A stretch of DNA of 64,000 nucleotides from NCBI RefSeq assembly GCF_025526975.1, contig NW_026515680.1, positions 124,001-188,000 of the forward strand. Direction: 5' to 3'. The notes beneath the pieces are model-generated. The model saw nothing but the letters and a program-made list of their open reading frames with translations, did no database searches and had not been told where the DNA came from. This document shows, piece after piece, positions 1 through 64,000 of this stretch (the first letter of the stretch is position 1; the number at the start of each line of letters is the position of its first letter). This DNA is from Fimicolochytrium jonesii (taxonomy: Eukaryota). The position numbers were made by a program, and so were the translations under genes.

Positions 1-3000
1 TGCTACTGCCTCGGCAGACTCATCTCCGAACTCATCCAACTCAAACTCCTGTCGCCGGACAGTGATACGGGACATCAGGACGGCACGGATCTTGTGGATT
101 GGACTGGCTTGCATGCGATTGCGGATGCGTTGGCGAGTGCGAACCCGACGGAGAGGAAGAGGGCCAGTGAAGTGGTGCGGAGTGAGTGGTTTGAGGGAAA
201 TCCGATCATCAATGTTGTGGAGAACTTTTTGAAGGAGATTAGGGTTGTGCCGGTTGAGGTGAAGAAGGAGCGGTTCAGGTGGGTTTTTCGTGAGGCTGGA
301 AATGAGGTGCCTTGGGCCGTTGCTGATACATCCATCGCCAAACAGACATCTGCCAACAGAGCTCCGAGCCCTACCCCTCAACACAACCATCTCCTACGTC
401 CTTCCCCTCGTTCTAACCCCCGAATTCGCATCCGAGCCCGGCGCTCAAGGACTGTACGAACAACTCTTCACACCCCTGCACTATGTGGATGGGACCGATC
501 ATCACTCTGAGGAACCGCAGGGGTTGCTCCCAATTGAAACGTACAAGGAAACGGTTTTACCGTTTATTGTACGGCTGTGGAGGAGCAGGAGTTATAGCGC
601 GAGGATGTTGGTTTTGGATCTGTTTGAATGGTATGTTTGTTGCGAACTCTACGGTATTCCTATCGTGTGGGCAAATTCCAATGACCCACATCGTTCCTTC
701 CTTTTGCTCAGCTACTTCACCCACCTCCTAACCCAACAGCCAACCAACCTCGAATCCCTCCTCATCCCCGAACTTATCCTCGGCCTCGACGAAGCAGACG
801 ACGCAGTCTACCTCCTCTCGCTCAAAGCGCTTTCCCTCGCGACCGAAAAGCTCGGATTGGACAGCATCCCACCCCACGCCGGCGCAAGCTCCCCAAAGCC
901 CGTCCTTTCGCGCACCGGCTCAGATTCCAACTCCGCAAACACAAAACGAACACCCGTAGCCCGCCTCCCATCCCTCCAAGACGTGAAACACCATAAAGAA
1001 AAGGCGGGTGACGATAAACCTCTCCCCAGACCACCCCCCCACCGCACACCCTCCACACCCGCCTTCCACCCGGGAGCAGCCGACTGGAACATCCGCATCG
1101 AGACCGCTTCCCCACTCCCAGACGCATCCACCATCACCCCACCCCGCCTCTCCCGGACACCCACATCCACAACCCTCCCGCCCCTCCCCCTCGACCCTTC
1201 CCCGCAACCACCGCCGAAAGACACACATCAGAGAGGTGAAGGGGAGGGCGAGCGATACACCCCGCAGTATTTGGTGGAGACATATTTGATTCCGCATCTA
1301 CTGAGCGTGTGCGTGAGTGAACATCTCGTGGCGGAGTTGGCTGAGGATGGGATGGGAAGGGCGTGGATGCCGCTGGACGCCGTTGTGGGGCTTTGGAAAC
1401 GGTTTTGTGAGGTGGAGGCGCTCGGAAAGGTACTATCGTGTCATGTGATTCATTCTGCGTGCTCTGCGTTGCGATATAGTGGAGCTAACGGATATTGATT
1501 GGACGCGGGCAGGCAACGCAAGACATCCGCACGGCCACAGCCTCCCTCACCAAATCCTTCCATTTGGTCCTCAAAGCCCTCCCTGCGAAACTCAAGATTG
1601 AGTTTTACACACGGCGGCTGTTGGGCGATGTCGTTGGTGGGACGAACGAGGAGGGTGATGGGGGTGATGTGGTTGAGTCGAAGATGGTTTTGTGGATGTA
1701 TAGGGCGGTGGAGTTGGGTGTGCCGTTCATCAAGGACGAAAATCGGTATGGGTTTTGTGGCTTCGTTTGGCGTTTTCGTTGTGTTGTGTGACCGCACCTT
1801 TCATGTCAATCGAATTGACCCCGTTTCTGCTCACACATGTTGTGTTTTAACAGCGACGTCCGCCGCACCCTCGCCCCCACCGTCTCCCACCTCATAACCC
1901 TCATCTCAACCTTCCTCGACCGCGCCCCGACGATCGCGCGCAAACGCGACGAAAGCTCCGTTGTGAATCGATTACGGAAGGTGTATAAAAACAGGTTGGA
2001 GAGGGGTGGGGGTGTGTTTGCGAGGACCGGGCCGAGGAGGGAGGGTAGTGGAAGGGAAGCGGGGCGAGTACACCCTGTGAGACGCGTGAGTGCGGCTGTG
2101 GGGAGTCCGGTTCGGAGGACTAGGCCGGAGTGGCCTCTGCCTGTGCCGGGGGCGGTCACGGATGGGGTTGACAGGGATCGGGAGGAGAAGGCTGAGGAGA
2201 GGGGACCTGAGTCGCCGTCTTCAGCTCCACGGTCGGCTAACGAGGAGGACGGGCTTCCATCACCGCCACCACCGCCACCACCGGCAAAAGGAGCGGCGGC
2301 GCCTGAGGTTCCACCCAAAACGGAGCAGACGGCACCGGAAACGGTCGCTGATGGACATGGTAACAACGTCAATGGTGGACATACGGCACCGGCACCGGCC
2401 CACGGCGAAGATGGGTGGGACGAAGACTGGGGGAGTGATGAGGAAGATGGCCCCGACGCCGTGCAGCAAACTGGCGAGCAGCCTGTCGACACCACATCCA
2501 AAGTGGAGTCCTTTGCCCCGGCCCCAACAGAGGCGCCAACAACCCCATCCGTGGATGACAGCACCGTCATCGCGGCCCCAACACCACCACCACCCCAAGG
2601 CCGGGGCATGAAACTCGGCAAGAGAAAAGACGACGCGACCCCGCCTTCTACACCGCCCGCCACAGAATCCGCATCCAACGCTGCGGTACCCGCTACGCCA
2701 TCAACCTCTGCACAACCCACCAATCAGAACCATCCACTTCATCCGTCGGCCCTACCACCACATCAGCAGCCCCACCACCTACAACAACAACAACACTGGA
2801 AGAGCAACAACCAGAAGAAGAAGAAGACTACTTCGCTGACATGACACCCCACCTCCCCCCGCCCACCGTCCCGCTACTGTCCATGGCGTCGACCACGTCT
2901 GTGGGGCGGGGAACTGGGACTGACGGGCCGGGGAGCGCGGGTGCGAGTAGGGTGGCGATGGAGAGTGTGGATATCGAGGTATGTGGGCGGTTGGGGGCAC

Positions 3001-3089
3001 GATGAAGTCTGACATTGGGCGGCTTGTTTATGGTTTTTTCTCGTTTTGTTTTGAAGGAGTTGGAGGGGTGGGGGGATGAGATTGGGTGA
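1..3089 (+). CDS. SCY1-like pseudokinase/HEAT protein (SCYL3/PACE1-like), 5'-partial, multi-exon
   Basis: Segments 'NVVENFLKEIRVVPVEVKKERF', 'PEFASEPGAQ..LFTP', 'LLPIETYKETVLPFIVRLW..ARMLVLDLFEWY' and 'LLIPELILGLDEADDAVYLLSLKAL' resemble the SCYL3 kinase-tail/HEAT region. C-terminal 'EEEDYFADMTP' motif; last exon ELEGWGDEIG* ends at 3089. Exon structure approximate. Confidence 0.7.
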
Positions 3090-3327
3090 GGCGCTGGGTC
3101 CCCGACGGGCACAGCGTACGGGTGTAACACAAGCACCTCCTCCCTCGCATGTACATAAACGAAGAATGGAGGGATATGCCTTCAGCGTTGACGGATGTGT
3201 TCCAAAGATATATTTTCAGAAAGGTTTTAACATGCAGGGATATATTTCAAGCTCCAGAAAAACGTGATGTGCAGAACCCTCTTCTGTTCTCCGCCCAAGA
3301 TGGTGTTTGAGAATGCGGGGTGCGCGT

Positions 3328-4665
<1,338 letters not shown>

Positions 4666-5521
4666 GGTTGATATGTATGTATGTATGCGAGTTGCTGTAA
4701 GCTGCGGGCTGAGTGGTGCTTATTTGGGTGGTGTCCTTATATGCAAGTGCGTTTGCTTTGAAATGGGTGCCTTTCGGAAGAGTCTTCTGAGAGATGAATC
4801 GATGGGAACGCAATAAGAAAGGCGACGCGGGGCTGGCGAGGCTTGTTCCAACCGTCCCAGGCACACTCAGACAACGCACTTATCGACGTCGGAAGCGAGA
4901 CAAACACCAGAACACATCGCCAGCGAGGGATAAAGCTTGCCTCAAGACAAGGAAGTAGGATGAGCGACGAGCACCTTTCACTATCAATCAAGCAACGCAT
5001 CAGGGCTTTCAATTGGGATGGACCTGGGTTGAGAGACCTGAGTTGAGCAGTGGTCGCAAAAGAATGCGGGGGCTGCGCAGACTTGCCGATGAATCCGCAG
5101 GCTTGGAAGTCACATATCAGTTGAGTCCGAGAGGGCAGCAACGCAACTTGGGATCATAAAGAACTCTCTTGGACACGAAGACTGCGGGATGCGGAGCTGA
5201 TGCAAACTGGGTGCAAGCACTGCCAGAGAGACAGGATGAATGCAGCACAGATGCAGCAAGGTTCAGCCATTCGCGGACAAAAGCCACCGGCTGAATTTCA
5301 CTGCTCGACGTTCATTTCCCGGCATTCCCAAAGTGTCCGCCGCCAGGAATAAGTAGATCACAAACCGTCTGCCAACGGCCTCCCTGCCCTTTGATCTCAA
5401 CCGGCGGTCTTCTTTGCACGCGGCGTCGCAGCGGGCACGAGCTCTAGTTATATCACATTTGGGTCAGCTACACCATCAGGCACGCGCCGCGTCCTACGGA
5501 AGGACTCTTCAATACTCTCTT

Positions 5522-5890
5522 TTACAGTTCAGTATGGGACGCAGGAGATTGTCGACTGATCCATTCGGCGCGGATAATAGCATACTCCACCTAGCCGTAT
5601 TCGGTTCCGGGAAGTGGATCGTCCCACGACTGATGGAAGGTACGTACGAGTCGCATGCCAATGGACTGCATGGTGGCGCGCGATGCAGCATTGACAGCCA
5701 TCGTCTGAGCGGTGACGCGGTCCAGGCCGAGGTCGACAAAAGCGTAGCGCAGAAGTTCCCGAGCTCCCTCACTTCCCAGTCCGCGACGCCAGTGGCGCTC
5801 ATGCAGACGGTAGCCGAGCTGCGCCTGCAAAGACTCATCGGATCCGGTTGCTTCAAGCATGTACAATCCTACAAACGTTCCATCTATCCA
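5522..5890 (-). pseudogene. Bacterial-type RimJ/RimL GNAT acetyltransferase pseudogene (5'-truncated, premature stop)
   Basis: LGYRLHERHWRRGLGSEGARELLRYAFVDLGLDRVTAQTMAVNAASRATMQSIGMRLVRTF..DPLPGTEYG*VEYAII. In-frame TAG at 5591-5593, with homology-like sequence continuing after it. No introns. Confidence 0.8.
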
Positions 5891-6061
5891 CCGACGAGAA
5901 ACCGGGCGGAAAGACATTCTGGCATCAGCATTCGATGAACTATGTACAGTATATTTTCAGATACGTAACGTGCAAAACTATGTTGTACTTGGAATGATTC
6001 ATAAATTGGGTGCAGACTATGATATATACGCCGTAAGTAACAGTTTTCCGCTTTTGGAGGT

Positions 6062-6543
6062 TCAAGCGTACACATCTTGGTTTTGCTGCTGGAAGTACCC
6101 AGTGGGCTGGAAGTTCCCAGAACCGTATTGCTCGTCGGCGAGCTTGTGAGCTTGCGCGATGGCGTGTTTCTTGGCCTTGTCCCTATAGAACGCGGAATTG
6201 AAAATGTGCGGAACAAATCAATAATGTGCTCGCTCTCGGAAGGAATACGGCTTTTCGCTTCCTACCTGTCAAGCCAGTCAATCCCCTTTGTCTCAAACTG
6301 CTTATCCACCTCCGCAGCCGCAAACCCCGCAAGCAGCTCCTTCATCTTCTCATGGGAGGGCGGGGCACCATTCTGAGCGACGTGCTTCTCGTACGCCTTC
6401 ATGGCCTCGAACCCGGCGGCGCCGGCGATGACCTCGTGTGTGAAGGAGGACTTGTGGTGTTCCTTAATCTGGCCGCAGCCGTAGACTTGGGCGTGTGCGT
6501 CTTGCGCGTCGTTGGAGCTGAAGAGGTTTTCGAAGAAGCCCAT
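6062..6543 (-). CDS. CipC/DUF3759 family small protein (one intron, 6265-6183)
   Basis: HKSSFTHEVIAGAAGFEAMKAYEKHVAQNGAPPSHEKMKELLAGFAAAEVDKQFETKGIDWLDR|DKAKKHA; the GT..AG intron restores the frame. Confidence 0.88.
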
Positions 6544-8719
6544 TTTTGGCGTGAGGTTTTGTTCTTGTGTGGTGGTGATGTATTCAGTGAGCGTTTGGGC
6601 GTGGACAGGGGGATGTCTGGAAGGTGGGGCCAGCTATATAAATAGCCGACAGATGCGTCTCTCCACATTTGCAATTGTCCGCCGATGCGGCGCCGATGGG
6701 GAAATGGAATGTTCTCAGATGTGGCCATAGTGACGCACTTCTTCTATTTGGAAGCTTGGCGTTCGATTACCGAACCGCGGAACTCCCGCCCGCTAGCATG
6801 TGGCTTGTGTTACATCTGAGAGGTGGATCTCGCCTGCGATGCCGTTCACTAATAACGGCGCGAGGACAATGTCGCTTTTGGTACATGGTATAGGCTAGGA
6901 TATCTGATGGTCGCCGGCAAGTATCTATCTTTTTAATCTGGTTTGACTTTGATTTGATGGTCCCTCCACACCCGAGCGAGAGACCTCTCCTCACATTGGA
7001 TTTGACATTACCACGCGTCATCACCACCCACCCAACTCCGACCTCTCCACGACGAGGATCAAGCCTCGCCCCCGTCAATCCAAGCTGGGCACTGGGTAGC
7101 CGTTTTGTTGTACATAGAGAGTTGTGGAGATGTCATCCACCGAAGAGCTTTTGAAGGGGCAGCCTTGGCATATAAACCTGGCGCCCGAGCCGTCACCGCG
7201 AGGACGTAATGTCGCTTGTGGCAGGCTTTTGGTGGTGCACCAGGTAGTACTTGATGGTCGCCGGCAAGTATCTATCTTTCTCACCGAGCAAGGCCGTGCC
7301 GCTGCCGTGCCGCTGCCGTGCCGCCGCCGCGCCCGAATTCTGAACCCGCTGCAGCTCAGGTATGGGGTGTTTTCGCTGGGTGTCGCAGAAGGGAGCATTT
7401 GGAAGACAACAGGAGCAGCACCGCATAGCGTTGTAAGGGTACTCAGATGTCATCCCACACCTTTCGCTAGTGTCTTTTCTACGACAGAGTCCACCGGCGC
7501 CAGTCAAGCCGTAGCTATAGGGACCCACCTTGCGTGCCTAAGTAGTTCGCGATTGGAGCCGCCGGGTAGGTCCCTCATATCTTGAAGTCAGACCAGCATA
7601 TGGAGACCAGCATCGTATTTATGCCTGGGATGGAGCCCCTCTTCATTGACATATCGTTGACGGACACTACAACATGTGGGCAAGAATCGAAGCGTCCGGA
7701 CCGTACTTGTGCTTCTCGAGTCAAAAAAAACCCCCGTCATGCCTTGCGAACATCGCGCGTACTTCCCCTGATATCCCAGCGATCTTCCCGAATGTGATCG
7801 AAATCAGTTTGATGGGAGGGTCGACTGCGGAAGATATCCAGCCCTGTGGATATGTTTCCAAACGTGAGGAGAGTGTTATGTACTCCCTACCCCGGCTATG
7901 CGCCGGAGGGTTCTCCTCTATGAAGGCAAAAGTTGGGTATTACAAGAGGCAGTGTAGGCGAGGCTCAGCAAAAAATCACTCAGGCAAAAGAACAAGCCCA
8001 GCACAAGCAACGCATCAAACCGTAACAAACCATAATCTTGCCAAATCACATTCGTCGAGAAAGCTACCTGGGAACCACTACGGGGCAAGCGTTTGCTGAA
8101 TGGTGAGCCCAATAACAAATTTACAGCTAGCCTTTCATTCGGAGCGGGCGTATCTTCGAATATCTTTCGCGGCTTAGTGGGATATAGTGGTCCCCGTCGT
8201 ACATTGTACATATACCCTCGTGAACGCAACAGAATATGAGCTCCACCTCGGTTGTCTTCATGGTCGAATGCAATGACTTCACATGCAAGCGCTCGAATGC
8301 GTCTGGTAAAAAGGGGAGGGATCCGAGACGAGTAGGTGGATGACCAATACCGAGCCTGACCGGACCGACGAAGTACGTTTAGAGAAGGACAGTCATAGGC
8401 TCGCATTGGAATAGTGGAAAATGTCCGAGGAGCGGAGTTGCGAGAAAAAGGAGGAAAGCTGTCGAAACCCCATGGCATCACGTAACAAACAGCTCCCGAG
8501 TGGCACACAGACAGGCCATCCATCTGCGCCCTCACACAACCCACATGCATTTCCACACCACATGCCCTCTGTGACATCTCCCCTCGCACAACTGCAGCAC
8601 TCTTACTGTATCCGACCACCGTTCATCCTTGTATCCCGCAGTCCGCTCTCGATTGATCGGACGAACACCCATAAAACCCCCACGCTTTCGCCAGCCGGCT
8701 TCGGTTCTTTTTTCTCACT

Positions 8720-10428
8720 ATGTCCAACATGGGTCTCGTAGTGAACATCCTCATATTCGGGGTAGCGGTGAGCATTCCCGCAGCGGTCAACTACGAAACA
8801 AAGGGCCAGCTGCCTGACCTCGCTGCTACAACATGCCTGCTGCTGCTTACGCTCATAGTGTTTCGCTTGCTCGGTGTGCCTACGCTCGTGGAGAGTCTGT
8901 CCCAGATTGACGAGGTGTGCAGCACACAACCTGAAGTTGTAGAACTGCAAAGCAAATTCGACAGCAAGCTTTTAGAGGAGGAGTGTGACGTTGTGGAATC
9001 GCAGGAAGAAGACGTGGAGGAAAATATATCAGTCTATGAAGAAGGGGAAGTGGTAGTAGAAGATGAGGCCGTAGAGGAAGCTACATCAAAAGTCGAAAGC
9101 AGCGTTGAACTCAGCGAGGACTCCGCCGCCGAAGAGCTTTCGGACTGCTCTACACCTGTCCCAGTCAGAAACCTCGAGAAGCGATTGGCACGCGCACCCA
9201 GCGACGTTTCCTCAGCCGACAGCGCCATCGCCGATATCCACGACCCATACATATGCCAGCTCCCAGCGCTCGAAGCGGAATTCATCTCGCTGGCCGATAC
9301 TAAACGATCACCTGAGTCATGGGAGACCATTCTTGCGCAGAGTTGGGGCAAGTTCTCGATCGAGATTCATCGACGGGTTGGCAGCCAGTTCTTGTTCCGG
9401 TACATTATGCATTTGGAGGCTACGCCTGAGGAGGCGATTGATCTGTTGGCGGATGTCACGCGGCGCCCTGTGTGGGATGAGCTGTGTGACGAGGCTGGGG
9501 TGGTGGAAAAGGTTTCTGACAGAACGACCGTTCAGGTAGGTTTGGAGATTGATTTGCGTGCATGTTCTCTCACATACGCATGGATCAGCGAGACTAATCC
9601 ACATCCCGTTTCGATCCGTAGTACTTCCGCACGAAAGCAGCATGGCCCACCAAATCCCGCTGCGCCCTCGTAGTCTCGTTCAACAAACAACTCTCACCGC
9701 GCCGCTACCTCAACGTCTCCAAATCCATTAACACACACCCCTCCTTCCACGCCAACTCCGCCGACGTCCGCATGATCGCCCACATCGCCGGTCAACTCGT
9801 CGAGCCGGACGCCGCAGGCCGCGACCGGATGTGCCGCGTCGTGCAGGTTGTCGATGGGGATCTGGGCGGATGGTTGCCGAAAAGCGTTGTCAATATGGTC
9901 ACCATCAACGCGATACCCGTGGGCATGCGGAAGGCTAACAAGATGTTGAAGGGGATTGAAGTTCAACGGGATGTTTCGGAGGTTATGACTGAGGCTGAGG
10001 GTGGATTTTATCAGGCTGGTAGCGATAGCGACGCGAGCAGCCAAACTACACCGGTGTCTGCACGCAAGGGCAGGATGAACGTAATCACTAGCAAGGCGAA
10101 AAGCTGCCAAACTACACCGGTGTCTCCACGCAAGCGCATGATGACGGCATCCGTTCCCATCTCGCCCGTGACTGCAATAGCAGCCAAAGCGGCGCACATG
10201 CAATCCGATACCATCGCTACTGTCTCCACCAGACCAACCACAGAACAACACACCGAATCATCATCACTCCCAACGAACAAAGCGCTGACCACCCGCACAA
10301 CCGCCCAAGCAATCCTCTTAAAACGCCCCAACGTCCTCCGCTTCATCCTCACCATCCTCCGGCGATCACAGCCGTGGATCATCGTATCGATCTTGCTTGC
10401 GATCGTCACCGGGCGATTCAAGCGATGA
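8720..10428 (+). CDS. START (StAR-related lipid transfer) domain membrane protein
   Basis: N-terminal hydrophobic helices, then acidic linker. START-type motifs 'DLLADVTRRPVWDELCDEAGVVEKVSDRTTVQ|YFRTKAAWPTKSR' and 'VDGDLGGWLPKSVVN'; intron ~9536-9620; C-terminal hydrophobic anchor. Confidence 0.82.
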
Positions 10429-12220
10429 GCTCGAAATACATGTCCCCATACCGCCCACCCAGGTCAAGGGCCCACGTATTCCCATTGACTGCTAGAGCAG
10501 CAAAACCGCCCCAAACCTGTCTAAGACGTTATATACCCTACTCCCAGCCAATTTTGAAAGTACACTACATTAGTATTGGTCGCGTCCCCGTCTCTGCGTT
10601 CCCCAGGTTCTCTTATTTTTGTGCGTCGCTTGGCCGACATCCTTTTAGAAGTTCTGTGAGGTATACTTGGCATGTATTCATTCAGTTACATGGCAATAAA
10701 AATGCAAGTTCTATGACTATGAATTAGGTTGCGAAGAAGGTATGAAATTGGTGAGCCAGGGGTGCTGAGAGGGAACTAAACTCTTACAGCCCGGCTCTAT
10801 CGACGAAAACGGAAGTGTGAAGATAATAGAGACCTTATGTTCCGCTCATATAGAAGCCGTTCGAAAATTGCGGCCACACCGTAACTGCTCCGCGACCGTC
10901 GAAGGCGAGTCGCGAGAGAGGCAAGGCATTCGTCCCGTTTTCACGGTCGTCCCCCCCACCGACGTAAGAAATCGATTCCCGCCGGAGCCCCATTTCAGCT
11001 TCTTCTCGCCATCGCGTGACTCGGCAGTCTGAAGCTTCACATTACACTTCACATTACACATTACACATATGGACGGTTCCGATGTGACGCTAGGATCGGT
11101 GGCATCAATTGACCACCTAGGCGCGCTCGCTTTGTGCCTCAACGTCCTGCTCCCTCAGATACCTCATCCTTTGTTGTGCATTCATGTCGCCCCTCAGTAA
11201 GCGCGTCAATCGCATCTTATTGTATGCCGTGAAAAAAAGAGGGAACTTAGCCTGACATTTCCAGCTGCATCAAAATCAATGGAAATCGCGGCACATAATA
11301 CACAAAACGAAAAGGAAAGGAGGAAAAGCCTGCAACAAACACAAACACCTGATGCGGGACTTACATCCTTGGGCTGGATGGTCTCCCTCCCAGCGGGGAC
11401 GGCGGCCACATTCACGTCAGACGTAAGAGCTCGGGTGGAGGCAAGCTTGATGCAGGATGTCGGTCGCGTCCATTGACCACCTGGGCGCGCTTGTCTTCTT
11501 CTCGTTCACCCAGACGTTAGCTCCGCCGGCTTTAAAATACCGGCATATGAACGACCGCGGCACAATGGCACCGGCCCCCACAGGGCTATTGTGATGAAGC
11601 GTTTCCGCTGCCGCAATCTCGTTAGGGTCGCGACGGCCGAGGCCACCAGCGACGCTTTACTGTGGGCGCCTCTCCATCGCAGCGGCCGGCCGTCCTCATC
11701 AAACATCTTATCCTTGGCGCAGGGAGAACATCCGTAGTTAACTTTTCGGCTCTGGTCTCCCGCTCTGGTCCATGAATATCACCGCATTGGCGCAAAAAAT
11801 GTCAAGGCACGGATTAATGCCAGGAAAGAGTTGCGTGATTGTGATTGCAATTGCTGCGAGCTCTTTTAGCAACTAGAATGTGGCAGTTTCTGCGTCTTGC
11901 ATATCCGTCCCAGCTCCGATACAATGGTTTCCTGCATCGTAGTAAGCGCATCTGCCTGATCATCGTGGTCGTCTTCCGGCTCGTCGGGATCCGCTCCTCC
12001 TCGCATGTTGTTTGTAACCGAGAGAAAAAGGCGGAATGAGGTAAGCCACGGCAAGGGCATGACATTTCGCCACCGTCCTCCAGCAAGCATACATTCCTGT
12101 ACAGTAGTGCACATAGCAACCCCATCGCCAACCCTTCGAAAGCGGCCCTATGCAAGAATAGATAGCGAGTAGAAATCCAGATTTTTCCTTGTGGTTCGGG
12201 AGAGCGATATTTGATCGAAT

Positions 12221-12840
12221 CTACAACTCGGCATCCCCGATTTTCCTCTTTACAGAATCCCGTACTTTGTTTTGCATGTACATTGAATGCACATAACGAT
12301 TGCCCCTCGAGTAGTCGGTCACTGAATGATGAAGAAGATCGGCTCGGAACAGGGTTAAGGTACCCACTTCCTGCTTCAGAACAACACCTGCATCGATGCG
12401 TTCAAAATCTCCCCCATCGCCGAAGTCGCCAAAGGTGTACTGAGTGGTGAAACCCTTGTCCTCCACATCGAAGTGGCAATCAACTGTCGGATTCCAAATG
12501 TGGGTATGTGATTTCTGCCAGACACCCTACTCCGCGTGTGTTCGATCGTATCGCACATTGAGAACAATCTGCAATGCCTACGTGAGGCAATGCTTGTCTC
12601 TGAGGTGGGAAATTACCGTCACAAAGAGGGCAATGTGCCAGCGTTCCAAGTGCGTGGCGCTGATCATCTCAGCTCAAGCAGATGCGAACCCTGCCATCAT
12701 CGTTGAAGGCTTCCAAAGGAACATAAAGACTTCTAATCGCAGCTCGGGCACGTCCACCTTGCTTTTCCGCGTGTACGAATCTTCACACTTAAGTACCTTG
12801 ATAGCGTTTGAAAGTGCCCGCCCGTTATAGAGCGCCTTGT
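12221..12840 (-). pseudogene. TET/JBP-family 2OG-Fe(II) dioxygenase, disrupted
   Basis: NPTVDCHFDVEDKGFTTQYTFGDFGDGGDFERIDAGVVLKQEVGTLTLFRADLLHHSVTDYSRGNRY: HxD at 12467-12475, GDF..GG, distal H and R. Same frame upstream carries in-frame stops. Confidence 0.75.
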
Positions 12841-14635
12841 TCTTCTTCTTCGTCAGATTACGGCAGTGGTCGTCGTACTGCCTCGATATCCTGTGCGGAT
12901 CGCCCCGTAATCGAACAACGGTTGCGTAAAAGAACAGCCGTCGCGGAAATAATCTTCACAACGTGTCCAGGGCCCTCTGCAAGGTCGCGCTCATCACCAC
13001 GGTAATGAGGAGGGTTCCCTTTCCCCTTGCGCTTCGTGGTGGCGGTGCGCAGGCCAGCCATGAGCAGGTCCCATTCCGCCGTCGTATCCAACTCCTCGTT
13101 GGCCCACCAATTGTAAGGAAACTTCTCCCCGGCTTCGAGCCATCCACAGACATCACATCAAACTTTACCAAACGAACGTTTCCTGATAACTCTGCTGGAG
13201 ATCTCGCCGGGGTGGTTGCAGCTGTTACTTCCGCCGGTGTACCGGGTTCTTCCTCGACAGGATCGCTGAAGAATGTGCAGAAAAACTGGGTGACGAGCCC
13301 TTGTTCCGTGCTTGCGCAGAGCACGGCGATGTCTTCGATGTTCTTGCCCAACACGGCCCAGGTGTGGGCTGTCGGGTAGGTCGTTGCGACATCCTGGGGC
13401 ATAGCTGCGTCAATGGTGGAAAGAACTCTCGCCTTGATCACCAATAGCATCGCATATGGGCAGCGCATTGTCATGGCGATTGGCAAGGCACTTTTTCGGC
13501 AATCTGCAATCTATCGATGGCGTTAATATCGATGATCTGACCGTTGTTTGCTTGGGCCACGAACGGCTCGTATGAATAGGGCTCGGATGGATCGACGTTG
13601 GGAATCTCATCATCCATGATGAACATTGTTGCGCGATCCACAAACCATCCATGCTCGTTCAGCTTAGTGTTTCTCTCGATAACGCTGATGTTATACTGGA
13701 CGGATGGGAGCGCTCTCGAGAATGGTATCTTGACGAAGAACTCGCCAACGATTTTCATAATGACCTTTCTTGAAAGGTGAAGTCCCGTTCGTCTCGTCAA
13801 CTGAAGATGACCTTGATGAAAGGAAGATTCCCTCGCACGATGACATCAACACGGCCGCGCTCTCATCCTTGCTAGAACTTGATCGAGCTCATATCGACAT
13901 CCACAAGTGTAGAATATTGGTTATCGCCGTAAATTGGTTGGTTGTGCTTGCATCGTCTTCTTAGCTAGCGCTCGTTTCCCTGACGAGGAAGCCGTCAAGA
14001 TCGTCGTTACCGGCCTCGTGATCGTTGCGGGTGCAGCCTGAGCTATGCGAGTGCAGGGGGACTTCGGCCCCTTTCGCTCAAGGCTGAGAGATGCTCTGAC
14101 CGTGTCGACCATCCATTGCTATCAAAGCAGGTATAGATCATCGGCAGTTGAGAACGATGTCGCTTCAGGAGAAGCTCGGTACCGATGTGGATGGTCCAAT
14201 AAGAGCGTCCGCTGTGACCTACTAGCTGGCCCGCCAGGTGTCGCAGCAGCCCCAGGCGCACCACAAGTTTTCCCCAATCGGACGATCTGTTGCTGCATTT
14301 CGGGCTTGGCGGCCACATTGCATATCGGAATTTCTCCGACAACATCGAGTTTGTGCGCTGTGGCAGAGAGGACAGTATCGTAGCTCGCGCTCCACGGTAA
14401 GAGCCCTTTTCTTGGCGGAGCTGATCAGACTTTTGAGCTCGTCGTCCGATGAGCACGACCCCATCCAATCTCCCGATCCCGCAATCTGGGTGATCGATCA
14501 AATAGGTGGAGTAGCGTTCAGAGTAGCGTTTCTCCTGGGCAGCAATGCTCTTGCTTTGCGCATGGCCCGTGCTGAATAGAAACTATGTTAAGCAACTCCA
14601 CCACAAACTTGAAGTTGTTGACCACAAAGTTCTGC

Positions 14636-14968
14636 TTACCCTTCTGTTTCGGGTTTAAATGCCGAGACGTGAATTATTGCGTCCGCAAAGTCGGACCACT
14701 GTTGTAGGATTTCTCTCGTGTCCTTGACGTCGTATCCGCAGTCATTGAGCGCTTCTTTGATGGATTTGAGGTAGATGCGGGGGTATTCCGCTTGAAGTGT
14801 CCAAGCTAGTCGCTCGAGACGGGCTTCATTCTCGCGCCTCTTCCTCTCGATTTCGGAGTCTTCGGCAGTTAGCTGCCGTCGCCCTTTTTTCGAGGAAACG
14901 CTAAAAGGGTTAATAGCCAAGGCTCCCTCAGCGCGGCGAGCAATGGCTCGAGGTTCCCTCCGAACCAA
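14636..14968 (-). pseudogene. Fragment with CUE-like ubiquitin-binding domain
   Basis: LAWTLQAEYPRIYLKSIKEALNDCGYDVKDTREIL fits the L..(M/E)(F/Y)P......I...L.....DV......L pattern. Confidence 0.5.
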
Positions 14969-17493
14969 GGCGGTGGTCTCGGCGGGCTGTTCCTCATCAC
15001 CGTCGTAGAATTCCTCCTCCTTATCATCACCCTCCTCTTTAACACGCGCAGGACTGTCGTCCTCATATTCTTCGACCCTTGATGCGAGCCCAGATCATGT
15101 ACCCGGGTCCATAGAGGATCGCAATCTTGGGGCTGCAAAGCCACGTAAGATAAAGGCAATGCTTGTCGTTTATGAGTGCATAAGGCACCGAGACCGAGAC
15201 AGCGCTTAATCCCGCGATCGGGTGCAGAATCTCTTCACCGGGCCGAAGAAGAAGCATGCCCCCCCCCCCCCCCCTCCCCCGCTCCCGGAAAGAGAGTGGG
15301 GGGGGGGGTGATTGCTCTGATCGTAAGAAGACGTAAGCGATGTGATTCCGCCATCCTGGTGTATACTGGTTGGTGAGGTCGAATTCTTGCAAAGTCTTCT
15401 ACCCGTCGGCGAGCGCGGGGTCCATGGACTTTTGGTCGTGCCATGTCGATAGCGTACCATTTGCGGAGAACGCGGGTCATCCTTTCGCTGGTCGGAGGAA
15501 AGCCCGTATCCTTGTTGAAAGACGGCCAGAATGGGCACTAGCTCTCCTTCTTCGTGGCCGTACACCAGGATATTTCCGGCCACCTCGCGGTAGCCAAGGG
15601 CGTCCTCCTCAGCGTTAGTGCGGAGATGGGCGTCCGCGGGGAGACCATCTGCTTCGGTGGGTTTCCTGCAGAGATTGCGCTTGACGTTGAAGTTGCTCAC
15701 GTAGATCTGCGTCTCAGCAGACCATCTGGCTAGCTCATTGGTCAAGCAGGCTCCGTACCGCTTTTCGTCCATGTCGCAATGGGCGCTGAAGAATCGTTCC
15801 ATCAGATTTGGCGTGGACACCATGGCAGTGTACGGTCCTGGCTGTCGCGTAGATGGCATGACGCAGAGTGGCTGTTCGAGATGTCGGTGACCATGACTTG
15901 CTGTGCTTGCAGATGTATCAAGCTTTGGCGATCAGAGTAAATCATCGGAACGGTCAGCCAATGAGGCTTCGATCGTGGATTGTGCTCGTAAGTTGTGAGG
16001 AATCTCGGGAGCTCCCCCTCCTCCGGCTCCGCCTCCACGGGGCGGAGCACCTGGACCGGCATCCCCACCGTTTCCGTCACCGTCACTCTCTTCATCCGAG
16101 GACGACTCTTCCATGTGCTTCTTTAAGTACGCGAGTCGTTTCTTCAATTTATCCCTCTCGTTTCGCTCGGCCGCGTCGCTGCGGCGCTTTGCTTCCTTCA
16201 TCTTTTCCTTCGATACACACTCTTGCTCTTATACCTCGACTCCGACACTGCCTTGCAACCCAGGTAGTCCGCCTTAACCATCAACGCCTCGAAAGACCCC
16301 TTCTTCTTCTTTGATCTCGAGAACCTCTCTTGCGTCGTCGCCAGATGCTTTGCCAGGTTTTTGTGGTTGTCTTTCCGGTACCGCAGCGTCGCAATCTCGG
16401 TCGCCACTCGCAATGCTTCTCTTACACGGTCGGGAAGTCACTCGCGGCTGCAGCGGAGGATGCGCGCGTCGAGCGCGTAGTTGGTTTCGAGGGTCCCGGC
16501 GGTGGTACAGCTGGAGGAAAGCTCGGCTTCAGAGTCTTGCGGGCTGTCTGCTTCTTCTTGCCGTCTTTGCCGTCCCCGCTCTTTCTTGCCACCGTTCGCC
16601 ATACTTTCGCGTATCGACTGGTTGTCTGGGTTACTGGAGTTGAGTATGGGAACGTTGGTCTTAGCTCTCTGGGGCGACTGTCAGACGTCTGTTGTTTTAT
16701 ACTTGCGGCGTTTCCCTCGCCAAACATTGGGGCCTGTTTTGTTGGAGAACGTCAGCCGTAAAAGTGGTCGGGAATATGACTGGGTTGAGTATGGTCCTGT
16801 GCAAGCGGGCACAGCCCTTGAACTGGAGCTCTTCTTCGGAATCTGAATTGGGATCGTATTCGGAATACGTGCGTCGTCGATGTGGTGAAAAGAACAGCAG
16901 GATGGTTCTTATGATTCGTAATGTCAAAATCCTCACATTTAACGAGAGCTGAGAGTTCTTGTTCGCCGGTATCTAGCACAATTGGGGATATGGGACGGCG
17001 GTGGCTACTTGAGCTAGCTCACCGACATCTTCTTTTCTGCCATAAGGAGGTATGCATGTAGCAAGTGATGCAGGAGGACAGCGAGCAGTTGAGATCGAGA
17101 TCGGGCTGGATCCTTCATCGCCTTGCTGATATTGATATAAAAGCCCGTCTGTTTCCCCGTGCTCCTAAAACCCGATGTGGCAGTGCTCTTTTCCAGCTTC
17201 CGTCGTCTCCGTCGCCACCGTCGTCCATACCAGCCGCTAGTGCCTCATCGACTAGCTGAGTAGCCGGCGTCGTGATGATCCACTCCATATGTGGTAAACC
17301 CTGTCCTCGACGTGCGGTTGCAGGCTCGTCCCTTTCCATCTGATCAAAGCCTATTCCCGTGTAGTCGGTTAACTCGTTTTCGAATGCTTGGGTTCGGGCG
17401 GGTGCTATACCAGGCGTACCAACCGGCTGCATTTACTGTCCCCTCGACAACCCTATTCTGGAAGGCCTGCAGCGCAGCGGAGAAGTCGCCTGG

Positions 17494-17587
17494 GCCCACA
17501 GCACTCCAGTGGTGTTGCAAGCCCAGAGCACTTCAGTGGTGTTGCAAAGCCCCCGGCACTTCAGTGGGGTTGCAAAGACCATAGCAC
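17494..17587 (+). repeat. Tandem 27-28 bp repeat, 3 copies plus a partial
   Basis: gcccacagcactccagtggtgttgcaa / gcccagagcacttcagtggtgttgcaaa / gcccccggcacttcagtggggttgcaaa / gaccatagcac. Confidence 0.9.
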
Positions 17588-19263
17588 GGTACGTTGGTTG
17601 TCAGATTCCATAGCTCTCCAAAGTCCTTAGGCATTCCTCGGGATTGCAAAGTCGTCTGCACCGCCAGGATCCTCGACAATCGCTCCCGATGGTCTACGCT
17701 TTCCCCCACAAGTCGGGCGTGATCGGAGAAAGCGCAGACCATTGGCAGACCTGCCGTATAGACGACGGGAACAGCGCATCGTCAGCACCCCACGCCCCCT
17801 CCTCTCCTTGAGTGATGTCGCCGCTCTCCGTCTCCCCATGCGAGCTGGCCTCCTCTGTCTCCATGCCGGAGATCTCCTCCTCCTCCGTCTCCTCGGCCTC
17901 GTCATCCTCACTGGGGGTATAGGTTGACCCCCCAAGCTCGCTTTCCCTGCTGGCAGATGGCGAGGTCACGGGGGCCGTCGACCTGGTGGTCCGGCGAGTT
18001 GGTGACACCGGTTCGGGGGAGGTTTCCGGAACAAACTCCGTGCCTTCCGACTCTGACTCTACGCTGGTCACCTCGTCGGACAGGACCCGTTCAAAACGAG
18101 TACGCTTACAAGGGGTGGGACGAGCCATGGTGAGGGTTGGTGCGGTGGAGAGGGGATGTGAAACGGGGAGTGTAGCGATCGCAGCGGAAGTGAGGAGGGT
18201 CGCGAACGGGAAACCAAGGTACGATTCAATGAGATCACAGGCATCCTCGATGGACTCTGCGCTAAGCAACCGCTCCTGCAGTGTTTGAAGCGGTCCCATC
18301 AAGCCTCGGTCTTTGATGAATTTCCAGAAAAGCTTGGCGAGTTTCTGGCAATCGGGTGCCGATGAAACTAGGCCTTCTCCATCCAAGCATTGGAGAAGCC
18401 CGCCGTCCCGGTAGCATTCTCATATGCCCTTTACCTCTGCAGTTCCTCCATTCGCCGACGCTCCTGCTCCAGGCGCTCCTTTAGAGCGCGGGTTGTAGCC
18501 GCCCTAACCCGGCGTCTTTCCTCTGCCTCAGCTTGCTCACGGGCGGCCTGCTCTCGCAATTCCGCCATGCGTTGGGTGACCTGCTCTAATTCGGCTTGGA
18601 GGGCGGCAGCCTCGGCCTCGGAGTCGTTGGTGTGGTGGACGTTATTGCTCATGTTGATGTCAAGTAAGATGATGTATTGATGTATGTACTGATCGGATGA
18701 GGAGAAGAGGAACTGAGAGAACCACCCCGCCTTTTATAGACTTTCCCCCAGGCCGCCGTCATTTGCCCCCGGATACAAGCCCCCACTGCTCATCATCCGG
18801 ACGGTCCTCATCCTCCAGGTTGTAGTAGCGTCGCAGTGTGTGGACACGTCATCAAGTACTTGGACAGCTCTTCCCTCGTAGATGCCGGCCGACGGCAGCT
18901 CACATCGGCTTTGTTTGAAACGCGCGTACGAGTTTACGTCGGTGAGGATAGCGCTATTTCCCATACTCATGGACGAGCTGAGGGCGTGTCCGAGTGCTGA
19001 TCGGATGGAGGCCCGAGGAGGGTGTGCCCGTTGTGCCGAAGCGCAGGCAAGGAAGCGGTACGGCGCAGGATGTGACGGCCTGTGTGTTGCTTGTGACGGC
19101 GCATCCACTTCTTCTTGTGTTTGCAGTTGTAGAATCCGAGTTTTGAGACTTCTGTGTCATGGGGTTCCACAGGGGGCCCGTCCTCTTCATAACCGGGCAT
19201 CCCGTAGACTTTGACATTCTCGTAAGAGTCTGGAGCAATGCTGTTGAGGGCATGGATCCGGTT

Positions 19264-19692
19264 CTCCTCCCAGTTGGCCAGGATCCGTCCACCGTAAATT
19301 GTCATCCGGTGAACCAACACATTGCGAAACTGTGCATGCGTCAGTGCTACCAGAATTCGCTTGTTCATTGGGATCAATGGATTAGGTTTTCGCTTGACCC
19401 AGACGTGGAAGTCAAACTTCGACAGTATGACTACGTCAGATTTGGCGAGGAAGTCGGCGGTGTGTTTGTGCATCAACTTGATCTCCTTTTCCAGTCTACC
19501 GCGGAGCTCCTGGACCTGCTCCCGTTCAGATTTGCATTCCTGTTGCTCTAGGCTTGTTTTGAGGGAGGGAATGCTGTGACGCAGTTCATCGTATCGCTGG
19601 CGTGTCTCAGCAAGGTCTTCTGCTGTGACAGCCCCGCTGCCCATGTAGACCGGAGCGAAGTGGTCTGAATCGTGTGTGATTACGATTGGCTC
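19264..19692 (-). pseudogene. Fanzor/IS607-TnpB-like RuvC nuclease fragment
   Basis: RYDELRHSI...ELRGRLEKEIKLMHKHTADFLAKSDVVILSKFDFHVWVKRKPNPLIPMNKRILVALTHAQFRNVLVHRMTIYGGRILANWEE follows the Fanzor2/TnpB pattern (R..I...V.E.H...A.FL....D.I.L.KF....M.......R.L....H..FR..L.....G..V....E). Zn ribbon and RuvC-III are absent. Confidence 0.72.
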
Positions 19693-19693
19693 T

Positions 19694-19950
19694 GACGATG
19701 ACAGGATCGGTCCAGATGTCGCCGACTCCCTGCAAATCCGTGACCAAATCCTCCTGGCCCGAGAACTCATACGTCATATGAGTGAAAGCATGGGGCGTAT
19801 TCCTATAGTTTTTAGTGTTGATACCGCCCCCGTTGGAGGAGTGACGTTCGAACGTTCCGGCAAGGTACTCGTCGAGTGCGTACCATTTGCGCTCGCTGAC
19901 GGATTCGGGAACTAGGGAAGCGGCCTCTCCCGTTGCAGTAGCTGCGAGGT
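19694..19950 (-). pseudogene. Alpha-kinase (eEF2K/MHCK family) catalytic fragment
   Basis: Frame without a start codon (not in the ORF track): WYALDEYLAGTFERHSSNGGGINTKNYRNTPHAFTHMTYEFSGQEDLVTDLQGVGDIWTDPVI, matching alpha-kinase 'RNTPQAFSHFTYE.S....LV.D.QGVGD..TDP.I'. Confidence 0.85.
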
Positions 19951-20333
19951 TAGGAGGCCCAGAGGAGCGTGTGGTGTCCAGTCGCTAGGGCTTTATTGCG
20001 ACTGGACGTTGGCAAAACCCTGTTCGGTGGGGGTTTCCTTGACATCGATGTTGGCGGCGCGGGTAGTTTTCGGGTTTTTATTGGGGCAGGCTGTTGATGG
20101 AGGAGGTGGGGGACGTGGTTGCTGCTGCTCCTGACAGGAGGAATCCAACACCTCATAATGCGCTGGTTGCTGGCAAGTGATGAAGACATGGCCGATGGCA
20201 TATCTGGCCAACTGTAGCTCGTTCCGGGTCACGGTGGCGGGCCAGAGCTTCATGTAAGGAAGAAAAGTATGACGTCAACGGCTTATTGATAAACGTCTCA
20301 TGGCTCAGCATCGTCCGTACTTCCTTCCGTCGT

Positions 20334-20558
20334 TCACGCCGTTCGTTTCAGTTCAGCTATCTCTTCCTTTAGCTTTGCGTTCTCGTCTTCCAAAATCTTA
20401 AGTCTCTCCGTATGTTCCTTTACCTTTGCGTTCTCGTCATCCAAAATCTTAAGTCTCTTCACAACAACCGTATGCATCTCACTAATCATACTGCCCATTT
20501 GATGATCGGCAACAGACGCATCCGAACTTGCTCGGAGGGGACAGCCGCTCAACATCAA
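20334..20558 (-). CDS. Short coiled-coil ORF with internal 51-bp duplication
   Basis: KRLKILDDENAKVKEHTERLKILEDENAKLKEEI; duplicated tttgcgttctcgtc(t/a)tccaaaatcttaagtctct. Confidence 0.35.
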   Translation of the reverse strand: MMLSGCPLRASSDASVADHQMGSMISEMHTVVVKRLKILDDENAKVKEHTERLKILEDENAKLKEEIAELKRTA

Positions 20559-21136
20559 AGGTTCGCGACGCAGCTGGTCAATGGAACCGACGAGTCGCAG
20601 AAAATAGCTCCTCCACTTCCGCTCCGATTACATGTCAACCCCACTGCGGATACACCTGCCAGGAAAAAAAAGCTCACCGCGTCTGCAGCACACTTCGCTC
20701 GAATGGCTCATAATAGCTTGTCAAGTACGCCACGCACCCCAATGACATTTCCTTCAACAGCATGAGTGCGGTGAAGGGCGGACGTCGGTATGCGACGTGT
20801 AATCCGTAGCACACTCCGAATCCAAATCCGAAGCAACTCAGAGGTACTGTTGACCAGTAGAGTCTCTTATGCTTGAGTTGCGCACGATGCGAAAGTTGTG
20901 GCAAACTTGGCAACATTTGCTGCAGATGTGCTACACGAGAGGGGATGCCTTGCCGGAACACCTCCACCTTAACTTGCAGTCTGGTGGCCTCATAGGCATG
21001 TCAGTTGGAATCGTAAAAGAAGTGGTTTCCGTTGACCAAGTCGACCCAGTAAAGGACAAAGTGATGGGCACGCGCTCCGTTTGAGCACCCTCGGGGTCTT
21101 GTATGGACGGATGATGGCCTTCGTGGCGTAGTGCAT

Positions 21137-21805
21137 ACCGCCCATCCCGAAACAATCGTCACGCTTGTCCATGGACACCTGCGACAGCACGTCCATGTCG
21201 GTCAAGGTGATCCTCTTGATTTCCTCATACAAGACTCGTGTCCCGCCGTCAATTTTGATTCCCTTGGGAACAATGCAAGAGATAAGCTGGCAGCGGAACT
21301 TGTACGTCTTGGATGCCGGGGGCGGGGCGAGAGGGGTGTCGCGGCCCACATCGTACGCCGGGTCGCTGACGTCGTAGGCGTTGCTTCTCGGATCCCTCTG
21401 AAGTTGGCGTACAAGACGCATGTCGGTTACCCTCAGCGTCTGCCGTGCCGCATGGAACATGGGCAGCCAGGCGTCCGTTAACAGCGAGATGAGCATATCT
21501 TCCGCTCCCACCTGAAGGGCCTCGAGGGCCCCCGGCTGCCACATGTGCGGGTCCGTCAAGCTCACATTGTTGTCAAGTTCGCGGACAAGACGGCCGAATG
21601 GAGCCCGCGGGATAATGGGCTCCGTTCGGCGCTGCTGCTGCCGTATTTCCCGTAGAGCAACTGATAAACAGGTTGATGGAGACGGAAAATGAGATGCCTT
21701 GCTTTCGCTTTCAAATCGGAGCAAAAGAAACAAAAGCAGAAGGATACTCACGAGTTCCAGACGATAACGACAAGGACGACCCCCACGACCCCCGCGACCT
21801 CGACG
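21137..21805 (-). pseudogene. Divergent histone H3 fused to an eroded histone H4-like domain (intron 21751-21661; 1-nt deletion before the intron)
   Basis: RPCRYR(P)GT|LALREIRQQQRRTEPIIPRAPFGRLVRE..WQPGALEALQVGAEDMLISLLTDAWLPMFHAARQTLRVTDMRLVRQL is an H3 fold. Downstream in frame: ISCIVPKGIK..GGTRVLYEEI-KRITLTDMDVL..CFGMGG, resembling H4 IQGITKPAIR..GGVKRISGLIYEET..KRKTVTAMDVV..LYGFGG. Confidence 0.8.
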
Positions 21806-21994
21806 TCAATGTTTCGACAGCCACCTACTTGCACATCGGGCACCTTCCAAGTGCTTCATTGTCTTGGAATAGCAAGTTCTGGAAGCCTCCTCTGCCTCGA
21901 CCTCCGCGACGACCTCCGCGACGACCTCCGCTCCATGATGATCGTCAGGTCCCTCTTCATCGCCTCCTGATCGGTACGCATGGCCTTCAGGTTG

Positions 21995-22056
21995 TCACCA
22001 AGCTCCTGTATGGCGCTGGTCATGTTCACCAAGCTCCTGCATGGCGCTGGTCATGT
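21995..22056 (+). repeat. 31-bp tandem duplication that frameshifts the minus-strand coiled-coil ORF 21995-22336
   Basis: tcaccaagctcctg(t/c)atggcgctggtcatgt x2. Confidence 0.85.
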
Positions 22057-23116
22057 TCGCGAAGGTCTGCATGATGTCGGAGGATGCAAAGGCCCGGAGC
22101 TGATCCACCGCCGCGAGGACCTCTTTCTTGTTTTCGATGATTTGTGCCAACAGCTCGGTAGTATTCATTGTCAGCACGTCGAAATCCCGCTTGGTCTGGT
22201 TCCGGAGGGATTCCATCGCCGCAAGCATCCTGGCGGCACTCGTCGCCATCTTTCTTATCATTTCCTTTTTCTCGTTCGATGTGTGGGTGGCGAAATCATC
22301 TGAATCTTGCTTGATATCCTCCTTGTGCGCTTGCACTCCTCCCGTACTTTGTTCAGGATGGTCAGGACCTTGTCCTCCACAAGACCGCCGAGGTTCCGTA
22401 CCATGGTGCGGAAGTACACGAGCGCCAGGGGAGATTTTTACCGAACAACCTCAGCCGCCGTGGCTAGCAGGCGGAGAGTTTCCTCACGGATCGCGTGCAT
22501 ACGGGCGCGACGTTCAGCCGCCTGCCATTGCCTGCGTTCTTCTGCCGCTTGCTGTGCCTCGTGGAGGAGGGCAGTGTCTTAGCCAGCGCAGCTTGAGCGC
22601 TGGCGGACGCGGTCGGAGGGTGTGAAGACAGATTATCTTTCACCAGCATCGATTTGGGTTTCGTCACCCACCCCGCTCCGAATCAACATCAGGCCAAACA
22701 CAGTGAAGCGAAAGGATGAAGGTGAACCCCAAGGAATGCATCCTCAGAATTAACCTTCCTCCGTCCGCTCATCCGGGCCTCCTGCTGCCGAATGTCGGTA
22801 GGTGTGGGAGGTAGAGGTGGGAAACGATCGACTTCCAATTGGGTTTTCGGGAACTTCAGCGCAGCGTTTTTAACCCAAAGCCCCCCCCCCCCCTCCATCC
22901 TGGATCATAAGTTTGCATACGTGCAAGCCTGAATACATAATAATTGCAGGTAGATGCGTGTGTGAAATCCGCATCCCGATTGATCAGTTGAAGATCCGGC
23001 TCGGTGATCTTGAGATGGCCCAGCTCTCCATGCTGAAATAGATTCGGGTGATTCGCTTTGTCTTCATCTGTCCACTTCAGATCGGCTTGCCGGCCCTCCC
23101 CCCTCGCCGAATGTCG

Positions 23117-23458
23117 TCAGAACATTCGAACGAGGGATACGAAGCACCCATTACATATGTGATGGGTGCCACACGAGCTGACAGTGCGGCACGAGATCCA
23201 AGTGCCGCATATGCAACAATTATGGTTGCTGCGTCCCGGGTTGAAGTAAATGGGCCAGCGGTCCCTAAGAGAAACAGTCAATACCCGTTTATCAGTTGGA
23301 TTACCCCTTCGCCACACCTACCGACAAATGGCACAGCGTGGTTGCCTATGCAAAAAGGTCACCATCTCCTGGACGATGCACGTGCGGCAGTAGAGGTGCC
23401 CGCACCGACCGCAGTGGTTACCGGGGTTGGTTAGACACACGGGACAGGTTGGGGGCAT
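23117..23458 (-). CDS. Small C3HC4 RING finger protein with a second partial RING-like motif (intron 23321-23265)
   Basis: Spliced product MPPTCPVCLTNPGNHCGRCGHLYCRTCIVQEMVTFLHRQPRCAICR|DRWPIYFNPGRSNHNCCICGTWISCRTVSSCGTHHICNGCF; intron gtaggt...attgac...ttag. Confidence 0.75.
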
Positions 23459-26267
23459 TTTGTCGGTGTGGTGGATGTTGAAGAAGAGGGGTGTGAAGTT
23501 GACTGTTATGGGGACGAGAGTGGAAGAGTTGGACAGCCTGACTTTTGGACAGCTCGAGTCGGGGGAGTGTTATCCTTGTATCGGCTCGGGAGCATGACTT
23601 CCTTGATGTCTCTCCTCCCCACTCGGTATGGTCGGCCTGTCTGAGGTGTCCAGGCTTTGCAACGGGCCCTGCCCCTTGATTGTGTCCGTGTCGTGCGTAA
23701 GCTTCCCCCCCTTATATTCTGCTATTTGCTCCCTGATTGTATCAGCTGCTCGCTGGATTACGAACGTGAAGACATCTGGGGTGTCGGAAGCCCATCGTTG
23801 CCTATGGTCGGACTGGTTGAATTAGTGCTGAGCCCTTGCACGACGTCGGGCCTTTGACCATCGTCCCTGCGCGGCCGTTTCCTGGGTGGACCAAGTTCGT
23901 CCGACGATCGTTCCTATGAAGTAACAACGTGAGCGATTGAGATGTTGGCCATGAACACCGTGGTGCTCCGATATGCGTACTGAGGTAACTGTTCTCGCTC
24001 TGTGGGCGGAAGGCCGATGTCGCTATTGCACTGAACGCATCGCTGCATGCCATCTGTCGCTGTTCTCGAAAATATCCTCGTCCTCGTTGATGACCTCGGA
24101 CGAAGGGTAACGAAATCCCTCGACAACCGTGTCCTGGAAGGACACGCCCGGGTGCTCGACCGTGGAGTATACGAAGGTTCCGCAAGTTCTCGAGATGTTC
24201 TGAGGGTCTGGCATCCACTTGATTTCCAAGTCTGTGAATGCTGTTTCCTTCTTGCGAGCCGCCTGCAAGTCCGCTGTGCGGAGCCCCTGATGTTCCCTCA
24301 GTAATGACCACATCGTGGTACAGATGAGCCCAGGATTGTAGAACCTTCCTAGATTCACAAAGCGATGACCTGGGACGAGGAGACTCCGCATGGATCTCAT
24401 CGGCAGGTGCCAGGTCGATGTGTGAAGATACTCTTAAGGGCGTCTTGAGAGAATATACGACCATGTCAATGTGATCCACTGACGGATCACTGGGCACGAG
24501 AGCAATTCCAACATCGGCGGGTGTCCGAGGTAACGATCCGTTATGACCGAATTCAGCTTGTGACCGAGGAAAGCCAGTTCGAGCAACGGGAAGACGATGC
24601 CGGTGTACTTGTACCATACCTCCCCTTCGGGCTCAACCTTTCCCGAGGTCACATAAGTCAGGAAACTTTCTTTCTGCCAAGTTTCAGATATTTCTGCGCT
24701 TGCTTGACGAGTCCTGCATTTGCAACCCGAGACGGACTCACTCGCAGAATCGCTGGCACATACCCAGGGACGCTCCTTCTTCACAACAGCATCGCCGCCT
24801 GTACCGATAAGCGTGGAAAGTGCCCAGAAGTTGTCGCCGAAAAGCTCCCATAACGCTTCCCGCTGCTTGTGGGTCATCAGCTTGTGGAGGCGTAATTTTG
24901 TCAGATGCGAGATGTAACGTTTGAGCTCGCTGAATGTGTCTCCGTCTAAGTTGGCGAGCGAACGGATGCACTTCCCGCGAAGGCGACCAATGGTCGCGAT
25001 GTCTTCCGAAGCGATGATGAAAGACCTCACGGCGTCTCGATTTCGTCGGCACACCGCAAGGGCGCGGCGGCGGTGCGACTGGCTCGGGGGTACTGTCCTC
25101 ATGAAGGGGCGGCGTCTCCTGAGTAGGCAGAGCATTCGGTTAGAGGCAAGTGAGGTCATTTATGCGCGACTAACGTGCCTACCGAGCGTTGCTCTTCCTT
25201 TTCCTTTGAACTAGGACCGGTGGTCGGACCAGCGGCTCGTTTACCCTTCCCCTTTGCGAGCGTGGCAAGAGTGGTGGGGGTAGCAGCGGAAGTATGAGCC
25301 ATACTGAGTGTTATGGCGAGTGTAAGGAAGTGCTTATGGAGGGAAGCGACTGGTGGAACTCATGACATGCGGTATCAAAGGCCCAGGGGAAGAGAACGCT
25401 TTTTGCAGTTGTTAGACCGCGTTGTCCCCACCAATTTTTTCGCTGCAAGCGCTTGAGAAGTAGCGCTTGAGACGTGGTGGAGAGAGTGCATAGCTTCAGC
25501 CGCTGGCTGTTGCTGGAACAGACAGCCCGATTGAAGTTCAGAATGTGCTTGGAAGGGGAGGCCATCCGCCTGTCGGTATGGAGTGTGCCAACGGGCGTAC
25601 AAAGCGGGACACAGTCTTGGTTGAGGAATATTCGACCGAGAACCTCTTGATGCCCCGATCGATCGCACAATTGACCGTAGGAGCGCTGCGTCATGGCGAG
25701 CGGTCAGAGAGATATTGTAATGGGTCTCTCCAGCGAGGACGGAGAAACGTTGGATGGACCGCCCGATGTAGATGAATTTTATTGACTGACACCTGTCGAA
25801 AGTTGCAGAGTGAGGCTCGTGTTTCCAAGAGGAGCAACAGGCTCGTGGGGTCGTTGTCTGGGAGAGCTCTCCCTATAGTTCTCCCGGTCGAGAGGGTGTT
25901 CAGATAGAGGGAGAAGTATCGCTATGGCTGCCAGTCGGTCGTAGATCGGTCTGAGATGGGGTTGTTGCGAAGGCCATCATCGAGAGGGGGGAGCCACTAT
26001 TGAATGCGAGGTCGTGTGCCACATGCGCCACGCCCGCGCCACTCGCTGTGGCTTGTTTCTCCCTTTCGCCTCTTTCCGCCCTCCCGCTCTGTGCGGTCCC
26101 CTTCTGGCTGGAAGTTTTCTGAACACCCACCCACCCCCCTTGGAGACTCATTGGACCGCCGCATACGGACTCATAGTGCCCACCTGCAAGGCTCCAGTAC
26201 TCCTCCCACAGAAAAGTCATAAGCGGGTCTATCTACAGTCCCTGGTTATCACAACACAGTCGCAACA

Positions 26268-28017
26268 ATGGGCAAGTCGTCGAAAGCAGAAACCAAACCC
26301 CAGGAGGTCGACTATATGATCAAGCCCTCCTCCGTCACACCGGCGCTGGACACCTCTGACTGGCCTTTGCTCCTCAAGGTGGGTTAGCAACTCGTTGGGG
26401 ATTTTGAGTAAGGGAGGAGTTGTGTGAAGGAGGCTAATTTCCCTTCCACGCCCGCTAGAACTACGACAAACTGAATGTTCGCACTGGACACTACACCCCC
26501 ATTCCCAACGGTTGCTCGCCACTGAAACGTGACATTGAGAACTACGTCAAATACGGTGTGATTAACCTCGACAAACCCGCCAACCCATCGTCCCACGAAG
26601 TTGTCGCATGGATTCGTAGGATTCTGAGGGCCGAAAAGACCGGTCACTCTGGAACCCTTGACCCTAAGGTTACGGGATGTTTGATTGTTTGCATTGACCG
26701 TGCTACTCGTTTGGTCAAGTCGCAACAGGGTGCTGGTGCGTTACTTCCAGGATCACGTCGTCAAATGCGGGGAATCACCTCGGCTAACGTTTGCTCATGA
26801 TCCATAGGAAAGGAGTATGTTGCCGTCCTCCGTCTCCACGATGCCATCGAATCCGAAAAGAAGCTGGCACAATCTCTGGAAACCCTCACGGGAGCCCTCT
26901 TCCAGCGTCCCCCATTGATCTCCGCCGTCAAGCGTCAACTGCGTATCCGTACCATCCACGAGCTCAAGCTCGTCGAGTTCGACAACGACCGCCACCTCGG
27001 GGTGTTTTGGGTCAGCTGTGAGGCCGGTACCTACATCCGTACCCTTTGTGTGCACTTGGGTCTTTTGCTCGGTGTGGGAGGTCACATGCAGGAACTGCGT
27101 CGTGTACGCTCGGGAGCTACGGGAGAGCATGACAACTTGGTGACAATGCACGATATTTTGGACGCTCAGTGGGTGTACGATAACACCAAGGATGGTAGGG
27201 AAACACTATTCTCAATGTATGGTTACGCATGCAAGTACGGCAGCTCACCTTTCCATTTCATATGCACAGAATCTTACCTCCGCCGCGCCATCCGGCCCCT
27301 CGAGTCCCTCCTGACAACCTACAAGCGCATCGTCGTAAAAGACAGCGCGGTCAACGCCATCTGCTACGGCGCCAAGCTCATGATCCCCGGTCTCCTCCGC
27401 TTCGAGTCCGGCGTCGACATCAACGAGGAGGTCGTGCTCATGACCACAAAAGGTGAAGCCATCGCCCTCGCCATCGCCCAGATGTCCACCGCCGAAATGG
27501 CCACCTGCGATCACGGCGTCGTTGCCAAGATCAAGCGTGTCATCATGGAGCGCGATACCTACCCGCGACGATGGGGATTGGGACCGAAAGCTCAGGAGAA
27601 GAAGAAGCTGATCAAGGACGGACACTTGGACAAGTTTGGACGACCTAATGAGACGACGCCTGCGACGTGGAAGAAGGACTTTGTTGACTACTCCGCTGGT
27701 CAAGTCGACACGGCCAAGCCGAAGGTTGACTCGGTCTCGGCGCCGGCGCCGGCGTCTCCCGCCAAGCCGTTGATTGAGGAGGTCAAGTCGAAGAAGAGGA
27801 AAGCGGAGGAGGAGGAGCCATCACCGGAGGGAGATGATAAGGAGAAGAAGAAGAAGAAGAAGAAGAAGGATGCTGAGGGTGATGCTGATGATGTACGTTT
27901 ATGGGGAAGCCGTACCACTTTCTGCGCTTTCCGATGAAGATGCTCACATCATTTTGTTGGATTCAACAGGACAAGACAGAAAAGAAGAAGAAGAAGAAGA
28001 AGTCCAAGGACGAATAA
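26268..28017 (+). CDS. CBF5: H/ACA snoRNP pseudouridine synthase (dyskerin/Cbf5)
   Basis: [57 protein letters not shown] domain; Lys-rich tail. Confidence 0.98.
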
Positions 28018-28568
28018 GCCTTACATACCACACCACACACCACCACCGCCACCACCACGCCACTCCCCACAATTCCTCCCACTATTGGACTCGACCATCT
28101 CTTCATCCCCCTACAATATCGTAGAGCTGTCTCGCATGTTGCATTCCATTTTTTTCTTCTTTGTATACTATCTTTTTTCTCGGCGTCTCTGTCTGGGTCT
28201 GGGCTTCTGGTCTAAAAATGAAATAAGTCTCCTATTTACATGCGGTGTGTGCAGTACGTTTGTTCCTTGGGGTGTGTTGGTCGATGTTGAGCAGGGAGAA
28301 CGCGTCCGAAACACCTTCGGACAAACTGCCCCCTTCTCCCCTTCCTCTCCACAATCACACTTCTGAATGGACTGCGGACCGTCGTCGTTCTGCAAGGGAA
28401 CCGATCTGTAAATACACACTTAATCCCGGCTGGCACCGGCGTACCTTCACAGGCCAGGTCTTCCAATATCGCATCACCGTTGTGTTCACTCAACAACTCG
28501 ATATCACACCTTGGAGGACAACACCGCAAAAAGAACACAACCCCTGTTCGGAAACAACATTAGCAGCG

Positions 28569-31500
28569 ATGGACAGCAGGATAGTCCCCCGGGGCTTCTT
28601 GTCCTTGTCCCGTCTGCCTCGGCCGGTTGGCTGGCGACGGTCGTTGGCGAAATGCGTGAGGGCGAGAAGGGGGTTTGCTACCATGGACGGGGTTGGGAAT
28701 GAAAATGGTAGGTGTCTGCTTGCCCATTCAGGAGCCAACAAAAGTCTGATCCCATCTCCCCCCCCTAGCACCCACCCCTCGCAAAAACGGCATCGGCATC
28801 CAAATGATCTCCCACTACCTCCACTCCACCCTCTTCCCCTCCCACAAACCGACCCAAAAACCCTGGCAGCTCGCCCTCGCCCAACAGCACCTCAGCACAC
28901 ACAACCTGCTCAACAAAGCCCTCGACGTCACGCCCGACCCCAACATCGACCTGCCCCCGCTTGTTGGGGCTGATATGAAGGAGCATATACGTGTGTTGGG
29001 TGAGGAGCAGGCTGCGGGGTATTTGAGGCTGGCGGAGGGGTTTATGAGGGAGGGGTTGCCGCCGTTACCCGAGACGTGGAGACAAGGTCCGAAAGCGGAG
29101 GGCTGGGTGCGGTACGATACCCGCAAGAAAAGTTACGTGACGAAATCGGTGCCGTACCCCGACGACGACGCGCTGGTGTTTGATACCGAAGTGTTGTATA
29201 AGATTGGCGGCTTTCCCGTCATTGCAGTCGCCGCGTCCAGCAGGTACTGGTATGCGTGGACGACGCCCGGGTTGTTCTCGGGCAAAGATCCGGAGAATTT
29301 CGTGCCGAGGACTTTGATACCGCTTGGACCCCATGATCGAAAAAGGATCGTTGTGGGGCATCATGTTGCGTATGATCGCGCGAGGATACTGGAGGAGTAT
29401 AGGCTGGAGGGCACGGAGTTTGGGTTCGTGGATACGTTGAGTATGCATTCGGCGGTGGGTGGGTTGTCGACGCAGCAGCGGCCCGCATGGATTATGAGGA
29501 AGCAGCAGGATAGGATTGCGAAGTTGCAGCAGGGGGATCTTGATGGGGCGAGCGGGGAGGTTGGGGGTGGGGATGGCGGGAAGGCGGAAGGGACGGCGGA
29601 AGGGAAACGCCGGAAGAAGGACGTTGGTGAGGCTGGAGAGGCCCCGCAGAGTGTTGATGGTGGGAAGGAGGCGGAAGCGAAGAAGGAACCGAGACCCTCC
29701 ACCACCCGCCCAGGGGTACTCAAGCCTACTGGGCCGGACATGCCCACCTTGGAAGAATTCCAGGAACCAGGCACGACCACGACGTCCTGGGAAGACGTCT
29801 CCTCCCTCAACAACATGGGGCACATCGCGGAACTCTACCTCGGCGAACAAGTCGACAAGTCCGTCCGCAAAGATTTTGAAACCACCGACCCGCGCACCGT
29901 CATCGACAACTTCCAAGAACTCATGTCCTACTGCGCTAAAGACGTCGACGTCACCCACCGGCTCTTCAAAGCCATCATGCCGCGCTTCCGCGCCAAGTGC
30001 CCGCACCCGGCCTCGTTTGCCGGGATGCTGCATATGGGGAAGGGGTACCTCCCCATCTCGGACGACTGGAACAAGTACGTGAGGGACTCGGAGGCAAAGT
30101 TCCAGGAGTTTCACCAGGATATCCATGTGCGGTTGACGCGGTTGGTGGATGAGGCGGTGGAGAAGGGGAAGGATGGGAGTTGGAAGAGTGATCCGTGGCT
30201 GTCGCAGTTGGATTGGACCATTCAGGAAGCGAAGTTTACAAAGGCGGGGAAACCGGCGAGGCAGCAGGGGTTACCCGGCAAACCGAAATGGTACAGCGAT
30301 CTGTGGGATAAGAAGACCGGCTCGTTGAACATCTCGCTGCGGACACGGATCACGCCTTACCTGCTCGCGCTGCAGTGGAAGAAATATCCGCTGTACTATA
30401 TCTCCGCATTCGGGTGGACATACGTCGTCCCGAAAGGCGAGGTGGTCGACGGCGGGCAGGACACCCAGCGGCTGCGGTTCTCGGACAAGCCCGGCGAGCG
30501 GACCTACGACCCCCGCGCGTCGCATGATACCACGCACGACTATTTCCGCGTGCCGCATCCAGGCGGCGACGGCGCGAACTGCGGGTCGCCGTTATCCAAA
30601 TCGTTCATGACAGCGTTTGAGAACGGGACCCTGACGAGCACGTACGAGGGGGCGCGGCATATCCTGTCCCTGAGCTCGCAGTGCACGTACTGGTTGAGTG
30701 CGAAACAGCGGGTGAATTCGCAGTTTGTGATCTGGGAACGGGATCTGAAGGGTTTACCGGGCGGTGTGCCCAAGATGCCGGAGGGGAAGGGGTATGGGGT
30801 CATCTTACCGCAGTCGATTACGATGGGCACGGTTACCAGGCGTGCGGTGGAGGGGACGTGGATGACTGCTGCGAATGCCAAGAAGAATCGGATCGGGACC
30901 GAGTTGAAGTGCCAGGTGCAGGCGCCGCCCGGGTATAAGATGGTTGGCGCGGACGTGGACTCTGAGGAACTGTGGATTGCGAGTCTGTTGGGCGACGCGC
31001 AGTTTAATATGCACGGCGCGACCGCGATCGGGTTCATGACTCTGCAAGGGAGTAAAGTCAACAAGACGGACTTGCATACGGTCACGGGCAACATCCTCGG
31101 CACCTCGCGCGACAACGCCAAAGTCTTCAACTACTCCCGAATCTACGGCGCAGGTATCAAATACGCCGTTCAACTCCTCCTCCAAGCCTCCCCCGGGCTC
31201 GCCAAGGACGTTGCGTTGCAAAAGGCAGAGCAGCTGTATAGGTCCACAAAGGGGTTGAGGAGTAAAGGGAGGCAGATTTGGGAGGTGGATGATGCGAAGA
31301 CAAGTGTGCAGTATTATCATGGCGGGACTGAGAGTTTTATGTTCAATCAGTTGGAAAGGATTGGGACGTCAAGGAGGCCGAAGACGCCGGTGTTGGGGTG
31401 TGAGATTCCGAGTAGTTTGATGCCGGAGTTTGTGGGACCGCATGTAAGGGGTTTGCTGTGTTTGGAGTGATGTCCAGTCGTGTACTGATTTTTCGTTTTC

Positions 31501-33076
31501 TTTGCGATTGATATAGTACATGACATCCCGCGTAAACTGGGCCGTCCAATCCTCCGGCGTCGACTACCTCCACCTCGTCCTCGTCTCCATGTCCTACCTC
31601 ACGCGCCGCCTGAACATCTCCACACGTTTCATGCTCTCCATCCACGACGAGGTGCGGTTCCTCGTTAAAGACGAGCACGCCATGCTCGCCGCGCTGTGTT
31701 TGCAGATCTCCAACCTATGGGTTCGCGCCATCTTTGCGGAGAGCGTCGGGATCCGCGATTTGCCGTCCTCTGTTGCGTTCTTTTCGTCGGTGGATGTGGA
31801 TCATGTGTTGAGGAAGGAGGTGGATATGGATTGTGTGACGCCGAGTAATACGGTGCCTGTGGCGCCGGGGAAGAGCGTGGATGTGTTTAAGGTCGTGGAG
31901 GAGGTTGAGGAGTGGAAACGCGTGAATGGGGTCACGGGTAGTTTGTGGGCTGGGAAGGAGGTGCCGGGGGTGTTGGCGGTGCAGAAACGGGTGTTGGAGG
32001 ACAAGTTCAGGCAGGAGAGGGAGCGGGAGGCACTTAAGCAGAAACTTGGGCCGCGGTTTGCGACGCTTGTCACTGGCGACGCGACGAAGAAAAGGGAGGG
32101 TAGCGATGCCGATGAGACGCACCTGCGGTTCTTGCAAGCCAAGGAAGCGATGGACAGTGCGCGGATCCGGCTGCAGATGGCGGCGACGAAAGATGAAGCT
32201 GAGGAGGAGTTGCAGACGTATTACAATAGAGTGAAGGCGGTGGCGAGCTTTACGAAGGGCCCCAGACCGAAGATTGAGCGGAACCCGAGGACGGGACCGG
32301 GCGTGGAGGTTGTGGAAAAGGAGGAGGCGGGAGGGGATGCGCGGAAAGGATCGCTGACGGGTGGAGGCGAGCGGAAGGGGGAGACGGTTGGGACTGCGGG
32401 AAAGAGAGCCGTCGAGCGGAAATTGGAAACGAGTGCGAATTCTACGCAGACACGCGATGTGGTTGCCAAATGGAAGGCGGCACAAGCAACGCAGTCATCG
32501 TCGTCGTCGACCCAACCACCCCTCGCGTCCGCTCCACCGAAATCCACGAAATACGCAAGAAAAGCGAAAGCGCGCGAAGTCCGTCTCACAGAAAAAGACG
32601 CGGAGTTTGTGGAGCCCCAAGTGGAACCCCCGCGGCACAGACAGAGGGGAGAACGAGCGCCTGCGCAGACTGGCAACGCGGTGAAGGAGGATACGGCGTC
32701 CTTGTATGGATCGGCTTTTGATAGCATCTCACCGGCGGTCGAGCCCACTCCACCCGCGGAAGCACCGGCACCAAAGGATCCCAACAATTTCGCGTGGGTC
32801 CTTGACCAAACGACGAAGAATGAAGTGCGCCAAAAGGAAGACAAAGCTGAGAAGGTGGAGGAGATCAAAAATAAGACGTATGGGAAACAGAAAAGCTCTT
32901 CGAAACCTACGGACGACGACGACATAGGGCCTGGGCACGTTATCTTTTCGAACCCACGGATTGATGATTGGGACGGGAATGGACGGAAGTACCGGTATCG
33001 TGAGGGTGACCATCATCGCGGAATCCGGATTATCCCACCAGGGGGCACGGGACAATTCATGAGTCGTTTGAGGTGA
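28569..33076 (+). CDS. MIP1: Mitochondrial DNA polymerase gamma
   Basis: Arg-rich presequence; exonuclease motifs LVFDTEV and VGHHVAYDRAR; polymerase motifs GADVDSEELWIA, AKVFNYSRIYGAG and SIHDEVRF; TSRVNWAVQSSGVDYLH. Confidence 0.97.
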
Positions 33077-33570
33077 AGGGTGGAAGGAGGGTGGATTATG
33101 GCGATGGCAGTGGGGTGTGTATATATGTTTATAGGTACTTTTCCTCCGTTTTTCGACCTCAACCTGAGCGGCTTTTCTGGGAGCCCGGGAGGGAGGGGGT
33201 AACTAAACCTTTTGTACATAATGATGTTCTCGTTTGGGGTTTGTGAACATGGCTTTTCCTGCCCGACCTTTCTCGATCGTTGTCGAAGTTGGGGCCGCTC
33301 ACGTCACGTCTTTGTTTCTTGTCGGACGCGTCGCGAGGTGTTCTTTCGCATCCAGATCAGTTCTCGCTCGAGACGCTCCTTCTTGCTCTCGCTTAAACAG
33401 ACGGCAGAGACTAACCCCCATAAACAGCTCTCTCGACGCAGCCTCCTCTATTCCAGGACTCGCTGGATACATAGCTGTAGTGTCAGTTGCAGTTTTTGTC
33501 GCTCTTGCACGCATTCCAACGCGCCATTCAGCTCCCATTTCAATTTCAGGTGGGAAAACCAATTAGCAGA

Positions 33571-36500
33571 ATGGGCAACGGCAGTTCTCGTCTGCAACCA
33601 ACCTCCAAGCAGCGTGAGTCAATTTGCATGAATGGTACTCCCATCACGATCTGCTGAAAGCCCAGCGTCTCCTCCTTCCAGTAACGATAGACCAAATATG
33701 CCTGAAAGACGCCACCGACAGCATCACACTCCACTTCCCGTCCACCCCCGACAACACAAGCACCGTGCAGGTCTCCGCCCAACAAACCCCCAAGGGAACT
33801 TTCAAGCTCGCCTCCCTCATCGATGACCCGGACCCCGCCAATCCTACACAATGGAAATCCGTGCAGTCTCTCGCGCGGCTCAGCGCCGCGGGGATAAACC
33901 GGTTGAAGGGACGGGATCTGACGCTGACGATCGATTATAGTGATGTGTTGGAGGCGGATGTGACGTTCAGGATAGCGGGCGAGGCGCCGAGGGGTTTGGT
34001 GTTTTTGAATGCTGAAAGTGCAGGTGTGTGGGACGTTACTGAGGTGTGGACTGTATGGCGAAGATGGGGGGCTCTGACGGACGCTCGTGTGTTTGTGCAG
34101 CGGAGAGACAACATCTGATGAGTAGAGCCAACGAGCTGGCCTCGGGGGTGGGTTCGCCGTCTTCCATCGATGCATTGCTTCGCTTGGTTTGCAGCGTATT
34201 GACGTGAACCGCCCATCGCAGGCTCCATCACCAAGCGTCATCTTCCCTGAGCTACGACCTCGCGACGACGCAAAGGATGGGGTCCAGTACCTGGACTGGC
34301 ACTGGAGGTACGAGGCGCCGCTGACTTCGGGGAAAGGCGACGTCAAGAGCGAGCTGCTACCGCCGACGGGCGGGTGGAAGAACTTCTGTTGTGTAAGATA
34401 TTGGGGGAACGTTAGGAAGTGGGTAACCTCCCTGATGCTAAAAGATCGTCGACCCTCCAGATAGGGGAATGTGTGCCTGATACCAAGCATTTCCGCGCAT
34501 TGCTCGTCTTTGAGTTTTTCATTTCTTGTAAGTACGATGTATGGGGAGGTTCGTAGCGGTTCACATGGATCGCTAAACCTGTAGCCGACCATTATGTAGC
34601 AGTCACAGCCCCTTTCCTACGGCAAAGCAGCCAAGGCTCCACCATGACCATCGACTCGGCATTCCACCGGCGTCCATCATCAGCAGGCCTGTTCGACAAC
34701 TCCCCACTCTCCGCCCCCGGACAAGAACACGAACCTGGGTCCGGCGTGTCCCCACTCTCCGCACAATCCTCATTCTCGTCCCCCGTCATCCTCAGCCCCT
34801 CCCTGCCAGCGCACCACCACCACCCCCAGAACGGCGCACCACCCACCGCGACGGCAGTGACCCTCCAACAGCACCGCCGCGAACTCTCCAGCACCTCCGC
34901 CGGCTCAATGACAAACCTGGAAGAGGTCGATGATGAGCCCGCATTCCGACACACCCTCGAAACGCTCGAGAAAAAGACGAGCGCGCTTAAACTCGCCGTC
35001 AAGAAAACGAGGAAGGATCTTTTGGGATACATGGACGCCGGCCGCGCGTTCGTGCAGACGGGCAATGAACTCATCGAGGGAATCGGGCATATCACCATCG
35101 TCGATCCCACGGTGGTCAACGTCCTCAACGACGTGTCCTCCGTCGTTGAGCGGCAGATGGACGTTATGCTCCAGCAGGTCGAGAACCTCCTCCTCGTGCA
35201 GTTCGACGCGGTTTACGATCGGATAAAAGAGACCGAGCGGCAAAAAAAGATCTTTGAACAGGACCTCAAAGAATTCAATTCATCCGAACACAAATACCTC
35301 TCCATCAACAAAACGCAAAAAGGCAAACTCTCCGACGTGGACATGAAATGGCAGGAAAAGAAGAAAACGTATGAGTTGAAACGGCTGGATTATTACTGTC
35401 ACCTTAAAGATCTGCACGGCCTGCACACGGGGCGGATCGTCGACATGCAGTTGATCATGCTCGGCGAGAAGCAGCTCACGTTTTATAAATCCATTTCGGA
35501 GAAACTCGCCAAGAAATCCGACGAGCTCTCAACGCTTTCCGAGAAATGGAAAGTCAACGATCGTCCAAATGAAGAACGCCGGGAACGTGAGGAGCGCAGG
35601 AAATTGATCGAGTCCAAAGCGCAGTCCTATGTGGAGGGCGGGGTCGGGTTCGACGCGGCGTTGAGCGATCAGGAGGATGAGGCCACGGCAAAATTCAAAG
35701 GGATCAGGGATCTGAGCCAGACTAATGACCCAGAGTTGGCGCTGATGGGGAGGCGAAGGAAAGGGTACCTATGGGTCGGGAACGCGGGGGACCACCGACT
35801 TCCCCATGGACAACCAAAAGGCGGGCCCGGCGGCCAGCTCAAGAAGATGTGGTGTGTACTGCAAAAAGGTCACCTGAAAGAATACAACCTGAAACGCAAC
35901 CACCCCGAAGAAACGCACTCCACCAACCTCCGTCTCTGCTCCATCCGCTCCTCCACCAACGTCGACCGCCGGTTCTCGTTTGAGCTTATCAATGGCGCGA
36001 CGGGAACGCGGCGGCTGTACCAGGCTACCGATGCGGAGGATATGAAGGCGTGGATGGCGGTGTTGCAAAATAGTATACAGGCGCAGATTACGGGGATTAG
36101 GAGTGAGATTGAGAATTTTGCGCCCGATCATGTGGTGGCTCCGGGGGAGCAGGGGTTGTTGGAGGTTATGAGGGAGGCGGATCCGGGGAATTCTGGTAGG
36201 TATAGGGATAGCCGGATTTGGAGCAGGGTTTTTGGTGGGGTTTTGGAGATGATTGATGGGCGCTGATTTTATAATATTGGCGAACTAACGCTATTCTCCA
36301 CTAGTGTGCGCCGAATGCGGAATGCAAAATCCGGAATGGATGAGCATCAATCTAGGCTGTGTCATTTGTCTAGGTGAGTTGAAGGCTTATTTCTTTATCA
36401 CAAACACTCACAAACCTAGCTGGTGGTAACTTCCTTCCAACACGGAACAGAATGCTCCGGCGTACATCGGAATCTGGGTACACACATCACAAAGGTGCGT

Positions 36501-37702
36501 CCCCACCCTGACTTTCCTCCACTTATGAAACAACTCCTTTGACATAACCATCGTCCCCCACCCAGATCCGCTCCCTAACCCTCGATCAAACCTCTTGGAC
36601 CCCCGAACTCATCGCCGTCCTCAAAACCATCGGAAACACCCGCTTCAACTCCATCTGGGAAGCCAGCCTCTCCCCTCCCCCCACCCAATCCACCCCATCA
36701 TCCCCGGTATCACAACCAAACGACACGAAACCAACACCAAAAGACCCCCGCGACGTCAAAGAAGCCTTCATCCGCAACAAATACATTCTGCGGAAATACG
36801 TCGATCGGACAATAACCGAAGACGCGTACGAGTTGCTGGATAGGGGGATAGACACCCGGGATGTGCTGGTGATGCTTAAAGCGGTGGCGTGTGGCGCGAA
36901 TGTCGCTAATGTGCCGAATGAGGGTGCGGTGGTGGTGAGGGCCTTGGGATATCCAGCCGCGCCGGCGCCGCCGCCGCCCCCGAGGGAGAGTTCGATACCT
37001 GTGGGCGGGCGGAATGTAAGCGGTGGGAATCAACCTGTACCGGTGCAGATACCACCGATAAGTATATCGCAGCCGTCGTCGGATAACATGGTCCCGATAC
37101 CCGCAAGCCCGACCAAATCCACTACACCATCAGGATCGTCAGTCGCAGCCCGCTTCAAAGCAGCGGAATTCCTCATCCAAAACGGCGCCGATATCAACGC
37201 TATCAACCATTTCCTCTCGCCGGCCGCTGTACAGGATCCAACACCTTTATCAACAGACAAAAGTGTCGAAGCCGGAGGTAGTGGGGTCGATACGACGACC
37301 CTGGTGGGCAAAGCGGCGATCCACTACGCGGCGATGTTCAGGGATGTGGAGGCGGTGGCCTTTTTGGTGCGGAAGGGGTGTGATGTGTTTATGAAGGTTT
37401 GTTTGTTTCGGGGCGATCATCAAGCTGACATCCCCAAGTGCGGGTGCTAATGTATACATGATTGCTTCCAGGACGCACAAAACAAGCTGCCGATAGACCT
37501 CATCAACGCCAACAGCGTACCCTCCACCGACCCCACACCCTGGGCGACCACAAGCTCATCGTCATCGACTACCACCGGGACAACGATCACAACAACACAA
37601 CAACAGCCGAACGCAAATCTCGCGGCGCTAGCCGCGGAATTGGACGCGGCGCAGATGTGTGAGACGAAGATTAGGGCAGCGATGGAGAAGGGGAGGGGGT
37701 AG
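33571..37702 (+). CDS. BAR-PH-ArfGAP-ankyrin protein (ACAP/Age1-like), multi-exon
   Basis: MGNGSS start; fungal-type N-terminal domain (WHWRY..GGWKNFC); BAR (DDEPAFRHTLETLEKKT); PH (RKGYL..WCVL..RRFSFEL..YQA..WM); ArfGAP CAEC..PEWMSINLGCVICL|ECSGVHRNLGTHITK; ankyrin AIHYAA. Confidence 0.9.
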
Positions 37703-38198
37703 CGTGACTAAGGAGGAGGGCGTGGAAGATGGGGTTCTCGATCCGCACACCTGGACCTTTCATTGAGTGGGTCGCACATGGAAGCTCGGCTATGTGGCCC
37801 GCTCCCTCTGTTGTATCATATGATTTTTGGAACTGTTTATGTTATTAGAGTCCTTTATCGATGACGGTCATTGGTACGAGTTTTCCGCGGTGGGCTTCCT
37901 TGAAGGGCAGGCCCTGTCTCGTACGCTCGGGCTTCAGTGCGTTGCGACTCCGTCTCGTCGACAGGGCTAGGAACGCGTTACAAGCTTGTCGGCAGGGCAG
38001 ACCTGACCCTACTGCCCCAATGGGCAACTTGGTCGCGCGCGTGTTCCGGACATCTCTTGGACAAAAGGCACACTTACCGAACTTGCACTTTCCCCTCTTC
38101 CTCTTCTGAGTGAGAGCCACATGTCCGGCATCTCACACCCCACTCCCAAAGCACTTCACCACAACACATTGTACTCACCACCGCACCCACCGTCCACC

Positions 38199-39043
38199 AT
38201 GTCCCACCTACACGCCCAAATGAGCCCCGCCTTCGAAGAAGGCCACGCGCTGGTCGCCACCCTCCTCGAGAGCCTGAACCCGGCACACGAAACGGCGCTG
38301 ATCCGCAACATCGATAGCCTGAACACCAAAGCGGCCGAAGCGATGGGCGAGGTTGAAGAGAGTATGAAGGGGACGTTACGAGGTAAGCGGTCATCATCTC
38401 CCAATTCCTCCGACTATACTGTAAGTGAACATTGACATGTCGAATTGGGATTATCATCCAGCACTCAGCAAACACCATGCCCACCTGACCGCGTCCACCG
38501 CGCTCCCCAAACCCACCGCAACCACCGAAACCCACAGCGCGCGAATGATCAGCATGGATCGGGCCAAATCCATGCTCGCCAAGCAGGCGGGCGAGCTAGA
38601 CGAGACGATCGAGGGGTTGGAGGCGCAGTTGGCGGAGTTGGAGGGGGAGGTTGAGGGTCTGAGGAGGGAGGAGGAGGACGAGAGGGTTGTGCCGCCCAGT
38701 CGGGAGCAGTATGTTTCTCTTTTTTGGGGGTTTTTTGTTTTGGGCAGCGGGATGCGGGTGTTGATGAGGTTTCTTTTTTGGGTATAGGTTGTTGCTGACG
38801 ATCTTCCGGGGCCTGGGGATCGAGATGCAGAAGGACGCTATGGGGAAGTTTGTCAAGTGTCAAGTTCGTGAGTACCATCTTTGCACACTCGGTCAAACAC
38901 CTCATTCGGGTCCTAACACTTCCCTGATTTAATGTCCGCCAGGCAAACCAAACAGCGCGGAAAAAGATATCTACATCCAGGAGTTTGCAGACAAGTTCTC
39001 GCGATATTACTATGCTAACGTGCTGTGGGATGCTTGTTTTTGA
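38199..39043 (+). CDS. SPC24: Kinetochore Ndc80 complex subunit Spc24
   Basis: Coiled coil followed by LLLTIFRGLGIE and C-terminal DKFSRYYYANVLW; three introns. Confidence 0.8.
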
Positions 39044-39429
39044 GGGGGATCTCATGTTCAGGCCGCTCTTGTAATCTGCACTTGTATTTTGTACAGTATT
39101 TTTTGGGACTATAGACAGTATCTGTTACTCGAGAAAGTAGGACCGAGAAGAGGACAACCCGCTACAGGGGCCAACCGATTGATGATGTTGGGTTCATTGC
39201 CCGTCTGATTTGGGCTTCGTAGAGGCGGGCGGCCCTCCGATGGTGGGTCCTTCTCCCGGTCGAGCGAGGAGAGCGAGGACAGCCATGGACGCCAGTGTGT
39301 TTGCTTATAGCGACCGGTCCTCCCACAACATAGGTTCATTGCTGTGCAGTGGTATCACACTGGGATGGCGAATTGGCGGAAAGAGAAACCAGTAGTAATA
39401 AATGAGCATTTCGAGAGCATTTTAAGCAA

Positions 39430-39502
39430 GCTCGGATAGTTTAGTGGTCATAACGCTGCCTTCACACGGCAGAGGTCCCCAGTTCGATCCTGGGTCCGAG
39501 TA
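39430..39502 (+). tRNA. tRNA-Val (anticodon CAC)
   Basis: Acceptor gctcgga/tccgagt; D-loop tagtttagtggtcataa; anticodon arm ctgcc-ttCACac-ggcag; T-loop gttcgatcc; T-run terminator immediately downstream. Confidence 0.95.
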
Positions 39503-39651
39503 TGTTTTTGTCCCCGTCTGAAGTTGATAGGCACTTTTTTGGCCAACGTTTCCCAGCGACCTAGGATCAGTACACATACGAGATCGTCCCCCCTGCTCAA
39601 CGACAGACTTCCCCCCCCCCCCCCCCCCCACCAGACCTAACCCCGCCCATC

Positions 39652-40265
39652 ATGACAGAAAAGAAACTCAACTTCAACGCCCGGTAAGCCCTTCGCAATC
39701 CCCTCCCCGTCCCTCCCTCGGAAGTCCCAACTCACCGTCCCTCATCCGCAGCCAATCCCTCCAATTCTCCGCGCAAACCCCCAACTTCCTGAAAATGCTC
39801 CAATCAGGCGGTTCCGGGCGTCAAGCACACCCGGATCCCATTCCCAATGACGATAGTGGTCAGGAGGATGGGGATGGGGATGCTGGTGGGCGGGATCGGG
39901 ATGATGAGGCGCCGCAGATTGTGTTGGGGACGGGTGTGAGTGGGGGTGAGGCGGAGCGGTTTTTGGGCAAGACGGGGGCGGGGACGGATGCGGGGACGGC
40001 GAAACGTGGAGCTGGGGAGGACGTGGATGGGGGGGAGGCTGAGGCTGAGGAGGAGGAGGAGGGTACGGCCGATGGGAAACCGCGGTTCAAGAAGCGGCGG
40101 AAGACCGCTGGTCCGACAGGGGGAGGGAAGGGAGCAACGACGGGGGGCACGGCGGCGGTGGGGGATGAGAAACGGGCGCTGGCGAAACAGAAGAAACGGA
40201 GTGCGATGAAACATGTGAAGAGTGTGAAGGATCGGAGGGTGTTGTCGTTTGGGGATGATGAGTGA
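39652..40265 (+). CDS. DUF4604/KIAA1143-like small disordered protein
   Basis: MTEKKLNFNAR|QSLQFSAQTPNFLKML...DDEAPQIV...RVLSFGDDE. Confidence 0.65.
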
Positions 40266-41165
40266 GACGGGGTTTGCCGGCTTGTGGTCACGGAGGTTGG
40301 GCGATACCGAAAAAGGCGCTTGGGGGAGGCCCGCCGAATGAGGACCTCGGTCAATCAACACCTTAAGCCGAACGAGAGGCCTCCCACACACCGGAACTCT
40401 GCGAGACACACACCCACTTACACAACCAACACGTTACTTCCCATCTCAATCCCAAATCCACCTGGCGGAAATGCAGTCTCTGCACGGAATCCTCGATTCG
40501 ACGCGGGACCTTCGCACATCATCCATCGTCCGCATCGGTCAAACCCATCCCACATGAGAAGCCACCGCCTTTGCCGAGTGGTTCAGACAGTGCGGCTGCA
40601 CCCACACGGACGCTGGAAGGGCAGATAGGCCTTGGAATCAGGTGAATGCAGACGAGTGCAATCATACTCAACTACTATGGGACGCTGGGCCTGCAACCTC
40701 CCCGCTTTCGATCGCCTTCTGATCGCAGACATTCATCGCGATTGGCGGTCTGAGGACCGATGCGCCTTTGAGGAGGTGATGAGGTGTGCGATGAGCGGGG
40801 TCGTTGTGTGGTATCCGAGGTAGGATGGTCATATCCTTCCAGGGGAGGCGGGAGGAGGGACATAAAATCGAAACGTTGTCGGTCCAAACCTCACTATGCT
40901 GTGCGAAGAGAGGGCATGGATGCAGAACCGGGGAAAAGAATTCATTTGTCCAGACATACTTTCCACAATTCAAGTGAAAAAGAATAGGAAAAGATGATGA
41001 AATGTGTCTACGATTGGTTCTATCTATTCTTGCTGCAAAAGTAATGCTACCTAAGTGTCCACAATGTAGTTGTGCGTATCTATCTATGTCTGTCGTGAGA
41101 ATTTCTACCCCAAAACCGAATGGTCTATCGATATGCATACAAAACAACCCCGTGACAAAAACTCC

Positions 41166-42577
41166 CTACCCCGACACAGGATACACACTCCCCAACCTCA
41201 ACCCCCTCGGACTCTGAAACTTATGACACTTCAAATTGACCTCCACGCCATCCAAAACTACCTGGTTATCCTCTCCACCCGCCAAAAACACCAGCGTATA
41301 CGTGGCAACCTCCCATTCGGGGCTCGAGCCGATGAAGAAGGTGGAGACGGGCTTGATCTCGCCGTGCCAGCCGAGCTGGAAGGAGAGGATGGAGGAGGAT
41401 TGGGGGGAGGTGTCGTGCCGGCGGGAGCGGGGGGTGATCCAGCCGCGGTAGTCGGCGGCGCCGGAGCGTTCTTGGAGGAGGAATTGGAGCCAGTTGTGGA
41501 AGCCTGGGTGGGGGAGGGAGGTGAGAAATGGGGTGGGGAATGGAGGGAGGGAGGGGTTTGGTGAACTCACCGATGACACCCTGTCCGGAGCGGATCTCGC
41601 CGTGGAACGTGTGTTCGAATGCGGAAGAATCGTCTTTGACTTCACGTTTGTACAGCTGGAGGGAACAGGAGAGGCAGGTTTGAGTCACATTTTAGGGCCT
41701 ACCCGAACCCCACGCAAATACAACGCCAAACTCACATCAAACCAAATACTCTTCACGACCCTCTTAAACTCCGCCTCAGACGCCGGCGCCAATCCCTTCT
41801 TCGCCAACCACTTGTGCGCATACATCATAGGCCCCGTCTTGAAGATCTCGTTGATGAACGCATCCTGTTCCCGCACTTCCTCGGCCGAGTGCACTTCCGC
41901 GGTACCGGCGCGGGCGTTGTAGTTGTTCAGGAGAGCGGTGAAGTGGACGTAGGTAGGGAAACGGGAGAAGAGGGCGGGCGAGACGTTTTTGAAGAGGGGT
42001 TCGGGCGCTTGGTCGGCTGTGCGGTGAAAATGGGAGGAGGAAATGCGTTCGTGAATATCATCTATGACAGGAGATCTCCTCGTTTTCTTCACTCCGTCAA
42101 CCTACTCGTTCCATAAACCTTCGTCTGCGCCTGCAAGTTCAGCTGGAAGTCCCGGCCAGGCACAAGCTTGTTACTGTCCAAATCCCACATCTTTGCGACG
42201 GCGTCCGCAATACTGGCGAGCTCGGCGGAAGTCGGGTCAGCGATGTTTGCGGAGCTAGTCGTAGCCGGTCCGTGAGTTGGCTGCTGCTGATGTTGCGGCT
42301 GCTGCTGTTGGTGGGGTGGCTGCGACCACCATCCCTGCTGCTGCTGCTGCTGGTTGGGTTTCTGCTGTTGCTGTTGCTGCTGCTGCTGGTTGTGTTGGGG
42401 TGGCCCCTGAGCCCACGCACCGCCGGCCTGCTGCTTGTCGGCATTATCCTGCTGCTGCTGCTGCTGCTGTTGTTGTTGTTGTTGTTTCTTGTGTTGGTTG
42501 AGAAAGTGCTTGAAGAGCTTCTTGCCGAGCTTCTTGAGCAGCACGCCAATATCGTGCAATGGGCCGGGGGCGGGCAT
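41166..42577 (-). CDS. ENDOU: Poly(U)-specific endoribonuclease (XendoU/EndoU) with polyQ N-terminus
   Basis: MWDLDSNKL; FTALLNNY; DSSAFEHTFHGE; GFHNWLQFLLQE; KPVSTFFIGSSPEWEVATYT. Confidence 0.93.
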
Positions 42578-42931
42578 GGTGGGTGTGGAGACGGTAGAAC
42601 CTGCTTTCCGTCTGGTTGAGGGGGATAGACGTAGCGCCGAGTGCCTGACCGCAATAATGCCCCAGTGTCCAAGACTCCAAGTGCTGAGCCCTCGTTGGAA
42701 CGCTCAGCTCAGCGGCCTCCGATCCACCACTCCACTCTCTCCACTAATGCAGCGTACGACGGTACGAGGGTGGGCGATCGACTGCGATCCGATCCTTCCG
42801 ACCGCGCGCTGATGAGTCATCCCTCTGCGGATTCTGCCCTGCAACAGTTAAAACTTACTTATACGGGGACTGAACTAGCAGCCCCTCCCCCTTGCTCCCA
42901 CTCTCAATACCCGTTCGATATCACTACGACC

Positions 42932-45051
42932 ATGACAGTCGAAGACGTTCAAGGCGCCCCACAGGCCCGCCCAAAGCGGATAGCTGTCATTGTAAGTGCT
43001 GCGTTCACTCGCTCGGAGAGTTCCCATGGAACGCTCACCATCGCGGATATTCAGGGTTCAGGCATCTCAGGCCTCAGCGCAGCATGGCTCCTCAACAGAG
43101 ACCCCTCCTTCTCCGTAACCCTCTACGAAGCCGGCTCCTACATCGGCGGCCACACCCACACCGTCGACATCCCCACCCTCGACGACCCAGCCAAAACCGT
43201 CCCCGTCGACACCGGCTTCATCGTCTGCAACCCCGTCACCTACCCTAACTTCCTCTCCTTGATGGACGAGCTCGACGTGGCACTCGATAAGACGGATATG
43301 AGCTTCTCGGTCTCGCGCAACAAGGGGGAGTTTGAATGGTGTGGAGATGGATTGAAGGGGGTGTTTTGTAACGCGAAGAATTTGAACCCGTTTGCGGAAG
43401 GGTTTACGGATGGTGGGGTGTGGAGGATGGTTTATGATGTGCTGAGGTTTCATAAGGAGGCAAAGGAAATTGCTAGGGAGGCGGATTTGAAAACGTTCGA
43501 TGAGAGTGGGAAACCCCTGGCGGACATTGCCCAGAAGGACCAAGGTAAGTTTAAGCGAAGGCGACCAAACAGTCGGGATTTTGAGGCGAGCGACGCGACA
43601 CTGTGAGCGACAGCGAACAATGGTTTCTCTCTGCATAATCTTTACTACACTGTGCTCACATCATCCTGCCCACCCATCTCTTTCACTAGTCCACCCACTC
43701 ACAGGCGAAACCCTCGCCGACTTCTTCGCCAAACGCGACTACTCCCGCTTCTTCTACGAAAACTACATCGTGCCCATGACAGCCGCCATCTGGTCCACCC
43801 CCGCCGACATGACATTCGACCAGTTCCCTGTGCTCACGCTGTTCAAGTTCATGCGGAACCATCAATTGCTGCAGATTGGGGGGAGGCCGAAGTGGATGAC
43901 TGTTAACCAGGGAAGGTGCGTTCGCATCTTTTGGTTATCCAAGTTGCGTGAGAAGTGGGCAAGCTGATAAACACGCATCCCTTCCAGCCGAACCTACGTA
44001 AACCGCATCCTCGCCCACCTCCCCGACGTCCGTCTCCAAACCGCCATCACATCCCTCCACCGCGACCTCGCCAACCCCACCTCCCCCAGAATCACATTAA
44101 CGGACAACAAGGGCGCCGTGGAAGTCTTCGACCACGTCATCATCGCGACGCATACGGACCAGGCGCTCAAGATCCTGGGCGAGGAAGCGACGGTGGAGGA
44201 ACGCAAAGTGTTGGGGGGCATCAAGTATGTGAAGAACCGGTTGGTTTTGCATCGGGATGAGGAGGTAACGTCGACGGTCGCCGGTCCCAGCATTCGTTAT
44301 GCCTAGATGGCCTCACACTTTCTTTCACGCAACAGTTAATGCCCAAAACCCGCACGGCCTGGGCAGCCTGGAACTACCTCACCTCCTCCTCCTCCTCCCC
44401 CACCGGGCCCGCGCACTCCCCAACAGTCTGCCTAACCTACTACATGAACACCCTCCAACCGCACCTCACCCAACACGACTGCGGAACCGTCCTCGCCACC
44501 CTGAACCCGCTCTACGAACCGGACGCTCGGAAAGTGTTGGGAGAGTGGGAGTACGAGCACCCGCTGTACAGCCCGCAGACGATTAGGGCGCAGGAGGGGA
44601 TGAACGGTGTTCAGAATGCCGCGGGGGTGGCGTTTGCGGGCGCGTGGACGAATTATGGGTTCCATGAAGGTAAAAAAAAAATCGCATATTCCTTCACTGT
44701 CACTCATACACCAGTTAGCACACTCAAACTCCTCAACTTTTTTTTTGGGCCTTTTTGATAGATGGATGCACGTCAGGCCTCCTGGCAGCCCTCGCCCTCG
44801 GCTGCGCCCCACCCCCTTTCCCCGTGCACTTGAACGGGGGGTATCCGACAACACGGACCACCCTGCCTCCCCCCGCGTGGGCGGCGGCGATGGGTGTCAA
44901 GCCATACGCTCCTGCGCCGCCGGAGGTGCATAAGATGGTCCATCGGGTTAAGGAGACGGGGAAGGGGGTTGGGACGTGGGTGAGGATGGCGGGTGTGGGC
45001 GTGGCGGTTGGGGTGGTGGCGTGGGGGGTTGGGGTCGTGTTTGCGGCGTAG
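42932..45051 (+). CDS. FAD/NAD(P)-binding amine-oxidase-like oxidoreductase (COG2907-type)
   Basis: RIAVI|GSGISGLSAAWLL..YEAGSYIGGHTHTVD..VDTGFIVCNPVTYPNF; PMTAAIWS; AWAAWNY; YEHP; GAWTNYGFHE|DG. Confidence 0.9.
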
Positions 45052-45309
45052 AGGTTCCTGAACCGGTCTTTTAGACTTACTGTAGCAATTATTTTTACCT
45101 TTTCCCACTGTACAATTTTCTCCCTCTCATCTGCATAGTTTTCGATGACATTCTCAATACACGTAGAATGAGGAAAAGGTTCATATACAAGAAGAGAGGT
45201 GCAAAGACAAGGGCTTGCTGACGTCTGCGGGGCATTGCCACAGGACAAAAACAGACACGACAGGATAGACACCCCAATCTCTATGCCGGTCGTGGAACGC
45301 GTGTCGTTG

Positions 45310-45415
45310 GGGGGTTTTCGTAGGTATCCAGGGCACATGAGGCGGGAAGCGGGCTGTTGCAGGGGGTTTTCGTAGGTATCCGGGGCACACAAGGCGGGAA
45401 GGGGGGGCTGTTGCA
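45310..45415 (+). repeat. ~52-bp tandem duplication between convergent genes
   Basis: gggggttttcgtaggtatcc(a/g)gggcaca...ggcgggaag..gggctgttgca x2. Confidence 0.85.
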
Positions 45416-45510
45416 AAGGGAGGTCGAAGCCGGGAAGGGGCGGGGGTAGAATCGTGATCCAAAAATGTAGAGCTTTCGTGTTTTTTGCGGTGGGGCGAGC
45501 GCACATTGCT

Positions 45511-46639
45511 TCACGCCCCAATTTCCTACACACACCAAAGAAACAAGGGCTCAGTTCCATCACCCCGCACCACCCAAAAACCCCACACGAACCCCCCAAC
45601 AACAACCCTCCCACGTAACACATACCATCCCATCATCCCTCCTCCTAGCACTACTAGCATGCGGATGCCCCCCACCACTCTGATCAGCAAACTCGTCATC
45701 GTCCCTATCGCTGCGTTTACGCCGCTGTTGCTGTGCGGTGTATTCCGTCTCGGGGAACATGGACGCGGACCCGTTGGGGTTGATGGACCCGGATTGCGTG
45801 GAGAGGAGGTGGGGGTCGAGTTGGGCCTTCCATATTGGTTCGAATTCCTATATGAATTTGTCCGTACGGTAAGTGCCAAAACCCACTGATGTATGGATCC
45901 ACACCCAGCCCAAGATGTTGGATGCGCGAATGGGAGCGGGAAGATGGATCATTCCGCCCTACCTTCAACTGCAATTTAAACCCCTCCTGCGGATTCATGC
46001 AGAACCTCCGATTCTGCACGACCGCATACGCCTCCTGGAACGCCATCTTCTTCTCCATCATCAGATACGCCACCACGATCGCCGGCGACCGCGACATGCC
46101 CGTGTTGCAGTGCACGAACACTGCGCCCGTGCCGGGTTTGTGAAGGGCGGAGGCGATGAAGGAGCGGCAGGCGGGGAAGTGGGGGATCAGGTTTTGGAGG
46201 GGGGATTCGGAGACTTCGCTAAATCATATAGATGGTGGAGGAAAAAGGGGGTATAATCGTGGTTAGACAACAATTGTCCCCATGATCCTCAATCAGACCC
46301 CAAAAGCACCGCGCTGATTCCCCCCCGGCATACCTACATGACACCATAAACAAAGTCGTCAGGCCACAACACCTTGACCAAATGCCGTTCATTCTGGTCC
46401 CTGATACACAGCATATGCGTGATCCCCTTCGCCTTCAGCATGTCCTTCTTGCGCGCGCACGCGTAAGGTCCGAGCCATAGCCCGGGGATGATCTCTTGGA
46501 TCTCCCACCGCATTTCGTGGCGCCAGTCGTGCGCTTCTGTTAGCGTTGGGGTGTAGACGTCCTGTGGGGAAGAGAGAGGTAAGCGATTTGGGCAGCTTAG
46601 GCATAAACAGCTTCCGGGCTGATCGTGCGGACTTACCAT
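45511..46639 (-). CDS. STYX: STYX-like dual-specificity phosphatase
   Basis: DWRHEMRWEIQEIIPGLWLGPYACA..GITHMLCIRDQNE; VHCNTGMSRS; VQNRRFCMNP..GFKLQLK|EFEPI; last exon inferred. Confidence 0.8.
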
Positions 46640-47242
46640 TGTTGCGCGGGTTCTCTGAAATGTTACAAAGTGCAGCAGTAGAATGAGCCCGTTCGATAGT
46701 TCGCTACAGTGCAGGCCTGAGAGGACCAGAGTCCGCTTCTAAGTTAAGATTCGAGGGTGCGAGATGTAAGATCGGATGGACACTAGGGTGCAGGAATGTC
46801 TGTTGGGCAGCTTTCGGTGCGAGACCCGTGGAATATTCCACCATCGGACCTGAAAAGCTTGAAATCGAGGGAGCAAATCATATGGTTCTTGACATGGCAG
46901 TATACCAAATACGTCGTAGACATTACAGCAAACAGGTCCTTATCGGCTCTGCTTCTATGGCTCACATTATAATGGAAATGCTGGTAGGAAAGGCATCGGC
47001 TCCATAGATTTTTGCCAGACAGGGTAGGAGGCTACGCACCACCGATGCACCTCGGCTCAAGGTCCTTCTCATTCATGTCTGAGGAGCAGGCCAATGTTGC
47101 CCCCTCTGCAATCACGGCTCATTCCAACATCGGAGGTCATCATTGATTCGCCCGTATGAACCCAATGTGATGTGCAAACAAACAAACTGGTATTCGATTA
47201 AACCGACCAAGACGTGCCATACAAATTCCGCTATCCCAACGC

Positions 47243-47867
47243 CTAAAGACTCGCCTTAATCCTCTTCCCCAAGCTCTTCCCCTTAACCTTCTGCAAATAC
47301 GCAGCAGCCTTATCCGGGCCCCCCGCCTTCGCAAACACCTCCTCCAACTGCTGGGCAAGCATCAAATCCCCAACGATCTTGACCCGCTGCGTCGTGTACG
47401 CTTTGATGGCCGGCAGACCGCCTGTTGCGAAGTTAAGGATATCGGCGTCTTCGATCTCGACCAGCACGACGGGGTAGGTGGATTTGGTGAACGCTGGGAG
47501 GGTTGGGCGGGTTTGCGAGATGATGGGCTTTTTGTTGGGGCCGTTGAAGAGGAGGTACCTGAGATTTTCACAAAAGAGGGGTTAGAGGTCGGATTACGGT
47601 GCAATGTTATGAGGCAGCGGCATTCCCAGCCAAACACCCGCAGCCCAGACCCCAAACTCGCATCCAGCCCAACAGCTCAACCTACCATTCATCCCTCTTA
47701 ACTCCCTTCAACAGCACCGTAACAATAAACAACCCCTGCAGATTCTTTGCGAGCGACGGGTCGGCCTCCAATTCACGATGCAGTTCCGGGAACAGGATCT
47801 GCGCGTTGGTGGGCTTGAAGACTTTCGCGGGAAGGAACTCGGCGAGCTTTTCTTTTAGGTCTGACAT
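47243..47867 (-). CDS. SCP2 sterol-binding domain protein
   Basis: VEIEDADILNFATGGLPAIKAYTTQRVKIVGDLMLAQQL; ends in ASL, a possible weak PTS1-like tripeptide. Confidence 0.75.
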
Positions 47868-48468
47868 GATTGAGGCGTGGGAATGGGGATGGAAACGGAG
47901 GCGATGGGTTTGTGATGGGTAGTGGGAATTAAGGACAACTGCTCCGAAAACGAGTTCGAGAACTTGGAGCGGTGTGGGATAGTGAGCACTGAGGAGCGGG
48001 TGTTTTGCGTTTATGTGCGTCCAGACGGTTGGGTTGAGATCAGCAAGTGCAAGTTTGCCCGCAATGTGCAGAGGGGAAGTGTGGCAGGAAAAGTTCCATG
48101 CTATGTGTCACAGGCCCCTGCTGACCTCACGGAATTGCAGCAACTTGCCCATATGGCTTGTGACGCGCGCGCACTCCCACTTAGTCCCACTCCCAAGCCC
48201 GCCACACCACGCCCCTCATACAGAAGTTGTCACACACAACACTACCCACACTACCTCTCAGTACGTTCACAGTTTCATCCATTCTCCCAAAAAAGTTTAA
48301 CATCCCCGCCAAAGCATAAGGGAGGGGGGTATCTATATACAGTCAGCCGCTGTGTGGTGGTTGATCGCGTGGCGTTGCGTGGTGTGCGTCCACGCTCTCC
48401 CAATGTATAGGTTGAGTGTGCATGTATTGGCGCTTCCCGAGAGAACGCAAGGGTAGATGGTGGGATTT

Positions 48469-49804
48469 TCACCGCCGCTTCGGTATCATCGCTGGCGGTT
48501 TCTTTGCTTGTACGGGTATTTGCTACAGACCATCACACAGCGAGTGTAAGCAAATACATGAAAGTGAGATGACCATGACGAGAGGTGATGGATAACATAC
48601 CCGACGAATAAGACTCAAATCCGCCAACGCCACCTCATCCGGCGTAAGGACAATGATGCCCGGCAGAGCCTGTATCTTCCGCCTCTTCTCCTTCTTTTCT
48701 TCCGGGTTTTTGGCGGCGTGCGAACGCGTGGCTTTGCGGGTGCCGAGGGTGCGGTGGTCTTCTAGGGTTGTGTCTTGGAGTACTGAATTGGGGGGCAAGT
48801 GTTATAACTCGGCAGATAGGAAATGATAGACGCTTTGGGAAGCTTACTCTGGTTGATGTCAAAGTTGGCCCGGTCGTCGCGTATCTTCCGTTTCTTCTCT
48901 TCTAACGCTTCCAACATCTTCTCCTTCACGGCTTCCTTGTCTCTCTGCAAAAGGGAGAGACCCACGCGTGAGTCAACCTTTCCCATCTCAAAAAAGACAC
49001 ATCGCGCATAAGGCCACCTTGAACTCCGCAATAATAGTATCATGCTCATGTTTATACAGCATCGCCGCGCATTCCATCTGATAATCTCGAAACGACTCTG
49101 CATTCGCCACGGATCGGTGCCGGTCGTCTTCGAGCCGCTTGATGACGTCGTCGAACTCGGGGTGCGTGCCGGATAAGAGTTGTTGTGCTTTTTCTTTGTA
49201 GTCGATGACTTTGTCTGCGAAGATTCTACGAAGAAGGGATATAGTGAGTTTTTGGCACAAAATATCGGGGACCCGCGTAGCATGCACTGTACGTACTTCT
49301 CTTTGTTGTTGACAAAGTCCCTGTTGAGCTTCTCTAGACGATCCATCATTTCCTTGTGCTTTTTCTCTTTCTTCGTCAGTGGTGGTTCTGAAACCATCCC
49401 AAGTGTCACTACTTGCACCTCAAAAAAAGCAAACCGCGAAATATTCGAGACCCACCTTCAAACTCCACCTCCTCACGCCTCCCCATCACCTCCACCGAAC
49501 CCCTCCCAGCCCCAGTCCCAGCCGGCACCGGGGTCGGTTTCTCGATCTTCGCCTTTGGTTTCCTCGCCTTATGGCTCCGCTTCGGTGTCACGACCGGCAC
49601 CACGCTCTCAGACGCATCGGGGTTGGCAACGACGAGTGCCGAGGGTAGACGAGGTGGGTTGACTGGTATGGTGGTTCCGCTGCTGCTGGGTCGCGGGAGG
49701 GGCTGGGTGATGTGGGGGCTGGACATACTGGGTGGCAGGGCGTAGAAGGCCGGTGGGCCGGGGATGGGGTCTTCCCTGGAGTAGGACATTTCGCCGCCGT
49801 TCAT
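48469..49804 (-). CDS. SDS3: Sin3 histone deacetylase complex subunit Sds3-like
   Basis: RLEKLNRDFVNNKEK|IFADKVIDYKEKAQQLLSGTHPEF..; KEKMLEALEEKKRKIRDDR; LTPDEVALADLSLIR; multi-exon. Confidence 0.78.
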
Positions 49805-50488
49805 TTTCCTGCGGCTTTCTTTTGTAGATAACCAGTGCTGAGTTGTGTGTTAGAGGGAGTTTCCGAAGCCGTCTCCCCTTTTCCTTCAGCACACCGGTGT
49901 GTTCCGACCGAAAACGAGACGTCTGGCCGAAGGGCTTCTGTCGCAGAGAGCCGACTGAAGACACAGCGGGGGACGGAGAGAATAATGAGCTCAGCCGAAC
50001 AAACAAGCGAGATTGCAGCAGAGAAACGACGATATGGTCGTTTCGAATAGGCACAGGATATCTCGAGAAAAAAGGGTGGAAAAGAGTGGTTGTGGGAAAT
50101 GGGCACCCCGTAGAAGTGACAGCACAACCCATCATTGCAGTCACGTGGATGATTAAATGCGGGAGCTGCGCGTGTGGAGGGGAGCAACGCATCCATCCGG
50201 ACATCGCTCGCCCCCTGTCGCCAACGTCCTTGTTCCCTCGTTTGTTATCCACAACCTCAAAGGACCCCAACGAAACAGCCTGTCCACTTCTGGCAGTCCG
50301 TCTTCTGTCACAACTGCTCTCTCACACCACTTCCTCAACTTGTAAGTCTCTCCCAGAATGGCTTCAATCGTAGCCCACTCTGTCCGAAGGCCGAGATGTT
50401 CCAGCGCGTCGGAAAAGCCCCATCCCAGATCTAACACGTCTCCCCACCTTCCTTCTCGCGCCCGTTCCCTCAGCAGTCCCAAAAGAGA

Positions 50489-51871
50489 ATGTTGAACCTT
50501 ATCAGTAGGTCATCTCGGCGGCCCCTCTCCGTCACTTGGACCTCGGTTGGCGTCAGATCGCTCCATGCTACCCCTATCGCCGGTGACGTGTCTGTCACGC
50601 CCCAGAAAGGTATGTCTGCGTATGGAGAAAGTATAAAGAGTGGAGTTTGCACCCAACCAGCCGACAATCTAACCAAGCGACATTGACCACAGCTGTTGAC
50701 CCCAAGCAGCTCATCCGCAAAAAGCTGAAAGCCATCGGCAAACCCTCAGCGGTCCCTCCCAAGAGGCCGTTGAGCGCGTACGTGCTATTTGCGAACGACC
50801 AGGTCCCGTCGATCCGTGGCTCGTTAAGCGACGTTCCCCCGACTGAGAGGATTGCGTACATTGGTCGCACTGCTGGGCAGCGGTGGAAAGCTTTGGATGC
50901 TAGCGAGAAGCAGGTGCGTTGGTGGAGCGGAAATCTTTGACATGAACATCGTTCATCTGACCTGCGTAATATTGTATTCCCACAATTGCGATGCATAGCG
51001 ATACGCACGCAAAGCCGAACAGGAACGCGAAAACTACGAGCGAGCGTACAAACAATACCTCTCCAGCCGCTCCGCTGCCGACATTCTAATCGAGCAAAAG
51101 CGCAACTTCCTCAACAAAAAGTTGAATCCCACCACCACCGTCAGGCGCGTAAAGCCGGCCACGGACGCCCCCAAGCGTCCCGAAAACATCTACGCTTCAT
51201 TCACCAAACAGGCTTATGCACTCAGCCCCGACCGCCAGCGCCAAGCCTTTGGATCGGCATTGAGTGATTTGTCATTTGGGGAGGCTGGAAAGGTCATTGC
51301 CACTGCGTTCAGGAGTTTGCCCGAGGAGCAGCGACAGGTGTGTATTTCGCCCGATTTCTCAGCCCTTTGATGCATCACTACTTGTTGAACCACTCCCACT
51401 CAATTGATCCAATCTTTTCCTTCACTCCCGCAGAAATTGAAAGAACAATACGACAGAGCCTACTCTTCCTACTCTGACAAACGCGACGCCTACGAACGCG
51501 ACGCCGGGATCGCCACGCTCAGAAAACAACTGGACACGACCACGCGTCTCGCCATCAGGCCCAAACGCATCGTCAAGCGCAAGAAGAAGACCGTCACCAA
51601 GCGCAAGCTCATCAAGACCCGCGCCAACAAGCGCGTCGTCAAGAAGAAGACGGCCAAGAAGGTCGCTGTTGCCAAAAAGAAGAAGACCGCTGAGACCGCC
51701 CGCGGCGTCGCGAAGAAGGCTGTCAGGAAGGCTGTGGGCGCTGCGAAGAAGGCGGTCAAGGCGGTGAAGAAGGTGGTTAAGAAGGCGGCGCCTGTGAAGA
51801 AGACTGTGGCGAAGAAGACGGCAAAGAAGACGACCCCGAAGAAGACTACGGCTAGGAAAGTTAAGGCCTGA
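50489..51871 (+). CDS. Mitochondrial tandem HMG-box nucleoid protein (Abf2/TFAM-like) with Lys/Ala-rich tail
   Basis: Presequence MLNLISRSSRRPLS..RSLHAT; HMG1 PPKRPLSAYVLF..GQRWKALDASEK; HMG2 PKRPENIYASF..FRSLPEEQRQ; KKA/KKT-rich C-terminus. Confidence 0.82.
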
Positions 51872-52780
51872 GATGTGTTGAGGGATGCTGTTGGGGGGGT
51901 TGATTGGTGGGGTGGCGGGGCGGGGCGGCCGATCACCTTTTCCACCAATAGTTGGCTGGCGTTCTGTGATGGAAAGGATGGGTATGATGATGATGGATAG
52001 CCGTTTCTGAAGAAGCGTTGGCTTTGTTTTGGAAATAAAAAATGGAAGTGGTGCTAATCTCGTGCTTTATGGTAATGAGAATCCCCGTTTCTTTGTATAC
52101 TGTGCGCAATCATGATCACCTTCGCTGCGCATATACCACATATATCCATGGGATTTGTTTGAGCGGTTGTCTTCTTGGGTGATGCATATGCAGAAGTAGA
52201 GTGATGCCAGACAGTTCTCGTTCACGGAACCAGGACGTAAGATGTGCCGATGGGAGGTTAGGCAAACCCCAACCGCTGCGGATTGAAAGCAGATACGTTG
52301 CAAGAAAACGCAGAATTCTGTCATGGATGTCTGCAATAGAGGTAAATACTGACTGAGGGGAGCTGGGGGGGGGGGGGGGTGACTTTGAGCGAAATTGGGC
52401 TTACATCGGCAGGCGGTTTCCTTTCGACGTTGGGAGTTTTCTCTGGATTCTGGAGGATTGCCAGCTATTCCCACTCGCAATCGACGAAGAGCGATCTCAG
52501 CTTTGGGATGTGGGGCCCGAGAGCACTGGTTGGGAGTTCTTGGGCAGGCCTGTCACGCTGTCGAATTTGCGGAGAGCCATCCTGTCAATCCGCGAATCCA
52601 ACCAACTGCCGCCCCGGGGAGCTAGTTCGCTTCAAACGCAGGTGCCTCAAACCTTCTTTTCTCGCCGCGAGCCCATCCATCCCCCTTCCCAACATTTCAA
52701 AACGGAAGAAAAAAAAACAGTGTCTACATCCTTCGCGAGTTTTATCTCCGTTGTTCCAAGTGTGGATCAGGCAGCGCAAA

Positions 52781-54529
52781 ATGGCCGACGACTTTCTCGC
52801 CGCCGAAGAAGTCCTCCCGACGATCAAGATCCTCGTTGTTGGAAACGGTAAAAAAAGGGAGCCTCAAAACCATCCTTATGTTCTCGTTAACCCCCTTGGG
52901 GCATTAACGACCATCCTCTCTCACAATCACCCTCATCTCATCGCACACACACCCAAACACCCCACACACAACGAAATGATAACCCCGCACAGGCAGCGTT
53001 GGCAAATCATCGATGATCCGCCGATTCTGCCGCGGGGCGTACAACGCCAACTACAAGAAGACGATCGGGGTCGAGTACCTCGAGAAGGAGGTGGAGGTGC
53101 CGGGGTTTGGCGAAGTGGTGTTGATGTTGTGGGATACGGCTGGTGAGTGGCGATATGAGGGGGGGGACAGGGGGATGGATTATGATGAAGGATGGTATTG
53201 AGATGGAAGATGGGGGCGGGCTCGGTGGGCTCGGAGGGGACGGGCGAAGGGAAGAAGATGCCGGGAGTTTTGCGCCTCGGGTTGTTCCGGCTCGATCGAC
53301 AAGTCACGTCTTCTTCCCGCTGACTAATGCTCTCCGTCATCACATCCACCGACATCATCTGGACCCCCCATTACTATACAGGGCAAGAAGAGTTCGACGC
53401 AGTAACGCAGCAGTACTACAACGGTACGTCCCCACAGTTCATTTGTCGCTTCTGTTCACCGTACCGTATACCCACTCTCACCCCCCCCCCCCCCCCCCCT
53501 CGCCGTTCATCCCCCCCACCACCCACAGACACCGACGCAGTCGCAATAACCTTCTCCACCGACGACCCCACCTCCCTCTCGACGATCCACTCCTGGCACT
53601 CCAAAATCACCTCCTCCTCGCTCACATCGCCGCCGACCGTCGTGCTCGTGCAGAACAAGATCGATCTGAGTAATGTGAGTGGTGGGGTGGAAGCGTAAGT
53701 TTTGGTCTTTTCGGGGGGATTTCGTGGGATGCGGGGTGTGGGGCTGTGGGGACTGACGATGTGGGTGGTTTATTTTGAGAATAGGAAGGACGCGGAAGGG
53801 CTTGCGAGGAGCATGAAGGTGCCGTTGTATAGGGTGTCGGTGAAGGATTGGATTAATGTTGAAGAGAGTGAGTTACGGCGCGGGGGGGTGGGGGGGGGGG
53901 TCTTCCTTTGATTTTCGGTGTGAAAAAAAGAACTGGGCCAGCGCTGACTACTTCGCCCTTTCGGAACCCCTTCGCTAGTGTTCATAAACCTCGCAGAACG
54001 GCATCTAAAAAAGCAGCGGGATCGATACATGGCCGCTGCGGCGTCGACGAGGACGGTGCGGGATACGGATGCGGCTGTGAAAGGTAGGTAAATGCCTGGA
54101 AGTGATCATCCTGCTCCCCCCCTCGAGGTCGTAACGTATGAAACTGATGTGAATGGGCCCCAAGCCACCCGCCGAAAACAACCACAAGACCAACAACCGG
54201 ACGAGGATCCGAGTTGGGCCTCTCCACAACCACAACACCAACAGCAGCAGCAGCAGCAGCAGCAACAAGCCCGCCCAACCACCTCCCGCCCGTCCTCCGC
54301 CGCCCGGCTCCACCACCAACAACCCCACTACACATTGACCCCGCAACCACCAACACCCCACGCAAACCCGCTCGCACCGCCACGCCGTCCAAGCTCTGCG
54401 CGCGCGAGTCCGAGAACGGCTAGCGCGGGGGGATCAAGGCCGGGAACGCGGGGGGCTGTGTCGGGGCCTGTGCAGGATGCTTATAGGGAGAATCTGGCGA
54501 GGGGGAGGAGGGCCGGGGCCGGGGGTTGA
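52781..54529 (+). CDS. RAB23: Rab23-like small GTPase, multi-exon
   Basis: IKILVVGN|GSVGKSSMIRRFCRGAYNANYKKTIGVEYLEK..LMLWDTA|GQEEFDAVT; VQNKIDL; YRVSVK; 3' exon inferred. Confidence 0.8.
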
Positions 54530-55436
54530 GGGGGCCGAAGGTGGGATCATTGATGGGCCTCGGTATAGTTAGCACTTTAGCTTTGTAGGAGCTGGGAATG
54601 TAGGGTAGGGTAGCGATTCGTATAGAGAGAATTCTCTCCCAATGCCCGTTTTTCATGCGGTGCGACTGACTGCTCGCCATCATGTCCTTTGACCCCAACG
54701 GCTTGGAGCCGGGGGGGTTTTGCTGTTATCCCCTTGGTTTCGCATGGACTCTTTATCTCCTCCCCTCGCCTCCGCAACCCCGACCCGTTCCAACATTCAC
54801 AACTCCCCTTCGTCACATCCCTCTTCTTGACATCCCTCTTCTCCAACCCGCCCACCCCCAATATCGTCGTCGTCCCATCCCCCGGGCGTTTCAAAAGAGC
54901 AGATGTCGCTTTTGGAACGCGCGGTGGCCCCCGGCCAAAACGCGTTTGGTGTGCTCTTGCTTTGGGGTCATCACGCGTTTTACTCGGACAAAAAGTCCCC
55001 ATCGATGCAGTGACATCAACCAGCCCCGCAGCCTCACCCGCAGCCCCCCAAACCCACATTCAACCGCCCGTTCTCTGAATCCCCTCCAATGCACATATAT
55101 TCCCTCATCCTTAAACGGCGCCTCATCTATCCAACAAAACAAAAAAAACAAGAGGCACCCCGAAGGAAAACCAGTTGTGTTGTAAAACAACGTTTAGGGG
55201 GATGGTGAGAGTGTGATTGTTTTTTCCGGGGACAAAAAAAAACGGGTGGATATAATGGATAGACAGAGATGCTATGGGGGTTCATCTCCCCCACGTATCT
55301 AAAACTACATGCAAGGAAAAGAAAGAAAAAAACCGACTCCCCGCCTCCCCCTCCCCCCCCCCCCCCCCCGGGCCCCCCGTTTCCAAAACGAATAAGGGAT
55401 GCGAAAAAGCGCGCATGGGGATAGGATAGGAAAGCA

Positions 55437-57533
55437 TCACTCGGACGGCGCCATGAGCCACTCACTCTTCCACAACTCACCCATCCCCCACCTCTCGGCC
55501 ACCTTGACCCTCAACAGGCCCCTGACGACGCTCTTCCCGGCCTCGCTGACGCCGACTTTGTCCAACTTGGCTTCATCCCACTTTCCGTTCATGATCATCA
55601 TCTGCAAGCGGGGCGCAAACCCGTCGTTGAAGGGTAGTGTCCCCGTGAGCATGGCGTAGAGCACGCAGCCGAGGGACCACATGTCGGCGGCGGGGGAGCA
55701 GAGGGTGGTTTGGCGGAGCTCTTCGGGGGAGCAGTAGTGCAGGGAGCCCATAAGGTAGACTGGTTCGTTGGGTTTATTGGTTGTGGTGGTGGGGGGCCCG
55801 CCGTGGAGGGGGTCGCCGCCGCGATGTTCAGGTGTCATTTCCGCCGAGAGTCCGAAATCGGCCAGCTTGGCGTTTCCTTCGTCGTCCAGGAGGATATTCT
55901 CGCATTTGACGTCGCGGTGCACGACCTGGATCTCTTCGTGGAGGTATCTGAGCGCAGACGCGACCTGGCCAAAGATCTTGCACGCGTAGTGTTCGGGTAA
56001 GCGGCCGTGGCGTTTGATCATGTCGAGCAGATTCCCCGCGCCTGCGAGTTCGGATACGACAAACACGGCGTCGTCGGCGTCCATGAGTTCCAGCATCTCG
56101 AGGATGTGGGGGTGCCGTAACCGTGCCCAGATGGTTGTTTCGTGGTTGATGAGGCGTTGGAGGTCCTGTTCGGCTTCGATGTGGGCGGGGTCTTTGATGA
56201 CGATCTTGACGGCGACTTTACCGAGCATTTTGTGCGGGCCGTCGATCACGTCGGCTTCGTAGACGCGGGAGAAGGCGCCCGTGCCGATCTGGTGGCCGAG
56301 GATAAAGTCGCCGACTTGGTCGCCTTCGGTGTAGTCGCCCGGCGGTGCCTCGCGACGAACCGAGCTGTCTGCAAGACCGGCCAGGAAGGAGACGGCGGGG
56401 GATTGGTTCAAGGATGAGTAGGATCCGCTGGTGACGGGCGAGCTGTCGAGGGAGTTGCCTCGCCGCCGGACGATGTTGACCGAGAGACTGTGCCGTGGCC
56501 GCTTGATGCCAATCTGCTCATCCCGCATCCGGGCGTTACAGCTGAACGCTCTGCTGAGTTTGTCCATTTCGGTCGCAGATCCCGTGTATTCGTCGGAGGA
56601 AGGGGTGGATGTGCTGGAAGAGAGGAGGTCGCGCTGGGAGTGGGTTCCGCCAGTGGGTATCTGCACTGGCATGCTGACTGGGGTTGAGTACGCCTTGAGT
56701 AAGGGGGATGGGGTAGAGTATGGTTGGGCGGATGCGAGCGAGTAGGGGTGAGGTGCGTGCGGGTTTGTGGTAAATTTCTGCCCAAAGTAGTCGTTGTTAG
56801 ACCGATAGGTGTGAGAAGAGCCATTGCCCCCATACGCTTTCGGTGCGGCATGTGGGGAGCCTCGGGAAGAGTATCTATCGCGGGTTGGCGAAGTCACTGA
56901 ATAGCCTCCCGGCACCACGTTAGCAGATTGCGGAGCATGTCCATACTGTGGTTGCTGAGATGGCTGCCGTTGTGCCTGCTGCTGCTGTTGCTGCTGTTTA
57001 CAGGTATACGCAGCTGCGGCGGCAGCCAGACTAGCAGAGAGGTTAGAAGCAGAGATGGGACTCTTCAAGCCCTGAGAATCATGTCCGGGGGATGCAGGCG
57101 CTGGAGATCTTGGGGGGCGTGGGGATTGCGGCCGGGGGTGCGGTGGTGGTGTAGCGGTTTGAATTCCTCCCCCAAAGTGATGCTTGCTCATCTCATGCCC
57201 CGCCCCGTCCTGCGCTACAGAGTCCTCTGCACTAGGGGCAAGAGCAGAAGGATGCTCTTCCTGCTGCTGGTGCTGCTGCCCTGCTGCTGTTGTTGCGACT
57301 GGAGAACCCGTTTTGAAGATTCGACGCAGCTTTTCAATACGGGGAGCGACCGCGGGCTCCACTGGAATCTCCGGACGGAGTAGGTTCAATGACCTGTTAT
57401 TCAGTAATTCTATATCTGCGCTGAAATAGTTATCAAAGGCGTATTCCTTTGGAGTGAGCAAGCTGCCAGGCAGTTGGACGGGCTTGTTGAGGGTGACTAC
57501 TGTCGGATAGTTATCGCAGCGGTACCAGTACAT
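55437..57533 (-). CDS. Ser/Thr protein kinase, CAMK group (Nnk1-like architecture, long disordered N-terminus)
   Basis: IGTGAFSRV, VAVKIV, HRDVKCENILL, DFG, GSLHYCSPE, DMWSLGCVLY; upstream exons possible. Confidence 0.92.
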   Translation of the reverse strand: MYWYRCDNYPTVVTLNKPVQLPGSLLTPKEYAFDNYFSADIELLNNRSLNLLRPEIPVEPAVAPRIEKLRRIFKTGSPVATTAAGQQHQQQEEHPSALAPSAEDSVAQDGAGHEMSKHHFGGGIQTATPPPHPRPQSPRPPRSPAPASPGHDSQGLKSPISASNLSASLAAAAAAYTCKQQQQQQQAQRQPSQQPQYGHAPQSANVVPGGYSVTSPTRDRYSSRGSPHAAPKAYGGNGSSHTYRSNNDYFGQKFTTNPHAPHPYSLASAQPYSTPSPLLKAYSTPVSMPVQIPTGGTHSQRDLLSSSTSTPSSDEYTGSATEMDKLSRAFSCNARMRDEQIGIKRPRHSLSVNIVRRRGNSLDSSPVTSGSYSSLNQSPAVSFLAGLADSSVRREAPPGDYTEGDQVGDFILGHQIGTGAFSRVYEADVIDGPHKMLGKVAVKIVIKDPAHIEAEQDLQRLINHETTIWARLRHPHILEMLELMDADDAVFVVSELAGAGNLLDMIKRHGRLPEHYACKIFGQVASALRYLHEEIQVVHRDVKCENILLDDEGNAKLADFGLSAEMTPEHRGGDPLHGGPPTTTTNKPNEPVYLMGSLHYCSPEELRQTTLCSPAADMWSLGCVLYAMLTGTLPFNDGFAPRLQMMIMNGKWDEAKLDKVGVSEAGKSVVRGLLRVKVAERWGMGELWKSEWLMAPSE

Positions 57534-59567
57534 CCGACTATGGATAAGGTAGATATCAACAGATCGCTATCTGCGCAGAAGAGCAGGTGGGGGTGGGAGA
57601 AAGGCTTTTTAGAATAGAAGAAAACACGTCCAAGGCTTCGCGAAGAAGGAGCTTTGAGCGAAGGTATCGCGACAAAAAGAGGTGGGACTCACCAGTTGAA
57701 AAGGCTTGACTGCAAGGTGGCGTTGCCGGAAGGTGAGGCACGACGGAATGCTGGGGGTGTCGTTCTTTTTCGTAGGGAGAATGCGTGTCCGTAAGTGAGT
57801 GGCGAGGTGTTCAGGAGCGTGGTGTTCGGAATGGGGGGGAATGGCCGAGAAGCGAAGTGTGGCGACGACGTAGGTTCCCAAGCCGAGCGGGATATTTGAG
57901 ACGACGGAGGTGGAACAGTGGAGTAGCGTGAGTGAGGGCGAGGGTGAGAGGGTGGGTGAGAGTATGAGGAGTTTCTCAGCAGTTCAGGGAAAGGAGCGAG
58001 AGGCAGTTGCTTAGTTGCGTGGTGGTGGGGCAGCCGAGTATGGCCGAGTATGGTTACAATTCCTTCGGGGGGGGGCAACCAGAGAAACGGACAATCACAA
58101 TCACAATCACATCCATCCATTCCATGACATCCATCGCCCCTCTACTGTCCATAAACTTTTCCTATTAGGGCCCTCTTAATCGGACGCCCATCGCCCAATT
58201 ATTTCCTTCTCTTCAGCACGCGCGCGCGCAACGGGGAACGGGGGCGTTTGTCATGTTTTCTCGTATACTCTTACAGTAATAAGTACCGAGGGAACTCGTG
58301 TGTGTGTGGGGAGGGAGGGAGGGAGGGAGGGAGGGAGGGATGGGGTAAATTGAGACGCCGATGATGATGATGATGAGGTGGATGATGATAACACAATGCG
58401 GTTATTATGAAATGTCGGAGTAACACGCTCCGCTACCCACGGCCCACCCACTGCCCCGGTTCCCACAGTATCTACCATAACGCACACACCCCAATGTGGG
58501 GTCCCCTCGGGGGGCGGTCCTCATGCGATGAACGTATGTAGAATGCCACATGTCACCGACCCCACGTGTGCCGTGCGCTGCCTATTGTCGTTCCCCCCCC
58601 CACACAGAGACGTGTCAGTTTTGTCACTTTGTGGGGATTCTTCCGAATTCAGGGCAAATTACTTTTCTGGCAGCGCGTTGTTGGGCCTTGCTGAACGCGA
58701 ACGAGGGACCACTTCGCCCCAGCACTGCCAGGAGCGTGCATGGCTGCGATTCATCGCAACGATGACCCAGCCTCCACGACGGACGACGGGGTGATGAATC
58801 CTGCATGCATGTCCGTTCTACGCCCGCTCGGCGCTATCCCCGGGCTCTCAACGCTCTCGCTCTCATCCAGACAGCGGATCCCCTTCTGCATCCCGTCCTC
58901 CCAAATTGACTTGGCACTGTCCGAGTTTCACACATCAGTTAACTGCTCCACCATCTCGATATAGGGTCCGACCCACGGCCGAACCACCTCCAACCTTTCC
59001 CCGCACCGGACGGTCGGCCCTCGGGACCGCCCAGAGATAAGCTTTCTGGCCCCTTCGGTGTTACGCGAGATAAGAAGCCGAACGCGCGGGAGGGGCTTGG
59101 ATGGCCTTATTTCTGTAAGTCCTTGTGGTGTGACATGAGGATGGAGGGATCGGCGATGGAGGCCGCGCGTGACTTGCGATTTCACATGCGGTTGTGATGT
59201 CAGTGAAAAGCCTTGGTCGATTTATTGGGGCACGTGACGGACATGGTGGGTTTATTTGGCAATGTGTTTACCTCCATTGATGCAACCGTACGTGTAAAGC
59301 GTTGGGCTGGCTTGGGCAGATGTCCGGGATGCCGTCGAGATGTCGGCATCACTCATTTGCCAACCACGCGAAAACGGCAGCAGCAGCTCGCAAAAGCTTA
59401 GACAGCGGCGAGACTAAAGCCGATGCATCTGTTGTCATCTGTTGTCTCTCCTCCCTTGCTCGCTTCGCCCACGCACGTGCAAATCCCATGTGAATTTTGA
59501 AGGCAGGGCTCAATCATCATCAGCTCCTGCCAATCCTCGCATGGTCCCATGGGCGGTGGTGAAGGAC

Positions 59568-59609
59568 GCATGCGCCAGGTGATGCATGCGCCAGGTGATG
59601 CATGCGCCA
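59568..59609 (+). repeat. 16-bp tandem repeat (~2.6 copies)
   Basis: gcatgcgccaggtgat gcatgcgccaggtgat gcatgcgcca. Confidence 0.85.
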
Positions 59610-61177
59610 GAAAGTCAGGTTTGTGGACGGCTCTTCACATGCCCCCAACGCGTTCCTCTCTGGTCGAAATGGCATGGAGCTCGGACTTTGTCTCGGTGCA
59701 CTCGGACATGTCCAAATCCGGAGCTCGATTGTCAATTGTCCAGTGCACGCTGCAACATGGAACAGCTCGTCGACAGCCGGGGGGTAAGACGTTGCTGGCC
59801 ATCCTTTCTGGTCGAACGGTCGCGATGAAGCTATCCGATGTCAATCTCTCTCGAGCCAAACTTCGACGACAGCCGCGAGCAGGCGCATCAGCCTCATCAG
59901 CGATGATCAGCCTACCACGGGACGTGAATTTGCAGGCCGGTTCGGGTTTTCACATGCAGAGCTGAGAGAACACTTGCACAGGCGTCGATACCCATCTGGA
60001 TCGCCGATATCACCCAAACCGATGCCCCAGAAGCCAGAGCCATGTCCCACTGCGGTAAGCCTCTGGTCGTCGCATGCATGCGCATGTCGGTAAATTTCCC
60101 TTGCTGATGATGAAGTCACTTATTACACAAGTTCTGGCTGACGCCGTTCGTTGTCAAACCCTCATGTGAAAGACAGGAGCCCAGGAAAGCTTCCTGACGC
60201 GTTTGTTTAACGTGTAATAACCGATCATCAACATGCGGTTGTGGGGGGTTGACATGTGAAAACCGGCGAACCGGACCCAAGGGCGCCAAGAACCGGTCTC
60301 CCCACCCCCTGCCGAGAGCCATTGTCAGGTGGGGGCCGCCGCGAGCCGCGACTCGAGCGAGGGGCCGGACGAGAGAGAGACCGAGAGAGAGAGAGATGAT
60401 GAGAGGGCGTGGCAGATCATCGTCCCATGTTCTCTCGTCTCGCACAGGACGGACCAGGGAAGGCCCCACCACCCACGGCGGACAGCTGGCTACGACGATT
60501 CCGTGGATGCGTGCGCCCTCTCTCTCCCCTCTCTCTCTCTCTCGCTCGCTCCCTCGCTCGCTCTCATAACCGGTTTTGAAAAGAAAGAGCCATCCGTTCC
60601 CCAACAAGAAAGGTGAGTGTGTGTGAGTGGACTTCGTGCGCCCTCCCGGCTTAGGCCCCAGCTTCAGGCATATGCTTGGTGTTCCCACCACTCGTGCCCG
60701 TCACACGCTAGCACGCTGACGCCCTGCGCAGAGTGATATTAATATCGAGCGGACCCTTGGGAAAAGAGTGCGTGCATTCTCGCCCCATCGGCCCGTGCCA
60801 TTCTGGGGAATGGGCAGGCAGGGCACTCCGCTCAGGGATGCCGATAGCAGGGTGGTGGTTCTCACAACCTTGAACGCTGAAAGACACGTTGACTTACAAT
60901 ACTGTGTGCTTCGTCTTCGTTTTCTCCCCCTGAACTGATAGTTCAACTTCACACGAACACGAGTGGTGAATTGCGCCGACGCACTCCGCTTGAGTGTTGG
61001 ACCATAAACCCTAGAGCGTTCCAGCTTCGCCCGGAGAGATATATATACCACAGACCACAGAGAATCTTGGACGTAATACCCAACACTGTTGCTAGGGGCA
61101 TCACCAACGAGCAGAATCCGAGAGAGAAACCCCGACTGGCATCGAAACGGAAGACGCCTTCACATAGACCAGACACC

Positions 61178-62502
61178 ATGCAATCTCCAGCAACCCGCCG
61201 GTCAACATCACACGCCTGGGCCCGCGCCAGCGCAGCAATAGCCATCGCATCGCTGCTCGGCAGCGCATATTATATCTGGGCTGCGCGGCGGAAGCCGTCA
61301 TCTGGCGGTGCGGGTGGGAGTGTTGAGGGAGTTGGGGAGCGGTTTGTGAGGGGTGCGGCAGAGGCTTTGGCGGCATCGGCGGCGGTGGCAAAGAAGACGT
61401 GGAAGGGGCAGAGGGTTATGACGATCTCGATGAAGAATGTAGGAATCTGATTGTTTGTGTAGGGGTGTTGGATAGGAGAGAACCATGTTCACTGACTTAC
61501 GTCCTTTTCAACCCTCAGATCGTGGTATGGAACCCATCACCAGACCCCACCACACCCATCTACGCCTTCCGCGAATCCGCCCTCCCCTTCCTCACCAGCC
61601 TCGTCTCAAACCCGCGCAACCAAATCCACCTCATCATGGTCGTCACCTCCGACGAAGAAGAAGCCCAAGTCCGCTCCCTCCTCCTATCCTCCAACCTCTA
61701 CAACCTCGGCCTCGACCCGCGCCGCGTCGTCTTCTGCTCAACAGAAGAAGGCAAAGGCCACATCGTCCGACACATCGAGCCCTCGGTGCACGTCGAGAGC
61801 AACGACGACGTCATCACCAAACTGGCACCGTTCGTGCAACGTATCGTGAGAGTGAAGAAAAAGGTCGTGGCCGCATCCGACAGCGAGGCATCCTCACCCC
61901 CCCAATCCCACCTTTTCAACACCGCAAAATCCGGACACAACCGCTTCCCCTCCCTCTCCACCTCTCCCGGAAAACCAACCTGGCCAATCCTCTCCGGCGG
62001 CGCATCCCTCTCCGGCCGCACATCCAGCGCACCCGGCGGTCTCACCAGCGCTTCAGCCTCCGGGTTACGGCACACCCCACTGTTGCCGACACCCTCGACG
62101 AATGGAATAACCGGCACATCCCCACTAGCCTCCCACGCCATCCCCACCCCGGCCGGCTCAGCCCCGATGTCCCGCCGCCCCTCCTCAGCAGGCGTCGTCC
62201 TCTCCCGCACGCCCACACTCACGTTCGACCTCAACTCCGTCTGTTCCGCCGAACACCTGCCCCTTTCGAGTGAGGCCACCGATCTCTTCCACATGCACCC
62301 GTCGCGTCATCATAATAGTCAGAGTCATAGCCATGGGGACATGATCCATCTCCCTGCTGTGAGTGATACGGAAGACGAGGCGGATCTGTTTGATGCGAAG
62401 GTTGAGGCTGCGGCTCTGGCGGCGGCGGTGATTGGGGAGAGGTTTCCGAATGTGGAGTTTGTGGAGAGTTTGGGGGCGTGTGGGTTGGCTGCGGAGGTGT
62501 AG
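61178..62502 (+). CDS. PEX22: Peroxin Pex22-like (N-terminal TM anchor plus cytosolic domain)
   Basis: TM 'AAIAIASLLGSAYYIW'; 'IHLIMVVTSDEEEAQV..LDPRRVVFCSTEEGKGHIVRHIEPSVHVESNDDVITKLAPFV' resembles plant/protist PEX22; intron ~61440-61518. Confidence 0.75.
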
Positions 62503-64000
62503 ATGGTGGGGGGATGTGGGGATCGCCTCTGTTATGTGAGGGGGGGGGGGGGGGGGGGTGATGTGAGGGGGGGTTAGTTATTGAAGGAGGGGGGGGGGGG
62601 GGGGGGGGGGAATGGGGCAAGCGGTGCGATGCTGGCTTGTGAACCCCTTTCTCGTCTCGATTGAACATATAGGAGGAACGGGGAAACGGGAAATGAGGGC
62701 AGAGCGGGGGGATGATACGGACTGAACCTGTCTTGTTCTTTTGCGCGCTCCCTCCTTTCTCCTTGTGTGGGGGTGTGTTTGTATCATATATAACTTGCGT
62801 TTTTTTTTTCACACCTGGCGGTGCTGCAATTTGCGGGCATTGGACTATGCGCCTGGGGGCCGCCTGCTTGTCAATGAAACCCAAAAGTCATGCGGCAATG
62901 GTCTGGCTGGCTCCTATCCACACCAACCCTGGTTTGCATGTAGAGCTTAAAGTGTTTGGGCACAGGAGTATAGTTATACAGTACACCGCCCCCCATCCCC
63001 TCTTCACCGCGGCCGGACACCCCATTCCCGGCCCCGTTCTGCACACCAATCGGAGCTGGAGCTATCTCTCTGGCTTTGCAGGGCTCCATTCGCGTAAAAC
63101 TTCTTACATCCCCTCGCGGCCCCCCCCCCCCCCCCCCTCCCCGCGGGATCGTTGTTTACATCCAGCTGTGCGTTCCGCAAGTACAGTCCAGCGCGGTGGG
63201 CCGGGAAAGTCGCGAATGACCGGCCGCGAATGATTGTATATGTAGGGCCGGCGGGGAAGGGTGTGAACTATGCGGGTAGGATTCAGACAGTCGACTGTCG
63301 AGCGCCTCAAATCCCAAGGCGAAGACAAGGCCAGGCTTGCCTTGGGGGACCGCTATGCCGTCGATGTTGCTTGTGGATGACGTAAGCTGCTCGAATAGGT
63401 TGATCGAATGTTCGTTGTGGAATATTCGGAACCGGGCACTCCGAGCAAGAAAGCCTTGCAGTGCCCGCCTTCGATTGATCGCGCGCTGTGGAAGGGACTC
63501 GTCGTTCGTGCTCTACATGTACAGTACGTGTTGAACCCCGTCGGCCCCGGGTGATGGCCGCCATCAGGGCAGAGACGTTCATGGTTGACAGTGCCGGCGC
63601 CGGATTCCCTGATGCCTTGATCGTTCCAGCCGTCCATGGACAAGACCCGCACCCGTCGCTCCCAGCGTTTCGGCGTCCGCTGTGGGGTAGCTCGATCGCC
63701 CAACCTCGATACGTTCTCGCCGTCGCGCGTAATGTCCCCCACCGCTGGACGCTCTCGGCAAAGGGGATGGAGGCGAGGGAAGCGAATGCCCAAGTCATCA
63801 ACTACGGGAACGCTCACCTAGCGGTGTCAAAAGACCGTCGCACGTCCTCGCCCACTTTGCCAACAGCAAACAACGACGAGCGCACGTTTCATCCGACCCC
63901 TCCAACCAGCACCTCAACCAAGAGTAGCCATGTCGAGGCATAACCGAACGAGCTCCGCGGCAAAGCGCAAAACTTCGCCGGCGACGCAACCTTTCCGAAT

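What the first reader, a model, noticed from the sequence alone, without database searches (positions are those of the whole stretch)
10800..25800. 15-kb decayed island carrying a chromatin-manipulation toolkit plus a Fanzor relic
Seen: between two ordinary host genes lies ~15 kb with no intact conserved gene. Every recognisable fragment is on the minus strand, in this transcription order: unknown ORFs, RING, coiled coil with RGG tract, H3-H4 fusion, alpha-kinase, TnpB/Fanzor RuvC, H3-tail mimic, CUE, TET/JBP dioxygenase. Known: TET/JBP genes travel with fungal Kyakuja-Dileera-Zisupton and Plavaka transposons, while fused histones and Fanzor2 occur in nucleocytoplasmic large DNA viruses. Inference: this is one large mobile element or endogenised virus able to package its own chromatin, oxidise methylated DNA and use ubiquitin, possibly to evade silencing. 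At least two genes carry spliceosomal introns, which suggests a nucleus-resident element. I do not recognise this gene combination as a described element.
Basis: partly seen in the sequence, partly recalled or inferred. Interest (0 to 1): 0.88.

Follow-up and report, generated by a model that had tools for sequence, protein, structure and literature searches.

The report
Shredded mobile-gene island in a chytrid
A 15-kb gap between two ordinary genes of a chytrid fungus holds short, same-strand pieces of genes for TET-type DNA oxidases, a centromere-like histone, a Fanzor nuclease, an alpha-kinase and a restriction-fold protein; it is likely the dead, deletion-shredded remains of a large jumping element, not a working chromatin toolkit.

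Summary
The island is real, but it is wreckage rather than a toolkit. An NCBI gene model named Fimicolochytrium jonesii (a chytrid) matches it letter for letter. Confirmed on the minus strand: RING, an H3-type fold, an alpha-kinase piece, a 107-residue Fanzor/TnpB piece without RuvC-I or zinc finger, and a TET/JBP C-terminus. Newly found: a second TET-like piece, a PD-(D/E)xK-fold piece 91% identical to a full-length paralogue on another contig, a DEAH-helicase piece and an SprT-like piece. The histone looks cenH3-like (longer loop 1, Q and F replaced), and the 'RGG tract' is its own N-tail end. The H4 half is only weakly supported (p about 0.005, helix 2 missing). CUE and the H3-tail mimic were not confirmed. 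All 9 homology-supported pieces are co-oriented and 40-158 codons long. No transposase, integrase, capsid or polymerase, and no termini, were found; composition is host-like. Co-occurrence elsewhere could not be tested because no genome is held. Best reading: the collapsed relic of a large TET-carrying mobile element (0.45), ahead of a serial gene-capture mosaic (0.28) and a giant-virus remnant (0.15).

The parts
8720..10428 (+). Left flank: host START-domain gene
   Evidence: Pfam START E 2.6e-7
12239..12511 (-). TET/JBP dioxygenase C-terminal piece (HxD 12475-12467, distal H near 12330, R near 12298); no N-terminal part found
   Evidence: 87% to F. jonesii P0009 over 55 aa, 69% to P0008 over 91 aa; P0008 Pfam Tet_JBP E 1.2e-4; Atlas Tet_JBP 0.94 for P0009
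12776..13027 (-).
   Evidence: 47% over 85 aa to F. jonesii P0018, which has Pfam Helicase_C and DEAD
13184..13420 (-).
   Evidence: 91% to residues 204-281 of 416-aa P0007 on another contig; model of P0007 matches mitoribosomal PD-(D/E)xK-type proteins Z 9.6 and 8.8, BpuSI Z 7.5, EcoRI Z 5.9, NucC Z 5.5
14572..15094 (-). Acidic/basic ORF with a CUE-like helical motif (14809-14699, unconfirmed) and a GT-AG intron 14639-14572
   Evidence: no CUE match; intron used by NCBI model P0006
15433..15907 (-). Second TET-like piece (N-terminal region only), from a different subfamily than the 12.5-kb piece
   Evidence: 26% to P0017 residues 85-218, E 8e-7, no match to P0009; TET profile iE 5e-4
17032..17202 (-).
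   Evidence: Pfam SprT-like E 4e-4, below the curated cut-off
17694..18128 (-).
   Evidence: no family match; hairpin z -3.9
18431..18652 (-). Intact-looking 73-aa coiled-coil ORF with TATAAAAG at 18738-18731
   Evidence: sequence; not in the protein collection
19288..19608 (-). Fanzor/TnpB piece: bridge helix to just before the rearranged RuvC-II glutamate; no RuvC-I, no C4 finger, no RD
19679..19903 (-). Alpha-kinase piece (N-lobe absent), abutting the Fanzor piece after a frameshift
   Evidence: Pfam E 4e-20, profile 84-160 of 185; six-frame view
21137..21226 (-). Weak H4-like C-terminal stretch in frame after the H3 fold; helix 2 missing
   Evidence: 8 of 2000 shuffles score as well
21395..21805 (-). 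cenH3-like histone fold (21664-21395) with a GT-AG intron 21751-21661 and an RGG-rich tail end (21805-21776); frameshifted before the intron
   Evidence: Pfam Histone E 5e-20; top 6 PDB hits are CENP-A chimeras and Cnp1
21809..22682 (-). Coiled-coil region with stops and frameshifts; probably the long N-terminal part of the histone gene (inferred)
   Evidence: six-frame view; only coiled-coil-type weak Pfam hits
23324..23446 (-). C3HC4 RING finger, followed by a stop
   Evidence: Pfam 22.6 bits, cut-off 21
24023..25300 (-). Orphan gene with intron 25182-25119 and an in-frame stop at 24434-24436; NCBI partial model KAI8820404
   Evidence: only hit among 2038 candidates is this locus's own model P0005; no usable Atlas hit
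26268..28017 (+). Right flank: host CBF5/dyskerin
   Evidence: Pfam TruB_N, TruB_C_2, PUA

Best explanation
The island is a string of short, co-oriented gene pieces (TET/JBP twice, cenH3-like histone, alpha-kinase, Fanzor, restriction-fold protein, DEAH helicase, SprT-like, RING) and is likely the non-functional relic of a large nuclear DNA transposon, or a nested pair, that lost most of its length, its transposase and its ends through repeated internal deletions. Shown: identity, partial nature and shared strand of the pieces; introns; close full-length or longer paralogues of two pieces on other contigs. Inferred: the parent carried these as whole genes in one direction; deletions butted the survivors together (kinase directly onto Fanzor, restriction-fold piece onto helicase piece onto TET C-terminus); the parent's TET would have oxidised the 5mC that marks transposons in this fungal order, and its Fanzor would have helped it persist. 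The present locus is predicted to make no active TET, kinase, nuclease or histone.
For: 9 of 9 homology-supported pieces lie on the minus strand (two-sided p 0.004 if independent). Pfam was run on both strands, and the TET, restriction-fold and Fanzor profiles over all six frames. A-T skew is negative in 24 of 31 500-nt windows. The cargo is typical of mobile elements: all TET+ IS3EU families carry TET next to an alpha-kinase gene (PMC12730594), and Fanzors ride on diverse transposons and were first found in Spizellomyces (PMC3627910). The restriction-fold family is patchy across chytrids: Borealophlyctis twice, Rhizophlyctis twice, Gaertneriomyces, Thoreauomyces and Chytridiales. 5mC is confined to transposons in Spizellomyces, the same order (PMC12695648). 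Retained GT-AG introns point to DNA-level events. GC 0.546 against 0.554-0.563 in the flanks, CpG ratio 1.0.
Against: No transposase, integrase or helicase-nuclease piece in Pfam (233 island ORFs), NCBIfam or PHROGs (25 ORFs each). No terminal inverted repeat between the end zones and no matching TAYGG..CCRTA pair. The two close paralogues sit on different contigs, each a singleton at 90% identity, so no sibling element with two of these genes together was seen. Shredding to 75-107-codon pieces while keeping 87-91% protein identity needs many deletions in a short time, which serial capture explains as well. In IS3EU the kinase and transposase are in opposite orientations. The protein-database queries that found new pieces were all minus-strand, which inflates the strand count somewhat.
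Confidence: 0.45

Rival explanations
1. A non-autonomous capture element (Helitron- or Pack-type) picked up short DNA pieces one after another from genes scattered in the genome, many of them cargo of other transposons; the pieces were never whole here.
For: Sharp-edged 75-107-codon pieces; 87-91% identity to longer paralogues on two different contigs; two different TET subfamilies; introns kept. Helitrons capture fragments sequentially into chimeras (PMC4224331 passages), and TET+ Helitrons exist in fungi.
Against: No hairpin-plus-CTRR end at either boundary (1 internal hit, against 4 in the 38 kb to the right). No recognisable housekeeping exons among the pieces, apart from possibly the histone and helicase. 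A same-strand capture bias is recalled, not seen in the passages read, which include a reverse-orientation example.
Confidence: 0.28
2. The island is the remnant of an integrated giant DNA virus (Mycodnaviridae- or medusavirus-like) that replicated in the nucleus and carried an H3-H4 doublet, Fanzor2 and TET.
For: An isolate of this species has a lone viral capsid gene on a host-like contig (PMC13533422 section 6). Medusavirus stheno has an H3-H4 doublet, and the related medusavirus has introns and a very divergent H4 (PMC9145170). The Fanzor piece was detected with a viral profile. P0009's second Atlas hit is a Nucleocytoviricota TET cluster. P0007's best BFVD match is a pandoravirus DUF5898 protein (E 3e-3).
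Against: No capsid, polymerase, ATPase or other hallmark piece. Host-like composition. Five scans of IMG/VR with the Fanzor piece, the histone, and the TET and restriction-fold alignments found no relatives. All 10 named non-self relatives are chytrid genome proteins. 'Histone', 'Fanzor' and 'dioxygenase' occur 0 times in the Mycodnaviridae paper's text. The H4 half is weak.
Confidence: 0.15
3. A graveyard of independent insertions and host pseudogenes (including a dead cenH3 copy) piled at one tolerant intergenic site.
For: No termini, no shared mobility gene, unequal divergence from the nearest known paralogue (91%, 87%, 47%, 26%).
Against: 9 of 9 pieces share a strand; no reverse-transcriptase, gag or transposase debris, which usually dominates such piles (general knowledge).
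Confidence: 0.12

Closest known systems
TET+ fungal DNA transposons, especially TET+ IS3EU (Kojima 2025, PMC12730594; Iyer et al. 2014 known only through that paper)
   Same: TET/JBP gene carried with an alpha-kinase gene; fungal nuclear DNA; size in the 8-17 kb range of the consensus cells seen
   Different: Chytrid host ('chytrid' occurs 0 times in that paper's text); no transposase, inverted ends or target duplication; extra histone, Fanzor, restriction-fold, helicase, SprT and RING pieces; everything fragmentary
Fanzor/TnpB (Bao and Jurka 2013, PMC3627910; Jiang 2023, PMC10530073)
   Same: Significant profile match over the bridge-helix to RuvC-II region; canonical RuvC-II glutamate replaced as in Fanzors
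   Different: Only 107 residues align; RuvC-I aspartate, TS-C4 finger and RD are absent; cannot be a nuclease; Fanzor1 versus Fanzor2 not resolved
cenH3/CENP-A histone variants (criteria as quoted in PMC4359364)
   Same: Loop 1 two residues longer than canonical H3; Q replaced by G and F by W; long divergent N-terminal region; top PDB hits are CENP-A chimeras and Cnp1
   Different: The threonine at position 118 is kept; gene is frameshifted; an in-frame C-terminal extension weakly resembles H4; no tree was built
Medusavirus stheno H3-H4 doublet; Mycodnaviridae endogenous giant viruses
   Same: H3-then-H4 order, if the H4 half is real; introns; zoosporic fungal host known to carry a capsid remnant
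   Different: No viral hallmark gene; host-like composition; H4 half lacks helix 2
Gene-capturing Helitrons
   Same: Chimeric string of intron-retaining gene fragments with paralogues elsewhere
   Different: No Helitron terminus or RepHel piece found

Membership tests
TET/JBP dioxygenase | HxD...H...R 2OG-Fe(II) motif | tested here: met
   HFD, LLHH and GNR at 12475, 12337 and 12304; H and D invariant in alignment A2
TET/JBP dioxygenase | Belongs to the TET/JBP clade rather than other 2OG-Fe enzymes | tested here: met
   Via close relatives: P0008 Pfam Tet_JBP E 1.2e-4, below the cut-off; P0009 Atlas 25 of 30 hits Tet_JBP. The PDB profile search ranks a PKHD hydroxylase (E 0.001) above NgTet1 (E 0.1)
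TET/JBP dioxygenase | Complete catalytic domain at this locus | tested here: not met
   Only profile positions 311-399 of 434 at 12.5 kb; the 15.7-kb piece covers 63-175 and does not match P0009
TET/JBP dioxygenase | Oxidises 5mC or thymine in DNA | not testable with these tools
   needs an assay on a complete paralogue
Fanzor/TnpB | Homology to the RuvC lobe | tested here: met
   27.4 bits, E 2e-7, unique in 2700 sequences; shuffles reach 4.6. The profile's seeds were found with a recalled motif, but the three seeds were left out of it
Fanzor/TnpB | D-X(125,275)-[TS][TS]xx-C4 finger-X(5,50)-RD (PMC3627910) | tested here: not met
   RuvC-I, C4 finger and RD absent; no PF07282 or PF01385 hit
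Fanzor/TnpB | Omega-RNA at the 3' end | not tested
   only a single-strand fold of 18860-19000 was run, z 0.3
cenH3/CENP-A | Longer loop 1 | tested here: met
   query 2-88 aligns to canonical H3 46-130 (2 extra residues) and without gaps to CENP-A chimeras
cenH3/CENP-A | Q69 and F85 absent | tested here: met
   G and W at these positions
cenH3/CENP-A | T118 absent | tested here: not met
   T kept in the printed alignments
cenH3/CENP-A | Groups with cenH3 in a tree; localises to centromeres | not tested
   no chytrid H3/cenH3 set was held
H3-H4 histone doublet | Second complete H4 fold in frame | tested here: not met
   only the last 30 H4 residues align (p about 0.004-0.007); helix 2 missing; no Pfam or PDB hit
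TET+ IS3EU transposon | TET and alpha-kinase genes together | tested here: met
   pieces of both within 8 kb
TET+ IS3EU transposon | TIRs over 30 bp ending TAYGG..CCRTA, 6-bp target duplication | tested here: not met
   no inverted repeat of 12 nt or more between the end zones; no matching pair in self-BLAST; ends may have been lost
TET+ IS3EU, KDZ or Plavaka transposon | DDE transposase gene | tested here: inconclusive
   no Pfam hit in 233 ORFs; about 84% of the island, including the orphan at 24.0-25.3 kb, is unassigned
Helitron | 3' hairpin plus CTRR at the element end | tested here: not met
   none at either boundary; Helitron2-type ends were not scanned
Mycodnaviridae / NCLDV endogenous element | Hallmark genes (capsid, PolB, A32, D5) | tested here: inconclusive
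   no Pfam or PHROG hit, but GVOG profiles were not available
Mycodnaviridae / NCLDV endogenous element | Composition and intron density unlike the host | tested here: not met
   GC 0.546 vs 0.554-0.563; three GT-AG introns
CUE domain | Profile or structure match | tested here: inconclusive
   no match at E up to 10; resemblance by eye only

The most novel reading that the evidence does not exclude
Chytrid genomes harbour an undescribed large mobile element that carries its own cenH3-like histone fused to an H4-like tail, together with two TET/JBP enzymes, a Fanzor, an alpha-kinase and a restriction-fold nuclease; it would both erase silencing marks and write centromere-like chromatin on itself, and this island is its collapsed copy.
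Probability: 0.22. Interest if true: 0.82.

Novelty: new variant of a known kind. Interest (0 to 1): 0.48.

Why it matters
TET-carrying transposons are catalogued in rusts, mushrooms and truffles. This points to a TET-like family with mobile-element neighbours in chytrids, in an order where 5mC marks transposons, and gives named paralogues (KAI8816781, KAI8817326) from which an intact parent can be sought. A cenH3-like histone as cargo of a mobile element would bear on how selfish DNA might seed centromeres or escape silencing; I did not find it described in the searches run, which did not target that pairing directly. The locus itself is dead, so its value is as a pointer.

Tried and rejected
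No whole genome is held, so sibling copies, termini and the empty site could not be tested. No sequencing run was listed, which is no evidence either way. IMG/VR scans with island queries and both JGI metagenome scans returned no relatives; these need near-exact peptide words, and P0017 and P0019 are JGI proteins that one search did not recover. The word-based search with the histone ORF gave 3 distant H3-type proteins among 627 candidates, none a fusion, lengths 123-392 only. A mixed five-protein profile returned only P0007 and the locus's own 89-aa histone model among 7990 candidates, and missed its own member P0009, so it says little about paralogues of the kinase, Fanzor or histone. The single-sequence fold of the Fanzor ORF was unusable (pLDDT 44). 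phmmer against PDB and tblastn against phages and plasmids gave nothing for it; one of two pairwise tests against viral Fanzors failed (E 0.14; the other E 2e-5). Foldseek on the P0007 model gave no match at E 0.001; the fold call rests on VIA-align Z 5-9.6 rows dominated by one fold. No RIP or CpG-decay signature. 'Fimicolochytrium' occurs in none of 9 searched Fanzor supplement files of PMC10432273 (1 file not searchable). 6 of the Mycodnaviridae supplement files could not be read and may bear on viral gene content. Iyer et al. 2014 is not held. Rejected: reading 12677-13510 as the TET N-terminus (it is helicase and restriction-fold sequence); joining the two TET pieces as one gene (P0009 matches only one); the H3-tail mimic. 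No complex prediction was run.

Full report
Host and setting. The orphan ORF at 24.0-25.1 kb retrieved one protein among 2038 candidates, P0005, named Fimicolochytrium jonesii. It is identical to the window apart from predicted introns, so the window most likely comes from that chytrid (Spizellomycetales). P0006 (KAI8820400) and P0005 (KAI8820404) are NCBI models from the two ends of the island on a 786,645-nt contig; the accession span suggests five models, of which I saw three. The flanks are a START-domain gene and CBF5. GC is 0.546 against 0.554-0.563, with no CpG depletion. No whole genome was held.

What is confirmed. Pfam on all 233 island ORFs of 45 aa or more gave three matches above the curated cut-off, all on the minus strand: alpha-kinase, histone and RING. 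The kinase covers only profile positions 84-160 of 185 and runs, after a frameshift, straight into the Fanzor piece. Library HMMs did not see the Fanzor piece, so I collected viral Fanzor/TnpB proteins. Of 72 loci, 47 gave a usable ORF, 42 were distinct, and 39 remained after removing the three seeds. The profile hit only this ORF among 1350 window ORFs and 1350 reversals (27.4 bits, E 2e-7; best of 1000 shuffles 4.6). The match is 107 residues, from the bridge helix to just before the rearranged RuvC-II glutamate. The defining D...TS-C4...RD motif (PMC3627910, passages) is not met.

What the sensitive search added. One frame of 12224-15823, read with X at stops, was scored against 1.84 billion representatives and gave 16 hits. 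One is the locus's own model. Nine belong to a Pfam-less family: 8 are named chytrid proteins and 1 is unnamed. The window holds only residues 204-281 of the 416-aa F. jonesii paralogue P0007, at 91% identity, and P0007 lies on a 414-kb contig. Its model (pLDDT 62) aligns with PD-(D/E)xK-fold proteins. Five hits are TET-like. The window holds only the C-terminal 91 codons, 87% identical over 55 residues to F. jonesii P0009 on a 327-kb contig. P0009 falls among Tet_JBP clusters in the Atlas and P0008 matches Pfam Tet_JBP at E 1.2e-4. One hit is a DEAH helicase (47% over 85 aa). A second TET-like piece, N-terminal only, lies at 15.4-15.9 kb; it matches P0017 but not P0009, so it comes from another subfamily. 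An SprT-like piece at 17.0-17.2 kb scores E 4e-4.

The histone. The fold is H3-type, but its six best PDB matches are CENP-A chimeras and Cnp1. It has a loop 1 two residues longer than canonical H3 and lacks the canonical Q and F, while T118 is kept (criteria from PMC4359364, passages). The RGG tract and an RYR motif sit directly before a 91-nt GT-AG intron, in register with the H3 sequence that precedes the alpha-N helix, so the 'coiled coil with RGG' is probably this gene's own N-terminal region; the gene is frameshifted there. The H4 half is weak. Against an H4 fetched from IMG/VR only the last 30 residues align, 8 of 2000 shuffles do as well, and helix 2 is absent. CUE and the H3-tail mimic found no support.

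Architecture. Nine pieces have homology support. They are 40-158 codons long, cover about 16% of the island and all lie on the minus strand; A-T skew agrees in 24 of 31 windows. No terminal inverted repeat, IS3EU-type end pair or Helitron1 end was found at the boundaries, and no transposase or viral hallmark gene. Introns are retained, which argues for DNA-level events.

Mechanism. The most likely history (0.45) is a large, co-oriented, multi-gene DNA element that inserted between START and CBF5 and then collapsed by internal deletions. The cargo fits. All TET+ IS3EU families pair TET with an alpha-kinase (PMC12730594: parts 1-3 of 7 of the text, passages, and part 1 of 20 of the supplement). 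Fanzors travel on many transposons. In Spizellomyces 5mC is confined to transposons (PMC12695648, passages), which gives a TET passenger a purpose. Serial fragment capture (0.28) explains the sharp, high-identity pieces and their scattered paralogues equally well but has no terminus to show. A giant-virus remnant (0.15) has circumstantial support: a lone capsid gene in an isolate of this species (PMC13533422, section 6 and passages) and the H3-H4 doublet of medusavirus stheno (PMC9145170, passages). It lacks hallmark genes and any IMG/VR relative. An accidental pile (0.12) fits the shared strand poorly. Under every reading the locus today is predicted to be inactive.

Novelty. TET-carrying fungal transposons are known, and earlier unchecked notes of this scan list several more in other genomes. 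'Chytrid' and 'Fanzor' do not occur in the 2025 survey's text, and searches listed no paper describing this combination. A cenH3-like histone in such company is the unusual part. But co-occurrence at a second locus, the test that would make this an element rather than a heap, could not be run, so the finding is a new variant with a moderate score.

Noticed in passing
window 18431-18738 (-): An intact-looking 73-aa coiled-coil ORF with a TATAAAAG box about 80 nt upstream, the cleanest gene-like unit in the island; not in the protein collection by exact look-up.
   Followed up: partly
window 17683-17748, 23144-23169, 15264-15308: Three hairpins (z -3.9, -2.9, -4.3, the last from C/G runs; picked from self-BLAST, so the z-scores are inflated). 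The first overlaps an ORF's stop codon.
   Followed up: partly
window 11096-11127 and 11460-11491: A 32-nt imperfect direct repeat (87%) near the left end of the island, possibly subterminal.
   Followed up: no
window 17494-17575, 20364-20458, 22010-22060: Short in-frame tandem duplications (27-28 nt three times; 51 nt twice; about 33 nt twice) inside decayed ORFs.
   Followed up: no
P0007 family (alignments A1, A5): A Pfam-less chytrid family of about 350-420 aa with a predicted PD-(D/E)xK fold and invariant SKP.P, GNKGGP and PQD motifs, in at least six chytrid taxa; best viral fold match is a pandoravirus DUF5898 protein. It seems undescribed and is worth its own study.
   Followed up: partly
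window 13489-13776 (-) and 12861-13157 (-): Two further protein-like open stretches with no homologue found, used by NCBI model P0006, which stitches together pieces of unrelated genes.
   Followed up: no
window 28750-33076 (+): Mitochondrial DNA polymerase gamma gene right of CBF5 (Pfam DNApol_Exo E 4e-85); ordinary host gene.
   Followed up: no

Follow-up and report, generated by a model that had tools for sequence, protein, structure and literature searches.

The 267-aa open reading frame at 18967-19770 on the minus strand (P0001) is most probably the middle of a chytrid-type Fanzor2 gene, a dead relic that would be unable to bind guide RNA or to cut DNA. Positions are those of the window, which is the whole 64,000-nucleotide stretch of Fimicolochytrium jonesii DNA that was analysed. 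Only about 110 residues of P0001 are firmly homologous to Fanzor2, and sequence comparison indicates that aa 62-168 are a real bridge-helix/RuvC-II segment of such a protein, with scores far above chance. A dead transposon relic is the most likely explanation because the parts that bind guide RNA and cut DNA are lacking. Taken as a whole, the frame is probably a pseudogene product, chimeric or decayed, which gene callers treat as one protein. Its parts and closest neighbours are:

18967-19770, minus strand: open reading frame of 267 aa (P0001); the place and all the motifs quoted for it by the sequence-only reading were verified
19057-19263, minus strand: coding-like tail, aa 170-238 (codon-position GC; global test 11/1000 shuffles, dependent on the end point)
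19264-19587, minus strand: Fanzor2 bridge helix and RuvC-II, aa 62-169, with H101, S117 and E168 (identity to P0002; viral-only HMM)
19588-19692, minus strand: aa 27-61 ('IVITHDSDHFAPVYMGSGAV...'), degenerate RuvC-I or alpha-kinase tail (spacing; weak scores both ways)
19697-19903, minus strand: fragment of an alpha-kinase C-lobe, read in a different frame (Pfam PF02816, E 4.3e-20, profile positions 84-160 of 185)
25577-25669, minus strand: short broken frame with a probable Fanzor2 RuvC-I remnant ('AIDRGIKRFSVEYSS'), which retains the Asp (viral-only RuvC-I HMM)

Homology of the core to Fanzor2

A phmmer search with aa 1-227 of P0001 against 1.84 billion representative proteins returned the query itself and three matches: P0002 (E 4e-13), the metagenomic protein P0003 (E 4e-5) and P0004 (E 5.5e-4). 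The best of them, P0002, is an intact-looking Fanzor2 of Fimicolochytrium jonesii (KAI8826719.1), to which aa 62-160 align ungapped with 42 of 99 residues identical (42%). P0002 and P0003 contain a Cas12f1-like_TNB domain and P0004 matches a Fanzor2 profile. Moreover P0005, the full-length cluster mate of P0003, matches the mimivirus Fanzor2 9b0l with an E value of 1e-29.

An independent test was provided by a profile built from viral proteins only. Seventy-eight viral stretches with a RuvC-III pattern gave 33 frames of at least 250 aa, and the 32 distinct Fanzor2/TnpB proteins among these were made into an HMM with zero chytrid rows. P0001 came top among the 1544 frames of the window (E 6e-8, profile positions 307-410 of 467), and its aa 61-168 scored 29.9 bits while the maximum for 1000 shuffled sequences was 8.3. 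In addition, a four-row profile had 9b0l as its sole significant match in the PDB (E 6.5e-15).

The structural comparisons gave weaker signals. In the ESM Atlas P0001 goes to TnpB clusters by its features (0.91-0.93), and the low-confidence Atlas model aligns to TnpB over aa 21-219 (TM 0.55-0.66). The AlphaFold model, made from four rows, is poor (pLDDT 47.5, both flanks mostly below 50); with it Foldseek returned nothing at E<=0.001, the top three being Cas12f1, Cas12m and TnpB, and the best VIA-align result was Cas12p with Z 5.9, level with coiled coils. The proposal that this is a Fanzor2/IS607-TnpB bridge-helix/RuvC-II fragment is borne out by phmmer, by the viral-only HMM and by the identity to P0002. 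For aa 27-169, where the lack of any RuvC/TnpB profile or structure match had been named beforehand as grounds for giving it up, both profile and predicted-structure matches exist.

The family membership of P0001 is seen only by transitive or custom profiles, since Pfam, NCBIfam and phmmer against the PDB gave no TnpB family match. P0001 is a one-member cluster in NCBI/UniRef, and no full-length relative was found among 277 candidates or the 1.84e9 representatives. Word-based searches recovered the query alone (1/277 and 1/6853), and a three-row alignment gave 4/7998. No related locus was confirmed in viral contigs, nor among 162 pattern matches in metagenomes (0/162).

Catalytic residues

Jiang et al. 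(PMC10530073) report that in Fanzor2 proteins Pro or Gly replaces the canonical RuvC-II Glu and that an alternative Glu, about 45 residues further on, is essential. A 33-row alignment contains the viral set without five near-duplicates, which leaves 27 of 32 proteins; 25 of these viral rows have P and 2 have G in the canonical column, where P0001 has S117. E168 sits 51 residues past S117, within the viral spacing of 41-61 (median 49), and matches the alternative Glu of the relatives in two alignments; the 33-row alignment prefers D181. The suggestion that the canonical Glu is replaced and that a downstream Glu at 'WEE' takes its place was therefore upheld, with D181 as the choice of that one alignment.

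The column of the RuvC-I Asp holds T32 (in T32-H-D) and not D34, so that P0001 has no in-frame RuvC-I DPG motif with a catalytic Asp. Two of the three catalytic motifs are not recognisable, nor are parts for RNA loading or target recognition. A six-frame search of the 64 kb window gave no match to the Fanzor N-terminal HTH/REC/WED; the alpha-kinase fragment lies upstream, where REC/WED would be expected. The copy had been described as inactive and this agrees with our results: the catalytic Asp is gone on either reading of the 5' flank, and REC/WED and a recognisable Zn-ribbon/RuvC-III are absent. RNA-guided DNA cleavage by P0001 is accordingly predicted to be absent.

The 5' flank and the probable upstream RuvC-I remnant

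The residues before the core (aa 27-61) can be either a degenerate RuvC-I, with DPG read as THD and the Asp lost, or a frameshifted alpha-kinase tail. For RuvC-I speaks the distance from T32 to H101, which at 69 residues is the canonical spacing (viral median from RuvC-I to His 68). Local RuvC-I HMMs scored 'IVITHDSDHF' at -2.3 bits, with 678-1000 of 1000 shuffles as good, and a PSSM was equalled by 154/1000. An anchored global test against 30 family segments (L044 was excluded as misaligned) was equalled by 22/1000 shuffles and 10/1000 window-ORF pieces (p about 0.01-0.02, best register), and the signal drops to 123/400 and 58/400 when the start is shifted by three residues. Of the claim that 'IVITHDSDHF' is a RuvC-I, the spacing and the anchored test stood, while the local HMMs were blank, the score depended on the start and the Asp was lost. 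The motif may thus weakly be read as RuvC-I, and an alpha-kinase tail would fit about as well.

The alpha-kinase fragment, which has matches to eEF2K, TRPM7 and MHCK-A, overlaps the 5' end of the frame and is firm up to WTDPVI at 19697; 'IVITHDSDHF' starts 11 bases later. Reading through with one X gives an ungapped alignment to TRPM7 across the junction, although the Pfam alpha-kinase match does not extend into the read-through. Against 72 metagenomic alpha-kinase tails taken from 80 loci, 160 and 197 of 1000 shuffles were as good; the figures were 125/500 for the read-through and 21/500 for aa 31-48. To take 'IVITHDSDHF' for nothing more than an alpha-kinase tail relied on the one ungapped TRPM7 alignment and was not upheld by the comparison with the 72 tails.

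At the junction of the alpha-kinase and Fanzor sequences (19677-19708, minus strand) lie two adjoining 16-base units, 10/16 alike by eye, which encode DPVIV and EPIVI in different frames. An old duplication could explain them, as could microhomology at the junction.

A probably genuine RuvC-I remnant, and a better candidate than 'IVITHDSDHF' as far as sequence can tell, is found 6 kb upstream of P0001 on the same strand (25577-25669). Neither it nor the alpha-kinase fragment had been noted in the sequence-only reading. It is the second match of the full viral HMM in the window (E 0.04) and the top one for three RuvC-I profiles. The viral-only RuvC-I HMM gave it 12.8 bits (maximum of 40 shuffled windows 7.4) and the all-row HMM 14.8 bits (maximum 11.0), so that in both cases 0/40 reached its score. 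It shares 14 of 30 residues with P0002 139-168, and 1/30 shuffles did as well in a frameshift-aware score. The remnant has stops on both sides and its Pro is replaced by Arg. It probably represents the front of the Fanzor2 gene to which P0001 belongs, since displaced, or else another dead copy. Inspection by eye suggests that the resemblance to P0002 may go on beyond a frameshift ('RRMASPSKHILNFNRAV').

The 3' flank and the omegaRNA

The motif [TS][TS]xx-C4 zinc finger-RD is given for Fanzor2 and IS607-type TnpB (PMC3627910). P0001 does not contain it and has no match to Pfam PF07282, so that at most a decayed trace is present. One Cys is left in the tail and the column of the RuvC-III Asp holds His. 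Local profiles detected no Zn-ribbon/RuvC-III in the tail or elsewhere in the 64 kb window, and a custom local Zn-ribbon/RuvC-III profile was equalled on the tail by 93/1000 shuffles. Nevertheless the codon-position GC of the tail (0.59/0.37/0.65) resembles that of the core, and in a global comparison of aa 169-238 with 28 TNB/RuvC-III segments 11/1000 shuffles and 18/1000 ORF pieces were as good. A hand-picked register of 32 residues against Zn-ribbon/RuvC-III was not equalled (0/500), and the global signal is gone when the end point is moved by 5-12 residues (61-269/400 shuffles). The tail had been called unrelated sequence that replaced these motifs. The blank local profiles speak for this, and the global likeness, which depends on the end point, together with the coding-like bias speaks against it; replacement is possible and decay in place appears about as likely.

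No Rfam family reached the gathering level in the window, and none of 14 windows downstream of the frame showed unusual RNA folding (z -1.0 to +1.8). Loss of the omegaRNA, as had been supposed, is consistent with these data. Opposite the tail of the frame, at 18882-19214 on the plus strand, lies a Cys-rich frame of 110 aa without a Pfam match, which is probably a shadow frame.

Chytrid relatives

The relatives that could be named are chytrid proteins: P0002 and, from Phlyctochytrium bullatum, P0004, P0006 and P0007 (these include KAJ3104757.1). P0002 keeps all three catalytic residues (D141, E347 and D383) and the Zn ribbon, whereas P0001 does not. Its predicted fold (pLDDT 71.6) has ApmFz2 (9b0l) as the top Foldseek match with E 3e-9, compared with E 3e-3 for SpuFz1 (8gkh). 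Because P0002 retains the three residues and folds like ApmFz2, the lineage is assigned to Fanzor2 and not to Fanzor1. Membership of Fanzor1 was considered and rejected, P0002 being nearer to 9b0l than to SpuFz 8gkh and the profile finding 9b0l only. The gene model of P0002 may lack exons, since its first ~110 residues fold poorly.

In the chytrid relatives the RuvC-I Asp stands 138-215 residues ahead of the bridge-helix His, against a viral median of 68, and the extra length is a long helical insertion predicted between RuvC-I and the bridge helix. A tree built on the core segment with 36 rows (L068, P0003 and P0007 left out) has P0001, P0002, P0004 and P0006 on one branch with support of 99/96; these relatives had been chosen as best matches of the query, and one motif-selected viral set served as outgroup. 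The view that the fragment marks a divergent lineage is thereby supported. At 0.80 the end branch of P0001 is on a par with the 0.78 of the intact-looking P0002, which argues that the core shows no extra decay.

The P. bullatum models P0004 and P0006 have Fanzor2 pieces fused to a DHHC palmitoyltransferase and a ribosomal S4-family protein. These fusions are probably annotation chimeras that arose from insertions beside host genes.

The genera Fimicolochytrium and Phlyctochytrium are absent from the searched supplements of the Fanzor surveys PMC10432273 and PMC10530073 (one scanned file aside). A full-text link between Fanzor and Fimicolochytrium was limited to a mention in a reference list, and the supplements of PMC10711439 and of preprints may list these proteins.

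The surrounding block

The window is eukaryotic and its genes have short introns. P0001 lies in a block of short broken frames between two host genes, the one on the right being CBF5/dyskerin (Pfam PUA, TruB_C_2) and the one on the left, at about 8720-10428, START-domain-like by eye only. The block and its recognisable pieces, apart from those listed above, are:

10700-26200 (limits approximate), no strand assigned: block of about 15 kb of short broken frames, mostly minus-strand, between two host genes
12224-12526, minus strand: weak remnant of a TET/JBP-like 2OG-Fe(II) oxygenase (Pfam Tet_JBP E 0.051; PHROG 2OG-Fe(II) oxygenase E 2e-5)
21401-21664, minus strand: divergent histone-fold segment, H3-like by eye (Pfam PF00125 E 5e-20)
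23324-23446, minus strand: RING finger segment (Pfam PF00097 E 1e-4, above cut-off)

The block was scanned with 117 frames of at least 72 aa against Pfam and 30 frames against PHROGs. The Pfam matches above cut-off were alpha-kinase, histone fold and RING, all on the minus strand. No transposase was found (Pfam, 117 frames) and no viral hallmark gene (117 frames against Pfam, 30 against PHROGs), and a pattern search for the alpha-kinase gave 0 viral loci. Serine-recombinase motifs were absent from the window apart from one chance RVS match. Terminal repeats with a target-site duplication were not above chance (2 in the block against 0-2 in 10 shuffles) and no ends were identified; there are three Helitron-like 3' hairpins, none of them at the edge of the block. 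Its GC and dinucleotide content are host-like.

The block probably represents a mobile element that carried cargo and has since decayed, or else the nested remains of several. A carrier element can be deduced from the content only, because neither ends nor a target-site duplication nor a transposase turned up. From the earlier proposal of a large element a foreign-looking block of about 15 kb thus stands, without those three features.

Several other details of the block were recorded. The oxygenase reading at 12224-12955 (minus strand) is interrupted by stops, and the histone-fold gene at 20990-21805 (minus strand) has a long C-terminal extension. At 24026-25159 (minus strand) two long, coding-like frames of 241 and 136 aa are separated by a stop; they have no match in Pfam or PHROGs, and for ORF 24437-25159 the Atlas contained nothing at or above 0.9. 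Tandem duplications are present at 17494-17575 (3 x 27 nt), 20364-20458 (2 x 44 nt, 51 spacing) and 21995-22056 (2 x 31 nt), and a direct repeat of 32 nt (88%) lies towards the left edge (11096-11127 and 11460-11491).

Origin of the fragment

In the Fanzor2/TnpB family an omegaRNA-guided nuclease is described as cutting empty sites and so maintaining its element (PMC13565253). The ancestor of P0001 would have worked in the same way: an omegaRNA from the 3' end of the element would have guided a RuvC nuclease with rearranged Glu to the empty donor site, and cutting there would have kept the transposon. The 5' side would then have been cut off, with the alpha-kinase fragment in place of REC/WED, and the Zn-ribbon and RuvC-III would have decayed or been replaced. 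Truncated and decaying within a mobile block rich in cargo, the gene may have left a frame that is annotated as a 267-aa protein. The neighbours are fragmentary too, the alpha-kinase covering 84-160 of 185 profile positions and the TET-like piece being broken by stops. There is no stop for 61 codons ahead of the core and for 99 behind it, for which the chances in random sequence of the same composition are 0.08 and 0.016. Against a plain relic can be held these long open flanks with their weak in-register likeness, the undiminished core and the Atlas model that aligns over aa 21-219.

The open flanks and the undiminished core also speak for a domesticated, nuclease-dead Fanzor2. In it the catalytic Asp residues and zinc ligands would have been lost from the whole RuvC/TNB region (aa 27-238) while selection kept the frame and the helical core; the bridge-helix/RuvC-II scaffold would now bind a partner or nucleic acid, perhaps in a product spliced to an exon of the alpha-kinase. 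The frame is open across the full span, the flanks are in register with RuvC-I (69 against 68; 22/1000) and RuvC-III (11/1000 shuffles), the tail has a coding-like codon bias and the core is no more diverged than that of P0002. Nevertheless the flank signals rest on hand-set boundaries and vanish once these are moved, no relative with the same flanks exists among the 277 candidates and 1.84e9 representatives, all neighbours are broken, and the AlphaFold model is poor in both flanks. In addition there is no REC/WED, and therefore TldR-like RNA-guided binding would be impossible from this frame alone. Domestication is for these reasons regarded as highly improbable. It is scarcely credible that P0001 is an exon of a working intron-split Fanzor2, or of an alpha-kinase-Fanzor splice fusion, with the piece at 25.6 kb as its upstream RuvC-I exon. 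Fanzors do have introns (PMC10530073), that piece precedes P0001 in the correct order and shares its strand, and by eye a GT..AG pair (19683-19620) joins the alpha-kinase and Fanzor frames in phase. However, its donor GTAATC is poor and the scan gave no branch site; the pieces are 6 kb apart with other genes between them in a genome of short introns, a TNB/RuvC-III exon is missing from the 64 kb window, and the RuvC-I piece is bounded by stops and has Arg for Pro.

A different question is what carried the gene. Histone-like, RING and oxygenase genes would fit a giant virus origin, and such pieces in the block would suit a decayed endogenous giant virus that brought the Fanzor2. Moreover Fanzor2 is reported as enriched in giant viruses (PMC10530073), and giant-virus insertions are described from zoosporic fungi, F. 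jonesii having a capsid gene (PMC13533422), although the main text of the latter paper contains neither Fanzor nor TnpB. The absence of viral hallmark genes from the scanned frames, the host-like GC and dinucleotide content and the closest relatives, which are chytrid nuclear and not viral, make this origin improbable. It concerns the carrier only, and the copy would be dead either way. A dead relic of a chytrid-type Fanzor2 is thus retained as the preferred explanation.

As Fanzor2 has already been reported as broad in fungi (PMC10432273), a dead fragment is of little importance in itself and P0001 is an ordinary remnant of a known family. Its use is as a pointer: the chytrid Fanzor2 lineage to which it leads is divergent and is predicted to have a long helical insertion behind RuvC-I, and P0002, the F. 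jonesii member in which all three catalytic residues are kept, could be tested as a nuclease.

Comparison with known systems

Fungal IS3EU transposons are known to carry TET/JBP together with alpha-kinase as cargo (PMC12730594); that report covers rusts, mushrooms and Pezizomycetes and mentions neither chytrids nor Fanzor. Like these TET/JBP-carrying transposons the block combines TET/JBP-like and alpha-kinase pieces. Unlike them it has no DDE transposase and no TAYGG..CCRTA inverted ends (30 bp) with a 6-bp TSD, the best IS3EU-type end pair in the block being 16/30 without TSD.

TldRs are TnpB-like nuclease-dead repressors that work with an adjacent guide RNA (PMC13565253). P0001 is like them of TnpB-family origin and has lost catalytic residues, and unlike them it is a singleton without guide, REC/WED or a conserved family. 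A literature search over titles and abstract openings gave no description of TldR-type domestication in eukaryotes; domestication of P0001, if true, would be a eukaryotic parallel to it.

The closest comparison is with ApmFz2 ('TnpB-like protein L79' of Acanthamoeba polyphaga mimivirus, 9b0l) and the IS607-type pro-Fanzor TnpB. Unlike these, P0001 has no HTH/REC/WED, intact DPG, YTSKT, C4 zinc finger or DRD, no TnpA was found in its block, and signs of an omegaRNA are absent from the Rfam and folding scans. What P0001 has in common with them is the bridge-helix/RuvC-II pattern, with a residue other than Glu at the canonical site and the alternative Glu about 50 residues further on.

Follow-up and report, generated by a model that had tools for sequence, protein, structure and literature searches.

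A broken, divergent histone H3 gene with a long in-frame tail in a decayed gene block of the chytrid Fimicolochytrium jonesii

A decayed gene block in an otherwise ordinary chromosome

Fimicolochytrium jonesii is a soil chytrid. We analysed a window of 64,000 nucleotides from its contig NW_026515680.1 (positions 124,001 to 188,000; positions below are those of the window) and found it to be ordinary fungal chromosome, with genes for GAPDH, a START-domain protein, Cbf5 and polymerase gamma, with the exception of a stretch at about 10.7-25.9 kb (Table 1). All 16 segments recognised within this block by a codon model, which had been trained on ten host exons, were located on the minus strand, and several of them contained frame changes. 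The mitochondrial polymerase of the window was 100% identical to an NCBI protein of F. jonesii, followed among the matches by Powellomyces, Spizellomyces and Geranomyces. The GC content of the block was 0.546, compared with 0.554-0.573 in the flanks, and canonical introns were observed in several of its genes.

Table 1. Coordinates of the block, of the remnants within it and of the parts of the histone H3 gene.
Feature	Position	Strand	Evidence
Co-oriented decayed block from START-domain gene to Cbf5, about 15 kb (limits approximate)	10700..25900	-	codon model
2OG-Fe(II) dioxygenase remnant, TET/JBP-like	12224..12526	-	PHROG 61, E 2.3e-5
SprT-like metalloprotease fragment	17017..17244	-	Pfam PF10263, E 4.3e-4, under cut-off
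TnpB/Fanzor-like RuvC-lobe remnant, linked through a frame change to the kinase fragment	18970..19690	-	ESM Atlas
Truncated alpha-kinase fragment	19679..19903	-	Pfam PF02816, E 4.3e-20
Next frame: H-x2-L-x2-V-D-x7-FYDS (21063-21007), TGA (21003-21001), 108-codon frame	20677..21075	-	weak Ulp1/SENP likeness
Coding-type continuation past GMGG to the frame change near 21075	21071..21136	-	GC3 0.84, 19 codons
Claimed H4 part; likeness to H4 helix 3 and tail only at 21226-21137	21137..21301	-	pairwise only
In-frame Pro/Asp-rich linker	21302..21397	-	GC3 0.84, coding-type codons
Divergent histone H3 fold, alphaN to alpha3, exon 2	21398..21660	-	Pfam, PDB, AlphaFold, fold search
Spliceosomal intron, 91 nt, GTGAGT...CAG (predicted)	21661..21751	-	sequence
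Exon 1 remnant, RRGRGGRGGRPCRYR..GT, reading frame shifted by one base relative to exon 2	21752..21805	-	sequence
Frameshifted coiled-coil-like coding stretch upstream (same gene or neighbour)	21887..22428	-	codon model
RING-finger gene with intron 23321-23265	23265..23569	-	Pfam PF00097, E 9.6e-5, over cut-off; intron pattern

The frame that adjoins the kinase fragment (268 codons, 19773-18970) resembled IS200/IS605 TnpB clusters in the ESM Atlas, with feature scores of 0.91-0.93 and TM values of 0.60-0.72; the features and the predicted-structure TM are one source of evidence and not two. No match to this frame was returned by Pfam, NCBIfam or the PDB. It looks like a Fanzor-type remnant, in which the third catalytic Asp seems, by eye, to have been replaced. 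Frameshifted pieces at 12224-13845 (minus strand) were observed to end in a TET/JBP-like dioxygenase with an HxD, a distal His and an Arg, and the Pfam Tet_JBP match of the dioxygenase remnant (E 0.067) remained under the cut-off. An acidic coiled frame at 14636-15094 (minus strand), ending in a three-helix stretch that appears CUE/UBA-like by eye and followed by an intron, had no family match. Short tandem duplications were also observed in the block at 17494-17575, 20364-20458 and about 22000-22060, with spacings of 27, 51 and about 28 nt, respectively, the last of these putting the upstream coiled-coil gene out of frame.

We found no terminal repeats (TIR) and no target-site duplication (TSD) for the block, both of which decay could have erased, and neither a transposase nor a Rep-helicase was present in the 114 frames scanned with Pfam. 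Ends of the IS3EU type (TAYGG) were considered as element borders and proved uninformative, being too frequent. Viral hallmarks, including capsid, polymerase and packaging ATPase, were absent from the same 114 frames and from the 19 frames compared with PHROGs and NCBIfam. The first-pass annotation had called the histone gene element-encoded, and an element-borne origin is indeed probable because of its neighbours (TnpB/Fanzor, alpha-kinase, dioxygenase, SprT-like and RING); the single orientation, the introns and the host-like GC are further context in which a mobile element is the likely source.

The histone H3 fold and the breaks in its gene

The H3 half of the gene is genuine and comprises a complete, divergent H3 fold, in agreement with the first-pass annotation. 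It matched Pfam PF00125 (Histone) with E 4.9e-20 and the PDB with a best E of 3.4e-15, with H3/CENP-A chimeras in first place and Cnp1/Cse4 also among the best. Using an alignment of 82 rows, AlphaFold modelled residues 1-90 at a pLDDT of 89-97 (a single-sequence prediction, with a pLDDT of 34, was uninformative), and the top matches in a fold search with this model were H3 and CENP-A chains aligned over 87-93 columns. The NCBI record of the gene contains only an 89-aa partial model.

A total of 37 of 87 residues were identical to canonical H3. Residues E97, H113, R116, T118, D123 and L126 are kept in this alignment, and from these we infer that an intact fold would pair with host H4. Those altered include K56, K79, K122, R63, R83 and C110, the last being a proline, and because of this proline and the loss of both R63 and R83 entry into a nucleosome would have been doubtful even before the gene decayed. 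Loop 1 is two residues longer than in canonical H3, and three further substitutions were observed (Q68G, F84W and T107A), the third at what we take to be the diagnostic threonine of CenH3.

Both the GT-AG intron and the 1-nt frame error near 21760 that had been claimed for the 5' part of the gene are present in the sequence. Exon 1 reads RRGRGGRGGRPCRYR, contains an RGG stretch and is frameshifted relative to exon 2 at that point, and a TGA (21808-21806) stands immediately upstream of the RGG stretch, so that the loss of K4/K9/K27 proposed in the first pass is no more than a possibility. A frame change near 21075 and a stop at 21003 follow downstream. With these four breaks the gene was rightly described as a pseudogene, and no functional protein is expected from the current copy. 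The coiled-coil-like stretch further upstream had no family match in the Pfam scan of 114 frames.

The tail behind the fold

The H3 fold, the linker and the claimed H4 stretch lie in a single open frame that ends with a stop at 20990. Its codon use is of coding type, with a GC3 of 0.70 in the fold, 0.84 in the linker and 0.73 in the H4 part. The open frame and this codon use bear out the earlier claim of a linker of about 30 residues followed by a further stretch in the same frame. The claim built upon it, that the gene is an in-frame H3-H4 doublet, was not supported, because the C-terminal segment gave no significant H4 profile match, a test that had been set beforehand, and because coding sequence continues beyond the H4 end. 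Neither Pfam (0 matches) nor the PDB (0 matches at E up to 10) recognised the tail, and hhalign of the tail against H4 returned a probability of 0.6% (E 0.092). The 8 sequences of an H4 profile came from 11 viral-contig loci chosen for an H4 motif, three of which were dropped as chance matches. The frame with the tail scored E 5.4 on this profile (rank 4 of 1772 window frames), its best domain reaching 1.0 bit, while the positive controls, the H4 half of a doublet (P0265) and the H4 of a quadruplet (L072), scored 52.9 and 15.0 bits, respectively. On an 11-sequence profile, containing the 8 viral-contig H4s, canonical H4 and two repeat H4s, the tail received -2.8 bits compared with 6.2 bits for the H3 fold itself. 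Genuine repeat H4s have helix 2 intact and reach 15-53 bits on the H4 profile, neither of which holds for the F. jonesii tail.

Several of the records used here have features of their own. L072 carries at 7254-8864 a metagenome H2B-H2A-H3-H4-type quadruplet with an acidic tail, located beside asparagine synthetase-like and RING genes, while P0265 is an H4-H3 doublet of 238 aa in an ENA record of 905 bases. Three of the viral-contig H4 genes (L005, L008, L011) have long non-canonical N-terminal extensions.

All four H4 landmark peptides named in the first pass were found in the sequence, and only the segment at 21226-21137 rose above chance. The front two, aligned to H4 residues 20-64, obtained a score that was reached by 978 of 5000 shuffles (p 0.2). 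The last 30 residues were identical to canonical H4 at 12 of 30 positions in a pairwise alignment with a score of 44, which was reached by 6 of 5000 and 1 of 5000 shuffles (p about 0.001); their match ranked first, beating 627 of 628 window segments, and also beat 1332 of 1333 polymerase segments. One of 184 viral-locus segments reached a score of 44 against H4. A score of 53 against H4 was observed for the viral-locus segment L006. When the same 30 residues were compared with three near-canonical viral-contig H4s their scores were reached by 28, 267 and 1217 of 3000 shuffles, and with a doublet H4 by 888 of 5000. Free long gaps added nothing to the H4 alignment (9 and 11 of 5000 shuffles), and in the gapped alignment about 22 residues of helix 2 are absent between YEE and KR. 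With the front part at chance level and no gain from long gaps, the likeness to H4 is confined to its last third at most.

The AlphaFold check proposed for the fused frame upheld the H3 fold and yielded for the tail one low-confidence helix at residues 141-166 with no helix-loop-helix, the pLDDT there being 43-64 in a region that the alignment did not cover. A predicted complex of the H3 fold with the tail scored 0.09 and was not used as evidence. Taken as a whole, the tail is probably not H4.

The tail exceeds H4 in length, since coding-type sequence does not stop at the presumed H4 end. In the last 29 codons of the open frame (to 20990) GC3 falls to 0.31, and the codon model switches to the next frame near 21075. 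The H-x2-L-x2-V-D-x7-FYDS motif found there has the spacing of the catalytic hairpin of Ulp1/SENP proteases, in which a His-Asp strand pair ends in YDS. The score of an independently seeded Ulp1 profile on this motif was reached by 8 of 2000 shuffles, and that of an H4 profile on the same sequence by 46 of 2000, while hhalign of the motif against Ulp1 gave a weak E of 0.11. No Pfam or PDB match to Ulp1/SENP (Peptidase C48) was obtained from a read-through of the tail with X. The flanks of the motif were negative in 10 of 10 tests (best 382 of 2000), and the downstream Gln and Cys motif was not matched. With a wider Ulp1 profile the motif was the best match in the window, a result that we discounted because three rows of the profile had been fetched by that spacing and two were badly trimmed. 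The claimed H4 stretch itself was also considered as a SUMO protease, a reading that pairwise comparison with 7 frames of L013/L014 did not support. The tail has about 170-240 residues, and our leading guess for it, for which one 20-residue motif is the basis, is a decayed SUMO-protease-like domain.

Relatives, possible origins and meaning

A search with the fused protein returned three matches, every one of them to H3 only. No relatives of the fused protein were found in viral or metagenome contigs, and none of the kinase fragment in viral contigs. None of the best 150 of 4705 representative matches extended beyond residue 119 into the tail, none of 67 metagenome H3 loci had a neighbour or a tail in common with the F. 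jonesii gene, and tail residues 92-190 had no match in the ESM Atlas. The long top matches, considered as relatives, were instead merged animal and plant histone gene models. Seven 'multi-histone' records (P0127, P0129-P0134) look like models merged across animal histone clusters, and entries of this kind could lead to an overestimate of how many eukaryotic histone doublets exist.

In a 58-row tree, in which the bootstrap was unsettled and long-branch attraction is possible, the H3 was placed on a long branch with metagenome H3s and separated from canonical H3 by a 96/89 split. Two repeat H3s (P0265, L072) and an H3 of Geranomyces variabilis were observed on the same side of this split. AU tests on a 27-row tree rejected a pairing with canonical H3 (p 0.0006), so that the earlier view of the gene as something other than a simple recent copy of canonical H3 stands. 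A clade with seven CenH3-like records, which were labelled by our own judgement in a set without a chytrid CenH3, was weakly rejected (p 0.034), and sisterhood with the Geranomyces protein was not rejected (p 0.485), although the free trees did not place the gene beside it.

Geranomyces and Fimicolochytrium belong to one family. The G. variabilis H3 was observed in two assemblies (P0141, KAJ3131079.1 and P0277, KAI8584872.1), on contigs of 6.6 and 7.3 kb, as an intact protein of 218 aa with a Pro/Gly/Lys tail, and its fold is 48% and 47% identical to that of F. jonesii. Common to both are the motifs REI..QQ, RAPF, WQ..A.EALQ and HA.RQT and a Gly-rich tail without canonical lysine motifs. Among the 149 matches listed only the Geranomyces H3 has all four motifs, which were chosen afterwards. 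Unlike the broken F. jonesii copy it is intact, ends about 29 residues past the fold and has neither a fused domain nor an H4. It is probably the related intact H3 variant.

The reading that we favour, with somewhat better than an even chance, is a broken, divergent H3 fused in frame to a long and probably non-H4 tail, the likely cargo of a now-dead mobile element. A cargo-rich element would have brought in the block, including the H3 gene, and the remnant would later have decayed. Three precedents speak for such an element: H3 captured by hAT elements, TET/JBP together with alpha-kinase in IS3EU, and Fanzor in Spizellomyces transposons. Capture of H3-like genes by hAT has been described in the Dothideomycetes Pseudocercospora fijiensis and Pyrenophora tritici-repentis (PMC6710886, available part). 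There, as here, a broken H3-like sequence was found in a fungal genome in a mobile-element setting. The F. jonesii gene differs from those cases, as far as the available part describes them, in being far from canonical H3, in its retained intron and long in-frame tail and in its chytrid host, and the block yielded neither a hAT transposase nor hAT ends. TET/JBP genes are carried by fungal DNA transposons, and the TET+ IS3EU elements among these contain an alpha-kinase (PMC12730594, available part). The paper describes TET/JBP transposons from rusts, mushrooms and Pezizomycetes, and the word chytrid is absent from it. The F. jonesii block is alike in combining a TET/JBP-like dioxygenase remnant with an alpha-kinase fragment; it differs in having no detected transposase, TIR or 6-bp TSD, and in its histone cargo, none of which was seen among the TET+ transposons in the available part of PMC12730594. 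Fanzor genes have been reported, in the portions of the sources at hand, from transposons of the related chytrid Spizellomyces (PMC10432273) and from giant viruses (PMC10432273, bioRxiv 2023.08.09.552727).

Viral histone doublets and repeats offer a different comparison. Those described in the available parts of the sources include the H4-H3 of Marseilleviridae, the H3-H4 of medusavirus stheno and the repeats of Nucleocytoviricota (PMC9145170, PMC11222145), as well as viral and claimed eukaryotic doublets (PMC13520046). The F. jonesii gene is alike in having an H3 fold within a longer open frame and a weak tree affinity with repeat H3 halves, and it differs in having no detectable second histone fold, in its spliceosomal intron and in being broken. 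We consider it unlikely that the gene is a decayed single-chain H3-H4 doublet whose intact protein folded as an intramolecular H3-H4 dimer; its H4 half would have had to lose about 22 residues from helix 2 as well as portions of helix 1 and loop 1. What probability an H4 fragment keeps comes from the pairwise likeness of the last 30 residues to canonical H4; the candidate stretch also lies in frame after H3 and the linker, H3-then-H4 is the order both in medusavirus stheno (PMC9145170, available part) and in the quadruplet L072, and the tree split places the gene with the H3 halves of P0265 and L072. The joined fragments of kinase and TnpB nearby mean that deletions do occur in the block. However, a doublet would require three in-frame deletions in H4 and none in the H3 fold, and the missing profile support, the chance-level front landmarks, the drop in the match against viral-contig and doublet H4s, the coding sequence beyond the H4 end and the lone helix modelled in the uncovered tail all argue against it. 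A doublet can be reconciled with a remnant of an endogenous giant virus, in which a viral H3, with or without an H4 half, would later have gained an intron and decayed, and to which we give a lower probability again. A lone giant-virus capsid gene has been reported among fungal genes of F. jonesii (PMC13533422, in which the word 'histone' is absent), and a fungal endogenous virus region with introns and pseudogenes is described in the accessible text of PMC10640383, cited together with bioRxiv 2021.11.30.470311. Fanzor, RING and Ulp1-like genes are found in giant viruses too, and the H3 groups with metagenome H3s on a side shared with two viral-type repeat H3s, a grouping that may be due to long-branch attraction. 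Against such a remnant stand the absence of viral hallmarks from the frames scanned, the host-like GC, the spliceosomal introns in several genes and the viral contigs, in which neither the gene nor the kinase fragment had relatives.

A dead duplicate of the host CenH3, inserted among repeats and followed by an unrelated tail, is the least probable of these origins. Criteria for CenH3 include a longer loop 1 and the loss of Q68, F84 and a diagnostic Thr that is printed as position 118 (PMC8097292, available part). The F. jonesii H3 likewise has a longer loop 1 and lacks Q68, F84 and T107, with T118 kept, and the H3/CENP-A chimeras and Cnp1/Cse4 among its best PDB matches point the same way. However, such changes are common in fast-evolving H3, many of the best 150 matches having them, and the gene is broken and fell outside the CenH3-like set tested. 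A duplicate of CenH3 would also leave unexplained a long C-terminal extension, a coding-type tail of at least 170 residues.

Returning to the favoured mobile-element cargo, an intact H3 would have entered chromatin without K56, K79 and K122, and without K36/K37 as well if exon 1 is the tail. An altered H3 together with a TET/JBP-like dioxygenase would help an element to escape silencing. A chytrid element with its own chromatin kit, in which a giant-virus-type H3-H4 doublet or an H3-SUMO protease fusion accompanied Fanzor, TET/JBP, alpha-kinase, RING and SprT, has a small chance of being correct; if so, a fungal nuclear genome would contain a fused histone of viral style that has a spliceosomal intron, and intact relatives would be expected in Spizellomycetales.

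The weight of the find is modest, because this is a single dead copy and the capture of H3 by mobile elements is already known in fungi. The literature covered, with subscription papers mostly outside it, described neither chytrid variants of H3 nor a histone carried as cargo next to Fanzor. The intact Geranomyces H3 is a better target than the broken F. jonesii copy. Should intact copies have H3 fused to a complete H4 or to a protease, they would represent a selfish element with its own nucleosome part, which is testable, and intact fused copies, if they exist, would link giant-virus histone repeats to fungal genomes. The gene points to two things: strongly altered H3 genes that form a lineage among the Spizellomycetales, Geranomyces having an intact one, and a block of chytrid cargo that combines an H3 with Fanzor, an alpha-kinase and a TET/JBP-like enzyme.
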